DNA of 64,000 nucleotides from NCBI GenBank assembly GCA_003864455.1, contig BGZN01000001.1, positions 49,677-113,676 on the forward strand. The letters run 5' to 3'. The translations under genes were made by a program, and so were the position numbers. Numbering within the stretch: the first letter of the stretch is position 1; each line of letters starts with the position of its first letter. The notes beneath the pieces were generated by a model, which saw nothing but the letters and a program-made list of their open reading frames with translations, had not been told where the DNA came from and made no database searches. Source of the stretch: Candidatus Termititenax aidoneus (GTDB lineage: Bacteria > Margulisbacteria > Termititenacia > Termititenacales > Termititenacaceae). This document shows positions 1-64,000 of this stretch, in pieces.

Positions 1-3000
1 GCGGAATGATCCACAGCATAACCCGGCTTTTCGTTTTGGCCGCCGCGCAGCAAATCATAAGCTGTTTGATACGCGCCGCGCACCGCATTGTAGTATTCCG
101 GATCAGACTGCAGTTTATCCTCATCAACATTTTTCAAGGCATCCAGAGTGTTGGCCAGTTCTTCATATTTATGGCTCATCGCTTGAATACGTCCATCAGT
201 GCCCTCCGGCGGCACAATGCTGTGCCAGGCGGTGTCCACCACTCCCCAATCCGGCGGGATCGCGTCGCCGACTCTCCATTTCACGTCGCGGCCGTCTATG
301 TAATCCGGATTAGCGCCCAGCAGTTTGCGCGGCGCGTCGGGATCGGTGGCCTGCATCAACTCCAAATAATCTGTTTTAAACTTTTGGCCAAAATCCTTAC
401 CTTTAAGCTGTTGGCCAAAATTCTCAACTGTTCGGCCAAAATCCTCGGCCAGCGCCGCGTTGAAAGCGATCAACCCCTGCAGTTCTCCAGCCTGTTTATC
501 CGCCTCAGCTCTGTCAGCATTTTGCAAAGCGGCCAGCATATTCTCAGCTAATTGAAGCATTTCTTCTTCAGTGCCCGGATTGCATCTGATCTCGACCGGC
601 ATTACATTAGTATTGTCAAAAACCAAAATGGATTTAGCCGCCAGAGCTTCGGCCAGAGCATCAGTGCCCGAAACATAGCCATCTTTCAGCTTATGGGCGT
701 CTTGCAAAGCATTGCGGTCTTCGATCAAAATATTCAGCGCTGGCTGTAAACCGGAAGCGGTCAAAGCATCCGCGATCCAGTTCGCGACATCTTTCTCTGT
801 AGGAGATTTTCCGCCGGACTCAAGATAAAATTCCCTGATCTTGTCAAAAACTTCTTGAACCAAATTTTCGCGCAAATCGGCTTTAGCGGTTTCGACAGCT
901 TCCTGTGTGGCCAAAACATGCGCCGCGCTGTTAGCGCCAGGGGCAGTAGCCGGAGCAGTTGCTTTAGTAACCTTTAATTCTTTGGCCAAATTTTCCACAA
1001 AGGCGCGGTCGGCCGGAGTGATCCAGGTTTCCGGAGCATCAGCCGCCGGTAAATGCGCCAGCAGCAAACTCAGCCAGAATTTTTTGGTCGCTTCAGCAAT
1101 TTGCGGCTGATAAGTTTGGTCATTGCCCGCGGCCGCTTTTTGGGCGTTAGCTTCGGCCTGGAGACGCTGTGCCAAACCTAGCAAAACCGCCTGTTCTTCC
1201 TCTGTGCTGACGCTAAAAGCGCCAATCAAATAATTTTGCGCCGCGGACGCGCTGCTGTGGCCGCAAAGCATCTGGCGGATACGGGCAATTTCATTGTCCA
1301 GCGTCTTATCCACCCTGTCCATGTCTGACGTATATGTGGCCGATATATTAAATTCCGCAATAGTGTCAATAACTCCGTCGTTATCCTCATCACGCTCTGC
1401 GCCGGTATACACGCCGTCCGCCGACTGTTTTAACAGCGGCATTTGGAGGGAATATTTTGCACCGGGCTGCGCTCGGCGTTTCCTGACCTCTTCAGCATGG
1501 AGCGCCTGCTGCGCTTCCAGCTCCAGCAAATATTTCTGCAAATTGGCCTGCCGCGCGGCCAAAGAGCCGCTGTTGAGGTCGTATTTGTTCACCTGCGCGG
1601 CCAGATCGCTTATTTCTCCTGCTCTCCGCGCTATATAGGCGCGCTCTATTTCAGCAATATTGTGCGCCTTGATCAAACCCTCCAAAGCCTCAAGCTGCGC
1701 GGTTACGCGGGCTATCGCCCGTAAAGCCTGCGGGTCTTTGCTATAGTCCAGCTGCGCCAAAATATGCGAGTACACTTCACCGGTCAGCTTGTCGTAGGCG
1801 GCGCGGGCTGCGTCAATTTTGCCGGCCTTGAGCAGACCGACTATGCCCTGGGGATTTTTTTCGTTCAAGTGCGGGTAAATAAGCGTTGTTTCGGTGAAAG
1901 TCAGCGTCCAGTCTGGATACTCAAAACGAGGCGGAGTAATTTCGCCCGGTGTTTCTGATATCTTATTGATCTTTGTGGTCATTTCCGCAATAACAGTGCG
2001 AGACCCTGCATTTTTATTGCCATCGGCAACAGTTATAACTCTAACTTCCTGCCCGTTCCAAAACGCTCGCTCAATCGTTTCCGTGCCGGATTCATCGCGC
2101 GTATATTCTTCTCTTACAGTAACAGTACTTTTCGGGGCATTATAAACAAATTCTCTTACGCTCAGTATTGTTTTACTACCATCCTGCTCAAGCCGCTCGA
2201 TTGTACCTTTTGGTGTCGCAGGTGTATTTTCATTGTAACCAGCGATAGTTCTTTTAGCTGTTTGATAATCACTAACAGTTAGAATAACATTTATTAGATT
2301 TCTTATGCTATCAGGAGTGTTAGGTTTAAACGTTACCGTAACGACATTAACCGACTGACCTTTAGAATCTGTCCCTATTCCCCTAGCAAATGTACAAGCA
2401 TCAAATATATCTACTACACTTTGCAATAACTGCACATAAAATTTTGATGTTTTGTCAGAAACATCCTTGTTTTGATCAATTATTTTTCGTAATTCAGCAA
2501 GTTTCAATAAAAAATGCTCTTGATTTTCATACAAACTATAAGACTTTCCATCTGGAATAACTGGCGTATCCGGTATCCACTCCTTTATAGCAGCATCTTT
2601 CACTCCTAATTCAGTCAATGCCAGCCAAGCTAAATCCATTAAGTAAACCAAGGGTCTTTTTAGATTTAAATAAAGCCCGTCTTTTAGGGAAGTTTCATCA
2701 ATGCGTGAACCATCACGAAGCGCCTCTTCACTGCGCTGAGCATTCATCGTAACGTAAAGCCTGCTTAGGGTCAATCCTTCTACATCATTGTTATTTAACG
2801 ATTCTAAAAAAGCACGGCCTGCGTCAGTTCGCCATGTTCCTCTATCTTTATCAATGTTTTTTCCAGCTTTGTTATATTCCGCGGAATAAAGATATGTGTT
2901 GCCATCCTGCTGGGGGCTTCCCGGTAATTCATAATCTTTAGATTTTTCTTCCTTATAATAAGCGGGCAGAGAGGGCGGCGGAGTGATCTCCTTGCCTTCC

Positions 3001-3776
3001 GGCCGCTCCGCATACATCAGCGGTTTGGTATCTTTCGGCGCGGCAGCCCCGTCTTTTATCTGTTTGGCAAATACTACGCTAAATCCCGGCACAGTTTCCA
3101 AACTTATTTCGCCTTCGGCCTGGCCGCCCGGCGCATAAGCAATATCGATATACCGCCTGGCCGCCTCAGCATAAGAAAGGCCGAGATTGGGCTTTGTCGT
3201 GTCCGTTATTTCCGAAACATAAGCGCTTTGATTTGGCGCGTCCGGCTGGCGCATATTTTTTATAAAAGGGAAAGTGTCTTCCAGCCAGTCAAAAGTAAGC
3301 GGCATATAGACTGTATCTTTTCTATTAGTCGTTGTGTCAATTATTTGACGCGTTCCGGACAAGGAAGTCTGGGTCGGTGTTTCATATAGCTTACTCAAAG
3401 CCTCTAGTAGCACTCCTAAAACTTTATGGCCATGAACCGCATCCGCGCTATTGTTATCAACTCTTTGCGCGCCAGCCTGAATGTCCTGGTATATATCCTC
3501 GATCAGCGCTTTGACCGCCGCGTCTTGAGAGCTGGCCAAGATTTCCGCCAGCGTGCCGGCGTCGATCTCATTTTCCTCAATTCTTAAATACAAGTCCCGG
3601 CGCAGCCAATCTTTATTTGTTACAAATAATCTAGGGTTAATATACTCGTCCACACTGGTGAAATCTCTTTCACTATGCTTGGCAAGATCGGACTCTGTGG
3701 CGTTATCCGGGACCTGCCATAGTCTAATGCTATTGCCAAATCCGCTGACAGTTTCTGTATATAATTGCCTAACCAT
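1..3776 (-). CDS. Large hypothetical protein, N-terminal 1,258 codons; its 3' end runs off the left window edge
   Basis: ATG at 3776-3774 with AGGAG (minus strand, 3783-3787) 6 nt upstream. I checked every in-frame codon by hand: no tta/cta/tca at plus positions equal to 0 mod 3 between 3 and 3776. It is absent from the ORF track only because it has no stop in the window. Overlying plus-strand ORFs are short and low-complexity. No recognisable catalytic or repeat motif. Confidence 0.8.
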   Translation of the reverse strand, partial: MVRQLYTETVSGFGNSIRLWQVPDNATESDLAKHSERDFTSVDEYINPRLFVTNKDWLRRDLYLRIEENEIDAGTLAEILASSQDAAVKALIEDIYQDIQAGAQRVDNNSADAVHGHKVLGVLLEALSKLYETPTQTSLSGTRQIIDTTTNRKDTVYMPLTFDWLEDTFPFIKNMRQPDAPNQSAYVSEITDTTKPNLGLSYAEAARRYIDIAYAPGGQAEGEISLETVPGFSVVFAKQIKDGAAAPKDTKPLMYAERPEGKEITPPPSLPAYYKEEKSKDYELPGSPQQDGNTYLYSAEYNKAGKNIDKDRGTWRTDAGRAFLESLNNNDVEGLTLSRLYVTMNAQRSEEALRDGSRIDETSLKDGLYLNLKRPLVYLMDLAWLALTELGVKDAAIKEWIPDTPVIPDGKSYSLYENQEHFLLKLAELRKIIDQNKDVSDKTSKFYVQLLQSVVDIFDACTFARGIGTDSKGQSVNVVTVTFKPNTPDSIRNLINVILTVSDYQTAKRTIAGYNENTPATPKGTIERLEQDGSKTILSVREFVYNAPKSTVTVREEYTRDESGTETIERAFWNGQEVRVITVADGNKNAGSRTVIAEMTTKINKISETPGEITPPRFEYPDWTLTFTETTLIYPHLNEKNPQGIVGLLKAGKIDAARAAYDKLTGEVYSHILAQLDYSKDPQALRAIARVTAQLEALEGLIKAHNIAEIERAYIARRAGEISDLAAQVNKYDLNSGSLAARQANLQKYLLELEAQQALHAEEVRKRRAQPGAKYSLQMPLLKQSADGVYTGAERDEDNDGVIDTIAEFNISATYTSDMDRVDKTLDNEIARIRQMLCGHSSASAAQNYLIGAFSVSTEEEQAVLLGLAQRLQAEANAQKAAAGNDQTYQPQIAEATKKFWLSLLLAHLPAADAPETWITPADRAFVENLAKELKVTKATAPATAPGANSAAHVLATQEAVETAKADLRENLVQEVFDKIREFYLESGGKSPTEKDVANWIADALTASGLQPALNILIEDRNALQDAHKLKDGYVSGTDALAEALAAKSILVFDNTNVMPVEIRCNPGTEEEMLQLAENMLAALQNADRAEADKQAGELQGLIAFNAALAEDFGRTVENFGQQLKGKDFGQKFKTDYLELMQATDPDAPRKLLGANPDYIDGRDVKWRVGDAIPPDWGVVDTAWHSIVPPEGTDGRIQAMSHKYEELANTLDALKNVDEDKLQSDPEYYNAVRGAYQTAYDLLRGGQNEKPGYAVDHS

Positions 3777-3802
3777 AATTATCTCCTTTTCATAACTTCA
3801 CA

Positions 3803-3898
3803 AATTTATCGTAAGTTATTTTTAATCGTTTCACTTTTTTTACTGTTATTACATTTTTTGCCAAATATCCTTTTCCCTATGCCAATTTATCGTAACTT
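3803..3898. promoter_or_regulatory. Direct repeat AATTTATCGTAA(G/C)TT, two copies 81 bp apart, in the divergent AT-rich intergenic region
   Basis: Copies at 3803-3817 and 3884-3898 (14/15 identical), between the large minus-strand ORF and the HisKA/NtrC operon. Reading it as a regulator site is pure inference. Confidence 0.2.
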
Positions 3899-4143
3899 GT
3901 TTCAAATTGATGCATCTATTTTTTCTGATGCATTTTATATCGGCGGTAATGCCCTAAAAACTTGCATTACCTAAAAGGATAAGATTTTTAATTTTGCCGG
4001 AAAAAAACATACACCGGCATAACCGATAGATAGCCGCTCCATAGCTTTAGTGTTTGACAGTACTTTACAATAAGCGGTCCGGGAGTTCAAGTGCTTTTTC
4101 GAAAAAATTGTGCTAGACTTACAGTTCGTGGGGGTTAAAGCTT

Positions 4144-4368
4144 ATGCCGGTCAAGGAAATTATCGAAAAATTCACAACCCAGATGATCCATGATGTGCGC
4201 ACGCCATTGACTGTGCTGGGTATGCTGCACACCACTATGCAAAATCATCTAGCCCAAGCGCCGGAAATGCGCGACGAATTAACCATATTCAAAGAAGAGC
4301 TCGGCAAAATCGAGCAGATCATCGCCAAATACCGCGCGGATCTGCGCGGCCAACTGGAGAGCCAATGA
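4144..4368 (+). CDS. Stand-alone HisKA (DHp) domain protein, 74 aa, with no sensor and no ATPase domain
   Basis: H-box MIHDVRTPLTVL, then a loop and a second helix (ELTIFKEELGKIEQIIAKYRADL). The stop overlaps the next gene's start in ATGA (4365-4368). There is no room for a catalytic domain. Confidence 0.65.
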   Translation: MPVKEIIEKFTTQMIHDVRTPLTVLGMLHTTMQNHLAQAPEMRDELTIFKEELGKIEQIIAKYRADLRGQLESQ

Positions 4369-5828
4369 CCAAAATACTTTTAGTCGATGACGACAAAAAC
4401 ATGCTGCTGCAGTTGGAGCGCATACTCAAAAGCAATCTTGAAAATCTAGAGACACTGAAAGCCGGCGACGGCAAAGAGGCGCTGAAACTGGTCAAAAAAG
4501 AAAATCCGCAGCTCGTACTCATGGATATGCAAATGCCGGGCTTGAACGGCCTGGAAACTTTTGCGGAGATCAAAAAAGCCGCGCCCAAGCAGCTCGTCAT
4601 CATGATCACCGGCTACGGCACGACGGACACCGCCATTGAAGCGATGAAACTGGGCGCGTACGATTACATCACCAAATCTCCGGATCTGCCGGAAATTCTG
4701 CTGCCCATGGTCAACGCCGCGCTGCGTGCCAGCGAGATCATGAACGAAGTCGTGGTGCTGGAAAATGTTACCGACACGCAAAACGTCAATCTCAACGTAC
4801 GCTCGATTATCGGCCTTTCGCCCAAAATGCAGGAAGTTTACAAAAGCGTCGGCAAAATCGCCGGCACGAGCATTCCGGTTTTGCTGATCGGCGAATCCGG
4901 CACCGGCAAAGAATTGGTCGCCCGCGCGGTTTATCACAACTCCAACCGCAAAGACAAAACTTTTCTGGCGATCAACTGCGCGGCCATACCGGAGACTTTG
5001 CTCGAAGCGGAATTATTCGGCTACGAAAAAGGCGCGTTCACCGGCGCTAATGAACGCAAGATCGGCAAATTTGAATTATGCAACGGCGGCACGATTTTTC
5101 TCGACGAGATCGGCGATATGCCGATGTCCATACAGGCCAAAATCCTGCGCGTCCTGCAAGAGCATGAGCTGGAGCGGGTCGGCGGCACGGAAACCATCAA
5201 GGTCGATGTGCGCATTATTTCCGCCACCAATAAAAATTTGCAGGAACTGATCGCCGCCGCTAAATTCCGCGAAGATCTGTACTATCGGCTCAACGGCATT
5301 CAGATCAGTTTGCCGGCTCTGCGCGAACGCCGCGAGGATATTCCCGACATCGTTTCGTATTTTTTGAAAAGATTTAATTATGAGTTTGGCAAAAACATTT
5401 CTGAAATCCCGACGCGCACGCTTGAGCAGCTCAAAAAACACGAATGGCCCGGCAATGTGCGCGAGCTGGAAAACATCGTCAAGCGCGCGGTTGTTACGAC
5501 CACGGGGCCGATTTTGCAGCTCAATCTGAGAAGCGCCGGCGCGGCGGCTGCGGAAACCGCACGCGAGACCACGCTGCGGAATCAAGCTTTCGATCCGGCG
5601 ACTCCGCTGGACGCGCTGATCGACGCGGCGGCCGACTCTCTGCTCGAACGCATGCTCATCATGCCGGAAGACGACCCAGAGCGGCGGGACCTGACCGGCA
5701 AGCTGGAAAAAGCGCTGATCGTCAAAGCCCTGCACAAGCTTGAGGAAAATCAGGTGCGCACCGCCAAACTGCTCGGCATCACGCGCAACACTCTGCGCAG
5801 CCGCATCGCAAAATACGGTGTGCAGTAA
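4365..5828 (+). CDS. Sigma-54-dependent response regulator (NtrC/Fis family)
   Basis: REC domain (LLVDDD..., LMDMQMPGLNG). AAA+ domain with Walker A GESGTGKE, the GAFTGA sigma-54 contact loop (EKGAFTGA) and Walker B IFLDEIG. C-terminal Fis-type HTH (RTAKLLGITRNTLRSRI). Confidence 0.9.
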   Translation: MTKILLVDDDKNMLLQLERILKSNLENLETLKAGDGKEALKLVKKENPQLVLMDMQMPGLNGLETFAEIKKAAPKQLVIMITGYGTTDTAIEAMKLGAYDYITKSPDLPEILLPMVNAALRASEIMNEVVVLENVTDTQNVNLNVRSIIGLSPKMQEVYKSVGKIAGTSIPVLLIGESGTGKELVARAVYHNSNRKDKTFLAINCAAIPETLLEAELFGYEKGAFTGANERKIGKFELCNGGTIFLDEIGDMPMSIQAKILRVLQEHELERVGGTETIKVDVRIISATNKNLQELIAAAKFREDLYYRLNGIQISLPALRERREDIPDIVSYFLKRFNYEFGKNISEIPTRTLEQLKKHEWPGNVRELENIVKRAVVTTTGPILQLNLRSAGAAAAETARETTLRNQAFDPATPLDALIDAAADSLLERMLIMPEDDPERRDLTGKLEKALIVKALHKLEENQVRTAKLLGITRNTLRSRIAKYGVQ

Positions 5829-5832
5829 ATCC

Positions 5833-6390
5833 ATGTCCCGAAAATTGATCGCAGGCCTAGGCAATCCCGGGCCGGAGTACGCGCTGACGCGGCATAATAT
5901 CGGTTTTCTGCTGCTGGATAAACTGGCCGCCGGACAAAAATTCAGCAAAAAGAAATTTTCCGCGCTTTATACAGAAATTAGGCGCGGCGGAGAAAAAATT
6001 ATTCTGCTCAAACCGCAGACTTTTATGAACAGTTCCGGCGAGGCTGTGCGCGCCGCGCTGGATTTTTACAAAATATCCGCGCCAGACCTGCTGGTCTTGT
6101 CCGACGATCTGGATCAGGATTTCGGCGCGGCGCGCTTTCGCGCTCACGGCTCGTCCGGCGGACACAACGGCCTCAAGTCCATCATCGCCTGTCTGGGGCA
6201 CGAAGATTTCGCGCGGATCAAGCTGGGCATCGGCAAGCCGCCGGACAAAGGCCGGACGCTGGATTATGTCCTCGGCCAATTCACCGCCGCGGAACAGGAA
6301 CAACTGCCGGTTATACTGGACAAAGGTTTGGAGTTGATCAATAAGTGGCTGGCCCTGCCGCAGACAGACAAGAATAACCCCTCCTCTTAA
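5833..6390 (+). CDS. pth: Peptidyl-tRNA hydrolase
   Basis: MSRKLIAGLGNPGPEYALTRHNIGF signature. Start trimmed from the track's 5740 to the ATG at 5833, just after the upstream stop. Confidence 0.9.
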   Translation: MSRKLIAGLGNPGPEYALTRHNIGFLLLDKLAAGQKFSKKKFSALYTEIRRGGEKIILLKPQTFMNSSGEAVRAALDFYKISAPDLLVLSDDLDQDFGAARFRAHGSSGGHNGLKSIIACLGHEDFARIKLGIGKPPDKGRTLDYVLGQFTAAEQEQLPVILDKGLELINKWLALPQTDKNNPSS

Positions 6391-6430
6391 ATAAAAAGAT
6401 TTTTAAGTCAAACTGGTATAAAATATATTG

Positions 6431-7084
6431 ATGTGGTATCTGTATCTTGATGAAAGTGGCGATTTGGGCTTTGACTTCAAGAACAAGCATCCTTCTAAAT
6501 ATTTCACAATAACTATCCTTTGTTTTCAGGAAGCACAAGTAAATCGTGAACTGGGGTACGCTGTTAGGAGAACACTGTTCAGAAAATTAAATCAGAGAAG
6601 CCATCGCAAATGCCTGATCGAGGAATTAAAGGGCGCTCACACAACTCTCGACATAAAAAAATATCTATACAGGCAAATTCAACATATTGATTTTAAAATT
6701 TATGCTGTTACCCTGGATAAACAAAAAACTATGCGTTACGCGCGTGACAATAAGGCCTGGCTTTATAACTATGTAGCCAGACTTGTCCTGGACCAAATTC
6801 CTCTGGAAAATGTTGATCGAAAAGGGATCAAATTTATAATCGATAAAAGTAAAGGAAGACTAGAAATAGCGCGCTTTAATGATTATGTCAGACAACATTT
6901 GCATTCACGGCTTAATCCTGACATTCCGTTGTTTATAGCTCACGAAAATTCTAAATTGCAAAGCGGATTACAGGCTGTGGATATGTTTTGTTCCGGCATA
7001 TTCCAAAAATATGAACATAACAAAACTGATTGGCTGAATGTTTTCGCCAGCAAAGTTTCTCAAGAACAGCTTTATCAAGGATAA
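6431..7084 (+). CDS. DUF3800-family protein
   Basis: N-terminal YLYLDESGD motif typical of DUF3800. ATG at 6431 (the track starts at TTG 6428). AT-rich gene between GC-richer pth and hisA. Confidence 0.6.
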   Translation: MWYLYLDESGDLGFDFKNKHPSKYFTITILCFQEAQVNRELGYAVRRTLFRKLNQRSHRKCLIEELKGAHTTLDIKKYLYRQIQHIDFKIYAVTLDKQKTMRYARDNKAWLYNYVARLVLDQIPLENVDRKGIKFIIDKSKGRLEIARFNDYVRQHLHSRLNPDIPLFIAHENSKLQSGLQAVDMFCSGIFQKYEHNKTDWLNVFASKVSQEQLYQG

Positions 7085-7309
7085 TTGCTTAAAGCACGCC
7101 GCTGTGAATCTTCACGTTTAGGCTGTGGCCAACAAGATAGAAGGGAACGCCCAAAACAACTCACAGCGGACTTATTGCTTATATAAATATTAGCACATCA
7201 CTAATACTTACACAATATTTATCGGTAAAACATTGAATAATCTTGCAAAAATCAGTATTTCCAGATTAGACATCGCCCTAACGGACAAGGGATGCTAAAA
7301 TCAGGACAC

Positions 7310-8017
7310 ATGTTCAAAATCATACCGGCTATCGATATACTCGGCGGACAGGTCGTGCGCCTGACCGAAGGCGATTACGCCAGAAGCAAAATATATGCCT
7401 CCGCTCCGGCGGCGGTCGCACGGAAATGGCAGGCTACCGGCGCGCGGCTGCTCCATCTAGTGGATCTGGACGGGGCGCGTGCCGGACGGCCGGTCAATCT
7501 GGAAAGTCTGAAAAAAATTCGCGCGGCTGTCTCCTGCGAATTGGAATTTGGCGGCGGCTTACGCACCGAGGCTGACGTAGCCCAAATCTTTGCGCTCGGT
7601 ATAGATTACGCAATACTTGGTTCGATTGCTTTGAAAGACAAGCCGCTGACCCAAAAACTAGTCGAAAAATACGCGGACAAAATCATTATCGGCATCGATG
7701 CGCGCCGCGGCAAAGTCGCCGCCGCAGGCTGGCTGGAAAATTCCGACATTGACGCCCTGGATTTGATCAAAGAAATGGAAAAACTCGGCGTACGTAAAAT
7801 TATCTACACGGAAATAACCCGCGACGGCACTTTGAGCGGCGCGGATATTGCGCTCTATAAAAAACTGGCCGCTTATACTAAAATCGAAATCATTGCTTCC
7901 GGCGGAGCGGCGTCCAACGCGGATGTGCGCCAATTGTCCGCTTTGCCTTTGGGCGGCGTGATTATCGGCAAAGCTTTGTATGAAAACAAAATCGATCTAC
8001 AGGAGTTGCTGAAATGA
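7310..8017 (+). CDS. hisA: ProFAR isomerase (histidine biosynthesis HisA)
   Basis: MFKIIPAIDILGGQVVRLTEGDY..., (beta/alpha)8 HisA/HisF-type glycine-rich phosphate sites (GGGLR, ASGGA). Start taken at ATG 7310. Confidence 0.85.
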   Translation: MFKIIPAIDILGGQVVRLTEGDYARSKIYASAPAAVARKWQATGARLLHLVDLDGARAGRPVNLESLKKIRAAVSCELEFGGGLRTEADVAQIFALGIDYAILGSIALKDKPLTQKLVEKYADKIIIGIDARRGKVAAAGWLENSDIDALDLIKEMEKLGVRKIIYTEITRDGTLSGADIALYKKLAAYTKIEIIASGGAASNADVRQLSALPLGGVIIGKALYENKIDLQELLK

Positions 8018-8988
8018 ACATCCTGGTTACCGGCGGCGCCGGCTACATTGGTTCACACATGGCGCGTTATATTTTGCGCCGCAAATTGCGGCCGGTGATC
8101 CTGGATAATTTAGTTTACGGCCATAAAGAAAGCCTCCCGCCCCGGATAAAATTTTACCGCGGCGACATCGCCGATCAAAAACTCGTCTCTAAAATAATCC
8201 GCCAAGAAAAGATCGAGGCGGTTATGCATTTTTCGGCCTACGCTTATGTCGGCGAATCGGTAACTAACCCGCGCAAATATTATGAAAATAATTTCAGCAA
8301 AACGCAAAAACTGTTAGATACTCTGCTGGACAACAATGTCGCGCATTTTATTTTTTCGTCCACCTGCGCAACTTACGGTGCGCCTGACACAAAAAAAATC
8401 TCTGAAAAACTGCCGCAAAATCCGATCAACCCTTACGGTTTTACCAAATTGGCTGTGGAAAAAATGCTGGCCGATTACAGCCAGGCCTACGGTCTGCGCT
8501 ACGCCGCCCTGCGCTATTTCAACGCGGCGGGCGCGGACGATGACGGCGCGATTGGCGAAGCGCACGCTCCGGAAACTCACCTGATACCGCTGGCCTTGCA
8601 GTCTATTTTGAATCCGGAAAAACAATTAAAAATTTTCGGCGCGGATTACCCCACGCCGGACGGCACTTGCGTGCGCGATTACGTGCATGTTTACGATCTG
8701 GCCGCCGCGCATCTTCAGGCGCTGGACTATATTGCGCGGCGCAAAACTTCCGATTGTTTCAATCTCGGCTCGGAAAACGGCTACTCGGTGCGCGAAATAA
8801 TTTCGGCCTGCGAAAAAGCCAGCGGTCTTAAAGTAAATTGCCAAGAAACAGGCCGGCGCGCCGGCGATCCGGCGTACCTCGTCGCGGATTCCGGCAAGGC
8901 GCATAAAATTCTCGGCTGGCAGACCAGTTATGACCTGGAAAAAATCATCGCCACGGCGTGGCAGTGGGAAAAACACCGCCGTTACTAA
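8014..8988 (+). CDS. galE: UDP-glucose 4-epimerase
   Basis: MNILVTGGAGYIGSH Rossmann motif, YGFTK (YxxxK), length 324 aa. ATGA overlap with hisA. Confidence 0.9.
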   Translation: MNILVTGGAGYIGSHMARYILRRKLRPVILDNLVYGHKESLPPRIKFYRGDIADQKLVSKIIRQEKIEAVMHFSAYAYVGESVTNPRKYYENNFSKTQKLLDTLLDNNVAHFIFSSTCATYGAPDTKKISEKLPQNPINPYGFTKLAVEKMLADYSQAYGLRYAALRYFNAAGADDDGAIGEAHAPETHLIPLALQSILNPEKQLKIFGADYPTPDGTCVRDYVHVYDLAAAHLQALDYIARRKTSDCFNLGSENGYSVREIISACEKASGLKVNCQETGRRAGDPAYLVADSGKAHKILGWQTSYDLEKIIATAWQWEKHRRY

Positions 8989-9893
8989 GGCATTCCTTGT
9001 CGTTTCAAAAGATTTTTTAGTTTTTTTAGGACTTTGATTTGGATCTGCCGAGTCCGTTCTTTGGTAATAGAAAACTCCCGGCCAACATCGTCTAAAGATT
9101 GTTTGTGCCCGCTATTCAGCCCAAAACGGGCGCTGATAACATTGCGTTCTCGTTCGGAAAAAGTATCCTCCTTTAGCAGTTGTTGGATAAACATCCGGTC
9201 GACCAGCCGATCTTCAAAAAGTTCTGCGCCGGAAGTTTTTAGATAATCTACCAAAGTTGTTTTCTCCTCATCGTCCAGCGGCGCATCTAAAGAAACCAAC
9301 TGTTGCAGCCGCCCAGCATTTCTAGCAACCCGAACTACTACGGGAGAAATACCCAGGTATTTTGCGTAATCCTCGTCAGTCCAGCGGCGCTGATAATCCT
9401 GCTCGGCAACTCCCGCTGCATTTTGTAATTTATAAATACGCTTCAGGACATGTTCGGGCAGGCGTATAGATCCGTACGTTCCATTGATAATAGCCCTTGT
9501 TATCCGGGGAATTATGCAGCTTAAAGCATAAGTTGAAAATCGACAACCTTTGCGATAATCAAAATTTTCCGCCGCGTGCAGCAGGCCAAGATTGCCTTCC
9601 TGAATCAAATCCATAAGTTGAGCAGTTTTTACAGTTTTAGGGAAATGTTTGTAAATGATAGTAACAACTAAAAACAAATTGGCCTTAACCAACTCCTGTT
9701 TAGCTTCTTCTTTAGCTTGTAGCGCCTGCGGGGTAGCGTTTGGTTTTTTCCCCTCCAAGATTGCGGCGTCCAACTGCTGCTCTTGTTCCTGAGTTAATAA
9801 TGGATGCCTCCGGGCCTCGCGCAGATACAAGATTAATATATTCTCTGTTCGTTCCGCGCCGCTGCTCAATTTTTTTATATTCAAACTCCGCAT
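8985..9893 (-). CDS. Sigma-70 family sigma factor, divergent paralog
   Basis: Region 2 ([29 protein letters not shown]) and region 4 HTH (SLDDVGREFSITKERTRQIQ). The region 2.3/2.4 segment is atypical (LSCIIPRITRAI instead of [11 protein letters not shown]). Confidence 0.8.
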   Translation of the reverse strand: MRSLNIKKLSSGAERTENILILYLREARRHPLLTQEQEQQLDAAILEGKKPNATPQALQAKEEAKQELVKANLFLVVTIIYKHFPKTVKTAQLMDLIQEGNLGLLHAAENFDYRKGCRFSTYALSCIIPRITRAIINGTYGSIRLPEHVLKRIYKLQNAAGVAEQDYQRRWTDEDYAKYLGISPVVVRVARNAGRLQQLVSLDAPLDDEEKTTLVDYLKTSGAELFEDRLVDRMFIQQLLKEDTFSERERNVISARFGLNSGHKQSLDDVGREFSITKERTRQIQIKVLKKLKNLLKRQGMP

Positions 9894-9928
9894 ATATCAC
9901 TCTTTTGCTATTTTTATTCTGCCTCAAG

Positions 9929-9967
9929 TCCACCGCCTGGCAGTGGGAACAAAAACGCAGTTATTAA
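9929..9967 (+). repeat. Relic second copy of the galE 3' end (last 12 codons plus stop)
   Basis: tccaccgcctggcagtgggaacaaaaacgcagttattaa versus galE 8950-8988 gccacggcgtggcagtgggaaaaacaccgccgttactaa. 31/39 nt identical, same length. Encodes STAWQWEQKRSY* versus ATAWQWEKHRRY*. Confidence 0.75.
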
Positions 9968-10977
9968 CTGTTGTTTTCGACATAATCACGCACTCTATTT
10001 ACAAATTTGGACGCGCGCAGTTTACGCAGCGCCTTAATCTCTATGTGGCGAACATTTTCACTGCTGCAATCAAAATATTCGCCTATTTCCTTCAGAGTGT
10101 GCTGTCCTTTGCCGTTCAAACCGAAACGCCATTCTATAACTTTTCTTTGTTTGTCAGACAATTCGTTTAAATATTTATGAATATTCTCCGTAAAGTCTAT
10201 ACTCAGAATTGCTTCCTCCGGCCGAACATACACTTCGTCCGGCAGCGAATCATTGAGATCAAATGAGCCACCTTCTTGAGAAGTATATATTGTCGCGTCC
10301 AGAGAAGTACAGGTTTGGTTTAATAACTGGGTGAGCTCCTGCACTTTTTCCAGTGTCCAATCAAGATATTCTGCCAGCTCTATCTCCGTAGGTTCATGCC
10401 CCAAAGACATCGCTAATACATTCTGCACCGTAAAGAAACGCTGAAGTGAAGCACCTTTCTGCACCGGAATGCGTATCAGCCTGCCTTTATATGCCAGAGC
10501 TTTTGATATAGCCTGACGTATCCACCAGCCAGCATAAGTGGCAAAATGGCAATTTCTTTTATAATCAAAACGCATGGCCGCCTCAAACAAACCGATATTG
10601 CCTTCAGAAATAAGATCAGGCAATTCCAGGCCCTTGTTACAGTATCTTTTGGCAATGTTAATCACCAGGCGCAAATTGGCCTGCACAAATTTATTGCGTA
10701 TTTTTTCTATATCTTGCCTGATAATTTGCTTGGCGGAAATATAGCCTGGGTCCTGACAGCGTGCAATTTTCCTGGCCAATTTCCGGCTCTTTTGCTGAAG
10801 CTCTGAAAGTGTCTTACCCAAAGCATGCTCTTCTTCAGGAGTTAAAAGAGCATAACGCGCCATTTCTTTGAAATAAAGCTTTAGCGTATCACAGTCCAAG
10901 ACATCATCTTTTTCACGCGAAGATTCGCCGCGCTTTGGCTTTGGAGTATTTTTAGCTATAAGTTTGCAGCGCAGCAT
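9964..10977 (-). CDS. Sigma-70 family sigma factor (RpoD-like paralog)
   Basis: Region 1.2/2 (LYFKEMARYALLTPEEE, DLISEGNIGLFEAAMRFDYKRNCHFATYAGWWIRQAISKA), regions 3 and 4 (TLKEIGEYFDCSSENVRHIEIKALRKLR). Confidence 0.85.
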   Translation of the reverse strand: MLRCKLIAKNTPKPKRGESSREKDDVLDCDTLKLYFKEMARYALLTPEEEHALGKTLSELQQKSRKLARKIARCQDPGYISAKQIIRQDIEKIRNKFVQANLRLVINIAKRYCNKGLELPDLISEGNIGLFEAAMRFDYKRNCHFATYAGWWIRQAISKALAYKGRLIRIPVQKGASLQRFFTVQNVLAMSLGHEPTEIELAEYLDWTLEKVQELTQLLNQTCTSLDATIYTSQEGGSFDLNDSLPDEVYVRPEEAILSIDFTENIHKYLNELSDKQRKVIEWRFGLNGKGQHTLKEIGEYFDCSSENVRHIEIKALRKLRASKFVNRVRDYVENNS

Positions 10978-11040
10978 AGGTCTTACGGCTCAAACGTCTT
11001 GATAGTTTTGATTGACGTTTTATCCATAACTCTTCCACCT

Positions 11041-12363
11041 CTAATTCAGGTATTCTAAGAGCCTCTGATTACGCGAAGGGTGGCGCAATTTTTTGAGCGC
11101 CTTGGCCTCGATTTGCCGGATGCGCTCGCGGGTAACATTGTAGACCTTGCCGACCTCCTCCAGCGTGCGCGGCCGCTCGTCGTCCATACCAAAACGCAGA
11201 CGCAGCACCATGCTTTCCCGTTCGGTCAGAGTTTTCAACGCGGCGTTCATTTCCTCGCGCAGCATACGGCTGCCGACATGTTCGTCCATATCAAGATTAG
11301 AGCCTTCCTCTACAAAATCGCCCAGCCGCGAGCTGTCCTCGTCGCCCACCGGCATTTCCAGCGAGAGAGGCACTTGCGCGACTTTGACGATCTCGCGCAC
11401 TTTGTCGATCGGTATGCCGGAATGTTTGGCCAGCTCTTCGTCGGTCGGCTTGCGCGAAAATTTTTGCAGCAGCGAGCGGGAAACTTTGCGGATCTTATTG
11501 ATCGTCTCGACCATGTGTACCGGTATACGGATCGTGCGCGCTTGATCGGCGATCGCGCGGGTAATCGCCTGGCGGATCCACCAGGTCGCGTAAGTCGAAA
11601 ATTTAAAGCCTTTGCGGTGGTCAAATTTTTCTACCGCGCGGATCAAACCCAGATTACCCTCTTGAATTAAATCCAAAAACTGCATGCCGCGGCCGGTGTA
11701 TTTTTTAGCAATGCTCACGACCAGACGCAGATTGGAAGTCGCCAGCGAACGCTTGGCCTCTTCGCTGCCCTGCCGGATTTTCTTGGCCAGCTCCTGTTCT
11801 TCGGCAAAAGTCAACAGATTGATCATGCCGATCTCGCGCAAATACATGCGCACCGCGTCGTCCACGCCGGCCGATTCGCTTTTTTTGAGCAGAGAGGAGA
11901 GCGGTTTTTTCAACTCGATTTTGCCGGCGGCAGTTTCGATATTGGGCGACTGATCGACGATCAGATCATCGTCATGCGCCGGAGGCAGGACATCTTCAGA
12001 TTCTTCCAGCGCTTCGATATCGTCGTTGAGGATTTCCACGCCTTGATTGGCGAAATCCTCGGTGATCATCATCGCTTCTTCGGGATCGTCAAAAACATTT
12101 AAAATATCATCCGGCGTCAAGCCGTTTTTGGACTTAGCTTTTTGCTCCAGCAGTTTGCGTTTGGATTCGTAATCGTCTTTTTTCTTGATGTTTTCCGGCG
12201 CCGCGGTCAAGACAATATTTTCCGCGAGGTCCCGCAGAGTCTTTTTGCTGACGGCAACAACCTGGTTTTTTTCCTTTTTCACCGGTTTAACCGCCTGAAC
12301 TTTTTTTGCCGGCTTTTTAGCCGCCGGTTTTTTAATTATTTTTTTTGTTTGTTTTTTGGTCAT
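11041..12363 (-). CDS. rpoD: Primary sigma factor RpoD
   Basis: [94 protein letters not shown]. Directly downstream of dnaG. Confidence 0.95.
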
Positions 12364-12379
12364 TGCCTGCCAACACTTC

Positions 12380-14080
12380 CTATCGTAATTGCTGCAACTG
12401 CTGCAGCAACTCTGCGGCTTTTAATTCGTCGCCAGCCGCTTCCGCCGCCGCTAATTCGCCGCGTAATTTTTGTTTGGTTTCGTTCATTTTTTTCTGCTCC
12501 AATACTTTGAAGCATTCTGCCCCGCTGATCCTCTCCTGCCCAACCAGAGCGCGGCTGATCAATTCTTTGATCTCCGCCAGTTCCGGTTTGTCCTCCAGAT
12601 CTTCCAGCAATCTATCGTCAACAAAATCATTTTGTTGCAAATATTTTAAAGCCGGCCGCCAGTTTTCCGCCAAATCCTCCGGCCGAAACCTCGCAAAAAA
12701 CTGTCCGCGCAATTCCCTGTCGCTGAGCAAAGCGGCAAACAAGCCTTCCTCGGCCTTGGCATACTTATCTTTCGGCGCGGGCGGCACATATTTTTTAGGG
12801 ACATACCCGAAACTCGGCATTTTACGCTCGTTTTGATTTTCGCGCAATATCTCAGCGCCGATGCCCGTCTGCTGGCTCAACCATTTGAGATACTCACTGG
12901 CCAGCACGCGGTCCGGCAGCGCGTCGAGCACCTGCAGTCCCTCGCGCGCGGCCTGCGCTTTTTGCAAACGGTCCTGCAAATCATATTTGCGCAAAACACG
13001 CGTCAATTTGTACTGCACAAAATCCCCGGCGCTGTCGATGGCCTGTTTTAAACTTTCCGCGCCGTGTTTTTGGATCATCTCGTCGGGATCTTTGACCGGA
13101 ATATCCAGAATCCGCGTCTGAAAATTCAGGGCGGTCAGCACCTCGATAGTTTTATCCGTGGCGTTGAGGCCGGCCTCGTCTTTGTCATAGGCAATCACCA
13201 CATTTTTGCTGTATTTGCCCAGCAGTCTGGCCTGATCCGCGGTAAAAGCCGTACCCAAACTGGCCACCGCGTTGCTAAAACCGGCGGCATGACAGGCCAC
13301 CACGTCCATCTGCCCTTCGACCAGCACCGCCTTGTTCTGCTCGGTTATGGCTTTTTTGGCCAAATGCAGGCCGTAAAGATTGTGCCCTTTGAAAAAAATC
13401 GGCGTCTCCGGCGAATTGACATATTTGGCAGCATCTTCCTGTTCGACAATACGTCCACTGAAAGCCAGCGTTTTGCCCTGCGCGTTTTTGATCGGGAACA
13501 TCAGGCGTTTGTGAAAACGGTCGAGATATTCGCCGTTGTCCCGCCGCACGGCCAATCCAGCCGCGGCGATTTTTTCCGGCGCAAACTGGTTTTGCAAATG
13601 CGCCAGCAAACCGGTCCAGCCTTCCGGCGCATAGCCCAGGCCAAAAAGCTGCGCCGTCTCGCGGGTCAGGCGGCGGGCGTGCAGATAATTTTGCGCGCGG
13701 TCGCTGCGCCAGAGCTGCTCCTGAAAAAATTTTTCCGCCGCTTCATTGATTTGGTACAAAATTTTGTTCTGCTCGTAATGCTCGCCCTGCACTTCGGCGA
13801 TAGTTACGCCGCATTGTTCGCCGAGTAAACGCACCGCCTGCACAAAATCGATATGCTCGACCTCGCGGATAAAAGAAAAAACATTGCCGCTTTTGCCGCA
13901 GCCAAAACAGCGGAAAATCCCCTTGTCTTTGGAGACGGCAAACGACGGAGTTTTTTCTTTGTGAAACGGGCACAAGCCCCAAAAATTATTGCCCTTTTGC
14001 TTCAGCGGCACATAGCGGCCAATCACAGTTACAATATCGCTTTTGAGTTTTATTTCTTCGATAGTTTTTGGGTCGATCAT
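12380..14080 (-). CDS. dnaG: DNA primase
   Basis: Zinc-ribbon [11 protein letters not shown]...[19 protein letters not shown] ([17 protein letters not shown]). Classic dnaG-rpoD order. Confidence 0.95.
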
Positions 14081-14111
14081 GGGGGCGTGTATTATAACAC
14101 GCTTTTTTAGC

Positions 14112-14126
14112 TATAATTGGCCAATG
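14112..14126 (+). promoter_or_regulatory. TATAAT -10 box 6 nt upstream of the mpg ATG (candidate leaderless transcript)
   Basis: TATAAT at 14112-14117, tggcca, ATG at 14124. No Shine-Dalgarno between them. Confidence 0.4.
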
Positions 14127-14678
14127 CTTTTGCGCCAAAATTTTTTTGAGCGGCCGACTATTGACCTGGCCAAAGCTTTGCTCGGCAAATATCTCGTCTA
14201 CGGCCGGTTGTGGGGCAAAATCGTAGAGACCGAAGCCTATCTGTACCGCGGCGATCCGGGCTGCCACGCGCACAAAGGGCTGACGCCGCGCAACGCGCCG
14301 ATGTTCGGGCCGGCCGGCCGCACTTATGTTTACTTCATTTATGGAATGTATCATTGTTTGAATATTGTCAGCGGCCGGACTGGTGAAGGCGAGGCCGTTC
14401 TGATCCGCGCGCTGGAGCCGGTCAAGGGTCTGGAGATCATGCAGGAAAACCGCCGCACGCCAAAAATCGAAAATCTTTGCAGCGGCCCGGGCAAATTGAC
14501 GCAGGCTTTTGGCCTCACCAAAAAACACAATAATTTGAGTTTACAAAAAGGCCCTTTGCATGTTTATGACAGTAAAGAAAAACCCGTCATTCTAACTTCC
14601 ACACGCATAGGCTTGAACGCAGGTAAAGAATTACCCTTGCGGTTTTTTATTCAGGGGAATACTTTTGTTTCAAAGTAA
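14124..14678 (+). CDS. DNA-3-methyladenine glycosylase (AAG/Mpg family)
   Basis: FFERPTIDLAKALLGKYLV, VETEAYLYRGDPGCHA, GPAGRTYVYFIYGMYHCLNIV. Start trimmed to ATG 14124 so it does not overlap dnaG. Confidence 0.85.
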   Translation: MLLRQNFFERPTIDLAKALLGKYLVYGRLWGKIVETEAYLYRGDPGCHAHKGLTPRNAPMFGPAGRTYVYFIYGMYHCLNIVSGRTGEGEAVLIRALEPVKGLEIMQENRRTPKIENLCSGPGKLTQAFGLTKKHNNLSLQKGPLHVYDSKEKPVILTSTRIGLNAGKELPLRFFIQGNTFVSK

Positions 14679-14690
14679 CTTAAAAGCATA

Positions 14691-14942
14691 TCAATATCCT
14701 TTTCCTCTCGCAAAAATATCAACAATAATAATCTCTTTTTCCTTAACATCGAAAACCACTCGATAATCTCCGACGCGCAAACGACACAACCCTTTATACT
14801 CGCCCTGCAACGTCTTAATATTTGGCATGTTATTATTAAGATTTTTTAGCAGTTCCATTTTTCGTTTGATTAAAGTTTTGTATGGTTCGGAAATTTTTTT
14901 AAAAGACTTAACTGCTCTGTCTTGAATATGCAGTTGGTACAT
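14691..14942 (-). CDS. relE: RelE/ParE-superfamily toxin
   Basis: MYQLHIQDRAVKSFKKI ... LRVGDYRVVFDVKEKEIIIVDIFARGKGY, the typical RelE/StbE C-terminus. Start trimmed to ATG 14942, 1 nt after the upstream gene's stop. Confidence 0.8.
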   Translation of the reverse strand: MYQLHIQDRAVKSFKKISEPYKTLIKRKMELLKNLNNNMPNIKTLQGEYKGLCRLRVGDYRVVFDVKEKEIIIVDIFARGKGY

Positions 14943-14943
14943 T

Positions 14944-15156
14944 TTAGAGATTGGCTTTGATTGTATCCCAGACAAACATTTTACCGGGCTTTTTGCGGTA
15001 CTGCTCAATCGCTGCCTGCTCATCTGGATATGGATATTCGCTTTCTACATCTTTCATAAAATTAAGATAACTAATAAAAGTTATCACCTGCTCCACCGCA
15101 GAGTCTGGCAGACGGGTTAAATATTTTTCGATGGTTTTTATTTTAGTCTTCTGCAT
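14944..15156 (-). CDS. Putative cognate antitoxin, 70 aa
   Basis: Small acidic ORF immediately upstream of the RelE-like gene, with AGGAG upstream. Family not recognised. Confidence 0.55.
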   Translation of the reverse strand: MQKTKIKTIEKYLTRLPDSAVEQVITFISYLNFMKDVESEYPYPDEQAAIEQYRKKPGKMFVWDTIKANL

Positions 15157-15345
15157 AGTTATTCTCCTAAAAAATCAGGTTTTTATTATACCACACTTAT
15201 TTTGTCCCATAGAGTCATACCCTGCTTTCAAAATCAACAGCAAAATTCGATGCATTTCACAGGTATACTTTATCGATAAGTGGGTAATTACTGTTTTGTC
15301 AGTAGATGATTTTTGAGGAAGTAAAAATATTTGTTTATGCTTACG

Positions 15346-15550
15346 CGCGGCAAATATCTTTACCTGCGCTCGGCGGCTGAGCTTCGGACGGTGAGCCTGG
15401 GACGGTGAGCCTGGGACGGTGAGCCTGTCGAACCGCCGAACCGTCAAAGCCATCGAAAAACGGTCATTTCGACATCTCGACTTCGCTCGATGACCACAGG
15501 CTCAATGACCGAGTAGGTTACGTTCGCTACGGGCAAAGATATTTGCCGCG
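15346..15550. repeat. GC-rich palindromic element with terminal inverted repeats and an internal 3x14-bp tandem repeat
   Basis: Left arm cgcggcaaatatctttacc (15346-15364) pairs with right arm gggcaaagatatttgccgcg (15531-15550), 17/19. gacggtgagcctgg occurs 3 times at 15387-15428. Contains the reverse complement of TTCGACAGGCTCA, also found at 38578-38590. Confidence 0.7.
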
Positions 15551-15584
15551 CTATTTGTCAAAAACAAAAAAACGGAGTTTTGTC

Positions 15585-15644
15585 ATGAAAAAGTTTTTAA
15601 ATTTAATATCTGTTAATAATTGCCCCCCCCCATTTTTGGCGTAG
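15585..15644 (+). CDS. Candidate 19-codon upstream ORF MKKFLNLISVNNCPPPFLA
   Basis: ATG at 15585 with GGAG 8 nt upstream. Contains the C9 tract encoding Pro-Pro-Pro. Lies 118 nt upstream of the repeat-protein gene. Coding status unproven. Confidence 0.25.
   Translation: MKKFLNLISVNNCPPPFLA
15623..15631 (+). repeat. Homopolymeric C9 tract
   Basis: tg-ccccccccc-attttt, counted directly. Confidence 0.95.
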
Positions 15645-15761
15645 GTACGCTGAAAAGCTAAGTTTTCTCCACTCTCTATTTTCTCCTAATGAACATCAAT
15701 CGTTGAACGCCGCTTTTGCGGTCGATTAAAGTTTGGTGTTTAAAAAATTAGGAGGGTTTTT

Positions 15762-17372
15762 ATGTTAATACAGAACATCAATCAGTCTATCAGTTTTACA
15801 AATGTTAGGAGAAACGGGGATCAACGAACATTAAGCAATATTGATTTAGGCGACGGAAAACATACATTAAGTTTTGACAAATTTTTTAAAGCAGACGGGC
15901 AAGGCAACAGACATATAACTATAGATAACACACCAGTTCCAATCCAGGACGCAGGAAAAGATGCCAACGGATACACTTTTGAACACAATGGCAAAATTTT
16001 TGTAATCGGAGCAGACAATCAGAAAGGCAATTGGATAGTAAGCGAATTAACCAAAAACGACGGAAGCGAGTTTTATACTCTGTCGGATACAGCTAAAACA
16101 ATAGTTGGACAGGAAGCATTTGCCGAAAATTCCTCAGCGCGCGGTACAGCGGTTACTAGAGCCACTTATACTGGAGATAACCCTTTTGTCATAAGACCAA
16201 ATATTACGCAGATAAGCTCACTCAAAGCCGTAGAGGATGACGTCACCATAGCTGACGGAGAAGATGACGCCACCATAGCTGACGGAGAAGATGACACCAC
16301 CATAGCTGACGGAGAAGATGACACCACCATAGCTGACGGAGAAGATGACGCCACCATAGCTGACGGAGAAGATGACGCCACCATAGCTGACGGAGAAGAT
16401 GACACCACCATAGCTGACGGAGAAGATGACGCCACCATAGCTGACGGAGAAGATGACACCACCATAGCTGATGGAGAAGATGACGCCACCATAGCTGACG
16501 GAGAAGATGACACCACCATAGCGGATGGCGAAGCCGGAAAGACTGTAATAAGTAATAGTCTTATTGTCGAAAACAATTTCGGCAGAGAAGGCGTTGGCAC
16601 AAGAGAAATCAAAGTTCTGACAAAGTTTAACCTGGCAACAGAGGCGGCTAGAAGCGAGGACGGAAAAAAATATACTACACTTGATATAACAGCAAAAACT
16701 TTAGCCAATTTCACTGAAAAGGCCAGCGCCGGAGACATCGAGCAGCTTTGTGATGTCGCCAGACGTAATGGCTTTATGGATGAGTTGGTGCGTATAGGCG
16801 GAGAAAGTTTCATAAGTAAACTAACCCCCACACAAGCCCATGCTGCCTACATAGCCGCCATTGATCGGGCGAATCCTAGTCAAGGTTTACAAAATATATT
16901 CCCGACAGAAATTAAAGAAAGTATTGAATCAAGAATTACTCGTAATCAGGCAACGAGTATACAACAAATTATAAGTGCAAGAAACGCTGACCTCGCCGCT
17001 GACCAAACAAAAATCGAGGGAAGCTTTCGTATGGCTACCACTACTATTACTAATCATACAACTTTTATCAATTTAACTGGGCTGGACACTGTAACCGATA
17101 GCAACATAGGAATCAAATCTGTGCCGTATAAAATTACTGCTCAAGGAGGACTGCCGCCCAGCGAAGTTATTATAAACGAAACTCCAGTTACGGTAATATC
17201 AGTTGTCAAAAACGGTAAAACATCCTGCACCATCGACTTAAATGGAAAAACACTTCTATTAACTTATAAAAGTGGAAAATGGGCTATAAGTGATCCAGAA
17301 ATTAGCGGTACTGTTTTAGGAGCTGTCACATCACTCACCGACAAGGATATAGAAGTCAATATTCAGGGTTAA
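15762..17372 (+). CDS. Hypothetical acidic protein with about 11 tandem IADGEDD(A/T)T octapeptides
   Basis: GGAGG 7 nt upstream of the ATG. No signal peptide seen. N- and C-terminal regions share a pattern (I.N/ETPV ... NGK ... G.W.xSE/D). Confidence 0.8.
   Translation: MLIQNINQSISFTNVRRNGDQRTLSNIDLGDGKHTLSFDKFFKADGQGNRHITIDNTPVPIQDAGKDANGYTFEHNGKIFVIGADNQKGNWIVSELTKNDGSEFYTLSDTAKTIVGQEAFAENSSARGTAVTRATYTGDNPFVIRPNITQISSLKAVEDDVTIADGEDDATIADGEDDTTIADGEDDTTIADGEDDATIADGEDDATIADGEDDTTIADGEDDATIADGEDDTTIADGEDDATIADGEDDTTIADGEAGKTVISNSLIVENNFGREGVGTREIKVLTKFNLATEAARSEDGKKYTTLDITAKTLANFTEKASAGDIEQLCDVARRNGFMDELVRIGGESFISKLTPTQAHAAYIAAIDRANPSQGLQNIFPTEIKESIESRITRNQATSIQQIISARNADLAADQTKIEGSFRMATTTITNHTTFINLTGLDTVTDSNIGIKSVPYKITAQGGLPPSEVIINETPVTVISVVKNGKTSCTIDLNGKTLLLTYKSGKWAISDPEISGTVLGAVTSLTDKDIEVNIQG
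16233..16531 (+). repeat. 24-bp in-frame tandem repeat array, about 12 copies
   Basis: Unit gaagatgac(g/a)ccaccatagctgacgga repeated head to tail. Copies differ almost only at one G/A position (Ala/Thr). Confidence 0.95.
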
Positions 17373-17485
17373 GCCATATTTAGGGCAAAACGGTGCAAAC
17401 CAGTCACTACGCCGATATGGGATTGGATTCTATCACCGGCACTTACGCAAATTTGCGGCTCTGGTTTTAGATTACGCCGAGGAAT

Positions 17486-17538
17486 CAGCCTATTTCAACG
17501 CCGCATGCGCCGCGGCCAGTATAGCCAGAGGCACGCGG
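17486..17538. repeat. Relic second copy of the ppdK 3' end (53 bp)
   Basis: 52/53 identical to 18256-18308, which holds the last 16 ppdK codons, the stop and flank. The single mismatch (17514 g versus 18284 a) is synonymous in the ppdK frame. Confidence 0.9.
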
Positions 17539-17611
17539 ATTTACCGCTGTCCGATTGCGCTATTGGTTTACAATTCGGCAGAATGTTATAATATAAGCAA
17601 AAGGAGTATTC

Positions 17612-17875
17612 ATGCAAAATGTGCGCGCTATTTCTGAATTAAGCAAAACGGAAGAAATATCCGCTTTCTGCCATACAGTCAAAGAACCTGTTTTTCTAAC
17701 CAAAGACGGACAGAAAGACATGGTAGCCATGAGCATGGAAACCTGGGAACAAAATCAGGCCGTTGCAGATGTTTACCGCAAACTTGGCGAAGCGGAAACG
17801 GCCTTGATGAATGGCGCGCTGCCTTTAGACGGCGATGAGGTTTTTCAGCAATTAAAAGCGAAGTATGCCTGCTGA
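17612..17875 (+). CDS. Phd/YefM-type antitoxin
   Basis: 87 aa. N-terminal ISELSKTEEISAFCHTVKEPVFLTKDGQKDMVAMS resembles Phd/YefM. AGGAG upstream. Overlaps the toxin gene by 11 nt. Confidence 0.65.
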   Translation: MQNVRAISELSKTEEISAFCHTVKEPVFLTKDGQKDMVAMSMETWEQNQAVADVYRKLGEAETALMNGALPLDGDEVFQQLKAKYAC

Positions 17876-18185
17876 TGTCTACCGGCTGCGGATCATGCCT
17901 CAAGCCGCCGAAGATCTAGACAGTATTTTTGCGTATATTTCAAACAATTTGCACAATCCACAGGCGGCAGGCCAGTTAATGGCAGATATAGAAGCCGCTT
18001 TTATGACTTTAAAAAATATTCCGTATGCCTACCCTTCTTGCTCTAACGAGTATTTGCAGAAAAAGAATTACCGCAAATTAATTGTAAAAAATTACATGGC
18101 GTTCTACATTATTCAAGAAGAAACCAAATTGACATTAGTAATGCGCGTCTTATACAGTCGACGTGATTACGAACAACTTTTATAA
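17865..18185 (+). CDS. parE: ParE/RelE-family toxin
   Basis: YRLRIMPQAAEDLDSIFAYIS ... YRKLIVKNYMAFYIIQEE..LVMRVLYSRRDY, a typical ParE/plasmid-stabilisation pattern. Confidence 0.75.
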   Translation: MPADVYRLRIMPQAAEDLDSIFAYISNNLHNPQAAGQLMADIEAAFMTLKNIPYAYPSCSNEYLQKKNYRKLIVKNYMAFYIIQEETKLTLVMRVLYSRRDYEQLL

Positions 18186-18259
18186 ACCTCACCGACTTCT
18201 CAAACGAGGCCGCTAGGAACGCCACGCCGCCGATCAACGCGCCGTCAATTCGTAGCAGC

Positions 18260-21115
18260 CTATTTCAACGCCGCATGCGCCGCAGCCAGTATAGCCAGAG
18301 GCACGCGGTACGGAGAACAGGACACATAGTTCAAACCGATTTTGTGGCAAAACTGCACAGTGTCAGGATCGCCGCCGTGCTCGCCGCAAATGCCGATTTT
18401 GAGATCCGGACGCACGCGGCGGCCGTTCTCAATAGCATACTGCATCATGCGTCCCACGCCGGTCTGGTCGAGCGTCTGAAAAGGGTCTTTGTCGTAAATC
18501 GCTTTGGCCACGTACTCCGGCAAAAACTTGCCGCTGTCGTCGCGAGAAAAACCGCAACCCATTTGCGTCAGGTCATTCGTGCCAAAAGAGAAAAACTCCG
18601 CCTCGGAAGCGATCTCGTCGGCGGTCATGGCCGCGCGCGGCACTTCGATCATCGTGCCGATTTTGTATTTCAATTTGACGCCGGATTCCTGCAAAACCTT
18701 TTCGATCACAGCCACAGCGCTGTCTTTCAGGATTTGCAATTCTTTGATATGCCCGACCAGCGGTATCATGATCTCCGGCGTTATGTCCCGTCCGGATTTT
18801 TTGATCTGCACGGCGGCTTTGATAATCGCCTCGACCTGCATGTCAAAAATTTCGGGATAAGTAATACCCAGACGGCAGCCGCGGTGTCCAAGCATCGGGT
18901 TAAATTCATGCAACTGCTTGATCTTGAAATTGAGCTGGTCAACGCTGACCTGCATTTCCTGGGACAACTCTTCGACCTCGACTTCTTTGGTCGGCAGAAA
19001 TTCATGCAGCGGCGGATCGAGCAGACGAATAGTTACGGGCAGGCCGTTCATTGTTTTAAACAGCCCAGTAAAGTCCTCGATCTGCATCGGCAAAAGTTTG
19101 GCCAGAGCTTTTTGCCGGCCGGCCACATCTTCCGCGAGGATCATCTCACGCACCGCCTTGATGCGGTCGCCGCCGAAAAACATATGCTCGGTGCGGCACA
19201 AACCGATGCCTTCCGCGCCAAAAGCCAGGGCGTCGGAAGCCTGATCCGGCTGATCAGCGTTGGCGCGCACGCCGAGTTTTTTAATTTTATTGGCCGCGTC
19301 CATAATAAATTTGTACTGGCGGTAAAGCCCGGATTTCTTGGGGTCAAGAGATTTTTCGATCAACGCCTGCAAAATTTCCGAGGGCTTGGTCTTGACCTGC
19401 CCCAGAATAACCTCACCGGTAAAACCGTCGAGAGAAATATAATCGCCCTGCTTGATAGTATGGCCGTTGACCGTCATCAATTTATTGGCGTAATCAATAT
19501 TGAGCGCGCCGCAGCCCGCGATACAGACGCGTCCCAGCTGACGGGCTACCACCGCAGCGTGCGATGTCGCGCCGCCCAGCGCGGTCAAAATACCCTCGGC
19601 AATAACCATGCCTTTGATGTCCTCCGGCGTGGTTTCGATGCGCACCAGCACGACTTTTTCTTTATTGTTTTGCGCGGCGGCTATCGCTTCCGGCGCGCTG
19701 AAATACACTTTGCCGCAGGCCGCGCCCGGACCGGCGTTGAGGCCGCGCGCCAGCACCCGTCCGGAGTTGAGCGCCGCTTCTTTGTCCGTGCGGTCAAAAA
19801 TCGGCCGCAGCAATTCATTTAACTGTTCAGGCAGAACGCGCGACACGGCGGTCTTCTCGTCAATCAGTTTTTCCTTGACCATGTCGTAAGCGCAGCGTAT
19901 CGCCGCGAAGCCCGTGCGCTTGCCGTTGCGGGTTTGCAGCATGTACAGATTGTTTTCCTGAATCGTAAATTCCATGTCCTGCATATCTTTGTAATGTTTT
20001 TCGAGCATGTTTTTGTAGCTCAAAAGCTTTTTGTAAGTCGCCGGCATGACCTCTTCCAGCGAGGGAAATTTGGCTTTGCGTTCGGATTCCGCGATACCGT
20101 TGGCGGCCGCCCATTCGCGAGAAGCTTCGAGAGAAATTTTCTGCGGCGTGCGGATACCGGCCACCACATCTTCGCCCTGCGCGTTGATCAGGAACTCGCC
20201 GTAAAATTTATTTTCACCGGTCGCCGGATTGCGCGAAAAACACACGCCAGTCGCCGAAGTTTCGCCCATATTACCAAAAACCATGGCCTGCACATTTACC
20301 GCCGTGCCGAGCAAGCCCTTGATGTTATATTTCTGGCGGTAAAAAATCGCGCGGTCGTTGTTCCAGCTGCCAAACACGGCTTTGATGGCCGCCCAGAGCT
20401 GGGTCTTGGGGTCCTGCGGAAAATCCGCGCCTTTGGCTTGCTTATATATAGCCTTGTAAGTGCCGACGAGTTTTTCCAGATCAGCGGCGGTCAAATCGGT
20501 GTCTTTCACATCTTTTTTCTCTTTGCCGATTTTGTCCGCGATGTTGTGTTTGGCCTCGGTCAGCGCATGTTCAAAAAGATGTTTGTCGACATCCATCGCC
20601 ACATCGGAGAACATCTGAATAAAACGGCGGTAAGAATCCCAGGCAAAACGCGGATTGTTGGTTTTCTTGATCAAGGCCGCGACGACTTTGTCGTTGATGC
20701 CGAGATTGAGTATCGTGTCCATCATGCCCGGCATGGATTCTTTGGCGCCGGAACGCACCGAAACCAGCAGCGGATTTTTTTCGTCACCGAGTTTCATACC
20801 CATCGCTTTTTCCAGTTTGGCAATATTGGCGTCAACATCTTTGGCCAGGCCTGCCGGAAACTGCCGGTTATTTTTGTAAAACTGATCGCACATTTCGGTC
20901 GTGAGCGTAAAACCGGCCGGCACAGCTACGCCGCTATTAGTCATTTCCGCCAAGCCTGCGCCTTTGCCGCCCAGAATATCTTTCATAGCGCCGTGGCCCT
21001 CGGCCTTACCGTTGCCAAAAAAATAAACCTTTTGATATTTTGTTTTCGCCGCAGTTTTTTTCAGCGGTTTAGACGCTTTCTTTACGTTTTTTGTTTTCTG
21101 GGATTTTGCTGCCAT
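18260..21115 (-). CDS. ppdK: Pyruvate, phosphate dikinase
   Basis: GGKGAGLAEM, phospho-His loop GGATSHAAVVARQLG, CRTEHMFF, ICGEHGGDP. Has a roughly 28-aa basic N-terminal extension relative to typical PPDK. Confidence 0.95.
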   Translation of the reverse strand: MAAKSQKTKNVKKASKPLKKTAAKTKYQKVYFFGNGKAEGHGAMKDILGGKGAGLAEMTNSGVAVPAGFTLTTEMCDQFYKNNRQFPAGLAKDVDANIAKLEKAMGMKLGDEKNPLLVSVRSGAKESMPGMMDTILNLGINDKVVAALIKKTNNPRFAWDSYRRFIQMFSDVAMDVDKHLFEHALTEAKHNIADKIGKEKKDVKDTDLTAADLEKLVGTYKAIYKQAKGADFPQDPKTQLWAAIKAVFGSWNNDRAIFYRQKYNIKGLLGTAVNVQAMVFGNMGETSATGVCFSRNPATGENKFYGEFLINAQGEDVVAGIRTPQKISLEASREWAAANGIAESERKAKFPSLEEVMPATYKKLLSYKNMLEKHYKDMQDMEFTIQENNLYMLQTRNGKRTGFAAIRCAYDMVKEKLIDEKTAVSRVLPEQLNELLRPIFDRTDKEAALNSGRVLARGLNAGPGAACGKVYFSAPEAIAAAQNNKEKVVLVRIETTPEDIKGMVIAEGILTALGGATSHAAVVARQLGRVCIAGCGALNIDYANKLMTVNGHTIKQGDYISLDGFTGEVILGQVKTKPSEILQALIEKSLDPKKSGLYRQYKFIMDAANKIKKLGVRANADQPDQASDALAFGAEGIGLCRTEHMFFGGDRIKAVREMILAEDVAGRQKALAKLLPMQIEDFTGLFKTMNGLPVTIRLLDPPLHEFLPTKEVEVEELSQEMQVSVDQLNFKIKQLHEFNPMLGHRGCRLGITYPEIFDMQVEAIIKAAVQIKKSGRDITPEIMIPLVGHIKELQILKDSAVAVIEKVLQESGVKLKYKIGTMIEVPRAAMTADEIASEAEFFSFGTNDLTQMGCGFSRDDSGKFLPEYVAKAIYDKDPFQTLDQTGVGRMMQYAIENGRRVRPDLKIGICGEHGGDPDTVQFCHKIGLNYVSCSPYRVPLAILAAAHAALK

Positions 21116-21223
21116 CGGGGTATTCCTCCTAAAATTTTTGTATCAAAAACGTTCGGGATATTAGCGTAAAAACCGCGTTTCGTAAAGTTTGAAGCGGCCG
21201 GCCTTTTGGCTCTATAATGAAGC

Positions 21224-21622
21224 ATGCTCCGACTGCGTGCTTTTTTACTGCTGGGTCTGGCCGCACTGCTGTTAACCGGCTGCCAGCCGGACACCGCGCC
21301 GGAAATCTCTCTGCCGGCGCTCACGCTTCCTCAGCCGCAAAAGATCAGCGAGCTGGATAAAAATTACAAACAGCTTGCCAAAGCCAAAACTCTCGTGCAG
21401 ATCCGCGGCAAAATTATTTATCAGAGCCGGACTACCGGCGGTTGGGCTTTTGTGGAAGACGACACCGGCACAGCCCTGCTCGATTTTGAGCCGACCTCGC
21501 CTAATTTTACTCTGCCGCCCAAGCAGCTCGGCAAAACGCTGACCGCTGAAGGCCGCGTCTCGCTTGACGAAAGCGTGATCAATGAATACCTGCTGGTGCC
21601 GGCAACTTATAAGTTTGAATAA
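21224..21622 (+). CDS. Small lipoprotein, possible OB-fold
   Basis: Signal peptide with lipobox LLLTGC. The C-terminal beta-rich part resembles BOF/YgiW-type OB folds (weak). Confidence 0.6.
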   Translation: MLRLRAFLLLGLAALLLTGCQPDTAPEISLPALTLPQPQKISELDKNYKQLAKAKTLVQIRGKIIYQSRTTGGWAFVEDDTGTALLDFEPTSPNFTLPPKQLGKTLTAEGRVSLDESVINEYLLVPATYKFE

Positions 21623-22470
21623 TTAAAAAATCGGCTTCCGCAAACCGCCTGCCAGTTTTGCAGAGCGCTGATTTGCCGTTTGATTTTATACAAAGAATCC
21701 GCTAGCTCCTCGCCGGTCAATTTAGTTTCGACAACATTGCAAAACCGCTGCAAAAGCGCCAAATTGTTCGCGTAAAGTTTCTGCGCGTTTTTCGCCTGCT
21801 GCCTCGACCAATTTGCATTGTAGAGAACATCGGGAAAACCGGAATGCGCCAGCATACTGGCCGCAAAACTCAGGACATAACAGTTTCCTCCCAGCAAAAC
21901 CGGACTTTGCGCTAAGCTATAATCCAGCAGGCTAAAGCCGGCTGTAAAATCATAGAGAATATTGTCCGGGTTGGGATCGATAAATATTTCTCTTTCATTC
22001 AATTCCAGCATAATATCAATTAAGCCGGCCAGCTGTGCGTTGCTGATTCGGTTTGTGTCCTGCCTGGCCAGCCAGCCCAAAGGCTTTCCGGGCAAAAATT
22101 CCGCAACAGTGATTTTGTCTTGCTCGGAAAACGCAACGATTTGTTCCGTGCCGGCCACCCCGCGGCAGCGCACCGCGCCTCGCAGCCGCAGCTTGAAACT
22201 CATATCTTGATAATCTCTCGGCAGAGCAAAACCATCTTTGCTCGCCGCAAAACGCACCGCGTAAGCCGCGCCGTCAATGGTCAGTGAGAAAACCATGGAC
22301 TCTTGGCCGCGGTTCACAAAAGCCGGATGCTCGAGCTTGTCAGGGCAATTCAGCAAATCCGTGTACAACGGCTGAACGAAAGGTTCAAAATTGGCATAAT
22401 TTTGGGATAGCTGTTCCAGACCAAAAGAAATACTTTCGCCAAGATAAGCTATTCGTTTGGTGTAAAACAT
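21607..22470 (-). CDS. Protein-kinase-like fold protein, paralog 1
   Basis: YAVRF (a VAIK-like strand with Arg in place of Lys), catalytic-loop-like IDPNPDNILYD, DFG-like LLDYS. Confidence 0.5.
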   Translation of the reverse strand: MFYTKRIAYLGESISFGLEQLSQNYANFEPFVQPLYTDLLNCPDKLEHPAFVNRGQESMVFSLTIDGAAYAVRFAASKDGFALPRDYQDMSFKLRLRGAVRCRGVAGTEQIVAFSEQDKITVAEFLPGKPLGWLARQDTNRISNAQLAGLIDIMLELNEREIFIDPNPDNILYDFTAGFSLLDYSLAQSPVLLGGNCYVLSFAASMLAHSGFPDVLYNANWSRQQAKNAQKLYANNLALLQRFCNVVETKLTGEELADSLYKIKRQISALQNWQAVCGSRFFNYSNL

Positions 22471-22588
22471 GCTTCCTCCGCGGTTAATTTAATTTATTTT
22501 GCCAAGATACGTCAAGGTAATTTAGAATAAAGCACAGTAACCGGCAGAATTAATTACTGAAGCCATAGCCATATTGTGTGCCAAAAAC

Positions 22589-23407
22589 TTACTGCCTGAC
22601 GCCGCAACGCCGGGCGGCTCTTTTAAGCGCGCTTAGTATTTTAGCCGCGGCTTTTTTCACTATCTCGAAATCTTTGGGCGGCAATTTTGCACCGGCCGCC
22701 TGCGCGTAAGTTTTTAAAATATTTATTTTGAGTGTAAAAAAATTTCTCAACTCCGCCGGAGTAATTACGGCATCCGGCGCACCGCAGACACTGCGTTCAA
22801 AATCAAAACGAAACTGCCGCGCCACTTCAGCCGTTAAATAACCCAACCCATAAGACAAACCATTTACGGAAATATAATCAATGATGCTGAATCCCAGCGT
22901 CCGGTCATAAAATAAATTACCGGCGCTGGTGTCGACCAAAACGCCGCGCCTGTAAGCCTGCGTCAAACTGTCGACAAATCCGTTTAACTGTTCCGGCGAA
23001 ATAGCGGACAAATCTTCATTGGTGAGCTTCGAAATATTTCGGCCGGGCGACAGACGTGAAACTGTTACGCCGTCCTCCAGAGAAGCAGCTATTATTTTTT
23101 CCAGACCGGGCAGATCGGACACCAGACTGCCGCCGCATAAACGCGCCCGAAAATGCTGCTGTTCATGATCCGTTCCCAGCAGCCGCACCGCATAGGATTC
23201 GCCGTCCGCCTGCAAAACAAAAACCCGCACTGTGCGGCCAACGGCTAAAAAAGCCGGATGCTTTTTATAATTGGAAACTCCTGCTAATTCTTTGCGCAAA
23301 CGTTCCACCCGGGGCTTAAAAAAGGCATAATTCTGCAGCATGTCCGCCAGCGCAGCAGGGTCGTGCGGATCGGTAAAATTGATGAGTTTAGGGCTAAAGG
23401 TTCTCAT
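22589..23407 (-). CDS. Protein-kinase-like fold protein, paralog 2
   Basis: Collinear with paralog 1: HPAFLAVGRTVRVF / YAVRLL / VLVDTSAGNLFYD / FSIIDYIS. Confidence 0.5.
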   Translation of the reverse strand: MRTFSPKLINFTDPHDPAALADMLQNYAFFKPRVERLRKELAGVSNYKKHPAFLAVGRTVRVFVLQADGESYAVRLLGTDHEQQHFRARLCGGSLVSDLPGLEKIIAASLEDGVTVSRLSPGRNISKLTNEDLSAISPEQLNGFVDSLTQAYRRGVLVDTSAGNLFYDRTLGFSIIDYISVNGLSYGLGYLTAEVARQFRFDFERSVCGAPDAVITPAELRNFFTLKINILKTYAQAAGAKLPPKDFEIVKKAAAKILSALKRAARRCGVRQ

Positions 23408-23544
23408 ACTGTAAGGTTATCGACAAAAAAGAAAAAACGTTGCGGAAATTTAGCCGTTTTGTAAACTTGTCACGGCGCACACCTGTGAAGTTCGACGCGA
23501 ACTTCACAAGCGGCTATATTTTATATCGTTTGTTATTTCTTCGA

Positions 23545-23619
23545 CCTCGGCACTTCGCCGCCTACGGCGGCTTGTGGCTCTCGCTTAACTTCGCGGTCGT
23601 ACCGCTCGTTAAGCTCGAG
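23545..23619 (-). repeat. Structured 3' trailer following tRNA-Val, homologous to 36998-37130
   Basis: Minus strand reads ctcgagcttaac-gagcggtacgaccgcgaa-gttaagcgagagcca...gccgccgtaggcggcgaagtgcc, beginning right after the tRNA discriminator base. Confidence 0.6.
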
Positions 23620-23691
23620 TGGGCGTTAGTGGGATTGAACCACTGACATCCTGCTTGTAAGGCAGGCGCTCTCCCGCTGAGCTAAACGCCC
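23620..23691 (-). tRNA. tRNA-Val (anticodon TAC)
   Basis: Minus strand gggcgtttagctcagcgggagagcgcctgccttacaagcaggatgtcagtggttcaatcccactaacgccca. 7-bp acceptor stem, loop CTTACAA, TPsiC arm ggttcaatcc. No encoded CCA. Confidence 0.9.
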
Positions 23692-23705
23692 GAAAATTTT
23701 ACTGC

Positions 23706-23780
23706 TGGCAGCCCTAAGGAGAATCGAACTCCTGTTAACGGCTTGAAAAGCCGCTGTCCTAACCATTAGACGATAGGGCC
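23706..23780 (-). tRNA. tRNA-Glu (anticodon TTC), CCA encoded
   Basis: Minus strand ggccctatcgtctaatggttaggacagcggcttttcaagccgttaacaggagttcgattctccttagggctgcca. Anticodon loop TTTTCAA. Confidence 0.9.
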
Positions 23781-23933
23781 AAAAAAGACAGAGTATTTTA
23801 GCATATTGTCTTTTTTTGTTACAGATTTATTGCGGAGGAAACAAATTATCATTGTTACCTATAGTCCGTTGTCTTAAAAACCGAAGCTTCTGTATAATTT
23901 TAATTCTAGTTTGTTTACGATGGAAAAATATAA

Positions 23934-24149
23934 ATGATAAAAGAATTAGTCGGTCAAAGGATAAAACAACTCCGTCAAAAACTTGACTTGTCTCAAGAAA
24001 AATTTGCATTGTCTATTAATATGGACAGGACATATCTTGCTTCTGTTGAAGCGGGAAAAAGGAATGTTTCTATCGTGAACCTTGAAAAAATTGTAAATGG
24101 TTTACAAGTGTCGTTTGAAAATTTTTTTAGGGCGATAAAGAGATTATGA
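23934..24149 (+). CDS. Controller (C) protein, XRE-family HTH
   Basis: LRQKLDLSQEKFALSINMDRTYLASVEAGKRNVSIVNLEKI. ATGA overlap with the endonuclease gene, as in C-regulated R-M systems. Confidence 0.8.
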   Translation: MIKELVGQRIKQLRQKLDLSQEKFALSINMDRTYLASVEAGKRNVSIVNLEKIVNGLQVSFENFFRAIKRL

Positions 24150-24679
24150 CTTTCTATGATAATAAGCATAAGGAAATTATCAAAAAGCTAGAACAATTAT
24201 GGGGCAATCTTGATAATTTGTCTGATTTGGCAAAACAATATGGCATTGAAGATATTTTTCAAGATAACGGAGCAAAAGTATTACAGCAGCTAATATATTT
24301 GGATATGTCTTTGTTACCTGGTCGAGAAGGTAATGACTGCATTTCTAAAAGCGGCGCAGAATGGGAAATGAAATCTGTCAATTTAGATACCTCCGCATCA
24401 GGGTTTAGCACAAATCATCACACCAATCATGACATTATTGCAAAATACAGAAAAGTCCCTTGGGCATTTGCCATTTATCACGGCATTAAACTTTCAGAAA
24501 TCTATGTTATGACCGCAAAAATGTTAGAGCCAATTTATCAACATTGGGAAGAAAAATTAAAGACAATGGCTCATCTAAACAATCCCAAAATACCAATAAA
24601 ATTTGTGCAAGAAAATGGGATAAAAGTCTTTCCAATTGATAGTAGTAATCCAATTGATCCAGATAGCATTAACAAGTAA
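24146..24679 (+). CDS. Type IIP restriction endonuclease, PvuII family
   Basis: From my recollection of R.PvuII these blocks match: DIFQDNG.K.LQ, LPGREGND, E.E.KS (catalytic D...E.K), GFST.HH, IIAKYR.VPW.FAIY, NNPKIP.K(Y/F)V. Confidence 0.8.
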   Translation: MTFYDNKHKEIIKKLEQLWGNLDNLSDLAKQYGIEDIFQDNGAKVLQQLIYLDMSLLPGREGNDCISKSGAEWEMKSVNLDTSASGFSTNHHTNHDIIAKYRKVPWAFAIYHGIKLSEIYVMTAKMLEPIYQHWEEKLKTMAHLNNPKIPIKFVQENGIKVFPIDSSNPIDPDSINK

Positions 24680-25685
24680 ACAAGACTGGTTGTTTGTTCA
24701 TTACTTGGACGAACCGATTAGTCATAATTTCATCGTACAGTTCTTTGGCTTCGTATTCCTCATCTATAAATCTGAAAATAGAATTAGCCACATAGTCTTT
24801 TGATAATTCAAAAGATACCCATTTTCTATTTAATCTCTCTGCTACATATCCCGTAGTGTTACTGCCAGCAAAAATATCTACAACCAAGTCTCCAGTATCT
24901 GTTAAAAATTTAATAAAAAATTCTGGTAAGGATACGGGAAACCTCGCTGGGTGACTTGTGATACCAAAATCCTTACAATATTTAAGATATTGGCTATTGC
25001 TTTCACTGTTTGAAAACTGTAATAAGTTTGGTGGAATTGCGCCACCATTATCTTTGCTCCAAGAAGACATACCTAATATATGCCCCGATGGTCTTATCGT
25101 TCCTTCTTCTTTTATAAATTCTTCAGGGTGTCTGATTAGCCTTTGCATCCTTGCAGAATATGGGGTTAATACATTTGATACATTGGCTTTGCATAATTCA
25201 GCATTTTTACATAACCACCAGACTGTATTTACTGATGTTTTTGCTCTCACTTTTCTTTTGTTGACCCACTCAATCGGGGCTGGCAACGCAGAAGGATTAT
25301 GCCAATAAAATGGCTGAGCCAAATCGTAACCAATCTCATCACATAATTTTATCAATACACGAAATTGATAAAGACTATACACAGGCGTTCCTTTTTCATA
25401 TGCGCCACCAATATCAATCACAAAACTTCCATCATTTTTGAGTTTAGGATACACGGCTTTCCCAAACTCACACAGCCAATCAACGTATTCATTTTGCTCT
25501 TTATTACCATAACTTTTTTGTCTTTGCAATGCAAATGGTGGGCTGGTAACCACTAAATTAATACTCTCGTCTTTAATTGTTTGTAATAAATTGATTGAAT
25601 TACCTTGCAAAGAAATACCCTGATTGGTTTCATAACCAATCATTTGGTTGTTTATAGATTCCGAATAAAAAAAATCGAATCCCAT
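24669..25685 (-). CDS. N4-cytosine (beta-class) DNA methyltransferase, M.PvuII-like
   Basis: SPPF motif (VVTSPPFALQR), then the AdoMet motif near the C-terminus (DLVVDIFAGSNTTG). IEWVNKRK, NTVWW and HPARFP blocks match my recollection of M.PvuII. Confidence 0.85.
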   Translation of the reverse strand: MGFDFFYSESINNQMIGYETNQGISLQGNSINLLQTIKDESINLVVTSPPFALQRQKSYGNKEQNEYVDWLCEFGKAVYPKLKNDGSFVIDIGGAYEKGTPVYSLYQFRVLIKLCDEIGYDLAQPFYWHNPSALPAPIEWVNKRKVRAKTSVNTVWWLCKNAELCKANVSNVLTPYSARMQRLIRHPEEFIKEEGTIRPSGHILGMSSWSKDNGGAIPPNLLQFSNSESNSQYLKYCKDFGITSHPARFPVSLPEFFIKFLTDTGDLVVDIFAGSNTTGYVAERLNRKWVSFELSKDYVANSIFRFIDEEYEAKELYDEIMTNRFVQVMNKQPVLFTC

Positions 25686-25875
25686 ATCTAAATTCTACCT
25701 TTCTAGTTTTTTGCACAAGCAAAGATGTTAATTTCTCAAAGCTCATATCAATTTTTAATGGTTTTCAGCACTCTTTTTCGTATCATCATTGCACGAGCGT
25801 CTATCGCTTTCATGTCAATGATAAATTCACTATAACCAGTTGCAAAAAATCCTTTTTTTATTTTCACGCTATCGC

Positions 25876-26061
25876 CTATGCATACATTAGTCGTGTATCA
25901 ACCACACCACCTAATAATACATCAAGCCTTTCATATTCATCAAGTTTTCTAGTGTTAATTCTGAAACAAAACATACTTGTGTAATCTTGAAAATGTTTAT
26001 GAGAAAGAAAAATATAAACACCATTTATCATTCGCTTGTAATGAGAGAACATTACTTCCAT
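25876..26061 (-). pseudogene. C-terminal fragment of an IS1595 (ISXO2-like) transposase
   Basis: FSHYKRMINGVYIFLSHKHFQDYTSMFCFRINTRK resembles the conserved IS1595 C-terminus (FWS.LKR...G.Y..VS.KHL..Y..EF.FR.N.R). Only about 60 codons remain, and it abuts the panC stop. Confidence 0.6.
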
Positions 26062-26084
26062 ATTGCCATATATTTTTGCGGCAG

Positions 26085-26930
26085 CTATACTTCTATATTG
26101 TCAATCAACCGCGTATTTCCGAGATAAACCGCGGCCAAAATCACTGTCTGCTCCGGCAAATATTCGCGCAGCGCGGAAAGATCATCGCGGCGCAGTATTT
26201 CAATATAATTCACCAGCGTTTCCGGCGCGGCCTGCAGGGTATGCCAGACGGCCAGTTTGACTTCAGCCAAACTCTTGCCCTGCCGCAAAAGCTCCGCGCC
26301 CAGCTTCAGACTGAGCTGCAGCGCTGGAGCACGCCGCCGCTGTTCCGGCGACAAATATTTGTTCCGCGAAGACATCGCCAGACCGTCCGGTTCGCGCACG
26401 ATCGGACAGGCGATTATTTCGACCGGGTATTTTTCCAGCTCGGTCATTTTTTGCACGATGCGCAGCTGCTGATAATCTTTCCGGCCAAAAAAAGCCTTGT
26501 CCGGCCTGACCAGATCAAAGAGCCGCGCGACAACTGTTACCACTCCGTCAAAATGCCCGGGACGGGACACGCCGCAGGCCACGGCAGACAACTTTTCGTC
26601 CGCGCGCAATTGCCGCACCGCGCTGTCCGGCAGATACACTTCGTCCGCGGCCGGCGCAAATAAAATGTCCGGGCGCGCGGCAGACAGCAATTCCTGGTCT
26701 CGCGTCAGGTCGCGCGGATATTTGGCATAGTCCTCCTGCGGACCAAATTGTTTAGGATTAACAAAAATTGAAACGACTACGCTGTCACATGCCTTTTTGG
26801 CCTGCTCGACCAGCGAAAGATGTCCTGTGTGCAAATAACCCATAGTCGGCACAAAACCAATGGTCTTGCCGTTCTTTTTCAATTCGGAAATTTGGGCGGT
26901 GAGCTCCGCGGCGGTTTTGACGAGCAGCAT
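26085..26930 (-). CDS. panC: Pantoate--beta-alanine ligase
   Basis: GFVPTMGYLHTGHLSLV, FVNPKQF, GRKDYQQ. Confidence 0.92.
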   Translation of the reverse strand: MLLVKTAAELTAQISELKKNGKTIGFVPTMGYLHTGHLSLVEQAKKACDSVVVSIFVNPKQFGPQEDYAKYPRDLTRDQELLSAARPDILFAPAADEVYLPDSAVRQLRADEKLSAVACGVSRPGHFDGVVTVVARLFDLVRPDKAFFGRKDYQQLRIVQKMTELEKYPVEIIACPIVREPDGLAMSSRNKYLSPEQRRRAPALQLSLKLGAELLRQGKSLAEVKLAVWHTLQAAPETLVNYIEILRRDDLSALREYLPEQTVILAAVYLGNTRLIDNIEV

Positions 26931-27012
26931 TTATTTTATTTTTTATTGCAAAAACCGCACTATAGCCCAAAAAATGACCGCCAGAATTACGGCCAAAATT
27001 TTTAATTGCAGA

Positions 27013-29157
27013 TTATTGGTTACTATTTTCAGCATTTTCTTTTTCCTGGCGCGCGGCCTTTTTTTCCTCTTCTTTTTTCTTGATATCACACATTATACAC
27101 AATTTTTGCATTTCGCCGGTAGATTTATTTTTGCGCTCGACCAGAAATGCGCCGCAAACCGGACAATTTTCTTTCAGCGGTTTATCGTTGCAGGTAAATG
27201 TGCATTCCGGATACCCCGTGCAGCCGTAAAAAACCTTGCCTTTGAAACGCCCTTTGCTGCCTTTGCGCTCGACGATTTCGCCGCCGCACAATGGGCATTG
27301 CACATCTTCTATTATCTTGGGTATCGATTTAGTATTGCGGCATTCGGGAAATCCTGTGCAGGCGATAAAATCGCCGAAACGTCCGGACTTGATGACCATA
27401 GGCTTGCCGCATTTTTCGCAAATCTCATCGGTCGGCCGGTCTTTGATGCGCATGTCTTCCATTTTTTCTTCCGCCTGTGCCAAATCCTGCTCAAACGGCG
27501 CGTAAAAAGCGCCCAGCATTTTTTGCCAGTCCTGCTGGCCGTCTTCCACTTCATCAAGCTCCTGTTCCATACCGGCTGTAAATCCCACATCGACGATTTT
27601 CGGAAAATGTTTGCGCATCTGTTTGTCTACAGTGAACCCCAGCTCGGTCGGCGCCAGCGCCATACCCTGTTTGTCCACGTAAGCGCGCATTTGCAAAGTG
27701 CCGATGATCAGCGCGTACGTGGCCGGACGGCCGATACCCAGCTCTTCCATCGCTTTGACCAGCGAGGCTTCGGTGTAGCGCGGCGGCGGCTGGGTAAAAC
27801 ATTGCTGCGCGTCGACCGTCTGCACTTTTAAAATCTCGCCCTCGCTTAATTCCGGCAGGAGCGCGGTTTCCTCGCCGGCATTTTTTTCCTCCACGGCCGC
27901 GTACACTTTTAAAAACCCCTGCTCTTTGATGACCGAGCCGGTCGCTTTCAATAAATAATCCTCGGCCTGTATTTCGATCGAGGTCTGGTCGTAAACGGCC
28001 GGTGTCATTTGCGCGGCCGTGAACCGCCGCCAGATCAGCGTGTAGAGTTTTAATTGGTCTGGCGTCAAATATTGCGCCAACATTTCCGGAGTACGCGCCA
28101 CGGCGGTCGGGCGTATAGATTCGTGCGCGTCCTGCGCGGATTTGCTTTGCTTGTAAACATTGGGTTTTTCCGGCAAAAATCCCGCGCCAAAACTATCCCG
28201 AATAAAATCCCGCAGTTCGGCCAAAGCTTGCTCGGCTATTCTTGTCGAGTCCGTACGCATATAGGTAATCAAACCGGTCTGTCCATCGCCGATATCCACG
28301 CCCTCGTAAAGGGTCTGCGCGACCAGCATTGTCCGGCGCGTGTTAAAGCCCAGTTTATTCGCGGCCTCCTGCTGCAAAGTACTGGTAATAAAAGGCGCTT
28401 TGGGATTTTTGCGCCGCTCGCTGCGTTTGACGCTGGCCACTTTGGATTCGCTGGACAAGATCGTCTGTTTAATTTTTTCCGCTTCCGCCGCATTGGGCAC
28501 AATGAAATCCTGGATTTTCTCCACAGTGTTAAAAACTTTCGCCTTAAAAATTGTGTCTTTTTGATACTGTGCCTCGATATTCCAGTATTCCTGCGGCGTA
28601 AATTGCTTGATCAATTCCTCGCGCTCGCAGATCAGATGCATCGCGGCGGACTGCACCCGTCCGGCGGACAGCCGCGGTTTGACTCTTTTCCAGAGCAGCG
28701 GCGAAATTTTGTAGCCCACCAGCCTGTCCAATAAGCGCCGCGCCTGCTGAGCGTTGACGCGGTTCATATCAATAGTCCGCGCTTTTTGAAAAGAATTTAG
28801 CACGGCGTTTTTGGTGATCTCGTTAAATTCGATGCGCTCAAATTTTTCTGGCGGCAGATTGAGCGCCTGCACTAGATGCCAGGCTATCGACTCGCCCTCG
28901 CGGTCTGGGTCGGGCGCTAGGAAAATTTTTTCAGCTTTGGCGGCGTGCTGTTTCAATTCTTTGAGTAGTTTGCTTTTGCCTTTGATGACGCAGTAGCTCG
29001 GCTCAAAATCATGCTCAATGTCGATAGCCAGACGGCTTTTGGGCAGATTGCGCAAATGCCCCATTGAAGCCACGACTTTATAATCTTTGCCCAGATATTT
29101 TTCCAGAGTTTTAGATTTGGCCGGCGATTCGACGATCACCAGATATTTGTACGCCAT
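27013..29157 (-). CDS. topA: DNA topoisomerase I
   Basis: TOPRIM LVIVESPAKSKTLEKYLG, active-site region GLITYMRTDSTR, three C-terminal Cys4 zinc ribbons (CEKCGKPM, CPLCGGEI, CPVCGA). Confidence 0.95.
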   Translation of the reverse strand: MAYKYLVIVESPAKSKTLEKYLGKDYKVVASMGHLRNLPKSRLAIDIEHDFEPSYCVIKGKSKLLKELKQHAAKAEKIFLAPDPDREGESIAWHLVQALNLPPEKFERIEFNEITKNAVLNSFQKARTIDMNRVNAQQARRLLDRLVGYKISPLLWKRVKPRLSAGRVQSAAMHLICEREELIKQFTPQEYWNIEAQYQKDTIFKAKVFNTVEKIQDFIVPNAAEAEKIKQTILSSESKVASVKRSERRKNPKAPFITSTLQQEAANKLGFNTRRTMLVAQTLYEGVDIGDGQTGLITYMRTDSTRIAEQALAELRDFIRDSFGAGFLPEKPNVYKQSKSAQDAHESIRPTAVARTPEMLAQYLTPDQLKLYTLIWRRFTAAQMTPAVYDQTSIEIQAEDYLLKATGSVIKEQGFLKVYAAVEEKNAGEETALLPELSEGEILKVQTVDAQQCFTQPPPRYTEASLVKAMEELGIGRPATYALIIGTLQMRAYVDKQGMALAPTELGFTVDKQMRKHFPKIVDVGFTAGMEQELDEVEDGQQDWQKMLGAFYAPFEQDLAQAEEKMEDMRIKDRPTDEICEKCGKPMVIKSGRFGDFIACTGFPECRNTKSIPKIIEDVQCPLCGGEIVERKGSKGRFKGKVFYGCTGYPECTFTCNDKPLKENCPVCGAFLVERKNKSTGEMQKLCIMCDIKKKEEEKKAARQEKENAENSNQ

Positions 29158-29177
29158 ACGCTAACCCCCGCGCATAC

Positions 29178-29205
29178 TCTATAAGGAAAAAGAGAGGGTT
29201 GTCAA
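29178..29205 (-). promoter_or_regulatory. Candidate sigma-70 promoter of topA (TTGACA-16-TATAGA)
   Basis: Minus strand TTGACA (29205-29200), 16-nt spacer, TATAGA (29183-29178), about 20 nt upstream of the ATG. Confidence 0.45.
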
Positions 29206-29292
29206 GTAAACCGAAAAACTTCTCCGCTATTCCGACCTCTGCCTGCCCCCTCACCAGCCGCACCTCGCCAGGCCGCAACCAGAGAAATTATA

Positions 29293-29487
29293 TTAAAAAT
29301 GGTGTTTAATCCCTGCTTGTTTCATAATGGCGTTTGCTGTGTGACGGGATTTTATTTTACTATCAACAGGAAAATAATGATTGGTAATTGGGCTGTACCA
29401 TATATCGTGGTCGCCTTTACCGTGGCGGTGAAAAGCACAGTTATTTTCTTTTAACTTCTCGCGGACTTTTTTCTCAAACTCGGCCAT
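29293..29487 (-). CDS. hicA: HicA-family toxin
   Basis: 64 aa, KLKENNCAFHRHGKGDHDIWYSP, typical HicA/YcfA (H..GS.H). Confidence 0.7.
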   Translation of the reverse strand: MAEFEKKVREKLKENNCAFHRHGKGDHDIWYSPITNHYFPVDSKIKSRHTANAIMKQAGIKHHF

Positions 29488-29489
29488 AA

Positions 29490-29702
29490 TTAGGCTACTA
29501 ACGCTTCTCGTTCGGCATGAAAGAGCAATTTAGCGCTGCGTTTTTGAGAATTTAACTCTAGGATTTCCGGCACGGCAAGTTTGACCCGCTCGATTAAAGC
29601 ATCAAGCGACCCGGCTTCCAGTGCAATAGGCAACTCGTCATTTCTGGCCAGCCAGACTTGAGCTTCATCGTCCCAAGTAAAAGATATATTATATTCTGAC
29701 AT
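29490..29702 (-). CDS. hicB: HicB-like (DUF1902-type) antitoxin
   Basis: 70 aa, YNISFTWDDEAQVWLARNDELPIALEAGSLDALIERVK. Ends 2 nt upstream of hicA. Confidence 0.6.
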   Translation of the reverse strand: MSEYNISFTWDDEAQVWLARNDELPIALEAGSLDALIERVKLAVPEILELNSQKRSAKLLFHAEREALVA

Positions 29703-29804
29703 ATTAATCTCCTGGTTAGAATTATATCATATCAACAAGTCTTAGTCTGGAGATAAAAAGGCGATGCCGCCGCTTGTCAAGTTATGGGGATTGTCGCCGG
29801 TTTT

Positions 29805-30866
29805 TCAGGCTGTCAAACGAGCGTAATAATTTTCTAATTTAGCGGCTTGTTTGCGCAGATTGAATTGCGTCTCGACCAGGCGGCGGCCGTACTCCGCGTA
29901 CTCCGGCCAGCGTTCCGGCGCGGAGAGCAGTTTCACGATATTTGCCGCCAGAGCGTCCGCGTCTCGCTCCGGAGCGAGCAAACCATTTTTGCCCTCGTGG
30001 ACTATTTCCGGTATACCAGAATGACGGGTGGCCAGCAGCGGCCGACCGATCGCCGCCGCCTCGATCAGCACAGTCGGCAGGCCTTCGCTGTCGCCGCTGC
30101 GCGCCGTAATGGACGGCGACATAAAAATATGGCATTTTTTTATTTCCTCGATATACTCCGCGTGGCTGTGGCCGCCCAAAAACTCAACTTGAGAATTAAA
30201 AGCCGAACTCTCAACTTCTTGTTTTAACTCCGGCGCCAGCCCGCCCGCGCCGATGATTTTCAGGCGCAGATTAGGATACCGCAGCGCAGTTTTTAAAAAA
30301 GCGCGTATGCCGTAAATAAAACCTTTTTTCTCCACAAAACGCCCGCACATGAGTATCTGTACCGGCTGATTTTCCGGATAAGCGTTAAAAACATAAGGAA
30401 ATTTAGCCGGGTCTGCGCCGCCGTAAACTACTGCCACTTTATCCGCCGGCGCGCCTAGTTTGAGCAGATCGCCGCGCATTTTTTGCGAGCAGGCCAGAAA
30501 TAAGCTTCCGCGTTTGAATAACCGGCGCAGTTGCCAGCGGTACACCGGATTGCGCGTGTGCTGATAGACGTCCAGCCCGTAAAAACTGGTAATCAGCGGC
30601 ACGGGCAGTTTCTGCAAAAAACCGAGCGCCGAGACGCCGACATAGCCGTAATGCGCGTGAATCAACTGCACCCCGTCCTCCAGTATGGCCTGTCGCAAAT
30701 ATTTTTCTGTCCCGATGCGGCATTGCGCATAAGGGAAAATTTCCGCATTGCGGCGCTGCCAGGCGTACACGACAGTCTCTGTGTTTTGCATAAGACGCAG
30801 CGGCTCGTAAATAAAAGTTTCGGACAGGTCTAAAAACCGCGCGGTGTAGAGAGCGATTTTAGGCAT
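29805..30866 (-). CDS. Glycosyltransferase, GT4 family
   Basis: C-terminal E-x7-E region SEGLPTVLIEAAAIGRPLLATRHSGIPEIV. Start trimmed to ATG 30866 (MPKIALYT...), overlapping the upstream stop by 8 nt. Confidence 0.8.
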   Translation of the reverse strand: MPKIALYTARFLDLSETFIYEPLRLMQNTETVVYAWQRRNAEIFPYAQCRIGTEKYLRQAILEDGVQLIHAHYGYVGVSALGFLQKLPVPLITSFYGLDVYQHTRNPVYRWQLRRLFKRGSLFLACSQKMRGDLLKLGAPADKVAVVYGGADPAKFPYVFNAYPENQPVQILMCGRFVEKKGFIYGIRAFLKTALRYPNLRLKIIGAGGLAPELKQEVESSAFNSQVEFLGGHSHAEYIEEIKKCHIFMSPSITARSGDSEGLPTVLIEAAAIGRPLLATRHSGIPEIVHEGKNGLLAPERDADALAANIVKLLSAPERWPEYAEYGRRLVETQFNLRKQAAKLENYYARLTA

Positions 30867-32589
30867 TTTCTTCTTTGGCTTTTTGCAGTTTATACAGTTT
30901 TTGGTAAAGCGGACAGGTTTGCAGTAATTCCGCATGTTTGCCGATGGCGATGATGCGGCCGTCCTCCAGCACCGCGATGCGGTCGGCATTGACTATCGTG
31001 GACAGGCGGTGCGCGATCACAAAAGTCGTGCGGCTGCGCATCAGATTTTCCAGAGCCTGCTGCACCAGTTTTTCGGACTCATTGTCGAGAGCCGAAGTCG
31101 CTTCGTCGAGGATCAAAATTTTAGGGTCGCTCAAGATTGCCCGGGCGATCGCCACGCGCTGTTTCTGTCCGCCGGAGAGACGCACGCCGCGTTCGCCGAC
31201 GTAGGTCAGGTAGCCGGACGGGAACAATTTTATAAAACTGTCGGCATTGGCCATGCGCGCGGCCTGTTCGATCTCGGACTGCGTGGCGTCCGTTTTGCCG
31301 TAGGCGATATTTTCCCGTATCGTGCCGCTGAATAAAATCGTCTCCTGCGTGACAATACCGATCTGGCTGCGCAGCGAATTAAAAGAATATTCTTTTACAT
31401 CCAGCCCGTCGATCAGCAGGCGTCCCGAGGTCGCGTCGTAGAAACGCGGCAGGAGATTGACCAGTGTGGTTTTGCCGCCGCCCGACGGCCCGACCAGCGC
31501 GAGCACTTCGCCGGTGCGGACTTCCAACTCGATATTTTTGAGCACCAGGCCGTTGGCCGGCGTGTAAGCAAAACTCAAATCCTGAAATTGCACCTGTCCG
31601 GTGATATTTTTTTTCTGCGGCCGCGCCGCTTCTTTGACCGTTGGTTCGGTTTCCAACAGTTCAAAAATCCGGCCTAGGGCTACTTCGGCCTGCTGTTGTT
31701 TCACGCTGATTTTGCCGAAAATCGTCACCGGATTGACCAGCATGCCCAGACCCAGACAAAACGCGATAAAATTGCCGACCGTGATATGGCCTTCTATTAT
31801 CTGAACGCCGCCGATCATGAAAATCACCATGATCATCGAGATTTGCAGCATGAATAAAATCGGTTCTTGCAAAGCGTACAGACGCGCGCCTTTCATGCTG
31901 ATCCAAAATGACCGCTCATTTTCTTTGGTGTAATTGTCAATCTCTTTATTTTCCGCGGCAAAAGCCTTGATAATGCTGATGCCGTAAATCGATTCCTGCA
32001 GCACCGAAGCTAAATCGGCCAATTTGCGCTGATTGTATTTACTGATGCGTCTCATGCGTCTGGTAAAAAGCTGGATCAAAAAAGCGAAAAGCGGCAAAGT
32101 AATCAGCGTGATTAGCAGCAGCGGCCAGCTTAAAACGCTGAGATAAATCAGAACGCCGACAAAAGTAAATAATTCCGGCAGCAGGGTCACCACATTGGAC
32201 ACAAAAACGCCCTGCACCACCTGCAAATCGTTGGTCGAACGGGACATGATTTCGCCGATTTTCCATTTGTTGAAAAAATCCATGGAAAGCCGCTGCAAAT
32301 GTTCGTACATTTTGAGGCGCAGGCGCATGACCAGACGCTGGCCAATCCATTCCATATTGTAAGTCTGCGCGTAAGAAGTCAGCGAACGGACTAAAGCCAG
32401 AGTCAGTCCGGCGCAAATCCGGTAAATAAAAAGCCCCACCCGTCCGCGTTCGATGTCGTAACTCAATTCTTTGACCAGCGCCAGAAAATACATATTGGCC
32501 ACGGCAAACAAAAAAACGTTGACGAGCACGACCAGACAGCGTCCCCAGTGCTCGCGGAAATACGGCCAGAGTTTTAAATATAGTTTCAT
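30859..32589 (-). CDS. ABC transporter permease/ATPase, MsbA-like lipid exporter
   Basis: Six-TM N-terminal half. Walker A GPSGGGKTT, signature LSGGQKQR, Walker B ILILDEATSALD. Sits in an LPS-related operon. Confidence 0.85.
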   Translation of the reverse strand: MKLYLKLWPYFREHWGRCLVVLVNVFLFAVANMYFLALVKELSYDIERGRVGLFIYRICAGLTLALVRSLTSYAQTYNMEWIGQRLVMRLRLKMYEHLQRLSMDFFNKWKIGEIMSRSTNDLQVVQGVFVSNVVTLLPELFTFVGVLIYLSVLSWPLLLITLITLPLFAFLIQLFTRRMRRISKYNQRKLADLASVLQESIYGISIIKAFAAENKEIDNYTKENERSFWISMKGARLYALQEPILFMLQISMIMVIFMIGGVQIIEGHITVGNFIAFCLGLGMLVNPVTIFGKISVKQQQAEVALGRIFELLETEPTVKEAARPQKKNITGQVQFQDLSFAYTPANGLVLKNIELEVRTGEVLALVGPSGGGKTTLVNLLPRFYDATSGRLLIDGLDVKEYSFNSLRSQIGIVTQETILFSGTIRENIAYGKTDATQSEIEQAARMANADSFIKLFPSGYLTYVGERGVRLSGGQKQRVAIARAILSDPKILILDEATSALDNESEKLVQQALENLMRSRTTFVIAHRLSTIVNADRIAVLEDGRIIAIGKHAELLQTCPLYQKLYKLQKAKEENA

Positions 32590-33425
32590 TATCTACCCTT
32601 TATATAACGCCGGATAGCGTCCTGCCAAGCCGGTATTTTTAGAGCAAAAGTTTCCTGCGTCTTGCGCAGGTCGAGCACGGAGTAAGCCGGACGCCGGGCC
32701 GGACGCGGAAACTCCGCCGTGGCGCAGGGCTGCACCGGCACAGCGATATTCAGCAGATCAAAAAATTCGCGCGTGAAACCATACCAGGTCGTCTCGCCGC
32801 TGTTGGTGAAATGATAAATGCCGTAATCTCGGCAGGTCAAAAATAAAATCAAAACTTCGACCAGATCATCGACAAAAGTCGGTGCGCCGCGCTGGTCGTC
32901 GACGACTTTGAGCGCGGCATTGGTCTGCGCCAATTTGAGCAGCGTTTCCACAAAATTTTTGCCGTTATGTCCGTACAGCCAGGCCGTGCGCACGATAAAA
33001 AATTTCGGCGTTTTTTGCACCAGACGTTCGCCCTCGGCTTTGGTCTGGCCGTAAACAGACAGCGGAGCGGTTGGCTCGTCCGGCAAATACGGTTTTGACG
33101 CGGCGCCGGAGAAAACATAATCCGTGCTGATCTGCAAAATCGGAATGTCCAACTCCGCGGCCAGTTCAGCCAAATTTCCAGCAGCCAGGGCATTGACCGC
33201 GCGCGCCTTTTCCGGCTCGCTTTCGCAGAGGTCGACATTAGTAAACGCGGCGCAGTTATAGATAAAATCCGGCGCGGCCGCGCGCAAATAATTTTTCACC
33301 GCGGTAAACTGCAGCAAATCCTGCTCCGGCAAATCGAGCGGCAGGACAGTGTGTCCGAGCGTTGTCAGACGCCGCGCCAGCACACTGGCCAGCATGCCTT
33401 TGGCGCCGGTTACCGCGATTTTCAT
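32589..33425 (-). CDS. rfbD: dTDP-4-dehydrorhamnose reductase
   Basis: MKIAVTGAKGMLAS, YGQTKAEGE (YxxxK), 278 aa. Confidence 0.8.
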   Translation of the reverse strand: MKIAVTGAKGMLASVLARRLTTLGHTVLPLDLPEQDLLQFTAVKNYLRAAAPDFIYNCAAFTNVDLCESEPEKARAVNALAAGNLAELAAELDIPILQISTDYVFSGAASKPYLPDEPTAPLSVYGQTKAEGERLVQKTPKFFIVRTAWLYGHNGKNFVETLLKLAQTNAALKVVDDQRGAPTFVDDLVEVLILFLTCRDYGIYHFTNSGETTWYGFTREFFDLLNIAVPVQPCATAEFPRPARRPAYSVLDLRKTQETFALKIPAWQDAIRRYIKGR

Positions 33426-34495
33426 TGCAGTATCTCCTGAAAATAAGCGGCGATTTTTTGCGCGCCGGGGCGTCCGACTGATTGCGGCAGCTCCTCGTGC
33501 ATTTTCCGGCGCGCCGCGCTGTCCAGCAAAATTTTTTCCGCTGCCGCCGCGACCTGCTGCGGAGTTAAAACGCCGGTTAATTCCGGCACGATTTTCCGTC
33601 CGGCTTTGAGATTGGGTATAGAAATAAAAGGCAGACGCCGCGCGGCCAGTCTGATCAAAAGTTTTTTCAAAGGGCGTCCCAGCCAGGGCAGTTCCGACAA
33701 CAAACCCGCCAGGCCGCCAAACGGCACTAGCTCCGGATAATTAAAAGGCAGAAGTATCAAAAGCGGTATACCCAGCGCGGCGTTGAGCGCGGTGTTTGTG
33801 CCGGTGATAGAGATAATCAGATCGTATTTTTCATTTTCTTTTTCGTAAGGCGCTGGAAAACGCTGCGGAAAATCCCGTTCGGCCAAACGGCGCAATTCCG
33901 GCTTGATGCCCCAGCGGAAATTGAGCGCCGGATATTTTTCGGAAAGCAAGGCGGCCGTCGCGCTGAAAAAAGGCAGCAGCGCGCGCAGGTGTTTTAAGCG
34001 GCTGCCCGGATACAACCCGACAGTCGTCTGGCCGGAATCCGGCATTGTGTTTTGATAAGCCAGTTTTCTTTCTAGCGCGGCATCGACCATGAGATTGCCG
34101 TCCGCATCGCGCGAAAATAATTTTTTAAACCAGCGTTTGTGCGTAACTTTGCCTTCGTCGTAGCCGTACAGCGCGAATTTATATTTTTTGGCCAGACGGT
34201 AAGCGTGCCAGCTGTCGCCGCCGCCGTAAAAAACAATTCCTCCGGCCGCCGGCTGATAATTGGCCGGCCAGGTTTTGCGGAAAATATATTTGCGGTATTC
34301 GCTCACGGAAAAAACCCGGTCAAAGAGTCCGCTGGCTTGAGCGGCCGCGGCTTCCGTGCCGGCGCTAAACTGGCAGGGCACGACATACAAAGTGTAAATC
34401 ACTTCGGGATACTGACGGCGCAAAGCTTTGACCAGCGGAAAAATCAGACCGTTCAATTCTCCCGGGCCGTTGACCGTCAAAACAATTTCTTTCAT
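33422..34495 (-). CDS. Lipid-A-disaccharide synthase (LpxB)-like glycosyltransferase
   Basis: N-terminal NGPGELNG resembles the LpxB GEPSGD motif, with a size and C-terminal Rossmann-like half typical of GT19. The call is tentative. Confidence 0.5.
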   Translation of the reverse strand: MKEIVLTVNGPGELNGLIFPLVKALRRQYPEVIYTLYVVPCQFSAGTEAAAAQASGLFDRVFSVSEYRKYIFRKTWPANYQPAAGGIVFYGGGDSWHAYRLAKKYKFALYGYDEGKVTHKRWFKKLFSRDADGNLMVDAALERKLAYQNTMPDSGQTTVGLYPGSRLKHLRALLPFFSATAALLSEKYPALNFRWGIKPELRRLAERDFPQRFPAPYEKENEKYDLIISITGTNTALNAALGIPLLILLPFNYPELVPFGGLAGLLSELPWLGRPLKKLLIRLAARRLPFISIPNLKAGRKIVPELTGVLTPQQVAAAAEKILLDSAARRKMHEELPQSVGRPGAQKIAAYFQEILQ

Positions 34496-35842
34496 TTAAT
34501 TAAACATCCTGCCCAGCATTTTGGTAATTTTGGCGCGGTCAGTGCTGATTTCAGTATACCATTGATCGTTCAAAAAAACAGGCAAAATATCCACAGCGGC
34601 CAATTTTTTGCCGTAAACAAAATAACGCGCGATGACGCCCTCGCGGGTGTCGCCTGACCAGGTCTGATCAAAAATCAAATTGCCGAGGCCGTAAGAAATT
34701 GCCGCGCCGCCGCGAAAATCCGCCTTTTGCACCCAATGCGCCTGATCGCCGGCCACGATCTGCACATTTTGCGCGGCCAGCCACTCGCCCCAGGTTTGCT
34801 GAAATTTGTTGGGACGGGCGGTGTACTCGTCGCCCCAATTGCACATAACAATGACGAGATCGGCAGCCGCGCGCGCTTGAAGGATAGCCTGCGCCAGACG
34901 TTCACGCAAAAAAGACGCGACATGATACACAATTTCCGCGCCGCGCAGATCCGTGTCGCGGTAATAATTCGGCCCGACGGAGTTTACCGCTAGAAAAGCC
35001 ACGCGCAAATCGCCGAGCTGCACAAAACGCGGCTCGTAAGCGTCGGCTAATTCCTGCGCCACGCCGGTGTACTGGATTTGCAATTTATCCAGGACGTCCA
35101 GCGTGTCGCGTATGCCGATGGCGCCGGCGTCGCCGATATGATTGCCGGCCACGGAAACCAAATCAATACCCGCCTGCCGCAGGCTCTCGGCATAACGTGC
35201 CTGCCCGTAAAGCTTCAGGCGGTCTTTGGGCTTGCTGTAATTGTAAACCAGCGGCGACTTGAGATTGACGATAGACAGGTCGGCCGCGCGAAAAACCGGC
35301 GTTATCCCCTGCCACGGATAGTTGACATCACCGGTCATATCGATCACATTACCTATGCCGCGCGACAGCACCACCGTTCCGCCAATCGTGATATTTTTGA
35401 TTTGGCGCGCGTCAAAGCGCGGCTGCTTGTCCCAGCGCCAGACAGACAGACGCCAGGGGTACTCGCGCGGATTTTCCCAAAAATACAGGCCGTCCAGACG
35501 CAAAGTGCGCCAGGAAATATCGGCATAATGCCAGGGCACGAGCGCCAGCGCGTCCGGTTTGTCGCGCAAAAAACGCCGCAGTTCCGGCAAGTCGTCAGCC
35601 ACAATGATGTCTCCGGCCGCCACGCCGCCGCGCCGGATACGTCCGCGCCAGTTTTTCAAAACGATCAGAGAAATTTCGCCGTCCGCGATCTTTTGCAGCT
35701 CGGCCGCGCGCAGATCGTAAAACTCGCTGCTCTGATCAGCCACGCACAAAAGCGGCACGCTGACCAAAAACAAACGCAAAAAAAGCCCGTAGAGCAAAAC
35801 GGCCAAAATAGTCAGCGTCAGATACTTGCGCGGAATTTTCAT
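34496..35842 (-). CDS. CapA-family metallophosphatase-like membrane-anchored protein
   Basis: N-terminal TM helix, VSVAGNHIGDAG and WGDEY blocks typical of CapA/PGA_cap. Start trimmed to ATG 35842 (ATGA overlap with the tatC stop). Confidence 0.7.
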   Translation of the reverse strand: MKIPRKYLTLTILAVLLYGLFLRLFLVSVPLLCVADQSSEFYDLRAAELQKIADGEISLIVLKNWRGRIRRGGVAAGDIIVADDLPELRRFLRDKPDALALVPWHYADISWRTLRLDGLYFWENPREYPWRLSVWRWDKQPRFDARQIKNITIGGTVVLSRGIGNVIDMTGDVNYPWQGITPVFRAADLSIVNLKSPLVYNYSKPKDRLKLYGQARYAESLRQAGIDLVSVAGNHIGDAGAIGIRDTLDVLDKLQIQYTGVAQELADAYEPRFVQLGDLRVAFLAVNSVGPNYYRDTDLRGAEIVYHVASFLRERLAQAILQARAAADLVIVMCNWGDEYTARPNKFQQTWGEWLAAQNVQIVAGDQAHWVQKADFRGGAAISYGLGNLIFDQTWSGDTREGVIARYFVYGKKLAAVDILPVFLNDQWYTEISTDRAKITKMLGRMFN

Positions 35843-36636
35843 TTCTTCCGGCGCTTGGCCTTTGGGGAACGGACACCGCGCTTGATTTTTTTCGGCTTGG
35901 CCTGGTGTACCGGTTTTTTTAGTTTGGGCTGGCCTGCCGCTTTTGGGGGCTGTTCCCAGCAAACCGCTTTTGCCGCAGTCCGCCATTCTTTGTACCGGCA
36001 GTACTGGATAGACAATTCAAACAGCAGATAAAACGGCAAGGCGACGACCAGTTGGCTGATTACGTCGGGCGGCGTAACGATAGCGCCAATAATCACCGAC
36101 GCTAGGACTACCATACGGCGCAGCCGGCCTATGTCCTGCACTTTTAAGATATTCAAGCTATGCAAAACGACGACCAGCAAAGGCACTTGAAAAATCAAAA
36201 AGAAGATCAGCAAATTGGTAATCACAAAGCCGGTCAGATAATTTAAGCTCCACATGCTATGCAACTGCAGCAAATGCGAAAAACTGTCAAAGTACGGAAT
36301 AAAAATTTTGATCGCCAAAAACCAGCCAAAAACACTGCCGGCAAGCCCCAGCGTAAAACTGATCGGCACATAAAACAGCAATCGCTGTTCATGTTCGTAC
36401 AAAGCCGGCCGCACATAACTTATAATGAATAGCAAAATCAGCGGCAGACAAACGATCAACATCAGCAGCAAAGTCAACTGCATAATATTCATCACGGCTT
36501 CCACCGGCGACAAAGTGGCCACTGTCACGGCGTAATTTGCGGACAAAAAATCCACGAACCATTGCAGCATATGAATAGAACACCAAAAACCGAGACAAAA
36601 AAGCCCCGTCAAAATTAGGATTATTAAAAGAAGCAT
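35839..36636 (-). CDS. tatC: Twin-arginine translocase subunit TatC
   Basis: Six predicted TM helices, downstream of tatA. Has a Lys/Pro-rich basic C-terminal tail and a short N-terminus. Confidence 0.8.
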   Translation of the reverse strand: MLLLIILILTGLFCLGFWCSIHMLQWFVDFLSANYAVTVATLSPVEAVMNIMQLTLLLMLIVCLPLILLFIISYVRPALYEHEQRLLFYVPISFTLGLAGSVFGWFLAIKIFIPYFDSFSHLLQLHSMWSLNYLTGFVITNLLIFFLIFQVPLLVVVLHSLNILKVQDIGRLRRMVVLASVIIGAIVTPPDVISQLVVALPFYLLFELSIQYCRYKEWRTAAKAVCWEQPPKAAGQPKLKKPVHQAKPKKIKRGVRSPKAKRRKK

Positions 36637-36645
36637 AAATCCAAT

Positions 36646-36834
36646 TTACTTGTCGGCTTTTTTAGATTTTCTGTTTGACTTTTTGAGCTGCAGAGCTTCC
36701 TCCGCGTCATCCTTGGCCTCGTTGAATTCCGTGATAAAACGTCCCAGCGATTTGGCCAACTTCGGTAGTTGTGATCCGCCGAAAAGCAAAATGATCACCA
36801 CCGCGATTACTAATAATTCTGTTCCGCCCAGCAT
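36646..36834 (-). CDS. tatA: Twin-arginine translocase subunit TatA/E
   Basis: MLGGTELLVIAVVIILLFGGSQLPKLAKSLG, the canonical TatA TM plus hinge plus amphipathic helix. Confidence 0.9.
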   Translation of the reverse strand: MLGGTELLVIAVVIILLFGGSQLPKLAKSLGRFITEFNEAKDDAEEALQLKKSNRKSKKADK

Positions 36835-36880
36835 AAAAATCCCCCTCTCTAATGTATTTCTTTTATTATAACATAATATC

Positions 36881-36909
36881 TTGCCACAAGCACTACCCTG
36901 CTGTATAAT
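36881..36909 (+). promoter_or_regulatory. Candidate sigma-70 promoter for tRNA-CAT (TTGCCA-17-TATAAT)
   Basis: TTGCCA 36881-36886, 17-nt spacer, TATAAT 36904-36909. The tRNA starts at 36924. Confidence 0.55.
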
Positions 36910-36923
36910 TGTGGGCGTTAAAT

Positions 36924-36997
36924 GGGTCCATAGCTCAGTTGGTTAGAGCAACCGGCTCATAACCGGTGGGTCCTTGGTTCAAGTCCAAGTGGACCCA
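36924..36997 (+). tRNA. tRNA with CAT anticodon (elongator Met or Ile2; not an initiator)
   Basis: gggtccatagctcagttggttagagcaaccggctcataaccggtgggtccttggttcaagtccaagtggaccca. G1:C72 is paired and the three G:C pairs of an initiator anticodon stem are absent. No encoded CCA. Confidence 0.85.
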
Positions 36998-37130
36998 CTT
37001 GAGCTTAACAAGCCAGCGTTGCTGGCGACGTTAAGCGAAAGCCAGCCGCTGGCTCGGTTAGCCAGCGACACTTCTGCGGCGGCTTGAGGCCGCTCGCAGT
37101 CGCAAGGCGGCTACGCCGCCGAAGTGACCA
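36998..37130 (+). repeat. Structured 3' trailer following tRNA-CAT, homologous to 23545-23619
   Basis: cttgagcttaac-aagccagcgttgctggcgac-gttaagcgaaagcca ... ggcggctacgccgccgaagtgacc. Same frame of stems as the tRNA-Val trailer but with different inner-hairpin sequences. Confidence 0.6.
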
Positions 37131-37178
37131 GTTTATGATAGTTATGGGAAAAAAATATTAAATAAGGGAGAGGAAAAA

Positions 37179-38507
37179 ATGTTCAAAAAATTAGCGGTTA
37201 TCGGTTTAGCAGTTAGTATGTTTTTGCTTACGGGGTGCGGCGTCAATGTTAAACAGGAAGGCAATAAAATTTACACGGATTTGGACAAAGACCGTGTCTA
37301 CGAATTTACCACAGCGGCTCTGCAAACTAAAGGTTACACTCTGACCTCGGAGGAAGATTACAAAGTAAGCGCCGTGCCGGAAGAGAGCGCGGTTTTGAAT
37401 TCAATCGACACGGACAGCAAATCGGTGCAGGCCGTAGTCAGCGACGGCGCGGATGACCAAACAGTCGTTACGGTGCTGGCGCTGCTCAACGGCAATATCG
37501 ATGAAGAAGAATCCACGCGCATCGCCAAAGCTGCGGTGGCCGACATCATCGCCGAGTTGGACAAGTACGGCAAATTTAATTCCGTTGTGGAAGTTGACTA
37601 CACTTACCCGATTGCTACAGTAGCGCGGGTCAGCGCGTTTATCCGCGAGTACTTGACCGCCAACGACATCAATATCGGCAACAACAGCGCGACAGTTTTT
37701 GAAATCAGCGAAAATTCGCCGAACAACGAATTTAACGAGCCGCTGTTTGGCGCTATCACTATCGAGGCCAATGAAACCGGACGTGTGATCGTCGATTTGA
37801 AAGCGGAGATCAACGGCAATTACGACATTAACGGCAATCAAAAATATCTGGACGATTTTGCGGCCAAACTGCTCGCCTATCTGGACACTTATCCGGTGGT
37901 CGAAAAAGGCACGCGGCAGGTTTACCGCTTCATTGATTTCAGCAAAGCTTACGCCAACGCCCGCAGCGCGGTGGCCGGCAGCGGCTTCACAGTCAAAAAT
38001 GAGGATAAGGCCAATTTTATTTTTAGCGCGGCCAAAGATAAATTAAATTTACTGGTCTCTTTCACCAAGATCAACACGGCCATTGGCGTAAACCTGGAGG
38101 CTTTTATCGAAGGCAGCGCCAATGAGACTAAAGAAGCTCTGTCCGACAAAGTCAGCGAGGAGCTTTTTAAGCTAACGCAGGCTATCGCCGCTTATCAGAC
38201 TATTCTGACCAGCGAGAAAGTTTTTATTTCTCAGGGACAGAGAGAAGTGCTGGCCTCAATACGTAACGCGCTAGCCGCCGCCGGTTACACCTATACTTTC
38301 AATTCTGAAGAAGTGACGTTCACCGCCGCGGACAAAGTGAATCCGAACAAAGGCCATTTTTTAGTGGTCAATAATCTCGGCGCGGACGGCATTGTGGTGC
38401 AGATCAATACTTCATACAACACCCGCGCGGCCAATGCCGAAGCCACAGTGCGCGCGGAAAACGACAAATTGCTGCGCCTGCTCAACAGAGACGACAATCT
38501 GAAATAA
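37179..38507 (+). CDS. Lipoprotein built from four roughly 100-aa internal repeats
   Basis: Lipobox FLLTGC. Repeats each end in a V.V.L.A.INGN-like strand plus a helix (VVTVLALLNGNID, VIVDLKAEINGNYD, IGVNLEAFIEGSAN, IVVQINTSYNTRA). Confidence 0.75.
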   Translation: MFKKLAVIGLAVSMFLLTGCGVNVKQEGNKIYTDLDKDRVYEFTTAALQTKGYTLTSEEDYKVSAVPEESAVLNSIDTDSKSVQAVVSDGADDQTVVTVLALLNGNIDEEESTRIAKAAVADIIAELDKYGKFNSVVEVDYTYPIATVARVSAFIREYLTANDINIGNNSATVFEISENSPNNEFNEPLFGAITIEANETGRVIVDLKAEINGNYDINGNQKYLDDFAAKLLAYLDTYPVVEKGTRQVYRFIDFSKAYANARSAVAGSGFTVKNEDKANFIFSAAKDKLNLLVSFTKINTAIGVNLEAFIEGSANETKEALSDKVSEELFKLTQAIAAYQTILTSEKVFISQGQREVLASIRNALAAAGYTYTFNSEEVTFTAADKVNPNKGHFLVVNNLGADGIVVQINTSYNTRAANAEATVRAENDKLLRLLNRDDNLK

Positions 38508-38530
38508 CCTCCTATAATTTTTTAAACAAA

Positions 38531-38560
38531 AAAGGCGGTTGATTAAACCGCCTTTTTATT
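38531..38560. terminator. Rho-independent terminator, potentially bidirectional
   Basis: aaaggcggtt-gatta-aaccgccttt with a flanking A-tract and T-tract. Confidence 0.7.
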
Positions 38561-38570
38561 TATAAACTAA

Positions 38571-38608
38571 CGCTCCCTTCGACAGGCTCAGGGAGCGCAT
38601 CCCTGTCG
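38571..38608. repeat. GC-rich element with two interleaved stems, sharing TTCGACAGGCTCA with 15346-15550
   Basis: gctccc(38572-77)/gggagc(38591-96) and cgacagg(38580-86)/cctgtcg(38602-08) interleave in a pseudoknot-like order. Confidence 0.55.
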
Positions 38609-38634
38609 CCGTTATGCAATTCTGAAAATTTAAA

Positions 38635-39366
38635 TCATTCTTCTATAGCCGCTTCAGCTTTTTTCAAATCTTCGGCATCATTGACGCCGTGCACCTGCAA
38701 ATAGTCATCTATTATCAAAGTACCGATTTTTTTTCCGGCGCCAACCATGATGCCAATCACGTCGGTCAGGTAATATTCTTTCTGCTCATTTTGATTTTTA
38801 ATTTGCTTCAGCGCGGCAAATAATTCCGCGGTGTTGAAACAATAAATTCCGCTGTTGATTTCCTGTATGGCTTTTTCGGCTGCGTCGGCATCGCGGTATT
38901 CCACAATGCGCTCGACATAACCGGCGAAATTGCGCACGATGCGTCCGTAATGTTTCGGATCGTCAAGCTTGACGGTCAAAACAAGGCCGTCGAGATTACC
39001 CTGCCGGTATTTGGCCAGCAAAGCCTGCACTGTCTCCGCTTTGAGCAGCGGCACATCGCCGCACAGGATAACAGTGTCCCCGGCGTAATCTTTTAAGACC
39101 GGCTCTACTGCCATAACCGCATGTCCAGTGCCGAGTTGTTCTTTTTGTTCCGCATAAATGACGTTAAAATTTTGCGTGATTTCACGAATTTTCTCGGCTT
39201 GATGGCCTATGACCAGATAAACTTCAGTGGGAGACACTTGTTTGACCATATCCAGCACCCGGCAAATCATCGGCCGTCCTTTGACCTCGTGCAGGACTTT
39301 GGCCAAGTCGGATTTCATGCGCGTGCCTTTGCCGGCCGCCAGAATAATGATTTTGGTGTTCTCCAT
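38635..39366 (-). CDS. Sugar-phosphate nucleotidyltransferase (GlmU N-terminal-domain-like, without the acetyltransferase domain)
   Basis: IILAAGKGTRMKS, GTGHAV, ILCGDVPLL. 243 aa. Start trimmed to ATG 39366. Confidence 0.75.
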   Translation of the reverse strand: MENTKIIILAAGKGTRMKSDLAKVLHEVKGRPMICRVLDMVKQVSPTEVYLVIGHQAEKIREITQNFNVIYAEQKEQLGTGHAVMAVEPVLKDYAGDTVILCGDVPLLKAETVQALLAKYRQGNLDGLVLTVKLDDPKHYGRIVRNFAGYVERIVEYRDADAAEKAIQEINSGIYCFNTAELFAALKQIKNQNEQKEYYLTDVIGIMVGAGKKIGTLIIDDYLQVHGVNDAEDLKKAEAAIEE

Positions 39367-39373
39367 AAGACCC

Positions 39374-40162
39374 CTACTTCGCCGCCTTAAACCGCGTGCC
39401 GGCGGTCTGGCGCTCCAGCGCGTCAATTAAAACATTCCGGCGCGAGCCGTTCAAAACATAAGTCTCTATTCCATTTTTCACGGCCAGCCGCGCGGCCTGC
39501 ACTTTGGAAAACATGCCGCCCGTGCCTTTGTGTGTGCCGGCGCCGCCGGCCATTTTGCTGATCTCCGGAGTGATTTTGTCCACGACGCGCAGGAGACGGG
39601 CTTGGGGATTCGCGCGCGGATCGCTGTCGTAGAGGCCGTCGATGTCGGTCAGGATCAGCAGTTTATCGGCTTTGAGCAGAGCCGCGACGCGCGCGGACAG
39701 CATGTCATTGTCGCTGAATTTTATTTCTTCCACGACCACCGAATCATTTTCGTTGATGATCGGCACTACGCGCATACGCAAAAGCTGCTCAATAGTGTTA
39801 CGGAGATTTTGCGAACGCTCTTTGTTCGAAACGGCAAAAGTCGTCATCAGCACCTGTCCGGCCGGCAGCGGCCGCAAAAATTTGGCGTAATAATTCATCA
39901 GCAAAGTCTGCCCGACCGCCGCCGCCGCTTGTTTTTGCGGAATAGTTTTTTGCGCCAGATTGAGCTTCAGTTTTTCCGAACCGCAGACTATCGCGCCGGA
40001 CGATACCATAATAATTTGCTTGCCTTGCTTACGTAACTTTTTGATCTGCCCGGCAATACGCCGAAAACTCCGCCGGTCGAGGCGTCCCCGCGCGTCAGTC
40101 AACACATTTGAGCCAATTTTGATAACGAGACGTTCCCCGGACATATATTTAAATATTCGCAT
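39374..40162 (-). CDS. proB: Glutamate 5-kinase (no PUA domain)
   Basis: LVIKIGSNVLT, IMVSSGAI, INENDSV, FSDNDMLSA. Confidence 0.85.
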   Translation of the reverse strand: MRIFKYMSGERLVIKIGSNVLTDARGRLDRRSFRRIAGQIKKLRKQGKQIIMVSSGAIVCGSEKLKLNLAQKTIPQKQAAAAVGQTLLMNYYAKFLRPLPAGQVLMTTFAVSNKERSQNLRNTIEQLLRMRVVPIINENDSVVVEEIKFSDNDMLSARVAALLKADKLLILTDIDGLYDSDPRANPQARLLRVVDKITPEISKMAGGAGTHKGTGGMFSKVQAARLAVKNGIETYVLNGSRRNVLIDALERQTAGTRFKAAK

Positions 40163-40183
40163 ATCTGCTAAAATATTACAATT

Positions 40184-40585
40184 ATGGTCAAAGCAGAAGG
40201 ATTAAAATTACCATTTGAGACTCCTGACAAAATCGCGCCGGAGACGCTGGAAGTGTTTCCGTATACTTTGCCGGAATTAAAAGTCGGCCGTATACCCAAA
40301 CAATTAATCACTTACACCACAAAAGAATTTTCCGCGGTGTGCCCTTTTTCCGGTCTGCCGGATATTGCCACGGTTACGATAGAATACGTGCCGGACAAAA
40401 AAGTTCTTGAATTAAAATCCTTGAAATATTATTTTCTGTCTTACCGCAATGTCGGGATTTATCAGGAGCACGCCACGCAAAAAATTTTCGCGGATTTGCA
40501 AAAAGCTCTGTGTCCGCAAAAACTCAAAGTAACTACGCTTTACAACACGCGCGGCGGCCTGGATACGACTTGCGTGCTAGAATGA
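40184..40585 (+). CDS. queF: NADPH-dependent 7-cyano-7-deazaguanine reductase
   Basis: EFSAVCPFSGLPDIATVTIEYVP, LELKSLKYYFLSYRN, QEH (type I QueF motifs). Confidence 0.88.
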   Translation: MVKAEGLKLPFETPDKIAPETLEVFPYTLPELKVGRIPKQLITYTTKEFSAVCPFSGLPDIATVTIEYVPDKKVLELKSLKYYFLSYRNVGIYQEHATQKIFADLQKALCPQKLKVTTLYNTRGGLDTTCVLE

Positions 40586-40598
40586 ATTAAAATTTGCT

Positions 40599-40627
40599 TT
40601 GACAAATACGATACTATATCGTATAAT
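40599..40627 (+). promoter_or_regulatory. Consensus sigma-70 promoter TTGACA-17-TATAAT with an embedded palindrome; vapB probably leaderless
   Basis: TTGACA 40599-40604, 17-nt spacer, TATAAT 40622-40627, ATG at 40635 (7 nt later, no SD). Palindrome ATACGATA-cta-TATCGTAT spans the spacer and -10. Confidence 0.6.
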
Positions 40628-40634
40628 ATAGCGT

Positions 40635-40841
40635 ATGAAAGTAACCGCCATTATTCCGGACAGCCTGGTCAATGAAGTAAAAAATTATTCCAGCAGCGCC
40701 ACGATTACCGAGGCGATTACTCTCGCTTTAAAAGACTGGCTAGCTTTATACCACATCAAAGCCTTAAATCAAAAAATCCAAAAAAATCCTTTAATTATTA
40801 AAAACGGCGCTAAAATCCGCCGCTTAAACAGAATGTTCTAA
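40635..40841 (+). CDS. vapB: VapB-type antitoxin
   Basis: 68 aa, immediately upstream of a PIN gene and sharing 1 nt with it (40841: last base of the vapB stop TAA is the first base of the vapC ATG). Confidence 0.65.
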   Translation: MKVTAIIPDSLVNEVKNYSSSATITEAITLALKDWLALYHIKALNQKIQKNPLIIKNGAKIRRLNRMF

Positions 40842-41227
40842 TGTTAATACTGGATACTTCTGTTTGGATAGAATTTTTAAGACAAAATCCCCAATACAGC
40901 AAAAACATTCGCGAATTACTGGAAAGCAAAGCAATACTAGCTGTGGAGTGCGTCTTTGCGGAATTACTGCAAGGCGTTAGAACCAAAGCCGAAAAGCGGA
41001 TAATCCTGCAATACTGGGAATATTTGCCTAAAATTAATCTGCCGCAGGTCATGCTCGACGCCGGTTTATATTTCAGCGGCAATAAATTATCGGCCAAAGG
41101 CATCGGGTTAATAGACGCCATCATTTTAATGCACGCCCTGCACAGCAAAGCTAAAATATGGACTTTAGACAAAAAATTTCAAAAAATTATTCCTCAAGAA
41201 TTGCTGTATAATGAACTAACCAGTTAA
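40841..41227 (+). CDS. vapC: PIN-domain toxin VapC
   Basis: MLILDTSVWIEFL (first acidic residue), later E and D positions (ECVFAELLQG, LIDAIIL). Confidence 0.8.
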   Translation: MLILDTSVWIEFLRQNPQYSKNIRELLESKAILAVECVFAELLQGVRTKAEKRIILQYWEYLPKINLPQVMLDAGLYFSGNKLSAKGIGLIDAIILMHALHSKAKIWTLDKKFQKIIPQELLYNELTS

Positions 41228-41228
41228 A

Positions 41229-42473
41229 TTATTTGTATCTTTTCACAACCAGCGCGGCGTTGTTGCCGCCCAGTCCCATGGAATCCAAAAGCGCATAATT
41301 GAGGATCATTTCCCGGGCTGTATTGGGCACATAGTCCAGGTCGCATTCCGGGTCGGGCGTGGTCAAATTCATAGTCGGAATGACGATTTGTTTTTCCAGC
41401 ATCAAAGCCGCGGCGATGAGTTGAAACGCGGTCGAAGCGCCGAACGGCATGCCCATCACGGACTTGATCGTGCTGACCGGCACGGATTTGGCGCGGTCGC
41501 CCAGCGTCAATTTTATGGCGTGCGTTTCTTTTAAATCGGCGGATTTTGACCCCGAGCCGTGCGAGCAAATATAGTCCAGTTCATACGGCGTGATGTCCGC
41601 GTCCCGCAGCGCCGCTTCCATAGCCCGCGCCATGCCGGCGCCGGTCGGCTCCATGCGGTAAGAGTCATAAGCGTCCGCCGACGAGCCAAAGCCGCACAAC
41701 TCGCCGTAAATATAAGCGCCGCGCCGTAGCGCGTGCTCCAATTCTTCCAGCACGATCACGCCGGCGCCTTCGGCCAGCAAAAAACCGTCGCGGTTAAGAT
41801 CGTACGGCGAAATCGCTTGCTCCGGCGCGGCGTTTTTTTTCGAAAGCTGTTTTGTGCCGTCAAAACTGGCGTACACTACTTCAGTAAAAGGCGTCTCCGC
41901 GCCGCCGGCCAAGATCACATCAGCCTTGCCTGCGCGTATCGCGTCGAGAGCCGTGCCGAGCGCATTGGCGGAAGCCGAGCAGCCGGTGGACAAAGAATAA
42001 TTCACGCCGGTCAAGCCGTAATAAATGGAAATCTCCGCCGCGGCCGCGTGTGAAAAAGTCGCGTTGGCGCAGAAAGGATTGATCTTGCTCAAGCCGTCTT
42101 TTTGCAAAATGCGCTGCTGTTCCTCGACCGCCTCATGTCCGCCGATGCCGGTGCCCATCATCACGCCGATGCGCGGCGCGTTGTCCGCGGTGATCGTCAG
42201 ATGCGCGTCAGCGATAGCCAGCCCAGCCGCCACGACCGCCATTTGCGTAAACCGCGAAAAATGCCGGCCTTTTTTCTTATCGAGGTACGGCCGCGGATCA
42301 AAATCAGGAATATTTCCGCCGATTTGCGTTTTAAAACCCAGCGGCGAATTGGCGATCTCCGGCACTACGCGAATACCCGAAATGCCGTTGACCAAAAAAC
42401 GCCAAAAAGTTTCTCGTTCTTTGCCGATCGGCGAGATTGGCCCCAGGCCGGTTATTGCCACTCTTCTTTGCAT
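41229..42473 (-). CDS. Beta-ketoacyl-ACP synthase II-like protein with atypical active site
   Basis: Collinear with FabF: active Cys (LSTGCSASA) and first His (CSHGSGS). The second His position reads KSVMGMPFGAS instead of KS.TGHLLGAAG. C-terminal GLGGNNAALV. Confidence 0.8.
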   Translation of the reverse strand: MQRRVAITGLGPISPIGKERETFWRFLVNGISGIRVVPEIANSPLGFKTQIGGNIPDFDPRPYLDKKKGRHFSRFTQMAVVAAGLAIADAHLTITADNAPRIGVMMGTGIGGHEAVEEQQRILQKDGLSKINPFCANATFSHAAAAEISIYYGLTGVNYSLSTGCSASANALGTALDAIRAGKADVILAGGAETPFTEVVYASFDGTKQLSKKNAAPEQAISPYDLNRDGFLLAEGAGVIVLEELEHALRRGAYIYGELCGFGSSADAYDSYRMEPTGAGMARAMEAALRDADITPYELDYICSHGSGSKSADLKETHAIKLTLGDRAKSVPVSTIKSVMGMPFGASTAFQLIAAALMLEKQIVIPTMNLTTPDPECDLDYVPNTAREMILNYALLDSMGLGGNNAALVVKRYK

Positions 42474-42491
42474 AGCCTACCTTTTTTCATT

Positions 42492-42590
42492 GGGAATTAC
42501 CGCTTGATGCACTAAAACATTTCTTTTTTATGTACCAAGCCTACTACGCAGGCTTGGTACGCTAATTTAGTGCGTCAAAGGGTAATTCCC
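42492..42590. repeat. Nested palindrome: 24-nt arms enclosing a perfect 10-bp hairpin
   Basis: Arms gggaattaccgcttgatgcactaa / ttagtgcgtcaaagggtaattccc. Inner gtaccaagcc-tactacgca-ggcttggtac (42532-42560). A degenerate copy of the inner hairpin lies at 42648-42676. Confidence 0.7.
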
Positions 42591-42741
42591 TTTTCTTTAA
42601 CATTTTGGTTGCTTTTCCGCCGCCCAAACTGTTATACTTATTTCCATGTACCGAACCTACCGCGTAGGCTTCGTACTAAAATATATCGTTAAGAAAGTGA
42701 AAAAGTTTCATTTTTTTAACCTTTTAGGCGGGGGGTCTAAA

Positions 42742-43671
42742 ATGGAAATCATCGCTTTAGCCAATCACAAAGGCGGCTGCGGCAAAACCACAACCGCGGT
42801 CAATCTGGCCTATCAACTGGCCAAACTCAAACAAAAAGTTCTGCTTATCGATCTCGATCCGCAGGGACACAGTTCGCTGGGGTTGAACATCGACCCGGAC
42901 CGCATCGAACTGTCTTGTTTTGATTTTCTGCAAAAAAAACCTCTGGCCGACATTGCGGTCAGTATAATGCCAAATCTGGATTTGCTCCCCGGCTCTATGA
43001 AAACCGCGCTGCTCGAACAAATGCTGGCCGGCAAAAACCGCCGCGAGTACCGGCTGAAAGACCTGCTCCACAAAGTGTCCGGCTATAATTACATTCTCAT
43101 TGACACGCCGCCCAATCTCGGCCTGCTGACGATCAATTCGCTACTGGCCGCCAATAAAGTGCTGACGCCGCTGGAGCCCGGCAATTACGCACTGCACGGC
43201 CTGCAAAAACTCGATGAAACTCTCGCTCTGCTGAAAAACAAAACCGGACATCAGCCGGAGAGACGTTATGTGATCACCATGCACCGCCCGACTAAATTTT
43301 GCGAGGATTTTTTGAATATGCTCAAGCCATTTTTCAAAAACAATTTAATGCAAACCAAAATTAATTTCTCCGAACATTACAAAGACGCGGCGTTGATCGG
43401 CCTGCCAGCCGGGGCCTGCGGCAGCGGACAGGCGGACGACCACGCCAACCTCGCGCGCGAGGTCAAAGCCTGGGCGGAGAAAAAAGAACCGGTGTTCATC
43501 AGTAGTCTGCCTTCACCGGTCAAGATCGAATTTAACGCGCTGGGCAATACGGATATGATCCAGATGCTGCGCGGCGCTGACGATAATTACACCTATCATT
43601 ACGTTTTCGATAAAAAGGGACAGGTCACCCGGGTCAAAAGCAAGCCATTGATTAAACATTCTTTTTTGTAG
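42742..43671 (+). CDS. ParA/MinD-family ATPase with a roughly 90-aa C-terminal extension
   Basis: Deviant Walker A NHKGGCGKTT, LIDLDPQG, ILIDTPP. Start trimmed to ATG 42742 (the track's 42646 start reads through a hairpin repeat). Confidence 0.8.
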   Translation: MEIIALANHKGGCGKTTTAVNLAYQLAKLKQKVLLIDLDPQGHSSLGLNIDPDRIELSCFDFLQKKPLADIAVSIMPNLDLLPGSMKTALLEQMLAGKNRREYRLKDLLHKVSGYNYILIDTPPNLGLLTINSLLAANKVLTPLEPGNYALHGLQKLDETLALLKNKTGHQPERRYVITMHRPTKFCEDFLNMLKPFFKNNLMQTKINFSEHYKDAALIGLPAGACGSGQADDHANLAREVKAWAEKKEPVFISSLPSPVKIEFNALGNTDMIQMLRGADDNYTYHYVFDKKGQVTRVKSKPLIKHSFL

Positions 43672-43740
43672 CTGAAATAATCCGGTTTGGTTTGACTCAA
43701 TATGTTATAATTGTAAGAAATAATTAGGAGAAATGCTTTT

Positions 43741-44121
43741 ATGGCTAGAATAAAACGCAAAAAATCTTTAAACGACAGCGACCTTTCTTTGACTTGCCCG
43801 CTTTGCGGCAAAGTGCATGATGTGCGGCAGGATTTGGGTGTAAAAGCCGACCGCGCTGAAGTGGATAAAATAATTTTGCTCAATAATATTATTGCTTCTG
43901 CCGCTCAAGCCAGCGCGCCGGTCAATTTGGCGTCCGGCGTTACTAAAGAAAATCTAGAGCGTTATCTGGCGGCAATCTTGAACATACGCGCGGAGGCCAT
44001 GGCGCAGGCCAGAGTTTGGTGGCAGGACATGCTTGCCAAATACGATTTGCCCAAAGACATCAATGTTTTTATCGATTACAACACCTGCGATTTTTACATC
44101 GCTCTGCCGCAAAAAGGGTAA
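43741..44121 (+). CDS. Hypothetical protein, 126 aa (basic N-terminus, one CxxC)
   Basis: AGGAG upstream and a clean terminator downstream. No family recognised. Confidence 0.5.
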   Translation: MARIKRKKSLNDSDLSLTCPLCGKVHDVRQDLGVKADRAEVDKIILLNNIIASAAQASAPVNLASGVTKENLERYLAAILNIRAEAMAQARVWWQDMLAKYDLPKDINVFIDYNTCDFYIALPQKG

Positions 44122-44134
44122 ATTGAAGATATAA

Positions 44135-44163
44135 AGCTTTTTCTAGAAAAGCTATATTTTTTT
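44135..44163 (+). terminator. Rho-independent terminator
   Basis: agctttt-tctag-aaaagct followed by atattttttt. Confidence 0.7.
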
Positions 44164-44486
44164 AGTCCACACATTTGGCATTTTTCTTGCAGTAATGCTA
44201 TGTATGACTTGGCAAAAAAGTATAGAACAGTACAAAAGAAAAACTAGGATGGAGGACGGCCTATTCCTCATAACGGCAAGAAAATAAACTTCCCGGGCAG
44301 ATGGCCTTTCTGCTCTTCATCCTAGTTATTAATAACATTATACCATAATCAAATTTTGAATTTCAAGAAATTTTAGGTTTCGGCAAACATGTTTTTGCCG
44401 GAACACTAATGTTCTTTCAATATATATATATTCCGAACCTTTGCGATAATAGGCTTGCCGCTCCTCAAGCGCGGCGGATCACCTTT

Positions 44487-46037
44487 TTATTTGCCGTGTC
44501 CTTTGGCGTAAAGCAATAAATAAAAATACAAAAAGAAGAAGACCAGCGCCAGATAAATGATCAGTTCGCCGAAGTAAGTGTAAACTGTTTTTTCGGTCAG
44601 CAAAACTGTCTCCGCGGTCAAAAATTCTTTGGTGTCAATGCCGGACATTCGCAGAATGCGGCCGCGATTGTCGATGAGCGCCGAACGGCCGGTATTCGCG
44701 GACTGTGCGACATAGCGGTTGTTTTCCACCGCGCGCAGAGCGGCAAAACTCAAATGCATATCCAGCAAAGCCGTGCGGCCAAACCAGGCGTCATTGGTCA
44801 AAATTAAAATCAATTTTCCACCGCCGCGGATCTGTTCGCGCAGCTGATAAGGAAAAGTCGATTCAAAACAAACCGCCGCCGCATAGCCGCTGCTCTGATT
44901 ATTGTCGAGGTCGCCGGCGCTGTACTCACTGTCAAAAAAACCGGTGTCCGCCAGCAGCCAGTAGAGCAGCGGCTTAAACGGCAAGTATTCGCCAAACGGC
45001 ACCAAATATTTTTTATCATGCAGGACAGTCAGGCCGCCGTAACGGTTGAGCAAAACCACAGAGTTGTAATAACGCCCGGCGTCCGTGTCTTCCTGCCGCG
45101 GAATACCGAAAATCAGCGAAAAACCCAGAGCGTCGCGCAGCGCAAACATAAATTCTTTGTTGTGCAGCAAAAACTCGCCCAAAATCGTTTCCGGCAAAAC
45201 CAGCAAATCGGTTCTGGCGCTTAAGGAAAATTCCCGTATGTCCTCCAAATAACTTTTTTTCAAAGCCGGCCGAAAAGCCTCGTCGAGTTTAATTTTTTGC
45301 GGAATACCCGGCTGAAAAACCGTTACTAACTTACGATTATCATTCACCTGCAAATATATATCGTGCAAAGTCAAAAATAAATTGCTCAACCAAAAGCCAA
45401 AACTCAAGCAGACAATCAGCGCGGCGGAAACGCTCAACCAAATTCTTTTCTCTATCCTGTCCGCCGGCCAGATACGCGCGGCCAGCACTCCGCCAAAAAC
45501 ATTTAAGAAAACTAAAACAAAGGTCAGGCCGTACGGTCCGGCATAGCGCGCCATTTGCAAGAACTCGTGGAACAAATACTGCGAGTAGGCCAGGCCGCCG
45601 AGCGTAAAGCCAAAAGCGCCCAGCGAGCGCAGCCAGTCGAAAAAAATCCAGGCAAAAGCATAAGCCAGCAAAGTCCAGACCACACCGGCAAAGTTTTGCG
45701 CCAGGGCGTGGCGCTGGACGAATTTGCCGAGCAGGACAGCCGCGGTAACAAAAAGAGTTTGAAAAAAGGCCAGCAGCAGCAAGCCCAAAATCATTAAAAA
45801 TAAAGAGGAATATTCCGCCAGAACCAGCAAAGGCCAAAGTAAAAACAGGTAAAAAACAAGACCGAATAACAAGGCATATCCGCCGGCGCCGCGGTAAGAA
45901 CGCGCGCGGTAAATCACCGCAAAGAAAGGCATTAAACTGACGAAAGCCAGATAAAAAAGTTTGGCCGGCGGAAAAGCCAGCGCGGTCAGGACCGCCGAAA
46001 AGACTACCAGAAAAATATTTAAAGTGGCCAGCATCAA
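44487..46037 (-). CDS. lnt: Apolipoprotein N-acyltransferase
   Basis: Multi-TM N-terminal half plus a C-terminal CN-hydrolase domain with LVLPE, the K...P.GEYLP region and AVCFES (Lnt catalytic Cys motif). Confidence 0.85.
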   Translation of the reverse strand: MMLATLNIFLVVFSAVLTALAFPPAKLFYLAFVSLMPFFAVIYRARSYRGAGGYALLFGLVFYLFLLWPLLVLAEYSSLFLMILGLLLLAFFQTLFVTAAVLLGKFVQRHALAQNFAGVVWTLLAYAFAWIFFDWLRSLGAFGFTLGGLAYSQYLFHEFLQMARYAGPYGLTFVLVFLNVFGGVLAARIWPADRIEKRIWLSVSAALIVCLSFGFWLSNLFLTLHDIYLQVNDNRKLVTVFQPGIPQKIKLDEAFRPALKKSYLEDIREFSLSARTDLLVLPETILGEFLLHNKEFMFALRDALGFSLIFGIPRQEDTDAGRYYNSVVLLNRYGGLTVLHDKKYLVPFGEYLPFKPLLYWLLADTGFFDSEYSAGDLDNNQSSGYAAAVCFESTFPYQLREQIRGGGKLILILTNDAWFGRTALLDMHLSFAALRAVENNRYVAQSANTGRSALIDNRGRILRMSGIDTKEFLTAETVLLTEKTVYTYFGELIIYLALVFFFLYFYLLLYAKGHGK

Positions 46038-46807
46038 TACTCCCTTATTTGCACATTGTAATTGATTATATTTAATCCAGGATAAGTAATAATATCCGTA
46101 CGGTCTAACACTCTATCCTCGTCAGTTATTTTATTCGCAGAATTTAAGCCAACAAGTTTAAGGCCAATGCCGTCCATTAAACGCCGAGGCGAACCGGCCG
46201 TGTCATAAACTGTCAGCAAGGCAAAATAAAAATCATCGCCGAGCATAGACAAAGGAATATTCCAGCGCAGCTGATTATTACCCACACGGGAAACCAGCTG
46301 AGCTTGCTGCGGTGTGAGCTGTCCTTGATTAACCGGAGAAAAACCACCGCCATTGCCATAGCGCATTAAAAATTGGCCAGCGCCGCCATAGACGAAATAC
46401 TGCGCCCATTTAGCAAAATATTGTTCATATACTGTGTTTATCACATCATTGTAATCCGCGCCGCTGTCATATGTATAATACTGCGCCAGTTCGCTGAAAT
46501 TTTGTGAAGAAATATTTGTGTCGTCCGGCGAAGCAAAATAAACAAGAGCACCATCGACCGCCTCCAGTAAACGCAGGCCATTGTCACTGATATTTTGGGT
46601 GGCGATTATTAAGTAATATTTATAGTTGCTATCGATCGCCGGAGTCCCCGCAAAAGTAAAAGTAAACTCCACTTCGCGTATATCCACCGCGTTGCCGGAG
46701 CTGTCGGTGATAGTTTTGTCCGTGACGATGCGTCCGCAGCCGCCCAGCAAAATCAGCAAAACCAGCAACGCCGCTGTTTTTTTCATAAAGTGATTATACG
46801 CCATCAT
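46034..46807 (-). CDS. Lipoprotein of unknown function, translationally coupled between the LptD-like gene and lnt
   Basis: Lipobox LLGGC. ATGA overlaps at both ends (46804-46807 and 46034-46037). Confidence 0.7.
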   Translation of the reverse strand: MMAYNHFMKKTAALLVLLILLGGCGRIVTDKTITDSSGNAVDIREVEFTFTFAGTPAIDSNYKYYLIIATQNISDNGLRLLEAVDGALVYFASPDDTNISSQNFSELAQYYTYDSGADYNDVINTVYEQYFAKWAQYFVYGGAGQFLMRYGNGGGFSPVNQGQLTPQQAQLVSRVGNNQLRWNIPLSMLGDDFYFALLTVYDTAGSPRRLMDGIGLKLVGLNSANKITDEDRVLDRTDIITYPGLNIINYNVQIREY

Positions 46808-49107
46808 TCGTACCTCCTCACTTCCGTCGCGCTCAAAGTGTCGGAAAACGCGTCAAAACTAAATTCATCGTCTTCATTGCCGGTCAACTTAAATTCCTGT
46901 TCGGGAAAAGCTTTCAAAGAAAAGACCACAAACCATTCCTTGCGCAGCGGCGTAAAATTGTAGCGCATATACCAGCAATGCAAATCCTTGCCCAGGGCAA
47001 AAGTATCCAGATTGAAATATTCTGTATAAAAATCATAAGTGTTTTTGACCAAAAAATGCCATTCCGTCAGCCAAAAATTCCAGACGCTCCCTTCCTGGTA
47101 AGAATCACCCAGATAAAAATCCCATTCGCTGGACGCGGTTTTTAATTTGCCGGCGTAAGCATTTTCCTCAAAATTTTTATTTATATCTTTGGTGAAACTC
47201 AACCGGCCGGCGCTTCGGCCAAAACGCATTTGCAAACCGCCGATCAAATCGCGGTATAGATATGTGTAGCGGCTCTGGCCGGTAGACAAATTGAGTTTGA
47301 GCAAACCGTTTTCCCAGGGGTCGACGCGGAGATTGTACAAATCGTCATCATAAAGATTATTTTCAAAATCTTTGACCATAGTGGCCGTTAACTCTACAAG
47401 CGTTTTGTGATACAGACCGGCGGTGTGTTTGCCGCGCCGCGTCAGATACTGTTTGGGGTCATCGTAAAAAAACGGCGAGCCGCCTTCGCCCTGCGTGCGC
47501 TCATACTCCAATTTGTTCTTGAAAAAACCCCACCAGTCCGCCAGCAGATACGGCCGGTCGGACAATTGATAATGCTGGTCCTGCGTGCCGTAAGCAGCCT
47601 GGTTGTAACTCTCCAGCAGCGTTATTTTGGCCAGCGACTGCGGCAGATCAAAAGTTTTGAAAAAATTATAATTGGCGGTGTACTTGGCCGTCTCAAAAAA
47701 CCGGCGTTTGTTGTACGCGGAAAAATATTTAGACTCGCGCAGCCAGCCGCTGGTGTAACTGGAGTCCACCGAAAACCAGGCCGCCGCTTCGTCCGCGCCC
47801 AAAATATTCTGCCGCACGGCTTTGACGGTGATCTCCGGCGTTTTTTCCACCCACTCCGCGGAAAGCGCGTCGGCCGTCACTTGATCATTATCCAGATCAT
47901 AATAATATTTGGCCTCGACAGTCATTTTCTCAAAAAACTTTTTTTCCTGCGGCGTCAATTCCAAAGAGTGTGTCAAATCCAAACGCTGTTCGTAAAATTC
48001 ATCTTGGGCCGTTTTGGCGCGGTAGTAGACTGGATTGACGCGGTATTTCCATTCGTCGTTGATCTGATAACTTTCATCAATATTCAAAGCCTCATAGCGG
48101 TAGCCGTCGCTGCGGCGGAAATCTTTCTGCCAAACCGTTCTATTGGTTTGCGCGCCCAGCGTCGAATTGGTTTGAAAACTCTGCTGTTCGCGCGCCGCCT
48201 GATAATCCTCGCGGAAAGAATATTCCGCGCGCAGGCGGTCTTCGTCCTCTTGATAGGCGTAGCGCAAAACGTCAGCCATACTGTCGTCATAGCCCTGCGG
48301 CAGAAGATAAGTTTTGCGGTAGCGGTGCTCCAGCTCCAGTTGATTATTCTCCCAAAAATTCAAACGCTGCCGCCAATTTAAGACCAGACTATTCCGCACC
48401 GGCCGGAGGTCCTGCTCGGGCACTTGATAAAAAGAAAAATAACCGGGCTGGCCGTACTCGTAGCGATGCCAAAAGCCGCTGCCGTTGCCTTTTAAAGACA
48501 TGGCGTCCCAGTACACACCGCCTTCATTGTCAGCGTCCAAAAAATACAAAGTTTCCGTTTTGATAAAATTACCTTCGACTGTATTCGAGCCGATTTTCGG
48601 AAAAGTAAAGATCAACCGGCTTGGCCCCGTGTAAAAAACATAATACGGCGTGTAAAAAAGCGGCACCGGCGAAAACCAAAAATGCGCGGTCAGATGATAG
48701 GCCACGATTTTGTCGTCGGGATAATACAAAAATTCTTTGGCGGCCAAGCGGTAATGCGGCGCGAGCAAATCGCAGGAAGTCAAACCGGCCTGCGTGCCAG
48801 CCCAGCGTTCGGCATTTAAAACACTCGCGCCGTCTTTGAAATTGATATAAAATTTTTGCGCGGTCAGGTCCGGCCGCAGCGCGGCCTTGAGGCCGTAAAC
48901 TTCCACACGGCTGCTGCGCGTGTCAATGAAAATCCGGTCAGCCAGCACCTCGCGGCCGTCATAGACCAGACGGGCATTGCCGGAAGCACTGATCTTATCC
49001 GTCTGATAGACCAATTCGTCGCCGCGAATGGTTACCGGCAGGCCTTCCGCAGACCAAAGCCAGGCGGCCGCCAGCCCCAAAAATAATAATGAAAGCCCCC
49101 CCCGCAC
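46804..49107 (-). CDS. LptD/OstA-like outer-membrane protein; start uncertain
   Basis: OstA-N-like segment (IRGDELVYQTDKISASGNARLVYDGREVLADRIFID), then an aromatic-rich beta-barrel-like sequence. GTG at 49107 gives a plausible signal peptide (MRGGLSLLFLGLAAAWLWSAEG). The track's 49326 start overlaps the next ORF. Confidence 0.55.
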   Translation of the reverse strand: MRGGLSLLFLGLAAAWLWSAEGLPVTIRGDELVYQTDKISASGNARLVYDGREVLADRIFIDTRSSRVEVYGLKAALRPDLTAQKFYINFKDGASVLNAERWAGTQAGLTSCDLLAPHYRLAAKEFLYYPDDKIVAYHLTAHFWFSPVPLFYTPYYVFYTGPSRLIFTFPKIGSNTVEGNFIKTETLYFLDADNEGGVYWDAMSLKGNGSGFWHRYEYGQPGYFSFYQVPEQDLRPVRNSLVLNWRQRLNFWENNQLELEHRYRKTYLLPQGYDDSMADVLRYAYQEDEDRLRAEYSFREDYQAAREQQSFQTNSTLGAQTNRTVWQKDFRRSDGYRYEALNIDESYQINDEWKYRVNPVYYRAKTAQDEFYEQRLDLTHSLELTPQEKKFFEKMTVEAKYYYDLDNDQVTADALSAEWVEKTPEITVKAVRQNILGADEAAAWFSVDSSYTSGWLRESKYFSAYNKRRFFETAKYTANYNFFKTFDLPQSLAKITLLESYNQAAYGTQDQHYQLSDRPYLLADWWGFFKNKLEYERTQGEGGSPFFYDDPKQYLTRRGKHTAGLYHKTLVELTATMVKDFENNLYDDDLYNLRVDPWENGLLKLNLSTGQSRYTYLYRDLIGGLQMRFGRSAGRLSFTKDINKNFEENAYAGKLKTASSEWDFYLGDSYQEGSVWNFWLTEWHFLVKNTYDFYTEYFNLDTFALGKDLHCWYMRYNFTPLRKEWFVVFSLKAFPEQEFKLTGNEDDEFSFDAFSDTLSATEVRRYE

Positions 49108-49126
49108 GCTGGTAATTATAACAGAT

Positions 49127-49330
49127 TTAATTGTCCGAATCTCGCAATTTTTGGAGTTTTTCCAGCAAAGAGCCCGGCCTGACATTTTGGCTTTGCTCTG
49201 CCGCCGGCAATTCAACCTGATCGAGGCGGAATTCAAATTTACACTCTGCGCAATCGTGATATTTTTTCTCGCGGTCGATCTTGATCTTGGTCTTACAATT
49301 CGGACAGTTAATAAAAACAAATTCACTCAT
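49127..49330 (-). CDS. Small zinc-ribbon protein, 67 aa
   Basis: CPNC...16 aa...CAEC. Only weak support beyond ORF integrity and position at the head of the lptD-like operon. Confidence 0.4.
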   Translation of the reverse strand: MSEFVFINCPNCKTKIKIDREKKYHDCAECKFEFRLDQVELPAAEQSQNVRPGSLLEKLQKLRDSDN

Positions 49331-49347
49331 GTTATGATAATGTTACT

Positions 49348-49785
49348 ATGGAAATCCTCAATCGCAAAGCGGGCTTTGACTACACTATACTGGAGACTGT
49401 CGAGGCCGGCATCGCGCTGGTCGGCTGCGAAGTCAAATCTATTCGCGCCGGCAGCGCCAGCATCAAAGAAAGCTACGCGCGCGCCAAAGGCCGCGAGATT
49501 TTTCTGGTCAATATGTATATCGCGCCTTATGCGCAGGGCAACCGCCACAATCCGCCGGAAACCCGTGAGCGCAAACTGCTGCTCAAACGCAGCGAAATCA
49601 ATAAGCTAATCGGCAAGGTCGAACAAAAAAGATTATATTTAGTGCCGCTCAAAGTTTATCTCAAAAAAAACCGCCATGTAAAAGTGCTGCTTGGTTTAGG
49701 CCAGCCCAAAAAACTTTACGACAAAAAAGAACAGAAAAAACAACGCGACATTGAGAGAGAGTTGCGGAGAGAGTTCAAACTTTGA
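49348..49785 (+). CDS. smpB: SsrA-binding protein
   Basis: NRKAGFDY.ILE..EAGI.L.G.EVKS.R, YI.PY..GN..N..P.R.RKLLL. Confidence 0.92.
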   Translation: MEILNRKAGFDYTILETVEAGIALVGCEVKSIRAGSASIKESYARAKGREIFLVNMYIAPYAQGNRHNPPETRERKLLLKRSEINKLIGKVEQKRLYLVPLKVYLKKNRHVKVLLGLGQPKKLYDKKEQKKQRDIERELRREFKL

Positions 49786-50248
49786 AAAGCCAGTTAAAAC
49801 CGGAAATGCCCAGTGTCAAAATAAGCACCATTGCCAGACCAGCCAGCGTCGTGCCGAGCAAAGACGCGAGAATAATTTTACGGCGGCTCAAGCCTAGCAA
49901 ATAACCGGCCAGCGAGCCGGTCCAAACACCCGTACCGGGCAGCGGCACGCCGATAAACAAAATCAAGCCCCAAAATTCCCATTTCTGGATCTGTTCGCTT
50001 TTGGCACGGGTCTTGGCGTACACTCTATCCAGCAAATCGTTTAAAAATTTTATTTTGCGCAAGAATGGCTCGACATACTCCAGGATAAACACGACAAAAA
50101 AAGCCGGCAGCCAGGACCCCGCGACGCTCAAAAGCAACACAGCCAGCGGCGGCAGTTTGACCGCAAAGCCGTAAGGTATCGAAGCGCGCAATTCCAGCAG
50201 AGGTGTCGCGGAGAGCGCCAAAACAAGCAGCCAATTTAACACAAGCAA
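49775..50248 (-). CDS. Small membrane protein (COG2426 / putative small multidrug export family)
   Basis: Four TM helices, LELRASIPYG motif near the N-terminus. Confidence 0.6.
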   Translation of the reverse strand: MLVLNWLLVLALSATPLLELRASIPYGFAVKLPPLAVLLLSVAGSWLPAFFVVFILEYVEPFLRKIKFLNDLLDRVYAKTRAKSEQIQKWEFWGLILFIGVPLPGTGVWTGSLAGYLLGLSRRKIILASLLGTTLAGLAMVLILTLGISGFNWLFKV

Positions 50249-50294
50249 ATTAAAGCGTATTAAGTGAAATAAGACAATATTCAGCGGCGCGGTA

Positions 50295-50690
50295 TCAGAA
50301 ATTATTTTCGGACCGCCAAAACTCCGCGGCGGACATAGTTTGCGGACGTGCCAAATTAAGCTCTAAAAAATGTTTGTCGCCGCTGATTATTATATCGACA
50401 TCGGCCAAAATAGCCGCGTTTAAAATCGGATAATCCTGCGGATCGTTGATAAATTTGCTCGGCTCTTGAGGCGCGGCAATCAATTCATAGGATAATTGCA
50501 TTAATAAAGAGTCCAGGTCTGCGGCCAGTTCCGGCTTTTTTCTAGCGACCACTTCTCTCAACTCAAAAACAATATGATCGCAAAGTACCAACTCATGCTG
50601 TTTAACCACATGCATCAATACTTGCGCCGGCAAAGACTTTGGGAAAAGCAAAGCCGAAAAAATAATATTTGTATCAACAAGTATTCTCAA
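50295..50690 (-). CDS. PIN-domain toxin
   Basis: MRILVDTNIIFSAL, later acidic residues (DHIVFEL, ILADVDIIISGDKHF). Confidence 0.8.
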   Translation of the reverse strand: MRILVDTNIIFSALLFPKSLPAQVLMHVVKQHELVLCDHIVFELREVVARKKPELAADLDSLLMQLSYELIAAPQEPSKFINDPQDYPILNAAILADVDIIISGDKHFLELNLARPQTMSAAEFWRSENNF

Positions 50691-50947
50691 GAGACTTTTT
50701 GCTTTCCATAGCGCAGATCATCAATCAATCCCTGTACTTCTTCCTCTGTCTGAACGTCAAAATCTTTGGCCGCGCCGGAAAAAACGTCTTGCGCCTGCAC
50801 AACAGCCACCGCAGAAGCGTTATTAATCATGATGCCGTTGGAACATTCAATGAATAGAAGCTTGTCTCCGTCTTTAATATGTAACTTCCGGCGTATTTCT
50901 ACAGGCACAGTTACCTGCCCATTGGCTGACACTTTGGCAATATTCAT
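50687..50947 (-). CDS. AbrB/MazE/SpoVT-family antitoxin
   Basis: MNIAKVSANGQVTVPVEIRRKLHIKDGDKL. ATG at 50947 with GGAG 7 nt upstream (the track starts at TTG 50959). Overlaps the PIN gene by 4 nt. Confidence 0.8.
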   Translation of the reverse strand: MNIAKVSANGQVTVPVEIRRKLHIKDGDKLLFIECSNGIMINNASAVAVVQAQDVFSGAAKDFDVQTEEEVQGLIDDLRYGKQKVS

Positions 50948-50998
50948 AATAATCTCCAATATTATTGTTTTTCTTTGTTTTCTTGAGATTCTCTATAT

Positions 50999-51027
50999 AT
51001 TGTAATAGTGAAAATCGCTATTGTCAA
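50999..51027 (-). promoter_or_regulatory. Candidate sigma-70 promoter of the AbrB-PIN operon (TTGACA-17-TACAAT)
   Basis: Minus strand TTGACA (51027-51022), 17-nt spacer, TACAAT (51004-50999). Confidence 0.5.
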
Positions 51028-51074
51028 CAGTCCGTTGCAGTCGTTTGCGGCAAAAACACTTACAGGTTTCCTGT

Positions 51075-54000
51075 TTAGACTGGCGCTGGCTCCGGCACAG
51101 GCTCCGGTTCTGGGTTTGGTGCGGGTGCGGGTGCGGGGGCTGGCGCGGGCTGGGGTTTAGCTTCGGCCAGTTTAAGGCCATCAGCGTAAGCCCGCAGCGT
51201 GTCATCGTCCACAAAATCAATAGCGCCGCTGCCGGTAGTTAACGTTACATAAGTGCCTTTGAGACCCTCGCCTGGTTCAACGCTGCCACTTGGAACTGAA
51301 ACGCCATTATTTTCTAATTCGTCATTGGTCATAACTTGAATTATATTTGTCCACAGGCCTTGGCCGTAAATAGCGTCTAACTGAGCCTCAACTTCTGTTT
51401 TCACTCCCTCGTTGTCTACTGTAAATGTGGCTATGGCCGGTCTTTGTCCGGTGGTGTTTTCCGCGCGGTCTAGAGCCAAACCTATCTCCTGTTCAATAAT
51501 ACCTTGATAGTTTACTTTTTGCTCAGTAGAAAGGTTTCGCAAATTATCCGAGGACGGCAGAGGATTGCCATTATTGCCAAAACTGCCAAGTATAGACTGG
51601 CCATTTTGTTCCTGATTGGCTGTGGCGTAGATTTGCGCCTTGTCAGCTCCGACGAGAACACTAATATTTCCTTTAAGCTTCTTCGCTAACTCGTCAATAA
51701 TACTTTGTAATTTGGCCTGATCGCCCTGCGGGTTTTGCAGGAATTTAATTTTCTCTTCTTCAAGTCCCAACTCTGCCAACGCCTGATCGCCCAGGCCTAG
51801 AATAGCTATACGTGAAGCTTCATAATTTATCTCGTTAGCGCTGTTGGGTTTATAACGAATCGCGCCGGAAATCTCCACGCCCGGCTCTTTGGTGTTGGTC
51901 AGAGCGGCAATCAGCGCTGGGTTGATCTCCTTGCCAAGAACCTTTTGTAAAATATCGGCATTGGTAAGCAAGCCATCGGCAGAAGCAAATTGAGTTCCGC
52001 AAACAGCGCGCAGGTCATCGATCCCGCCGGCTACAGAAGAAAGCTGCCCACCAATATTTGGCTCCTGACCGGAAGTATTCACCGCGGGGTTTTTCGTGAA
52101 GATCAACTCACCCACAATATAATCTTGAAATCCTTGCGGGTTGGGAATAGTCTCGCCGCTGTCGGCTGTTTGCGTGAAAGTGCTTTCGATATCCAATAAT
52201 GTTTCGGCCAAATCTTTCTCCACTCTATCGGCAAGGTCTTGGTCTTGACTTAAACCATTGTCCACGATCACTTCTTTGATATTGAGAATAACACCGGCTC
52301 TATACAATAGCGCAGACTGATTGCTTTCCTGCAGCGGAGCGTAAGTGTCCAAATCCGCCAGCATACTTTCGACATCCTCTGATATAGCTTGAAGAATCTC
52401 TACGCCGTCTTTCACTCCGGGGCCGTCGCCGATATTGTTTATCGCCGTACATTGTGCTCTTTCCGCCGTCAAAACAGTTGAAGTAAATTGCGCGCCGCCG
52501 TTCGGAGATTGCTCGGAATACTCCACGGCTTGTCTGCCTATCAGAGACAAATTGCCCCGGTGATAATTATTCACCGCGGTCTTTCCCAACTGCTTCAGAG
52601 AGCGGCCTAGAGTATTGTTGATCCCAAAAGCAGCGCTAAATTCTTCTTCGCGGGCGTTGTTGGTAATCGACCACCAGCCGGGTATTTGCCGGTCAATGCC
52701 AGGAAATTCTTTCCGCAAGAAAGCGCTGAAAGCGGCGGAATCCTGGCCGGAATCGCCGGTGGTTTCGGATAATTGCGTGTTGTAAGCGGCTAGTTTGGGA
52801 TCGTTACTTATATTTTCTAAATTTAATGTAAATCCTCCTAATGCAAGTTGCGTTATTATTTCAGACTCCTGCATCAATAGAGCCGCTAATTTATTTTGTT
52901 TTTCTTCTAGAGTCAGCAGAGGATTGTCCATGATCCCGACAAAGTTATTGGACAGAGCAGACCATGCTCTGTTACTCAAAGTCGGCTTGGGCTTGCTTTC
53001 ATCTTGTGGATCGCTGTCACGGCGGAAATGCTGGGACAGCCAGGCGTTGGCAAACATGTTCTTTTGGGCGCTGATGGATAGAGCGGCCGCTCCGATCCTA
53101 TTGACGTCGGCCGCCATAGCGGACTCGTGATAAAAAGTCATTTGAAGCGGCTTATCGAGCAGTTCCATAGTTTTAAGCACATAAATGGCCAATAGGTTTT
53201 CTTTATTTTTGCTCAAGGCTTCGCTGGGATTTTTTTCACCAATACTTGTACAAATAGTCTGGCCGTATTCCGTTAATTGCCCATAAGCAGACAGGAAAGA
53301 ACCTTCCTGCCAAGGATTGGTCAGGCCGAAAATTTGATCGAACGCGGCAATATTATCTCCGTTCAAGATACCGGCGGCCTGCAGTTCATCACGCAAGTTG
53401 ACAATAGAACTCTCAATCTCAGCAATGCTGGCGCCCCGGACAATGTTGCCTTCCAGAGTATTGAATCTCTCGTTAATCAGTCTTCCAGCCGCGCCGGACA
53501 TAGACTGACGTGGATCCAGCAAAATATTTAACTGTTCTTTAAATAAAGGAGTAACATTTTCCAGGTTCACATTAGCCACATTCTTGGGATCGGCCAGGGC
53601 GATAATCTTAGCGTCCAGCCGATTCATATCGCGCCGGTTGAGTTGCAACAACTCCGCGGTGGTTTCCATATTATTGGCCAGCACAGCCACTCTGGAATAA
53701 ATGCCGCCGGCTGAGCGGCTCAGACCATTGGCATGGGCAGATCCGGCAGCAGAGACGCTGTCGCCGATCGAAGCTTGCAAAGCCCTAATTATTTCGCCGA
53801 GCTTACCTTGATTGTATTCAATTTCTTTCAAGTCGAACCGCATCTGCTTGATCTCTCCTTCCAGTTCAGCCAGCTCTATTTTTTCGTCTGGGGACAATGT
53901 GCCTTCTTTGTCTTTCAATTCTTCATAGCGCGGAGTTATGGCATTCAGGCGCTGCTGGGTTTGCAGGAGCGCGGTTCGCAGAGCGGCTGTAAGCATTTGA

Positions 54001-57000
54001 TATTCCGGTATATCATTTAAACTGCGTCCGCCAAAACGGAGTTGATATTCTATACTAGTAACAGCCTGTGTAAAACCTTCAGCCGTTATAGATTCGGCAT
54101 ATTTGGCCAGTTCGGGAAATCCGGTGAGGAGAGTTATTTCCAGCTCTTGCAGTTTTTGATTATCGGCAATTAACTCTTGGGCTGCTTTTGCTCTGACAAC
54201 TGCTTCTGTAGAAGACTCTGTTTTCGGCGGCGCTGGAGTTTCGGAAACATTTGTTTCTTCATTTGGAATAAGCATTCCATTATTAACTTCATCAACATCC
54301 CCTTGAATGGCGTTCTGGTAATCCTGAAGATCAGCTTTTTTAGATTCCAAACCAGTTATCTGTCCTTGCAGAGCATCTTTCTGCTTTTGTAAATCATCTT
54401 TGCTCAGCGGAGGATCAGAATTTTCAGCCGCTTCAATTTGCGCTCTCAGTTCTGCAATTTGTTCATCCAGTTCGCTTATTTTGCCATTCAACAGGGTTGA
54501 GACCCGGTCTTTTACAGCATTTAAGGGTTTGGGGTTTGACTGGTCAGTTTTAAAACTATCTCCTACAAAGTTAATTTTCTGTTCCCGCAAGTCGCTTTGC
54601 AGTCCCTGCAAAATATTTTTCCGCTCTTGCAAAAGTCCTTGCAGAGCATCTTTCTGCTCTTGTAAAGCCTCTTCGCTCAGCGGAGGATCAGAATTTTTAG
54701 CCGCTTCAATTTGCGCGCTCAGTCCTGTAATTTGTGCTTCTAATTCCGCGATTTGTTTTTCTTGCTCTGTAATTCTCGTTTCCAGTTCCGTAATCTCTTT
54801 CGGCGGCAGAGACAGAACCTCAGCAATTATATCTTCATCTTTTCCCGGTACGATTTCGGCGGCTATTTTGTCGGCAAGCATTTGCTGCCGGATCTGCGGG
54901 TTGTTTTCTATTGCCGCTCTGGTCTGTTCGGCCTGGCCGGGACCGCGGGTCGATCCCGGATTTGATTTTTCCAGTTCGGCCTGAGCGCGCACTTTCAGCA
55001 GATTGTCATATTCCTCTCGTTGTTTCTCAGTTAAGCCCTTAGGCTGCTGCTGCTGAGCCAGGTCCTGATATGACTTGATCCAAGTATCCGCGGTTTTACT
55101 AATATCGTCCATTTTCCGCGCATAAGTCCTGCTGTCAAAACCGCCTCCGAGCGGCGGCAAATTAACAATATTCTCAAAACTCTCGCCTGGCATAAAACCA
55201 ACCGGCACGCCCAGTTTTTTGGCTATATTCAACCGATGCATAGCCTTTTGTTCCTCCAGGCCCGCGACAGCCGCAGTGGATATTGCCGATTCACGCCGCG
55301 TCCGGGGGTCGTTGGCCAGCTCGCTCTCTATAGCCCGCTTTCTGGCGGCATCGCCTCGAGCCACGCGAGTGGTCAGGCTCAAACCTCTACCGGGATGGGT
55401 TTTGTTGACTCCCGTAGTGATCGCATCCAGACATTGTTGGCGCGGGCTTTTGATACTGCCATTACCGCCGCCGGCCAGGTCAAATACTTGATTATCCACA
55501 CGGACGACAAAATTACCGTCGCCGCCCAGAAAATTAAGCACTTCATCCAGCATATCCGGAGGCAGTTTGGCAGTGTCGATCGTTACCAGACAAGGTTGAT
55601 CGCCGCCCTGCGTAAAACCTCGCGGGAAAGATACGCCAAGCTCGTTAAGCCAGCTTTGTTTTTGCTGAAACGCTTCTTGCGCTTCTATAAATGTCTTTTG
55701 CTCACCCGGTAAAGTCTTGGCGCGGTCTGTCCATATTGCCCGATCTTCCTCCGAAAGCGAAGTTCCTTTCGGCAAAAACTCATCCGGCTGTGGAAAATCA
55801 GGCAGCTTCGGCAAGGGTTGTCCATCTGCTCTGGCCTTGATTGCCTCGGCTACCGCTTTGTCCCACTTCGCGCAAGCTTTATTCCACGCAGCCGCAACCT
55901 TTTTAGAACTAAACACCGGACCGGGCAGAGGCGCTGGCGGCGGCTCTGACAAGCGTTCCTTTAATAAATTTCCGACCTCTTCATTGGTGTATTGTATCTC
56001 TTGATAACCACCAAAAACTTCGTACAAGCCCATAAAAGCCTCGTAATCTTTTTTGGCCTGCGTAATAGTTTTCTCCGGCAGCGCAGCCGCCGGCGCTTCG
56101 GTCTGAGCAGAGGCTTCCTCGGCCGCTTGAAGGTCTCCGCCTTTTTCCACGGCATCTATTTTTGCAGTATTTATTTCGGCAATGGTCGTTGTTTTAAGCT
56201 CTCCAGTACCGGCCTCTTTATAAATAATAACGGTTTGAGCCGCGGCCTCATACTCAGTTTGCTGTTCGGGTGTGGGGTTTTCCGGCAAAGGCGAACAAAA
56301 ATCAGCGGCGACAGCCTGTATCTCTTCAGCAGTATAGGCTTGATCGCGCGGCAGCATGATCTGCGGCGCGCCATCTTTATTACTTTTCACGTAATAAGTA
56401 ATTTCCCGGCCACCCACAGAAACAGCTCTTTTCTCGTAAGAAGCAAACTTGTCTTTAGATGCTGTAAAATCCGCGCGCACGCTTTCGTAGCCTTTATTGT
56501 TATCATCCAGCATGGCGTGGACAGCGTTGCGCGCGGCGGCGCCCTCGCCAGTGGCAACACCCTGCGCCTTTGCAAAAGCCTCCTCCAGCTCTGCATCACT
56601 GATCCTTTGGAGAGAAATTCCCTGACTAATATTCCCTCTTAGTTCGGCCGCGCTAAAATCAGTATCCGGATTTTTCGCGGCATGGATGAAAAGATCCGCC
56701 GCGGCCTGATAGGACGCCGCTTCACCCAGACCTCTCTGCTGGAGTATCTCGGCAACCGGCTTCAGCACTTCTTTTTCATATCGCTCGACCAGATTTTCAA
56801 ATTCCTGCGGATGATGAATGCTCAGCCATTCGAGAAAGGCCTTTCCGTCCCCGCCCGGCACAAAACCCGGATCATTCAGCATCGCTTGAACTACAGAACT
56901 ATCAATTGCCAGCGCCCGGTCGCGGCTGTCGTAAATTTTTTCCTGGATACTTTTGGCGGCAAGCTGGATCAACCCAAATACAGTACCTTCCCGGGTGGAG

Positions 57001-60000
57001 ACATCTCCGCCGCGGCCGTGCATTAAATTGCTCACCGCTTCATTGGCGGCGGAAGTGGCCTGCACCAGTTTTTCGCTCTCGGTCATGTAAGAGCTGACCA
57101 GCGTGGACATCAGCTCTTTGGCGTCGCGCGGATCGAGCAGGGCCAGCAACTCGCCATCCACGGCGCCTTTCATCTCCCCGGCCTTTTCCTTGGCGCCGAG
57201 ATTGGCCGCGATAGCTTTGGCAATGTTTTCGAGAGCCTTGGTCACATTATTGATAGCGGCCATTGTGCCATTGTTAAAAGCATTGCTGTGCACATCAGTC
57301 ATAGTCATGCTCAACTCGCCGTTTTCATTAAGCGTCGCCGTGCCTTTCATACCTCCGCCGGACATCTCAAAGCTGACACTGCCGTCGTCATTATGTTTGG
57401 CTTTTCCGGTGTAGGTCTGGCCTCCAGCTTTAACAGTCAAGCTTTGGGCATTGCCGTCTTTGCCATAAGTAACTGTCGCTTTGCCGCTGCTGGCGGCTGC
57501 GCCCGCCGGAGCAGGCGTGTCAGCCTCGCCGCCCGTACCCGCAGGGGCCTGGCCGCCTGAAGTATCCGCGTCCAGAGCTCCGCCTGACGTACTGGCGATA
57601 GCAGGCGCGCTATTTTGACCCGCAGCGGTACTGCTGCTAGCTCCAGCAGCCGCCGGTTTATCTTCACCGGCTATCGACACTGGCGATACTGTCACTTCTA
57701 CAGATTTCTTGCTCTTAGGCTCGCCGGTGAGAGAGAGGCTGGCGGCGGGGACGGAGGAGCTGCCGCGAGTCTCACCAGCTTTTGTAGCATCGATGTTAAT
57801 TTCTCCTGTCTCTGAATTATAGGTACCGGAAACACTGACGCCGCCCAGCAAATTATCCGGATCAAGAGCTTTCCAAGAGCCGTTATCCTGCTGCTCAAGA
57901 GCAAACTCACCGATACCATCAATAGACAGCGTTGGTCCATTTTCGCCCGTAAAATTTATCGTGCCCTTATACGTAGCGCCGTCGAAATCCATGGAAACGG
58001 CGGCAGTATCATCAAGTTCTTCATGCGAACCAGTTTTGACTTGATCCGTGCGAACATATTCTTTATGCGAACCAGTACTGACTTTGTCGGTACGACACAG
58101 CTTATATCCGCCATTGCCATCACGCTCAACTTTGTAGTCTTTACCGCCAACATTTACCGGCTTTTCTGATGCGATTGCTGCGTCAAGCTGCGCGCTTGAG
58201 AAACTCTCACTGCTGTCACCGCCAAATGTAAACAGGCCATTAGGTTTTTGCGTTGTTGTGCCGGGTGTTGTTGTTTCTCTGGCAGGTCCGCCGAAAATAC
58301 CCACCTGCATTTGACCATTACTTTGCATCTGAAAACTGCCGCCGCTAGCCTCGCTTATCATTTTATCTGACATTATTGAAACCGATTTTCCTTGGGGAAT
58401 ATTTCCGCCAGAAACTTGAATGACACCATCTTTCAATGTGTAGGTGTAGCCATTACGACTATAGGAACCACCATTATTTTCTATGGCTTCCACTCTAGCG
58501 TTATAGTCGGCTTCAGACATACCAATTACACTATTGTTAGTTTTGTCTTTCCCCATTTGCGTCACGGCATATTTGACCCTCTCATCATCTCCAGCAAAAT
58601 CGCCTGTTTGCATCCCTGAATAACTACCCACGCCGCCATTAATCACGCTAGTTCGTTGTTGAAATAACTTATTTGGATCTGTTACATCTAACTCAACAAT
58701 AGTATGTTGCGCCTGGGCGCCTCTTTCATTAGTACCCAAATTTCTATAAGACACTTCTGCTGAATATGTCGTTTTTCCCGGGATATATTCAGTATCCACA
58801 CCTTGTGTTCCAGACAGTACGCTCTCTACATCCTTAAAATCCTCTACATCTCTAAAGATATCCTGATCCGTATATTCATCTACGTTATGGCTACCGCGTG
58901 TGCCACCGCCGCTGCCAGTAATAGTCTCCGGCTCTGCCGCCGCCGTAACCATTACCGTCGGCTGTTGGCGCGCGGTCAAAGCGCCCAGCTCAAAGAGTTT
59001 GCCGTCCAGAATGTCCACCGCCAATTGGAGCAAGCCTATAGCCACGCTGCCAAATGTCGCGCCGCCGCGACCATTTCCGTCAACTTTGTCGGCATTAATG
59101 CCAAAAGCGTTATTATTCTGACCGCCGCCTTCCGCACTGCTGCCAGTATTGCGGCCCAGACCCAGCGCTTGTTTGAAATTGTTGATCATCTGTCCCAGAC
59201 CGGTGTTGCCAAAGTCCGCTCCGGAGCCAGTCTCATCCGCGCCGATCATAAATCTGCCAGTGCCGAATATGCCTTTATAAGTTTTTTCTTTTGTTGTCAT
59301 CATTGGCTTGTCATCAGTGTCTTTTACTACGTTGCCATTTTCGTCTTTCACTTTCTCATACTTATCCACCGTCATTTCTTTGGCCCAGGAATTTTTGAGG
59401 GTTTCGGCCGTTTTGAGAGCTTTCGCTGTGGCGGAAATCACGCTGCTGCCGGCGCTGAGCATTTTGTCGATCAGCGCGTCTTGTTTATTTTCCAGATTTT
59501 CACGTCCCTGCGCGATATTGACCAACTGGTTAAGCAGAGCTTCGGCCAGGCCGCTCTCCGCGCCGGCGATCATTTCCGCCGAGGCGATGATCTGCGCGCC
59601 GCTCGTGCCGCTGATCTTAGAGGTAACGCGGGAGCGGGCGTCATTTTTGGCTTTGTGCAGTTTGCGCAGGATAGTCTTGAGCCGCTCGGTCTTTTTGAGC
59701 TGCGCCTGCGCCATTTGCAGCTGAAATTTAGCTCCGGCGCCAGTGCTGGCGGTGATCTCCGGCGCCTCGGTTTCGTTGAGAGTTGTTCTGTCCTCGTCAT
59801 AAGAAACTTTATTTTGCATAGTCTTTTTGCCCAATTTCACCGCGTCATCGCGTTGTTTTTGTTCTTTTTCGAGCAATTCGGGATAGGCCTTAAAGAAAGT
59901 CCAGATCGAACTGACCAGATCGAGTATAGCGTTGCTCAGAGCGGCATAACCGTACATCATTTCGATAACGCCGAAAAATTTCGTGAAAAAATAAGGCGAA

Positions 60001-63000
60001 GCTAGCGTGGCTATAGCCATTGCGCCAATCACACCCATGCCGATACCGGAAATTATGGCTTTTACTCCAGCGTCATTAAAAGCGGTCTGGGCATCCAGAT
60101 GTTTTTGCTGCAGGGCCAGCATATCGTTGACATTCTGGGCAAAATCCGAAGCTTTTTGCGCGGCAAATTGCTGTTCCGCGCTGACCGCCGCTTGTGAATA
60201 GCCGCTCAAAGCCACACCGCCGATATTGGTCAAAACCTGATGCACCATATTGCGTGAAGCCGAGCGCGCGCTGTACATAGACTGCAGTATCGCCGTCAGA
60301 TAACTGTCGCCATAAATGGCGCTCATAGTCTCTTCCATCTTCTTATAGTTCAGCGTCAGATGATGTATTTTTACATCAATCCCAAAAAATCCAGAAGCAA
60401 AACCAGAAACCTCATTACCATCGATATAGTCGCTGTATTGAAAACCGGAGTAAACACTTTCGGCTGAGCTATTTTTGCTTGTCCCGCTGGTCTTATCGTA
60501 AAAAACCGCGCGGCTTTTATCCAAGGCCGCCGCTTCAGCAGCGCCAATGCCGCCGTTGCCGCTTATGTTAATGGCCTTAATGCTGCCCTGGGGATCGATC
60601 TTCAGATGCGTGTCCCAGGCTATCGCGTCATAAGCCAGCGCGGTCAGCCAGGACAGCGGGCCGGTAATGCCGACCAGCAGAGACTTGATGCGTCCCTGAT
60701 CTCTCTCCAGCCGCGCATTAGCCGACTGCACGCGCTGCTCCTCGCGTTGTGTATAAGCGGCGATCACCGAATTGACGTAATTTAATTCCGCGCTAAGCGC
60801 TTGCTCCGCTATGCTGGTAACATTGTAAGTGTTGGCATTGGTCAACTCCTGATGGACAATATTGCGCGATTCCAGTTCGTAGCGCTCCAGCATAAAAGCG
60901 GCGCGGGCTACATTGGTCTTGGCCAGAGCATCCAGGCGCAGCTGCGCAATGCGCGCGCGGTACAGCATTTGATATTGCTTGGGCGTATCTTTACGCAGGC
61001 CGTCATTCTCAAAACTATAGCCAAAACCAGTCCAGGTATTGCCGCCGCCGCCAAAAACGCCGTTGATCAAACCCTGCACATCGTTGTTGGGAATACTGCC
61101 GGACGCGCCGCCCAAAAGCGAAGCGGCCTGATCACCCAGCCTGGAAATAGAGGCCAGCGGATTTTCTTTGGCGTCCGCCGTGCCTGTCCCCACTTTGGCC
61201 GAAGCGGAGCCGGAAGTCGGCCCATAAAAACTGGTTACAACGCCCTTGCCAAATTCCGCTTGGACATTTTTCATCTGCTCGCCGGTCGAGGCAAAACTGC
61301 CAACATAAGCCGCGCGACTCAAAATATCCGATCCGGCCGGACTGTCAGCGGCAGAGCCGCTGCCTTCAAAACGGCTCAGACTAAGATGCGGACGCACATC
61401 GTCTTTGTCCCACAAAAACTCCAGCTTATCAAAGATCGCTCCGGCCAAAGTCAAAACTGTCTGGCCGCCCGGAGTTTTATTGCCCAGAGCCAGAGAAATA
61501 AATCCGTAAACCAGCGCGGCTGTGTCGAGAGCCGCTCTAGCCGCGGTCTTGACCGCTTCAGTGACCGCTTGCTCGTGAGCGTTAAAAGCCGCGATAAATT
61601 CCTGGCGCACAGTTTTTAACTCATTAAATTTTTCCACAATAAGCGACTGTTCCTGCTCGGTCAGGCTTTCGGCCAGCGAAGAAGTTGTGTAGCCGGATTT
61701 GGAAGTCAACTCGGTATGGACGGCATTGCGGGCATTGGCCTTGCCGGAATGTAAACTGATCAGCACGCGGTTAATATTCTGCAGAGAATTGAGCTGTAAT
61801 TCCATTTCCAGCAATTTCTCATCATTTTCATAGATCAGGCCGTCCGGACCTTGCTTGAAGCGCACGCTTTCTACCTGGTCGAGCAGGTCGTATTGCGCGT
61901 ACATATTGCTGGCAATAGCGTGCAGAGGTGAAGCTGCGTTGGCTTTGTCCGCCGCGTAAGTATTAGTCCCCGGCTCCACGAGCCATTTTTGGGCGCTGTA
62001 TTCCGAATTGAGCAGACTGGTTTGAGCCGCGTCGCGTTTTTTGCCGGTGATCTGGCTGGCCTTTGCGCTGGCAAAAACAGATTTAGTGATACTGCTGGTA
62101 GCAGACAAAGCGGTGGCGAGCAGGCCGATAGCTTTATTGGTCATGCCGCTGACCGTATCGCTCAATTGTTTATTGGCTTCTTGGCTAATTTCATTTGTAA
62201 CTTTGGTGGCAATAGCCGTAGCGATGGCCGTAGGCTGCCCGCCCGGGACAAGCGCTTGAGCAACTGATGCGACGCTGCCAGCGATAGAAGTTGCAGTTGC
62301 GGTCACAGCAGCCGCGGTTAAAATACCAGCCACAACAATAGCCGCAATGACAGCGGCGGCCATGCCGCCAAGCGCAACGCCGATAGCCACTCCCGTATTG
62401 CCGCCCAGGAAACCCACAATACCAGCGGTAGTCAGCGAAGCCATAGCGCCAACTCCAATTATCGCGGCGGCAGTAGTCGCAGTACCAAGCGCAATAGAAG
62501 CTGTGCCGAGACCATCTTTAACACCTTCTGCAAGTGAAGCGGTAGTCGCAGTGGCAGGCTCGCTAACAAACATATTAAGAGCACTAGCGGTAGCATTTGA
62601 CACATCCGTAGCACTGGACCCGGCATTCGCCAGCAGGGACAGCGGCGTGACGACCAGCATGCCCAGCAGACTGGTCAGGGTCGTCGCGCGCTCTATAGCC
62701 TGCTGCCAGGAATCTGCTTCTTTGGTCTTGATCGACTCCAGTAATTGATTGTGCTGCGCCACTATGCCGACGGCTTCTTTTTTGAGCTCGTTAACGCCTT
62801 TGAGGAGCATGTCAGTTTCTGTGGAGATTATCTGCGAGGCTTTCATGGACTTGTAAGCTTCGTCAGAGCCGACGCGCTCCAGTTCCGCGCCTACTATATT
62901 GTAAGCCTCGTTCTGCGCTTCCATGACCATAGCCAGGAAAGATAATACAGCGCGCTGCAGTAGCAGTTTGCCCCGCGCTTCCTCAAAAGAAGCGTCATCA

Positions 63001-64000
63001 AAAGACCAGAAATTATCTTCTCCGCCTTTGATATGCTTGCCGATATTCATCGTTTCCGCGACGGCTTCTTGTGTGTTGTACTTATTCACACTCCACCAGG
63101 AAGCATTGGCGTCCGGCTTGCTGCCTTCGGCGGAATTACCGGCATTGACACCTTTCAATGTATTCAGAGCGCTATAGGCGGCTTTGGCTGTAGTGCCTGT
63201 CCACACGCCGGGCACCCACATGTCCGATTCGTAAAAACCCTGAATTGTTTTATTGGCGTCTTTGTCCAACTGCTTATAAGAGGCGTTGTAGCTATCCGCC
63301 ACATACCCGGCCTTGGGGTTGAATCTCTGCACAGTGCGGCTGTAGAGATTGTTTTCGAGACTGTACTCCTGGCCGAAATCCACGGCGAGGGACAGCGCCT
63401 CGGCCGGCACGTAACTGTTCATGGACAGCAGATCCTCGGCGGTCTTGACCAGCTCCAATTGCAATTGCGGGCTGACTATCCTGTCCGAAAAATCAAAAAC
63501 TCGGGTTGCGCCGCTGCTGTCCTCATAGAGCATGACCCATTGTTTCTCACCGGAAGCTTTGTCTGTGGCTTCGCAGACACGCGCGTTGGGCAGGGTGATA
63601 CCCTGCTTAGCGGCGAGAGCCAGAAGCGCATTGACCGCCAGCAAAGCCAGATTTTGTGAAGCGCCGGCTTTGGTGTCGATGACTAAACTCTGGCTTGGGA
63701 AAACATCCTGCAAATCTAAACACTGATATTCAGTTTTGATAAAATTAAAAAGCTTGGCGGCGATCTCGTCCATAGAAAGCCCGGTCAAATCCATCGCGCT
63801 TTCAAACTCCGCTAAAAATTTGCTCACAGCCGGATCGGTCGGATCGATATAAGCCTTAGCATTATTTTCCAGAGCTTCGAGCTGCGCCGCCGCGCCAAAA
63901 ACTTTGTTGTCGTTGAAACGGAAATACACATCGAATTTCAGTTCGCTGGCCTGTTTCAGATCGGAGAGCTTGGCGATATTGCCTTGTTCGGCAAAAGCGG
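51075..64000 (-). CDS. Giant hypothetical protein, more than 4,300 aa; N-terminus beyond the right window edge
   Basis: ORF track: 4,284 codons from GTG 63929. I read the 23 in-frame codons upstream (63930-63998: AFAEQGNIAKLSDLKQASELKFD) and found no stop, so the ORF is open to the edge. Gly/Ala-rich hydrophobic blocks, a recurrent helical module, coiled-coil duplication and a PAPAPAPAPAPNPEPEPVPEPAPV tail. No known enzymatic or adhesin motif recognised. Confidence 0.85.
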   Translation of the reverse strand, partial: AFAEQGNIAKLSDLKQASELKFDVYFRFNDNKVFGAAAQLEALENNAKAYIDPTDPAVSKFLAEFESAMDLTGLSMDEIAAKLFNFIKTEYQCLDLQDVFPSQSLVIDTKAGASQNLALLAVNALLALAAKQGITLPNARVCEATDKASGEKQWVMLYEDSSGATRVFDFSDRIVSPQLQLELVKTAEDLLSMNSYVPAEALSLAVDFGQEYSLENNLYSRTVQRFNPKAGYVADSYNASYKQLDKDANKTIQGFYESDMWVPGVWTGTTAKAAYSALNTLKGVNAGNSAEGSKPDANASWWSVNKYNTQEAVAETMNIGKHIKGGEDNFWSFDDASFEEARGKLLLQRAVLSFLAMVMEAQNEAYNIVGAELERVGSDEAYKSMKASQIISTETDMLLKGVNELKKEAVGIVAQHNQLLESIKTKEADSWQQAIERATTLTSLLGMLVVTPLSLLANAGSSATDVSNATASALNMFVSEPATATTASLAEGVKDGLGTASIALGTATTAAAIIGVGAMASLTTAGIVGFLGGNTGVAIGVALGGMAAAVIAAIVVAGILTAAAVTATATSIAGSVASVAQALVPGGQPTAIATAIATKVTNEISQEANKQLSDTVSGMTNKAIGLLATALSATSSITKSVFASAKASQITGKKRDAAQTSLLNSEYSAQKWLVEPGTNTYAADKANAASPLHAIASNMYAQYDLLDQVESVRFKQGPDGLIYENDEKLLEMELQLNSLQNINRVLISLHSGKANARNAVHTELTSKSGYTTSSLAESLTEQEQSLIVEKFNELKTVRQEFIAAFNAHEQAVTEAVKTAARAALDTAALVYGFISLALGNKTPGGQTVLTLAGAIFDKLEFLWDKDDVRPHLSLSRFEGSGSAADSPAGSDILSRAAYVGSFASTGEQMKNVQAEFGKGVVTSFYGPTSGSASAKVGTGTADAKENPLASISRLGDQAASLLGGASGSIPNNDVQGLINGVFGGGGNTWTGFGYSFENDGLRKDTPKQYQMLYRARIAQLRLDALAKTNVARAAFMLERYELESRNIVHQELTNANTYNVTSIAEQALSAELNYVNSVIAAYTQREEQRVQSANARLERDQGRIKSLLVGITGPLSWLTALAYDAIAWDTHLKIDPQGSIKAINISGNGGIGAAEAAALDKSRAVFYDKTSGTSKNSSAESVYSGFQYSDYIDGNEVSGFASGFFGIDVKIHHLTLNYKKMEETMSAIYGDSYLTAILQSMYSARSASRNMVHQVLTNIGGVALSGYSQAAVSAEQQFAAQKASDFAQNVNDMLALQQKHLDAQTAFNDAGVKAIISGIGMGVIGAMAIATLASPYFFTKFFGVIEMMYGYAALSNAILDLVSSIWTFFKAYPELLEKEQKQRDDAVKLGKKTMQNKVSYDEDRTTLNETEAPEITASTGAGAKFQLQMAQAQLKKTERLKTILRKLHKAKNDARSRVTSKISGTSGAQIIASAEMIAGAESGLAEALLNQLVNIAQGRENLENKQDALIDKMLSAGSSVISATAKALKTAETLKNSWAKEMTVDKYEKVKDENGNVVKDTDDKPMMTTKEKTYKGIFGTGRFMIGADETGSGADFGNTGLGQMINNFKQALGLGRNTGSSAEGGGQNNNAFGINADKVDGNGRGGATFGSVAIGLLQLAVDILDGKLFELGALTARQQPTVMVTAAAEPETITGSGGGTRGSHNVDEYTDQDIFRDVEDFKDVESVLSGTQGVDTEYIPGKTTYSAEVSYRNLGTNERGAQAQHTIVELDVTDPNKLFQQRTSVINGGVGSYSGMQTGDFAGDDERVKYAVTQMGKDKTNNSVIGMSEADYNARVEAIENNGGSYSRNGYTYTLKDGVIQVSGGNIPQGKSVSIMSDKMISEASGGSFQMQSNGQMQVGIFGGPARETTTPGTTTQKPNGLFTFGGDSSESFSSAQLDAAIASEKPVNVGGKDYKVERDGNGGYKLCRTDKVSTGSHKEYVRTDQVKTGSHEELDDTAAVSMDFDGATYKGTINFTGENGPTLSIDGIGEFALEQQDNGSWKALDPDNLLGGVSVSGTYNSETGEINIDATKAGETRGSSSVPAASLSLTGEPKSKKSVEVTVSPVSIAGEDKPAAAGASSSTAAGQNSAPAIASTSGGALDADTSGGQAPAGTGGEADTPAPAGAAASSGKATVTYGKDGNAQSLTVKAGGQTYTGKAKHNDDGSVSFEMSGGGMKGTATLNENGELSMTMTDVHSNAFNNGTMAAINNVTKALENIAKAIAANLGAKEKAGEMKGAVDGELLALLDPRDAKELMSTLVSSYMTESEKLVQATSAANEAVSNLMHGRGGDVSTREGTVFGLIQLAAKSIQEKIYDSRDRALAIDSSVVQAMLNDPGFVPGGDGKAFLEWLSIHHPQEFENLVERYEKEVLKPVAEILQQRGLGEAASYQAAADLFIHAAKNPDTDFSAAELRGNISQGISLQRISDAELEEAFAKAQGVATGEGAAARNAVHAMLDDNNKGYESVRADFTASKDKFASYEKRAVSVGGREITYYVKSNKDGAPQIMLPRDQAYTAEEIQAVAADFCSPLPENPTPEQQTEYEAAAQTVIIYKEAGTGELKTTTIAEINTAKIDAVEKGGDLQAAEEASAQTEAPAAALPEKTITQAKKDYEAFMGLYEVFGGYQEIQYTNEEVGNLLKERLSEPPPAPLPGPVFSSKKVAAAWNKACAKWDKAVAEAIKARADGQPLPKLPDFPQPDEFLPKGTSLSEEDRAIWTDRAKTLPGEQKTFIEAQEAFQQKQSWLNELGVSFPRGFTQGGDQPCLVTIDTAKLPPDMLDEVLNFLGGDGNFVVRVDNQVFDLAGGGNGSIKSPRQQCLDAITTGVNKTHPGRGLSLTTRVARGDAARKRAIESELANDPRTRRESAISTAAVAGLEEQKAMHRLNIAKKLGVPVGFMPGESFENIVNLPPLGGGFDSRTYARKMDDISKTADTWIKSYQDLAQQQQPKGLTEKQREEYDNLLKVRAQAELEKSNPGSTRGPGQAEQTRAAIENNPQIRQQMLADKIAAEIVPGKDEDIIAEVLSLPPKEITELETRITEQEKQIAELEAQITGLSAQIEAAKNSDPPLSEEALQEQKDALQGLLQERKNILQGLQSDLREQKINFVGDSFKTDQSNPKPLNAVKDRVSTLLNGKISELDEQIAELRAQIEAAENSDPPLSKDDLQKQKDALQGQITGLESKKADLQDYQNAIQGDVDEVNNGMLIPNEETNVSETPAPPKTESSTEAVVRAKAAQELIADNQKLQELEITLLTGFPELAKYAESITAEGFTQAVTSIEYQLRFGGRSLNDIPEYQMLTAALRTALLQTQQRLNAITPRYEELKDKEGTLSPDEKIELAELEGEIKQMRFDLKEIEYNQGKLGEIIRALQASIGDSVSAAGSAHANGLSRSAGGIYSRVAVLANNMETTAELLQLNRRDMNRLDAKIIALADPKNVANVNLENVTPLFKEQLNILLDPRQSMSGAAGRLINERFNTLEGNIVRGASIAEIESSIVNLRDELQAAGILNGDNIAAFDQIFGLTNPWQEGSFLSAYGQLTEYGQTICTSIGEKNPSEALSKNKENLLAIYVLKTMELLDKPLQMTFYHESAMAADVNRIGAAALSISAQKNMFANAWLSQHFRRDSDPQDESKPKPTLSNRAWSALSNNFVGIMDNPLLTLEEKQNKLAALLMQESEIITQLALGGFTLNLENISNDPKLAAYNTQLSETTGDSGQDSAAFSAFLRKEFPGIDRQIPGWWSITNNAREEEFSAAFGINNTLGRSLKQLGKTAVNNYHRGNLSLIGRQAVEYSEQSPNGGAQFTSTVLTAERAQCTAINNIGDGPGVKDGVEILQAISEDVESMLADLDTYAPLQESNQSALLYRAGVILNIKEVIVDNGLSQDQDLADRVEKDLAETLLDIESTFTQTADSGETIPNPQGFQDYIVGELIFTKNPAVNTSGQEPNIGGQLSSVAGGIDDLRAVCGTQFASADGLLTNADILQKVLGKEINPALIAALTNTKEPGVEISGAIRYKPNSANEINYEASRIAILGLGDQALAELGLEEEKIKFLQNPQGDQAKLQSIIDELAKKLKGNISVLVGADKAQIYATANQEQNGQSILGSFGNNGNPLPSSDNLRNLSTEQKVNYQGIIEQEIGLALDRAENTTGQRPAIATFTVDNEGVKTEVEAQLDAIYGQGLWTNIIQVMTNDELENNGVSVPSGSVEPGEGLKGTYVTLTTGSGAIDFVDDDTLRAYADGLKLAEAKPQPAPAPAPAPAPNPEPEPVPEPAPV

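Follow-up and report, generated by a model that had tools for sequence, protein, structure and literature searches.

A giant Termititenax protein belongs to an undescribed Margulisbacteria family with a LapG-like domain and five hydrophobic-tipped helical modules

Published surveys have found Margulisbacteria unusually rich in very large proteins, none of them with a functional assignment. The locus analyzed here raises the question of what such a protein is. The window, a 64,000-nucleotide stretch of DNA from Candidatus Termititenax aidoneus, carries on its minus strand a single open frame (51075-63998) that translates into 4,307 sense codons with no stop before the window edge. An ORF listing gives 51075..63929, 4,284 aa from the first GTG. 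This and the 23 further codons open to the edge agree with a sequence-only reading of the same DNA. The true N-terminus had been placed outside the window, and the homologs bear this out. The first residue in the window lines up with residue 236 of P0001, residue 242 of P0005 (residue 248 of the L002 ORF) and residue 253 of the L004 ORF, so the GTG at 63929 is an internal codon. By this alignment about 240-250 N-terminal residues are missing from the window, and the full protein would have about 4,550 aa.

We find it scarcely credible that the frame is an artefact (a chimeric assembly, pseudogene or non-coding frame). The chance of a stop-free run of 4,307 codons is (61/64)^4307, or about e^-207. 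The first ~1,530 residues are collinear with at least four homologs at 42-55% identity, and the last 1,015 residues of the giant are covered by an independent metagenome protein (P0058/P0059) from a termite-gut Margulisbacteria MAG at 60% identity. A complete orthologue of 4,587 codons is present in L002. The only DNA repeats within the gene are one of 112 nt (two copies, at 54362 and 54635) and one of 37 nt (two copies), and no long repeats were found. These matches answer the earlier concern over chimerism or frameshifts, and an assembly artefact was rejected. Codon usage is the one point on the other side: the N-terminal quarter is housekeeping-like (r=0.89), while the C-terminal three quarters have a lower GC3 and fit the housekeeping genes less well. 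The data show that the window holds the C-terminal 4,307 residues of a protein of about 4,550 aa, encoded on the chromosome of a Termititenax-like member of the Margulisbacteria (Table 1).

Table 1. Features of the giant ORF, numbered from the first residue in the window.
Feature	Residues (aa)	Window position	Strand	Content and basis
Giant ORF	1-4307	51075..64000	-	4,307 sense codons and stop (51075-51077); ~240-250 N-terminal codons beyond 64000; frame and collinear homologs
D1, last strands of LapG-like protease domain	1-28	63915..63998	-	Alignment to P0001, P0005 and L004p; AF2 model
D2, duplicated LapG-like/transglutaminase-fold domain	49-229	63312..63854	-	BLASTP to D1; alignment A7; model
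Conserved linker between D2 and module 0	230-319	63042..63311	-	RFNP..GYVAD, FWSFDD; invariant columns in A1; 48-55% identity to homologs
Module 0	320-492	62523..63041	-	Degenerate motif EAYNIVGAEL (364-373); hydrophobic helix (438-459)
Uncharged Gly/Ala/Thr/Val/Ile-rich block	496-598	62205..62513	-	103 residues without charge; expanded hydrophobic end of module 0
Module 1	711-880	61359..61868	-	Motif ARNAVHTEL (756-764); short hydrophobic hairpin (~820-860); AF2 pLDDT 74-89
Module 2	991-1171	60486..61028	-	Motif SRNIVHQEL (1044-1052); hydrophobic segment (1107-1128)
Module 3	1196-1377	59868..60413	-	Motif SRNMVHQVL (1248-1256); hydrophobic helical hairpin (1310-1370)
Module 4	1414-1577	59268..59759	-	Motif ARSRVTSKI (1454-1462); hydrophobic end weak in the giant
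Gly/Ser/Thr-rich region	1580-2200	57399..59261	-	Composition; poorly conserved, only 24% patches to P0003
Weakly conserved region	2205-2700	55899..57386	-	Patches of 22-42% identity with P0005, P0002, P0004 and L004p
Duplicated coiled-coil segment (ISELDEQIAELRAQIEAAENSDPPLS...)	3060-3240	54279..54821	-	Sub-threshold coiled-coil Pfam matches; DNA repeat (54362-54473 and 54635-54746)
C-terminal region	3273-4287	51138..54182	-	60% identity to P0058/P0059; 21-24% to P0003, P0004 and P0005
Pro-Ala/Pro-Glu tail	4281-4307	51078..51158	-	Ends PEPAPV

Searches of the giant against Pfam, NCBIfam, PDB, PHROGs and PADLOC gave no family at threshold, in keeping with the sequence-only reading, which had assigned the protein to none of the usual giant classes. 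Pfam and NCBIfam show no NRPS/PKS family (no condensation, adenylation, KS, AT or carrier domains, and this class was rejected) and no Ig or cadherin family. Pattern searches found neither the RTX GGxGxD repeat nor HExxH in the giant. A P-loop had likewise been reported as lacking, and a single chance Walker-A-like string is present (GNIPQGKS at aa 1865) with no NTPase domain. The giant has no sequence relation to the ORF cut by the other window edge (1-3776).

The giant is not alone, a point that reading had missed: it and its relatives make up at least 55 sequence clusters, a family restricted to Margulisbacteria. In a search of 1.84 billion proteins with an internal-repeat profile, 55 cluster representatives matched (38 at E<=1e-10). 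Every taxon-bearing name among the members is Margulisbacteria or 'WOR-1'. Complete members range from 1,244 to 5,152 aa, nearly all with exactly five module copies. A profile (A4) built from the modules of the window and P0001 only, and so independent of the other members, recovers five stretches in nearly all other complete members. Against a 239-module profile that includes the giant's own five modules, its full-sequence E is 1.3e-159. Judged from these sequence comparisons, the giant is a member of an undescribed family, seen only in Margulisbacteria. The family architecture runs from a polar N-terminus through a LapG-like domain, a dead duplicate of it (in this subgroup) and five helical modules to a C-terminal extension. 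About half of the family has no protease domain, and the paralogs per genome number from two or more to three or more.

The family N-termini, as seen in the homologs, are polar and poor in K/R, with neither a Sec nor a Tat signal and no hydrophobic h-region. In the first 30 residues S/T/N/Q account for 31%, compared with 18% in the housekeeping proteins of the window, and K/R for 5% compared with 19% (p 8e-8). The close homologs P0001, P0004, P0005 and L006 begin with a polar peptide that contains AG..P.Y[LI]..[DE], and they have no signal peptide. In 22 homologs D1 has conserved GGDCEDL, GDHVYVEY and VLDP, with an intact triad. The last strands of the giant's D1 are in the window (window aa 22-28 match strand 263-269 in an AF2 model of the first 600 residues of P0005), and the homolog alignment places the remainder, including the position of the Cys-His-Asp triad, just outside it. 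D2 is 30% identical to D1 by BLASTP. In alignment A7 its GDCEDL is GASQNL and its His is Gln, with the Asp retained; because the Cys has become Ser and the His Gln, D2 is predicted to be catalytically dead. The finding of no hallmark in the giant had thus overlooked this domain, as the first ~230 window residues are a dead copy of a LapG-like transglutaminase-fold cysteine protease.

Both sequence profile and fold give LapG structures as the best matches to the family domain. A profile of the protease domain matches LapG 4fgo at 2.6e-4, 3isr at 6.6e-4 and 4u65_E at 7.9e-4. As a stand-in for the window D2 we modeled P0005, which has 70% identity to the window sequence where the two overlap. In the model of its residues 1-600, D1 and D2 have a pLDDT of ~85-94 (D2 ~85-90), and the best Foldseek matches of the two-domain model are LapG 4fgp, 4fgo and 4fgq (E 1.7e-5 to 6e-5, probability 1.0, TM 0.52-0.57). 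In Pfam, window residues 1-233 gave no Transglut_core or Peptidase_C93 match; the homolog protease domains score 17.7-22.2 bits, below the cutoff of 23. With LapG/BTLCP (MEROPS C93) the family domain shares the fold, the Cys-His-Asp order and the D.W...E.I...GGDCEDL motif. LapG itself is small, free and periplasmic, has a signal peptide and works in trans on a T1SS adhesin. The family domain differs in being a cis N-terminal part of the giant chain that has no signal peptide and is followed by the duplicate that has lost both Cys and His.

Each of the five modules, about 170-200 aa in length, consists of a long helix ending in R-N-x-V-H-x-E-M-T-G-x-x-G and two more that are also long; there is usually a segment of moderate to strong hydrophobicity as well. 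Across 239 modules the motif residues are conserved as R 85%, V 76%, H 66%, E 68%, T 66%, G 60% and a distal N 74%. Each module aligns best with its counterparts at the same position in the other proteins, and the five may be read as an ancient five-fold duplication. The motifs of modules 0 and 4 are degenerate in the giant and in its closest homologs. In the giant the loops after the motif have diverged (SKSGYT, NANTYN) and the helix part of the motif is retained. A KD19 of at least 1.2 is reached after the motif in 60-97% of modules but in 12% of control windows, and of at least 1.6 in 26-66% but in 1% of the controls. K/R is enriched only upstream of the hydrophobic blocks (73 vs 26). The AF2 model (pTM 0.62) has very long helices of up to 96 residues, hairpin turns within the hydrophobic stretches and the motif at a helix-loop junction. 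In module 3 it shows helices 927-992 and 1001-1059, with the turn at protein aa ~1333-1340. Two Gly-rich hydrophobic blocks had been described previously as separate features. They are real but not isolated, being the hydrophobic ends of modules 0 and 3: the first (62205-62681) comprises aa 438-459 and 496-598 and the second (59889-60068) is aa 1310-1370. A block like aa 496-598 is also found in L002 and L004, and a shorter one in P0001.

The C-terminal extension varies across the family from 200 to 3,400 aa, diverges fast and differs among paralogs. Except in the nearest relative (60%), the C-terminal part of the giant is at most 24% identical to its homologs, compared with 42-55% for the N-terminal 1,500 aa. 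By sequence, residues 1580-2200 look like short beta units joined by low-complexity linkers. No match was found between aa 3273-4287 and solved structures. The (Pro-Ala)n/(Pro-Glu)n tail noted before is present (KPQPAPAPAPAPAPNPEPEPVPEPAPV), and the ending PEP(A)PV is common to the giant, P0005 (..SEPMPEPV) and P0003 (..KPEPAPVLN). A PEP-CTERM sorting signal was ruled out, as the giant ends ..PEPEPVPEPAPV and no hydrophobic helix or Arg cluster follows.

The shorter relatives are encoded in a conserved cluster of genes that are also without Pfam matches. Conserved neighbors include proteins of ~550-680 aa, a GT2-TPR enzyme and a small ORF of 78-114 aa, which lies directly upstream in at least 10 related loci and might be reminiscent of a secretion-chaperone gene. 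The cluster holds small bitopic proteins, whose TM helix has K/R directly behind it and leads into a K/E-rich helix. A 77-aa neighbor in locus L011 carries VHRELAGLGG. The conserved-cluster proteins have no Walker A motif, and the conserved neighbors in L011 whose sequences were read have no signal peptide. No secretion system, ATPase or outer-membrane component adjoins any family member, and no ABC transporter, MFP or TolC-like gene adjoins the giant or is found in 12 related loci. The sole ABC exporter in the downstream 51 kb (30859-32589) is ~18 kb away, among LPS/sugar-nucleotide genes and with no MFP/TolC partner. The giant gene lies in a housekeeping neighborhood with a PPDK-DnaG-RpoD synteny common to L013. 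In the L009/L016 subclade, four genes (97-aa, giant, 287/288-aa and 150/151-aa) are closely packed on one strand. The L016 contig ends after the 150-aa gene, and the L009 contig continues with FlgD_ig (880 aa), SLH (1,270 aa), FliK, 195-aa and FlgE genes.

The predicted design of the modules, with long helices and hydrophobic turns, resembles that of ClyA-family toxins (AhlB, XaxB, PaxB, MakA) and type III translocators (SipB, IpaB, YopB), which have a long amphipathic helical bundle with a hydrophobic hairpin at one end and no Sec signal, and such proteins are among the top-ranked fold matches. The known ones, however, are 300-600 aa with one hairpin and oligomerize, whereas the giant has five modules in one chain plus thousands of residues. 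The Foldseek E values were 1.2 for AhlB, 3.2 for XaxB and 3.6 for PaxB (TM<=0.29), with IncA likewise at noise level (E>=1.2, TM<=0.3), and no match of the giant to Pfam ClyA, HBL or SseC passed. Large clostridial and MARTX toxins carry a cis cysteine protease, a hydrophobic membrane-translocation region and large extra domains in one chain. The giant would likewise combine these three elements, but it resembles the CPD, glucosyltransferase and delivery domains of these toxins neither in sequence nor in fold, and its protease fold is transglutaminase/LapG-like and not clan CD.

We tentatively prefer, with less than even confidence, to view the giant as a multi-hairpin membrane-inserting anchor or translocon with a variable contact region, processed by its own protease. 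Alpha-helical pore-formers and translocators stay soluble until their hairpins enter the bilayer. The five hydrophobic-tipped helical modules would act jointly as a multi-point membrane-insertion device of similar design to alpha-helical pore-forming toxins and secretion-system translocators. The protein could be exported by a route without a signal peptide and its core anchored in a membrane, either of its own envelope or of a partner cell, with the long variable C-terminal region then displayed as the contact or adhesion part. The cis LapG-like domain may process or release the protein; processing would not be essential to the core function because about half of the family has no protease domain. 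Termititenax live attached to spirochaetes, and there the enlarged versions (3,600-5,150 aa) might serve cell-to-cell attachment. Membrane segments of proteins exported by specialized secretion systems are of moderate, not high, hydrophobicity, and the moderate hydrophobicity of the giant's segments supports the anchor, as do the K/R-poor N-termini and the small upstream ORF. Proteins that interact with other cells typically show several diverging paralogs and a variable C-terminus, as seen here. Against the anchor, no export or outer-membrane machinery lies beside any member, the L011 neighbors without signal peptides fit an intracellular assembly equally well, and the fold likeness to alpha-pore-formers and IncA is at noise level. 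The enrichment of K/R only upstream of the hydrophobic blocks also misfits a simple hairpin with both flanks on one side, and the attachment role draws on the published biology of Termititenax. A more far-reaching version, which we consider rather unlikely, would make the family the core of an unrecognized signal-peptide-independent cell-contact machine of Margulisbacteria. In it five pore-former-like hairpins in one chain, a covalent pseudo-oligomer, would insert into a membrane, possibly that of the partner spirochaete; the protein's own LapG-like protease would mature the chain, the Pfam-less neighbors (small upstream ORF, ~550-680-aa proteins and GT2-TPR enzyme) would cooperate, and the hypervariable tail would set partner specificity.

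Nearly as likely as the membrane-inserting anchor, though on the doubtful side itself, is a cytoplasmic scaffold tethered to the inner membrane. Such a protein would never be exported; SRP and YidC/Sec would insert the hairpins, and the large soluble parts, namely the protease domains, helical stalks and C-terminal extension, would stay in the cytoplasm and organize a membrane-associated structure with the neighbor proteins, which have no signal peptides either. No translocation of large domains would be needed for these hairpins, and no secretion machinery is linked to the family. The lack of signal peptides on the giant's homologs and on the L011 cluster proteins read is consistent with this, as are the housekeeping neighborhood with its synteny and the housekeeping-like codon usage of the N-terminal quarter. 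The small bitopic proteins suggest cytoplasmic coiled coils. Several diverging paralogs and a hypervariable C-terminus would be unusual for a housekeeping scaffold, however; many hydrophobic segments are short or moderate and G/A/S/T-rich, and among solved structures the protease domain is closest to LapG enzymes, which are periplasmic. The sequence-only reading had guessed at a membrane-inserting effector, an envelope fiber or a scaffold, and the two leading readings, the anchor and the scaffold, fall within that guess. We give a small chance to the giant being a flagellar type III export substrate or accessory, with the S/T/N/Q/I-rich, K/R-poor N-terminus as export signal and the small upstream ORF as chaperone. 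The L009 run leading into flagellar genes fits this, as does the GT2+TPR protein in other related loci, an architecture known for flagellin glycosyltransferases such as GmaR. But of the loci readable that far only L009 has adjacent flagellar genes, none lies within 51 kb of the giant in the window, FlgD_ig is a common surface Ig-like domain, and the models of FlgK, FliD, FliS and flagellin match none of the cluster proteins even at E<=1.

The remaining explanations turn on the protease and the size of the protein. It is improbable that the giant is a self-cleaving polyprotein, in which the cis LapG-like protease would cut the loop after each R-N-x-V-H-x-E-M-T-G and free five hairpin subunits for a ring or pore. 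The protease does share a chain with five near-identical motifs at helix-loop junctions, the 77-aa L011 neighbor carries a similar string, and the N-terminal peptides of P0001 and P0004 hold AAAG and TAAG, fitting the published LapG site [T/A/P]AA[G/V]. The module motif is not a dialanine site, though: [TAP]AA[GV] is found 6 times against 2 expected, none of them at the modules, the motifs persist in the members without a protease domain, and the diverged loops beside a retained helix part suggest a structural role. These dialanine-like strings near the N-terminus of two relatives are also a likeness to LapA-type RTX adhesins, as are the giant size, the lack of an N-terminal Sec signal (common in T1SS substrates) and the link to a LapG-type protease at the N-terminus. 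The extreme C-terminus is moreover conserved in the subgroup. Still, a LapA-type T1SS adhesin under LapG control is very unlikely, and so are the other known giants such as RTX toxins, NRPS/PKS and Ig-repeat adhesins. The giant has no RTX nonapeptides, Ig-like stalk, retention module, or cadherin or megasynthase domains, no T1SS genes lie beside any member, the core is five hydrophobic-tipped helical modules, and the protease is part of the giant itself and not a separate periplasmic enzyme. T1SS signals are unlike Pro-rich tails such as that of the giant. These classes were largely refuted. Tape measure proteins resemble the giant in their long helices, hydrophobic segments and occasional hydrolase domain, here a papain-like fold that could act on the cell wall, and they are its best viral fold matches. 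These matches to BFVD are not significant (E>=0.04, TM<=0.1), however, and the five-module motif is absent from tape measure proteins. There was no PHROGs match, tblastn found none in 50,697 phage or 72,556 plasmid records, no phage genes are in the window or related loci, and the chromosomal position is syntenic with L013. We regard a phage or injection-system tape measure protein, or a prophage or plasmid gene, as next to impossible and rejected this origin.

One such 'orphan giant' is now a defined family, with a searchable signature of five modules, the RNxVHxEMTG motif and a LapG-like head, and with a conserved gene neighborhood. If the membrane-insertion and contact reading is true, the family would give a diderm bacterium a novel means of anchoring to another cell or of delivering into it, and would be a candidate for what physically joins Termititenax to its spirochaete partners. 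On the scaffold reading, if true, giant membrane-bound cytoskeletal elements of a new kind would exist in the sister lineage of Cyanobacteria. Under either, the cis-fused LapG-like domain and its pseudo-enzyme twin would widen the known uses of the protease fold. The size of the family proteins is clearly expanded in the termite-gut Termititenax-type lineage.

The giant, the minus-strand ORF at the right edge of the window, is a real gene. The sequence-only reading had described an uninterrupted frame of 4,284 codons open past the window end, and translation agreed: the frame stays free of stops to the edge, and its length excludes chance openness. Two hydrophobic blocks noted in that reading were recovered in hydrophobicity scans, and one of them includes a 103-residue stretch without charge. 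The Pro-Ala/Pro-Glu C-terminal tail was likewise found in the translation.

A motif recurs in the giant and at equivalent places in its homologues. Aligning 19 motif segments defined a helical module of about 170 aa, composed of a short beta hairpin (G-D-G), a helix A ending in [AS]-R-[NS]-x-V-H-x-E-[ML]-T, a loop, helices B and C, and a hydrophobic stretch. An exhaustive HMMER search with a repeat profile exposed the family: the nine-module profile, run against 1.84 billion representatives, matched 55 proteins at E<=1e-3; of these, 38 reach E<=1e-10 and 17 reach E<=1e-30. The complete ones range from 1,244 to 5,152 aa, and almost all have five module stretches, establishing a family with a five-module core. 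The motif is crisper in remoter members, for example RNLVHQEMTGIGGR. Across 239 modules the consensus is R 85%, V 76%, H 66%, E 68%, M/L 90%, T 66% and G 60%, with an Asn about 45 residues past the motif in 74%. A segment scoring at least 1.2 on the hydrophobicity measure KD19 follows the motif in 60-97% of modules, depending on position, versus 12% of control windows from the same proteins. The AF2 model of window aa 341-1540 (33 sequences; pLDDT 62, pTM 0.62) predicts helices of 40-96 residues that turn within the hydrophobic stretches. No further module-bearing ORFs were found elsewhere in the window.

The closest relatives are from Candidatus Termititenax persephonae and termite-gut Margulisiibacteriota MAGs. 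Identity over the collinear part is 42-55% for the closest homologues and about 30-32% for the 5,152-aa P0006. Window residue 1 aligns with residues 236-253 of the collinear homologues, so about 240-250 residues of the giant should lie beyond position 64000; its N-terminus is inferred from homologues only. Past the collinear part, similarity falls into 21-28% patches. A fragment, P0058/P0059, from the same MAG as loci L002 and L004 is 60% identical to the giant over aa 3273-4287, which indicates that the tail, the long C-terminal region after the modules, is conserved and folded among close relatives and fast-evolving family-wide. The family thus has a fast-diverging tail, and it has paralogues. 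That MAG, Gx481_bin108 (L002, L004, P0059), has three or more paralogues and T. persephonae (L001, L005) has two or more; locus L006 carries two copies on opposite strands.

Family members lack a signal peptide, no hydrophobic signal being seen at their N-termini. Within the first 30 residues, S/T/N/Q account for 31% and K/R for 5%, compared with 18% and 19% in housekeeping proteins of the window. Many share a peptide, [A/G]-G-x-x-x-x-P-x-Y-[LI]-x-x-[DE], within residues 10-35; 17 of 43 members fit the strict pattern and more fit looser forms. A PEP(A)PV ending is common to the subgroup closest to the window.

About 170-230 residues from the start, 22 family members keep GGDCEDL, GDHVYVEY and VLDP. 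Homologues scored just under threshold against Pfam Transglut_core and the related arylamine N-acetyltransferase fold. A profile of this domain built from 12 sequences matched two LapG entries, 4fgo (2.6e-4) and, from P. fluorescens, 4u65_E (7.9e-4), as well as a transglutaminase-like protease of Cytophaga (3isr, 6.6e-4). In the AF2 model of aa 1-600 of P0005, the complete homologue from L002, two domains are well predicted, D1 (87-270) and D2 (290-470). Its best Foldseek matches are LapG structures (E 1.7e-5, probability 1.0, TM 0.52-0.57); next come 3isr, the CPR-C4 protease and vasohibins. The family therefore has a LapG-like fold and a dead duplicate: D2, the window's own protease-like domain, is a pseudo-enzyme because its Cys and His are replaced. 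Only this N-terminal domain of the giant falls in a known superfamily. It departs from LapG in being fused in cis, in lacking a signal peptide and in having an inactive duplicate.

The gene neighborhood of family members is conserved. The shorter relatives (L007/L008, L010, L011, L015) and P0006 (L013) lie within or beside a Pfam-less gene set: a small ORF of 78-114 aa directly upstream of the family member, small ORFs downstream, proteins of 543-678, 164-192, 131 and 539-573 aa, and a GT2+TPR protein. This Margulisbacteria-specific cluster of about 8-10 genes, the 540-680-aa proteins included, flanks the shorter members, two of which are in tandem in L010. The conserved neighbors had no Pfam match even at E<=1, and they contain neither Walker A motifs nor modules; no signal peptide was found among the L011 cluster proteins read. 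For the same want of Pfam signal at E<=1, we rejected the neighbors as diverged flagellar late proteins FlgK, FliD and FliS. A 77-aa ORF adjoining the L011 member holds VHRELAGLGG, which resembles the module sequence VHxEMTGIGG. In the subclade of L009 and L016, the giant comes first in a tight run of same-strand genes that includes those of 287/288 and 150/151 aa; the L016 contig stops after the 150-aa gene. The family gene is among housekeeping genes in the window, L001, L002, L004 and L012, and L013 matches the window in the order giant...PPDK-DnaG-RpoD.

Coordinates of the giant, its relatives and other features (aa positions of the giant are counted from the window edge)
Feature	Position	Strand	Details
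Giant, first GTG frame	51075-63929	-	4,284 aa; ORF listing of the window
Giant, open frame	51075-63998	-	4,307 codons, stop-free to window edge
D1 end	aa 1-28		end of active LapG-like domain
D2	aa 49-229		duplicate of D1; Cys to Ser, His to Gln
Hydrophobic blocks	aa 438-459 and 496-598; aa 1310-1370		uncharged stretch, aa 496-598
Module motif	aa 756, 1044, 1248, 1454		degenerate copy at aa 364
Walker-A-like string	aa 1865		
Collinear homologues	aa 1-~1,530		P0001 (T. persephonae, partial); P0005 = L002 ORF (complete, 4,587 codons); L004 paralogue (>5,036 codons); P0003, P0004, P0002, P0006
Similarity patches	aa ~2205-2700, ~3260-3830		
P0058/P0059 match	aa 3273-4287		
MazE/AbrB-type antitoxin and PIN-domain toxin	50295-50959	-	90 and 131 aa; immediately 3' of the giant's stop
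Sigma-70-like promoter match	51027-50999		
Left-edge ORF	1-3776	-	at least 1,258 aa; N-terminus MVRQLY... at 3776, C-terminus beyond window
DUF3800 gene	6428-7084	+	
DUF3800-V RNA motif (Rfam RF02964)	7089-7186	-	48.4 bits, E 1.7e-7
DnaG, three sigma-70-family genes	8985-14080	-	sigma genes 440, 337, 302 aa
Low-GC island	23619-25685		GC 0.34 over 24001-26000
N6/N4 DNA methylase	24669-25685	-	
Two ORFs upstream of Lnt	46034-49326	-	840 and 257 aa
Cluster, L007	16387-25948		
Cluster, L010	14670-22221		
Cluster, L011	16253-26132		
77-aa ORF, L011	16820-17053	+	
Cluster, L013	1-4371		
Cluster, L015	19140-27863		
Same-strand run, L009	22070-32047		
Same-strand run, L016	20118-21688		

We compared the giant with known families and structures. 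Profile searches with the whole protein recovered no characterized family: Pfam, NCBIfam and PDB sequences gave no match above threshold, with only coiled-coil noise at aa 3060-3240 below it in Pfam and NCBIfam, and PHROGs and PADLOC yielded nothing usable. RTX motifs are absent, as claimed, and so is HExxH. The claimed lack of a P-loop holds in that there is no NTPase domain; one Walker-A-like string does occur, in a Gly/Ser-rich stretch. A LapA/RTX-type or other known giant class is very unlikely. Neither the module profile nor that of the C-terminal region matched any PDB sequence, and Foldseek of the 1,200-residue module model against PDB and BFVD returned nothing significant. Its noise-level neighbors were ABC-exporter transmembrane domains, the pore-formers AhlB/XaxB/PaxB, F-BAR domains, IncA, OprM and tape measure proteins. 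A tblastn search of phage and plasmid records was also empty, and with the insignificant Foldseek result it led us to reject tape-measure and mobile-element readings; a tape measure protein is scarcely credible. We give an artefact equally little credence. The DNA of the giant holds just two small direct repeats, and its codon usage correlates with that of 14 window housekeeping genes at r=0.80 over the whole gene (0.89 in the first quarter, 0.55-0.71 in later quarters).

Our tentative preference is that the giant is an exported membrane-inserting anchor or translocon. The hydrophobic-tipped helical modules would be the membrane-insertion elements, the tail would be the interacting part, and the protease may process the giant. 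Positive-inside analysis of the hydrophobic segments gave an ambiguous asymmetry. A cytoplasmic scaffold tethered to the inner membrane, which the signal-less N-termini also fit, is nearly as likely as the anchor. The L009 run continues with an FlgD_ig protein (880 aa) and an SLH/Glucodextran_B protein (1,270 aa), then FliK and FlgE; a variant using flagellar export is improbable. The LapG dialanine site occurs six times inside the giant versus two expected, at positions that are not conserved. We take this excess as a weak lead, and a self-cleaving polyprotein variant as still more improbable. Two surveys count Margulisbacteria with the phyla that are richest in huge proteins, and one of the two notes that no COG function is assigned to these proteins. 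No curated entry corresponds to the core module, to the five-fold architecture or to the associated genes, and our literature search found no paper on this five-module family or tying Margulisbacteria to transglutaminase-like proteins. We therefore rate the family as outside known kinds, with anchor or translocon as a tentative proposal for the function of the giant.

The window is an ordinary chromosomal region from a diderm bacterium. Its genes include a sigma-54 activator, HisF, three sigma-70-family genes, DnaG, PPDK, TopA, PanC, an MsbA-like ABC exporter, LpxB, TatC, FabF, a ParA-like ATPase, Lnt and SmpB. The three sigma-70-family genes are consecutive and follow DnaG. A second very large ORF, said to be cut by the other window edge, is indeed there; it has no Pfam match, and we rejected it as a paralogue of the giant for lack of similarity. 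The promoter match lies near the MazE-PIN pair, and two ORFs with no Pfam match are co-directional with Lnt and lie upstream of it. The low-GC island, where the DNA methylase sits beside tRNA-Val and tRNA-Glu, may be an inserted restriction-modification element. The DUF3800-V RNA motif directly follows the DUF3800 gene.
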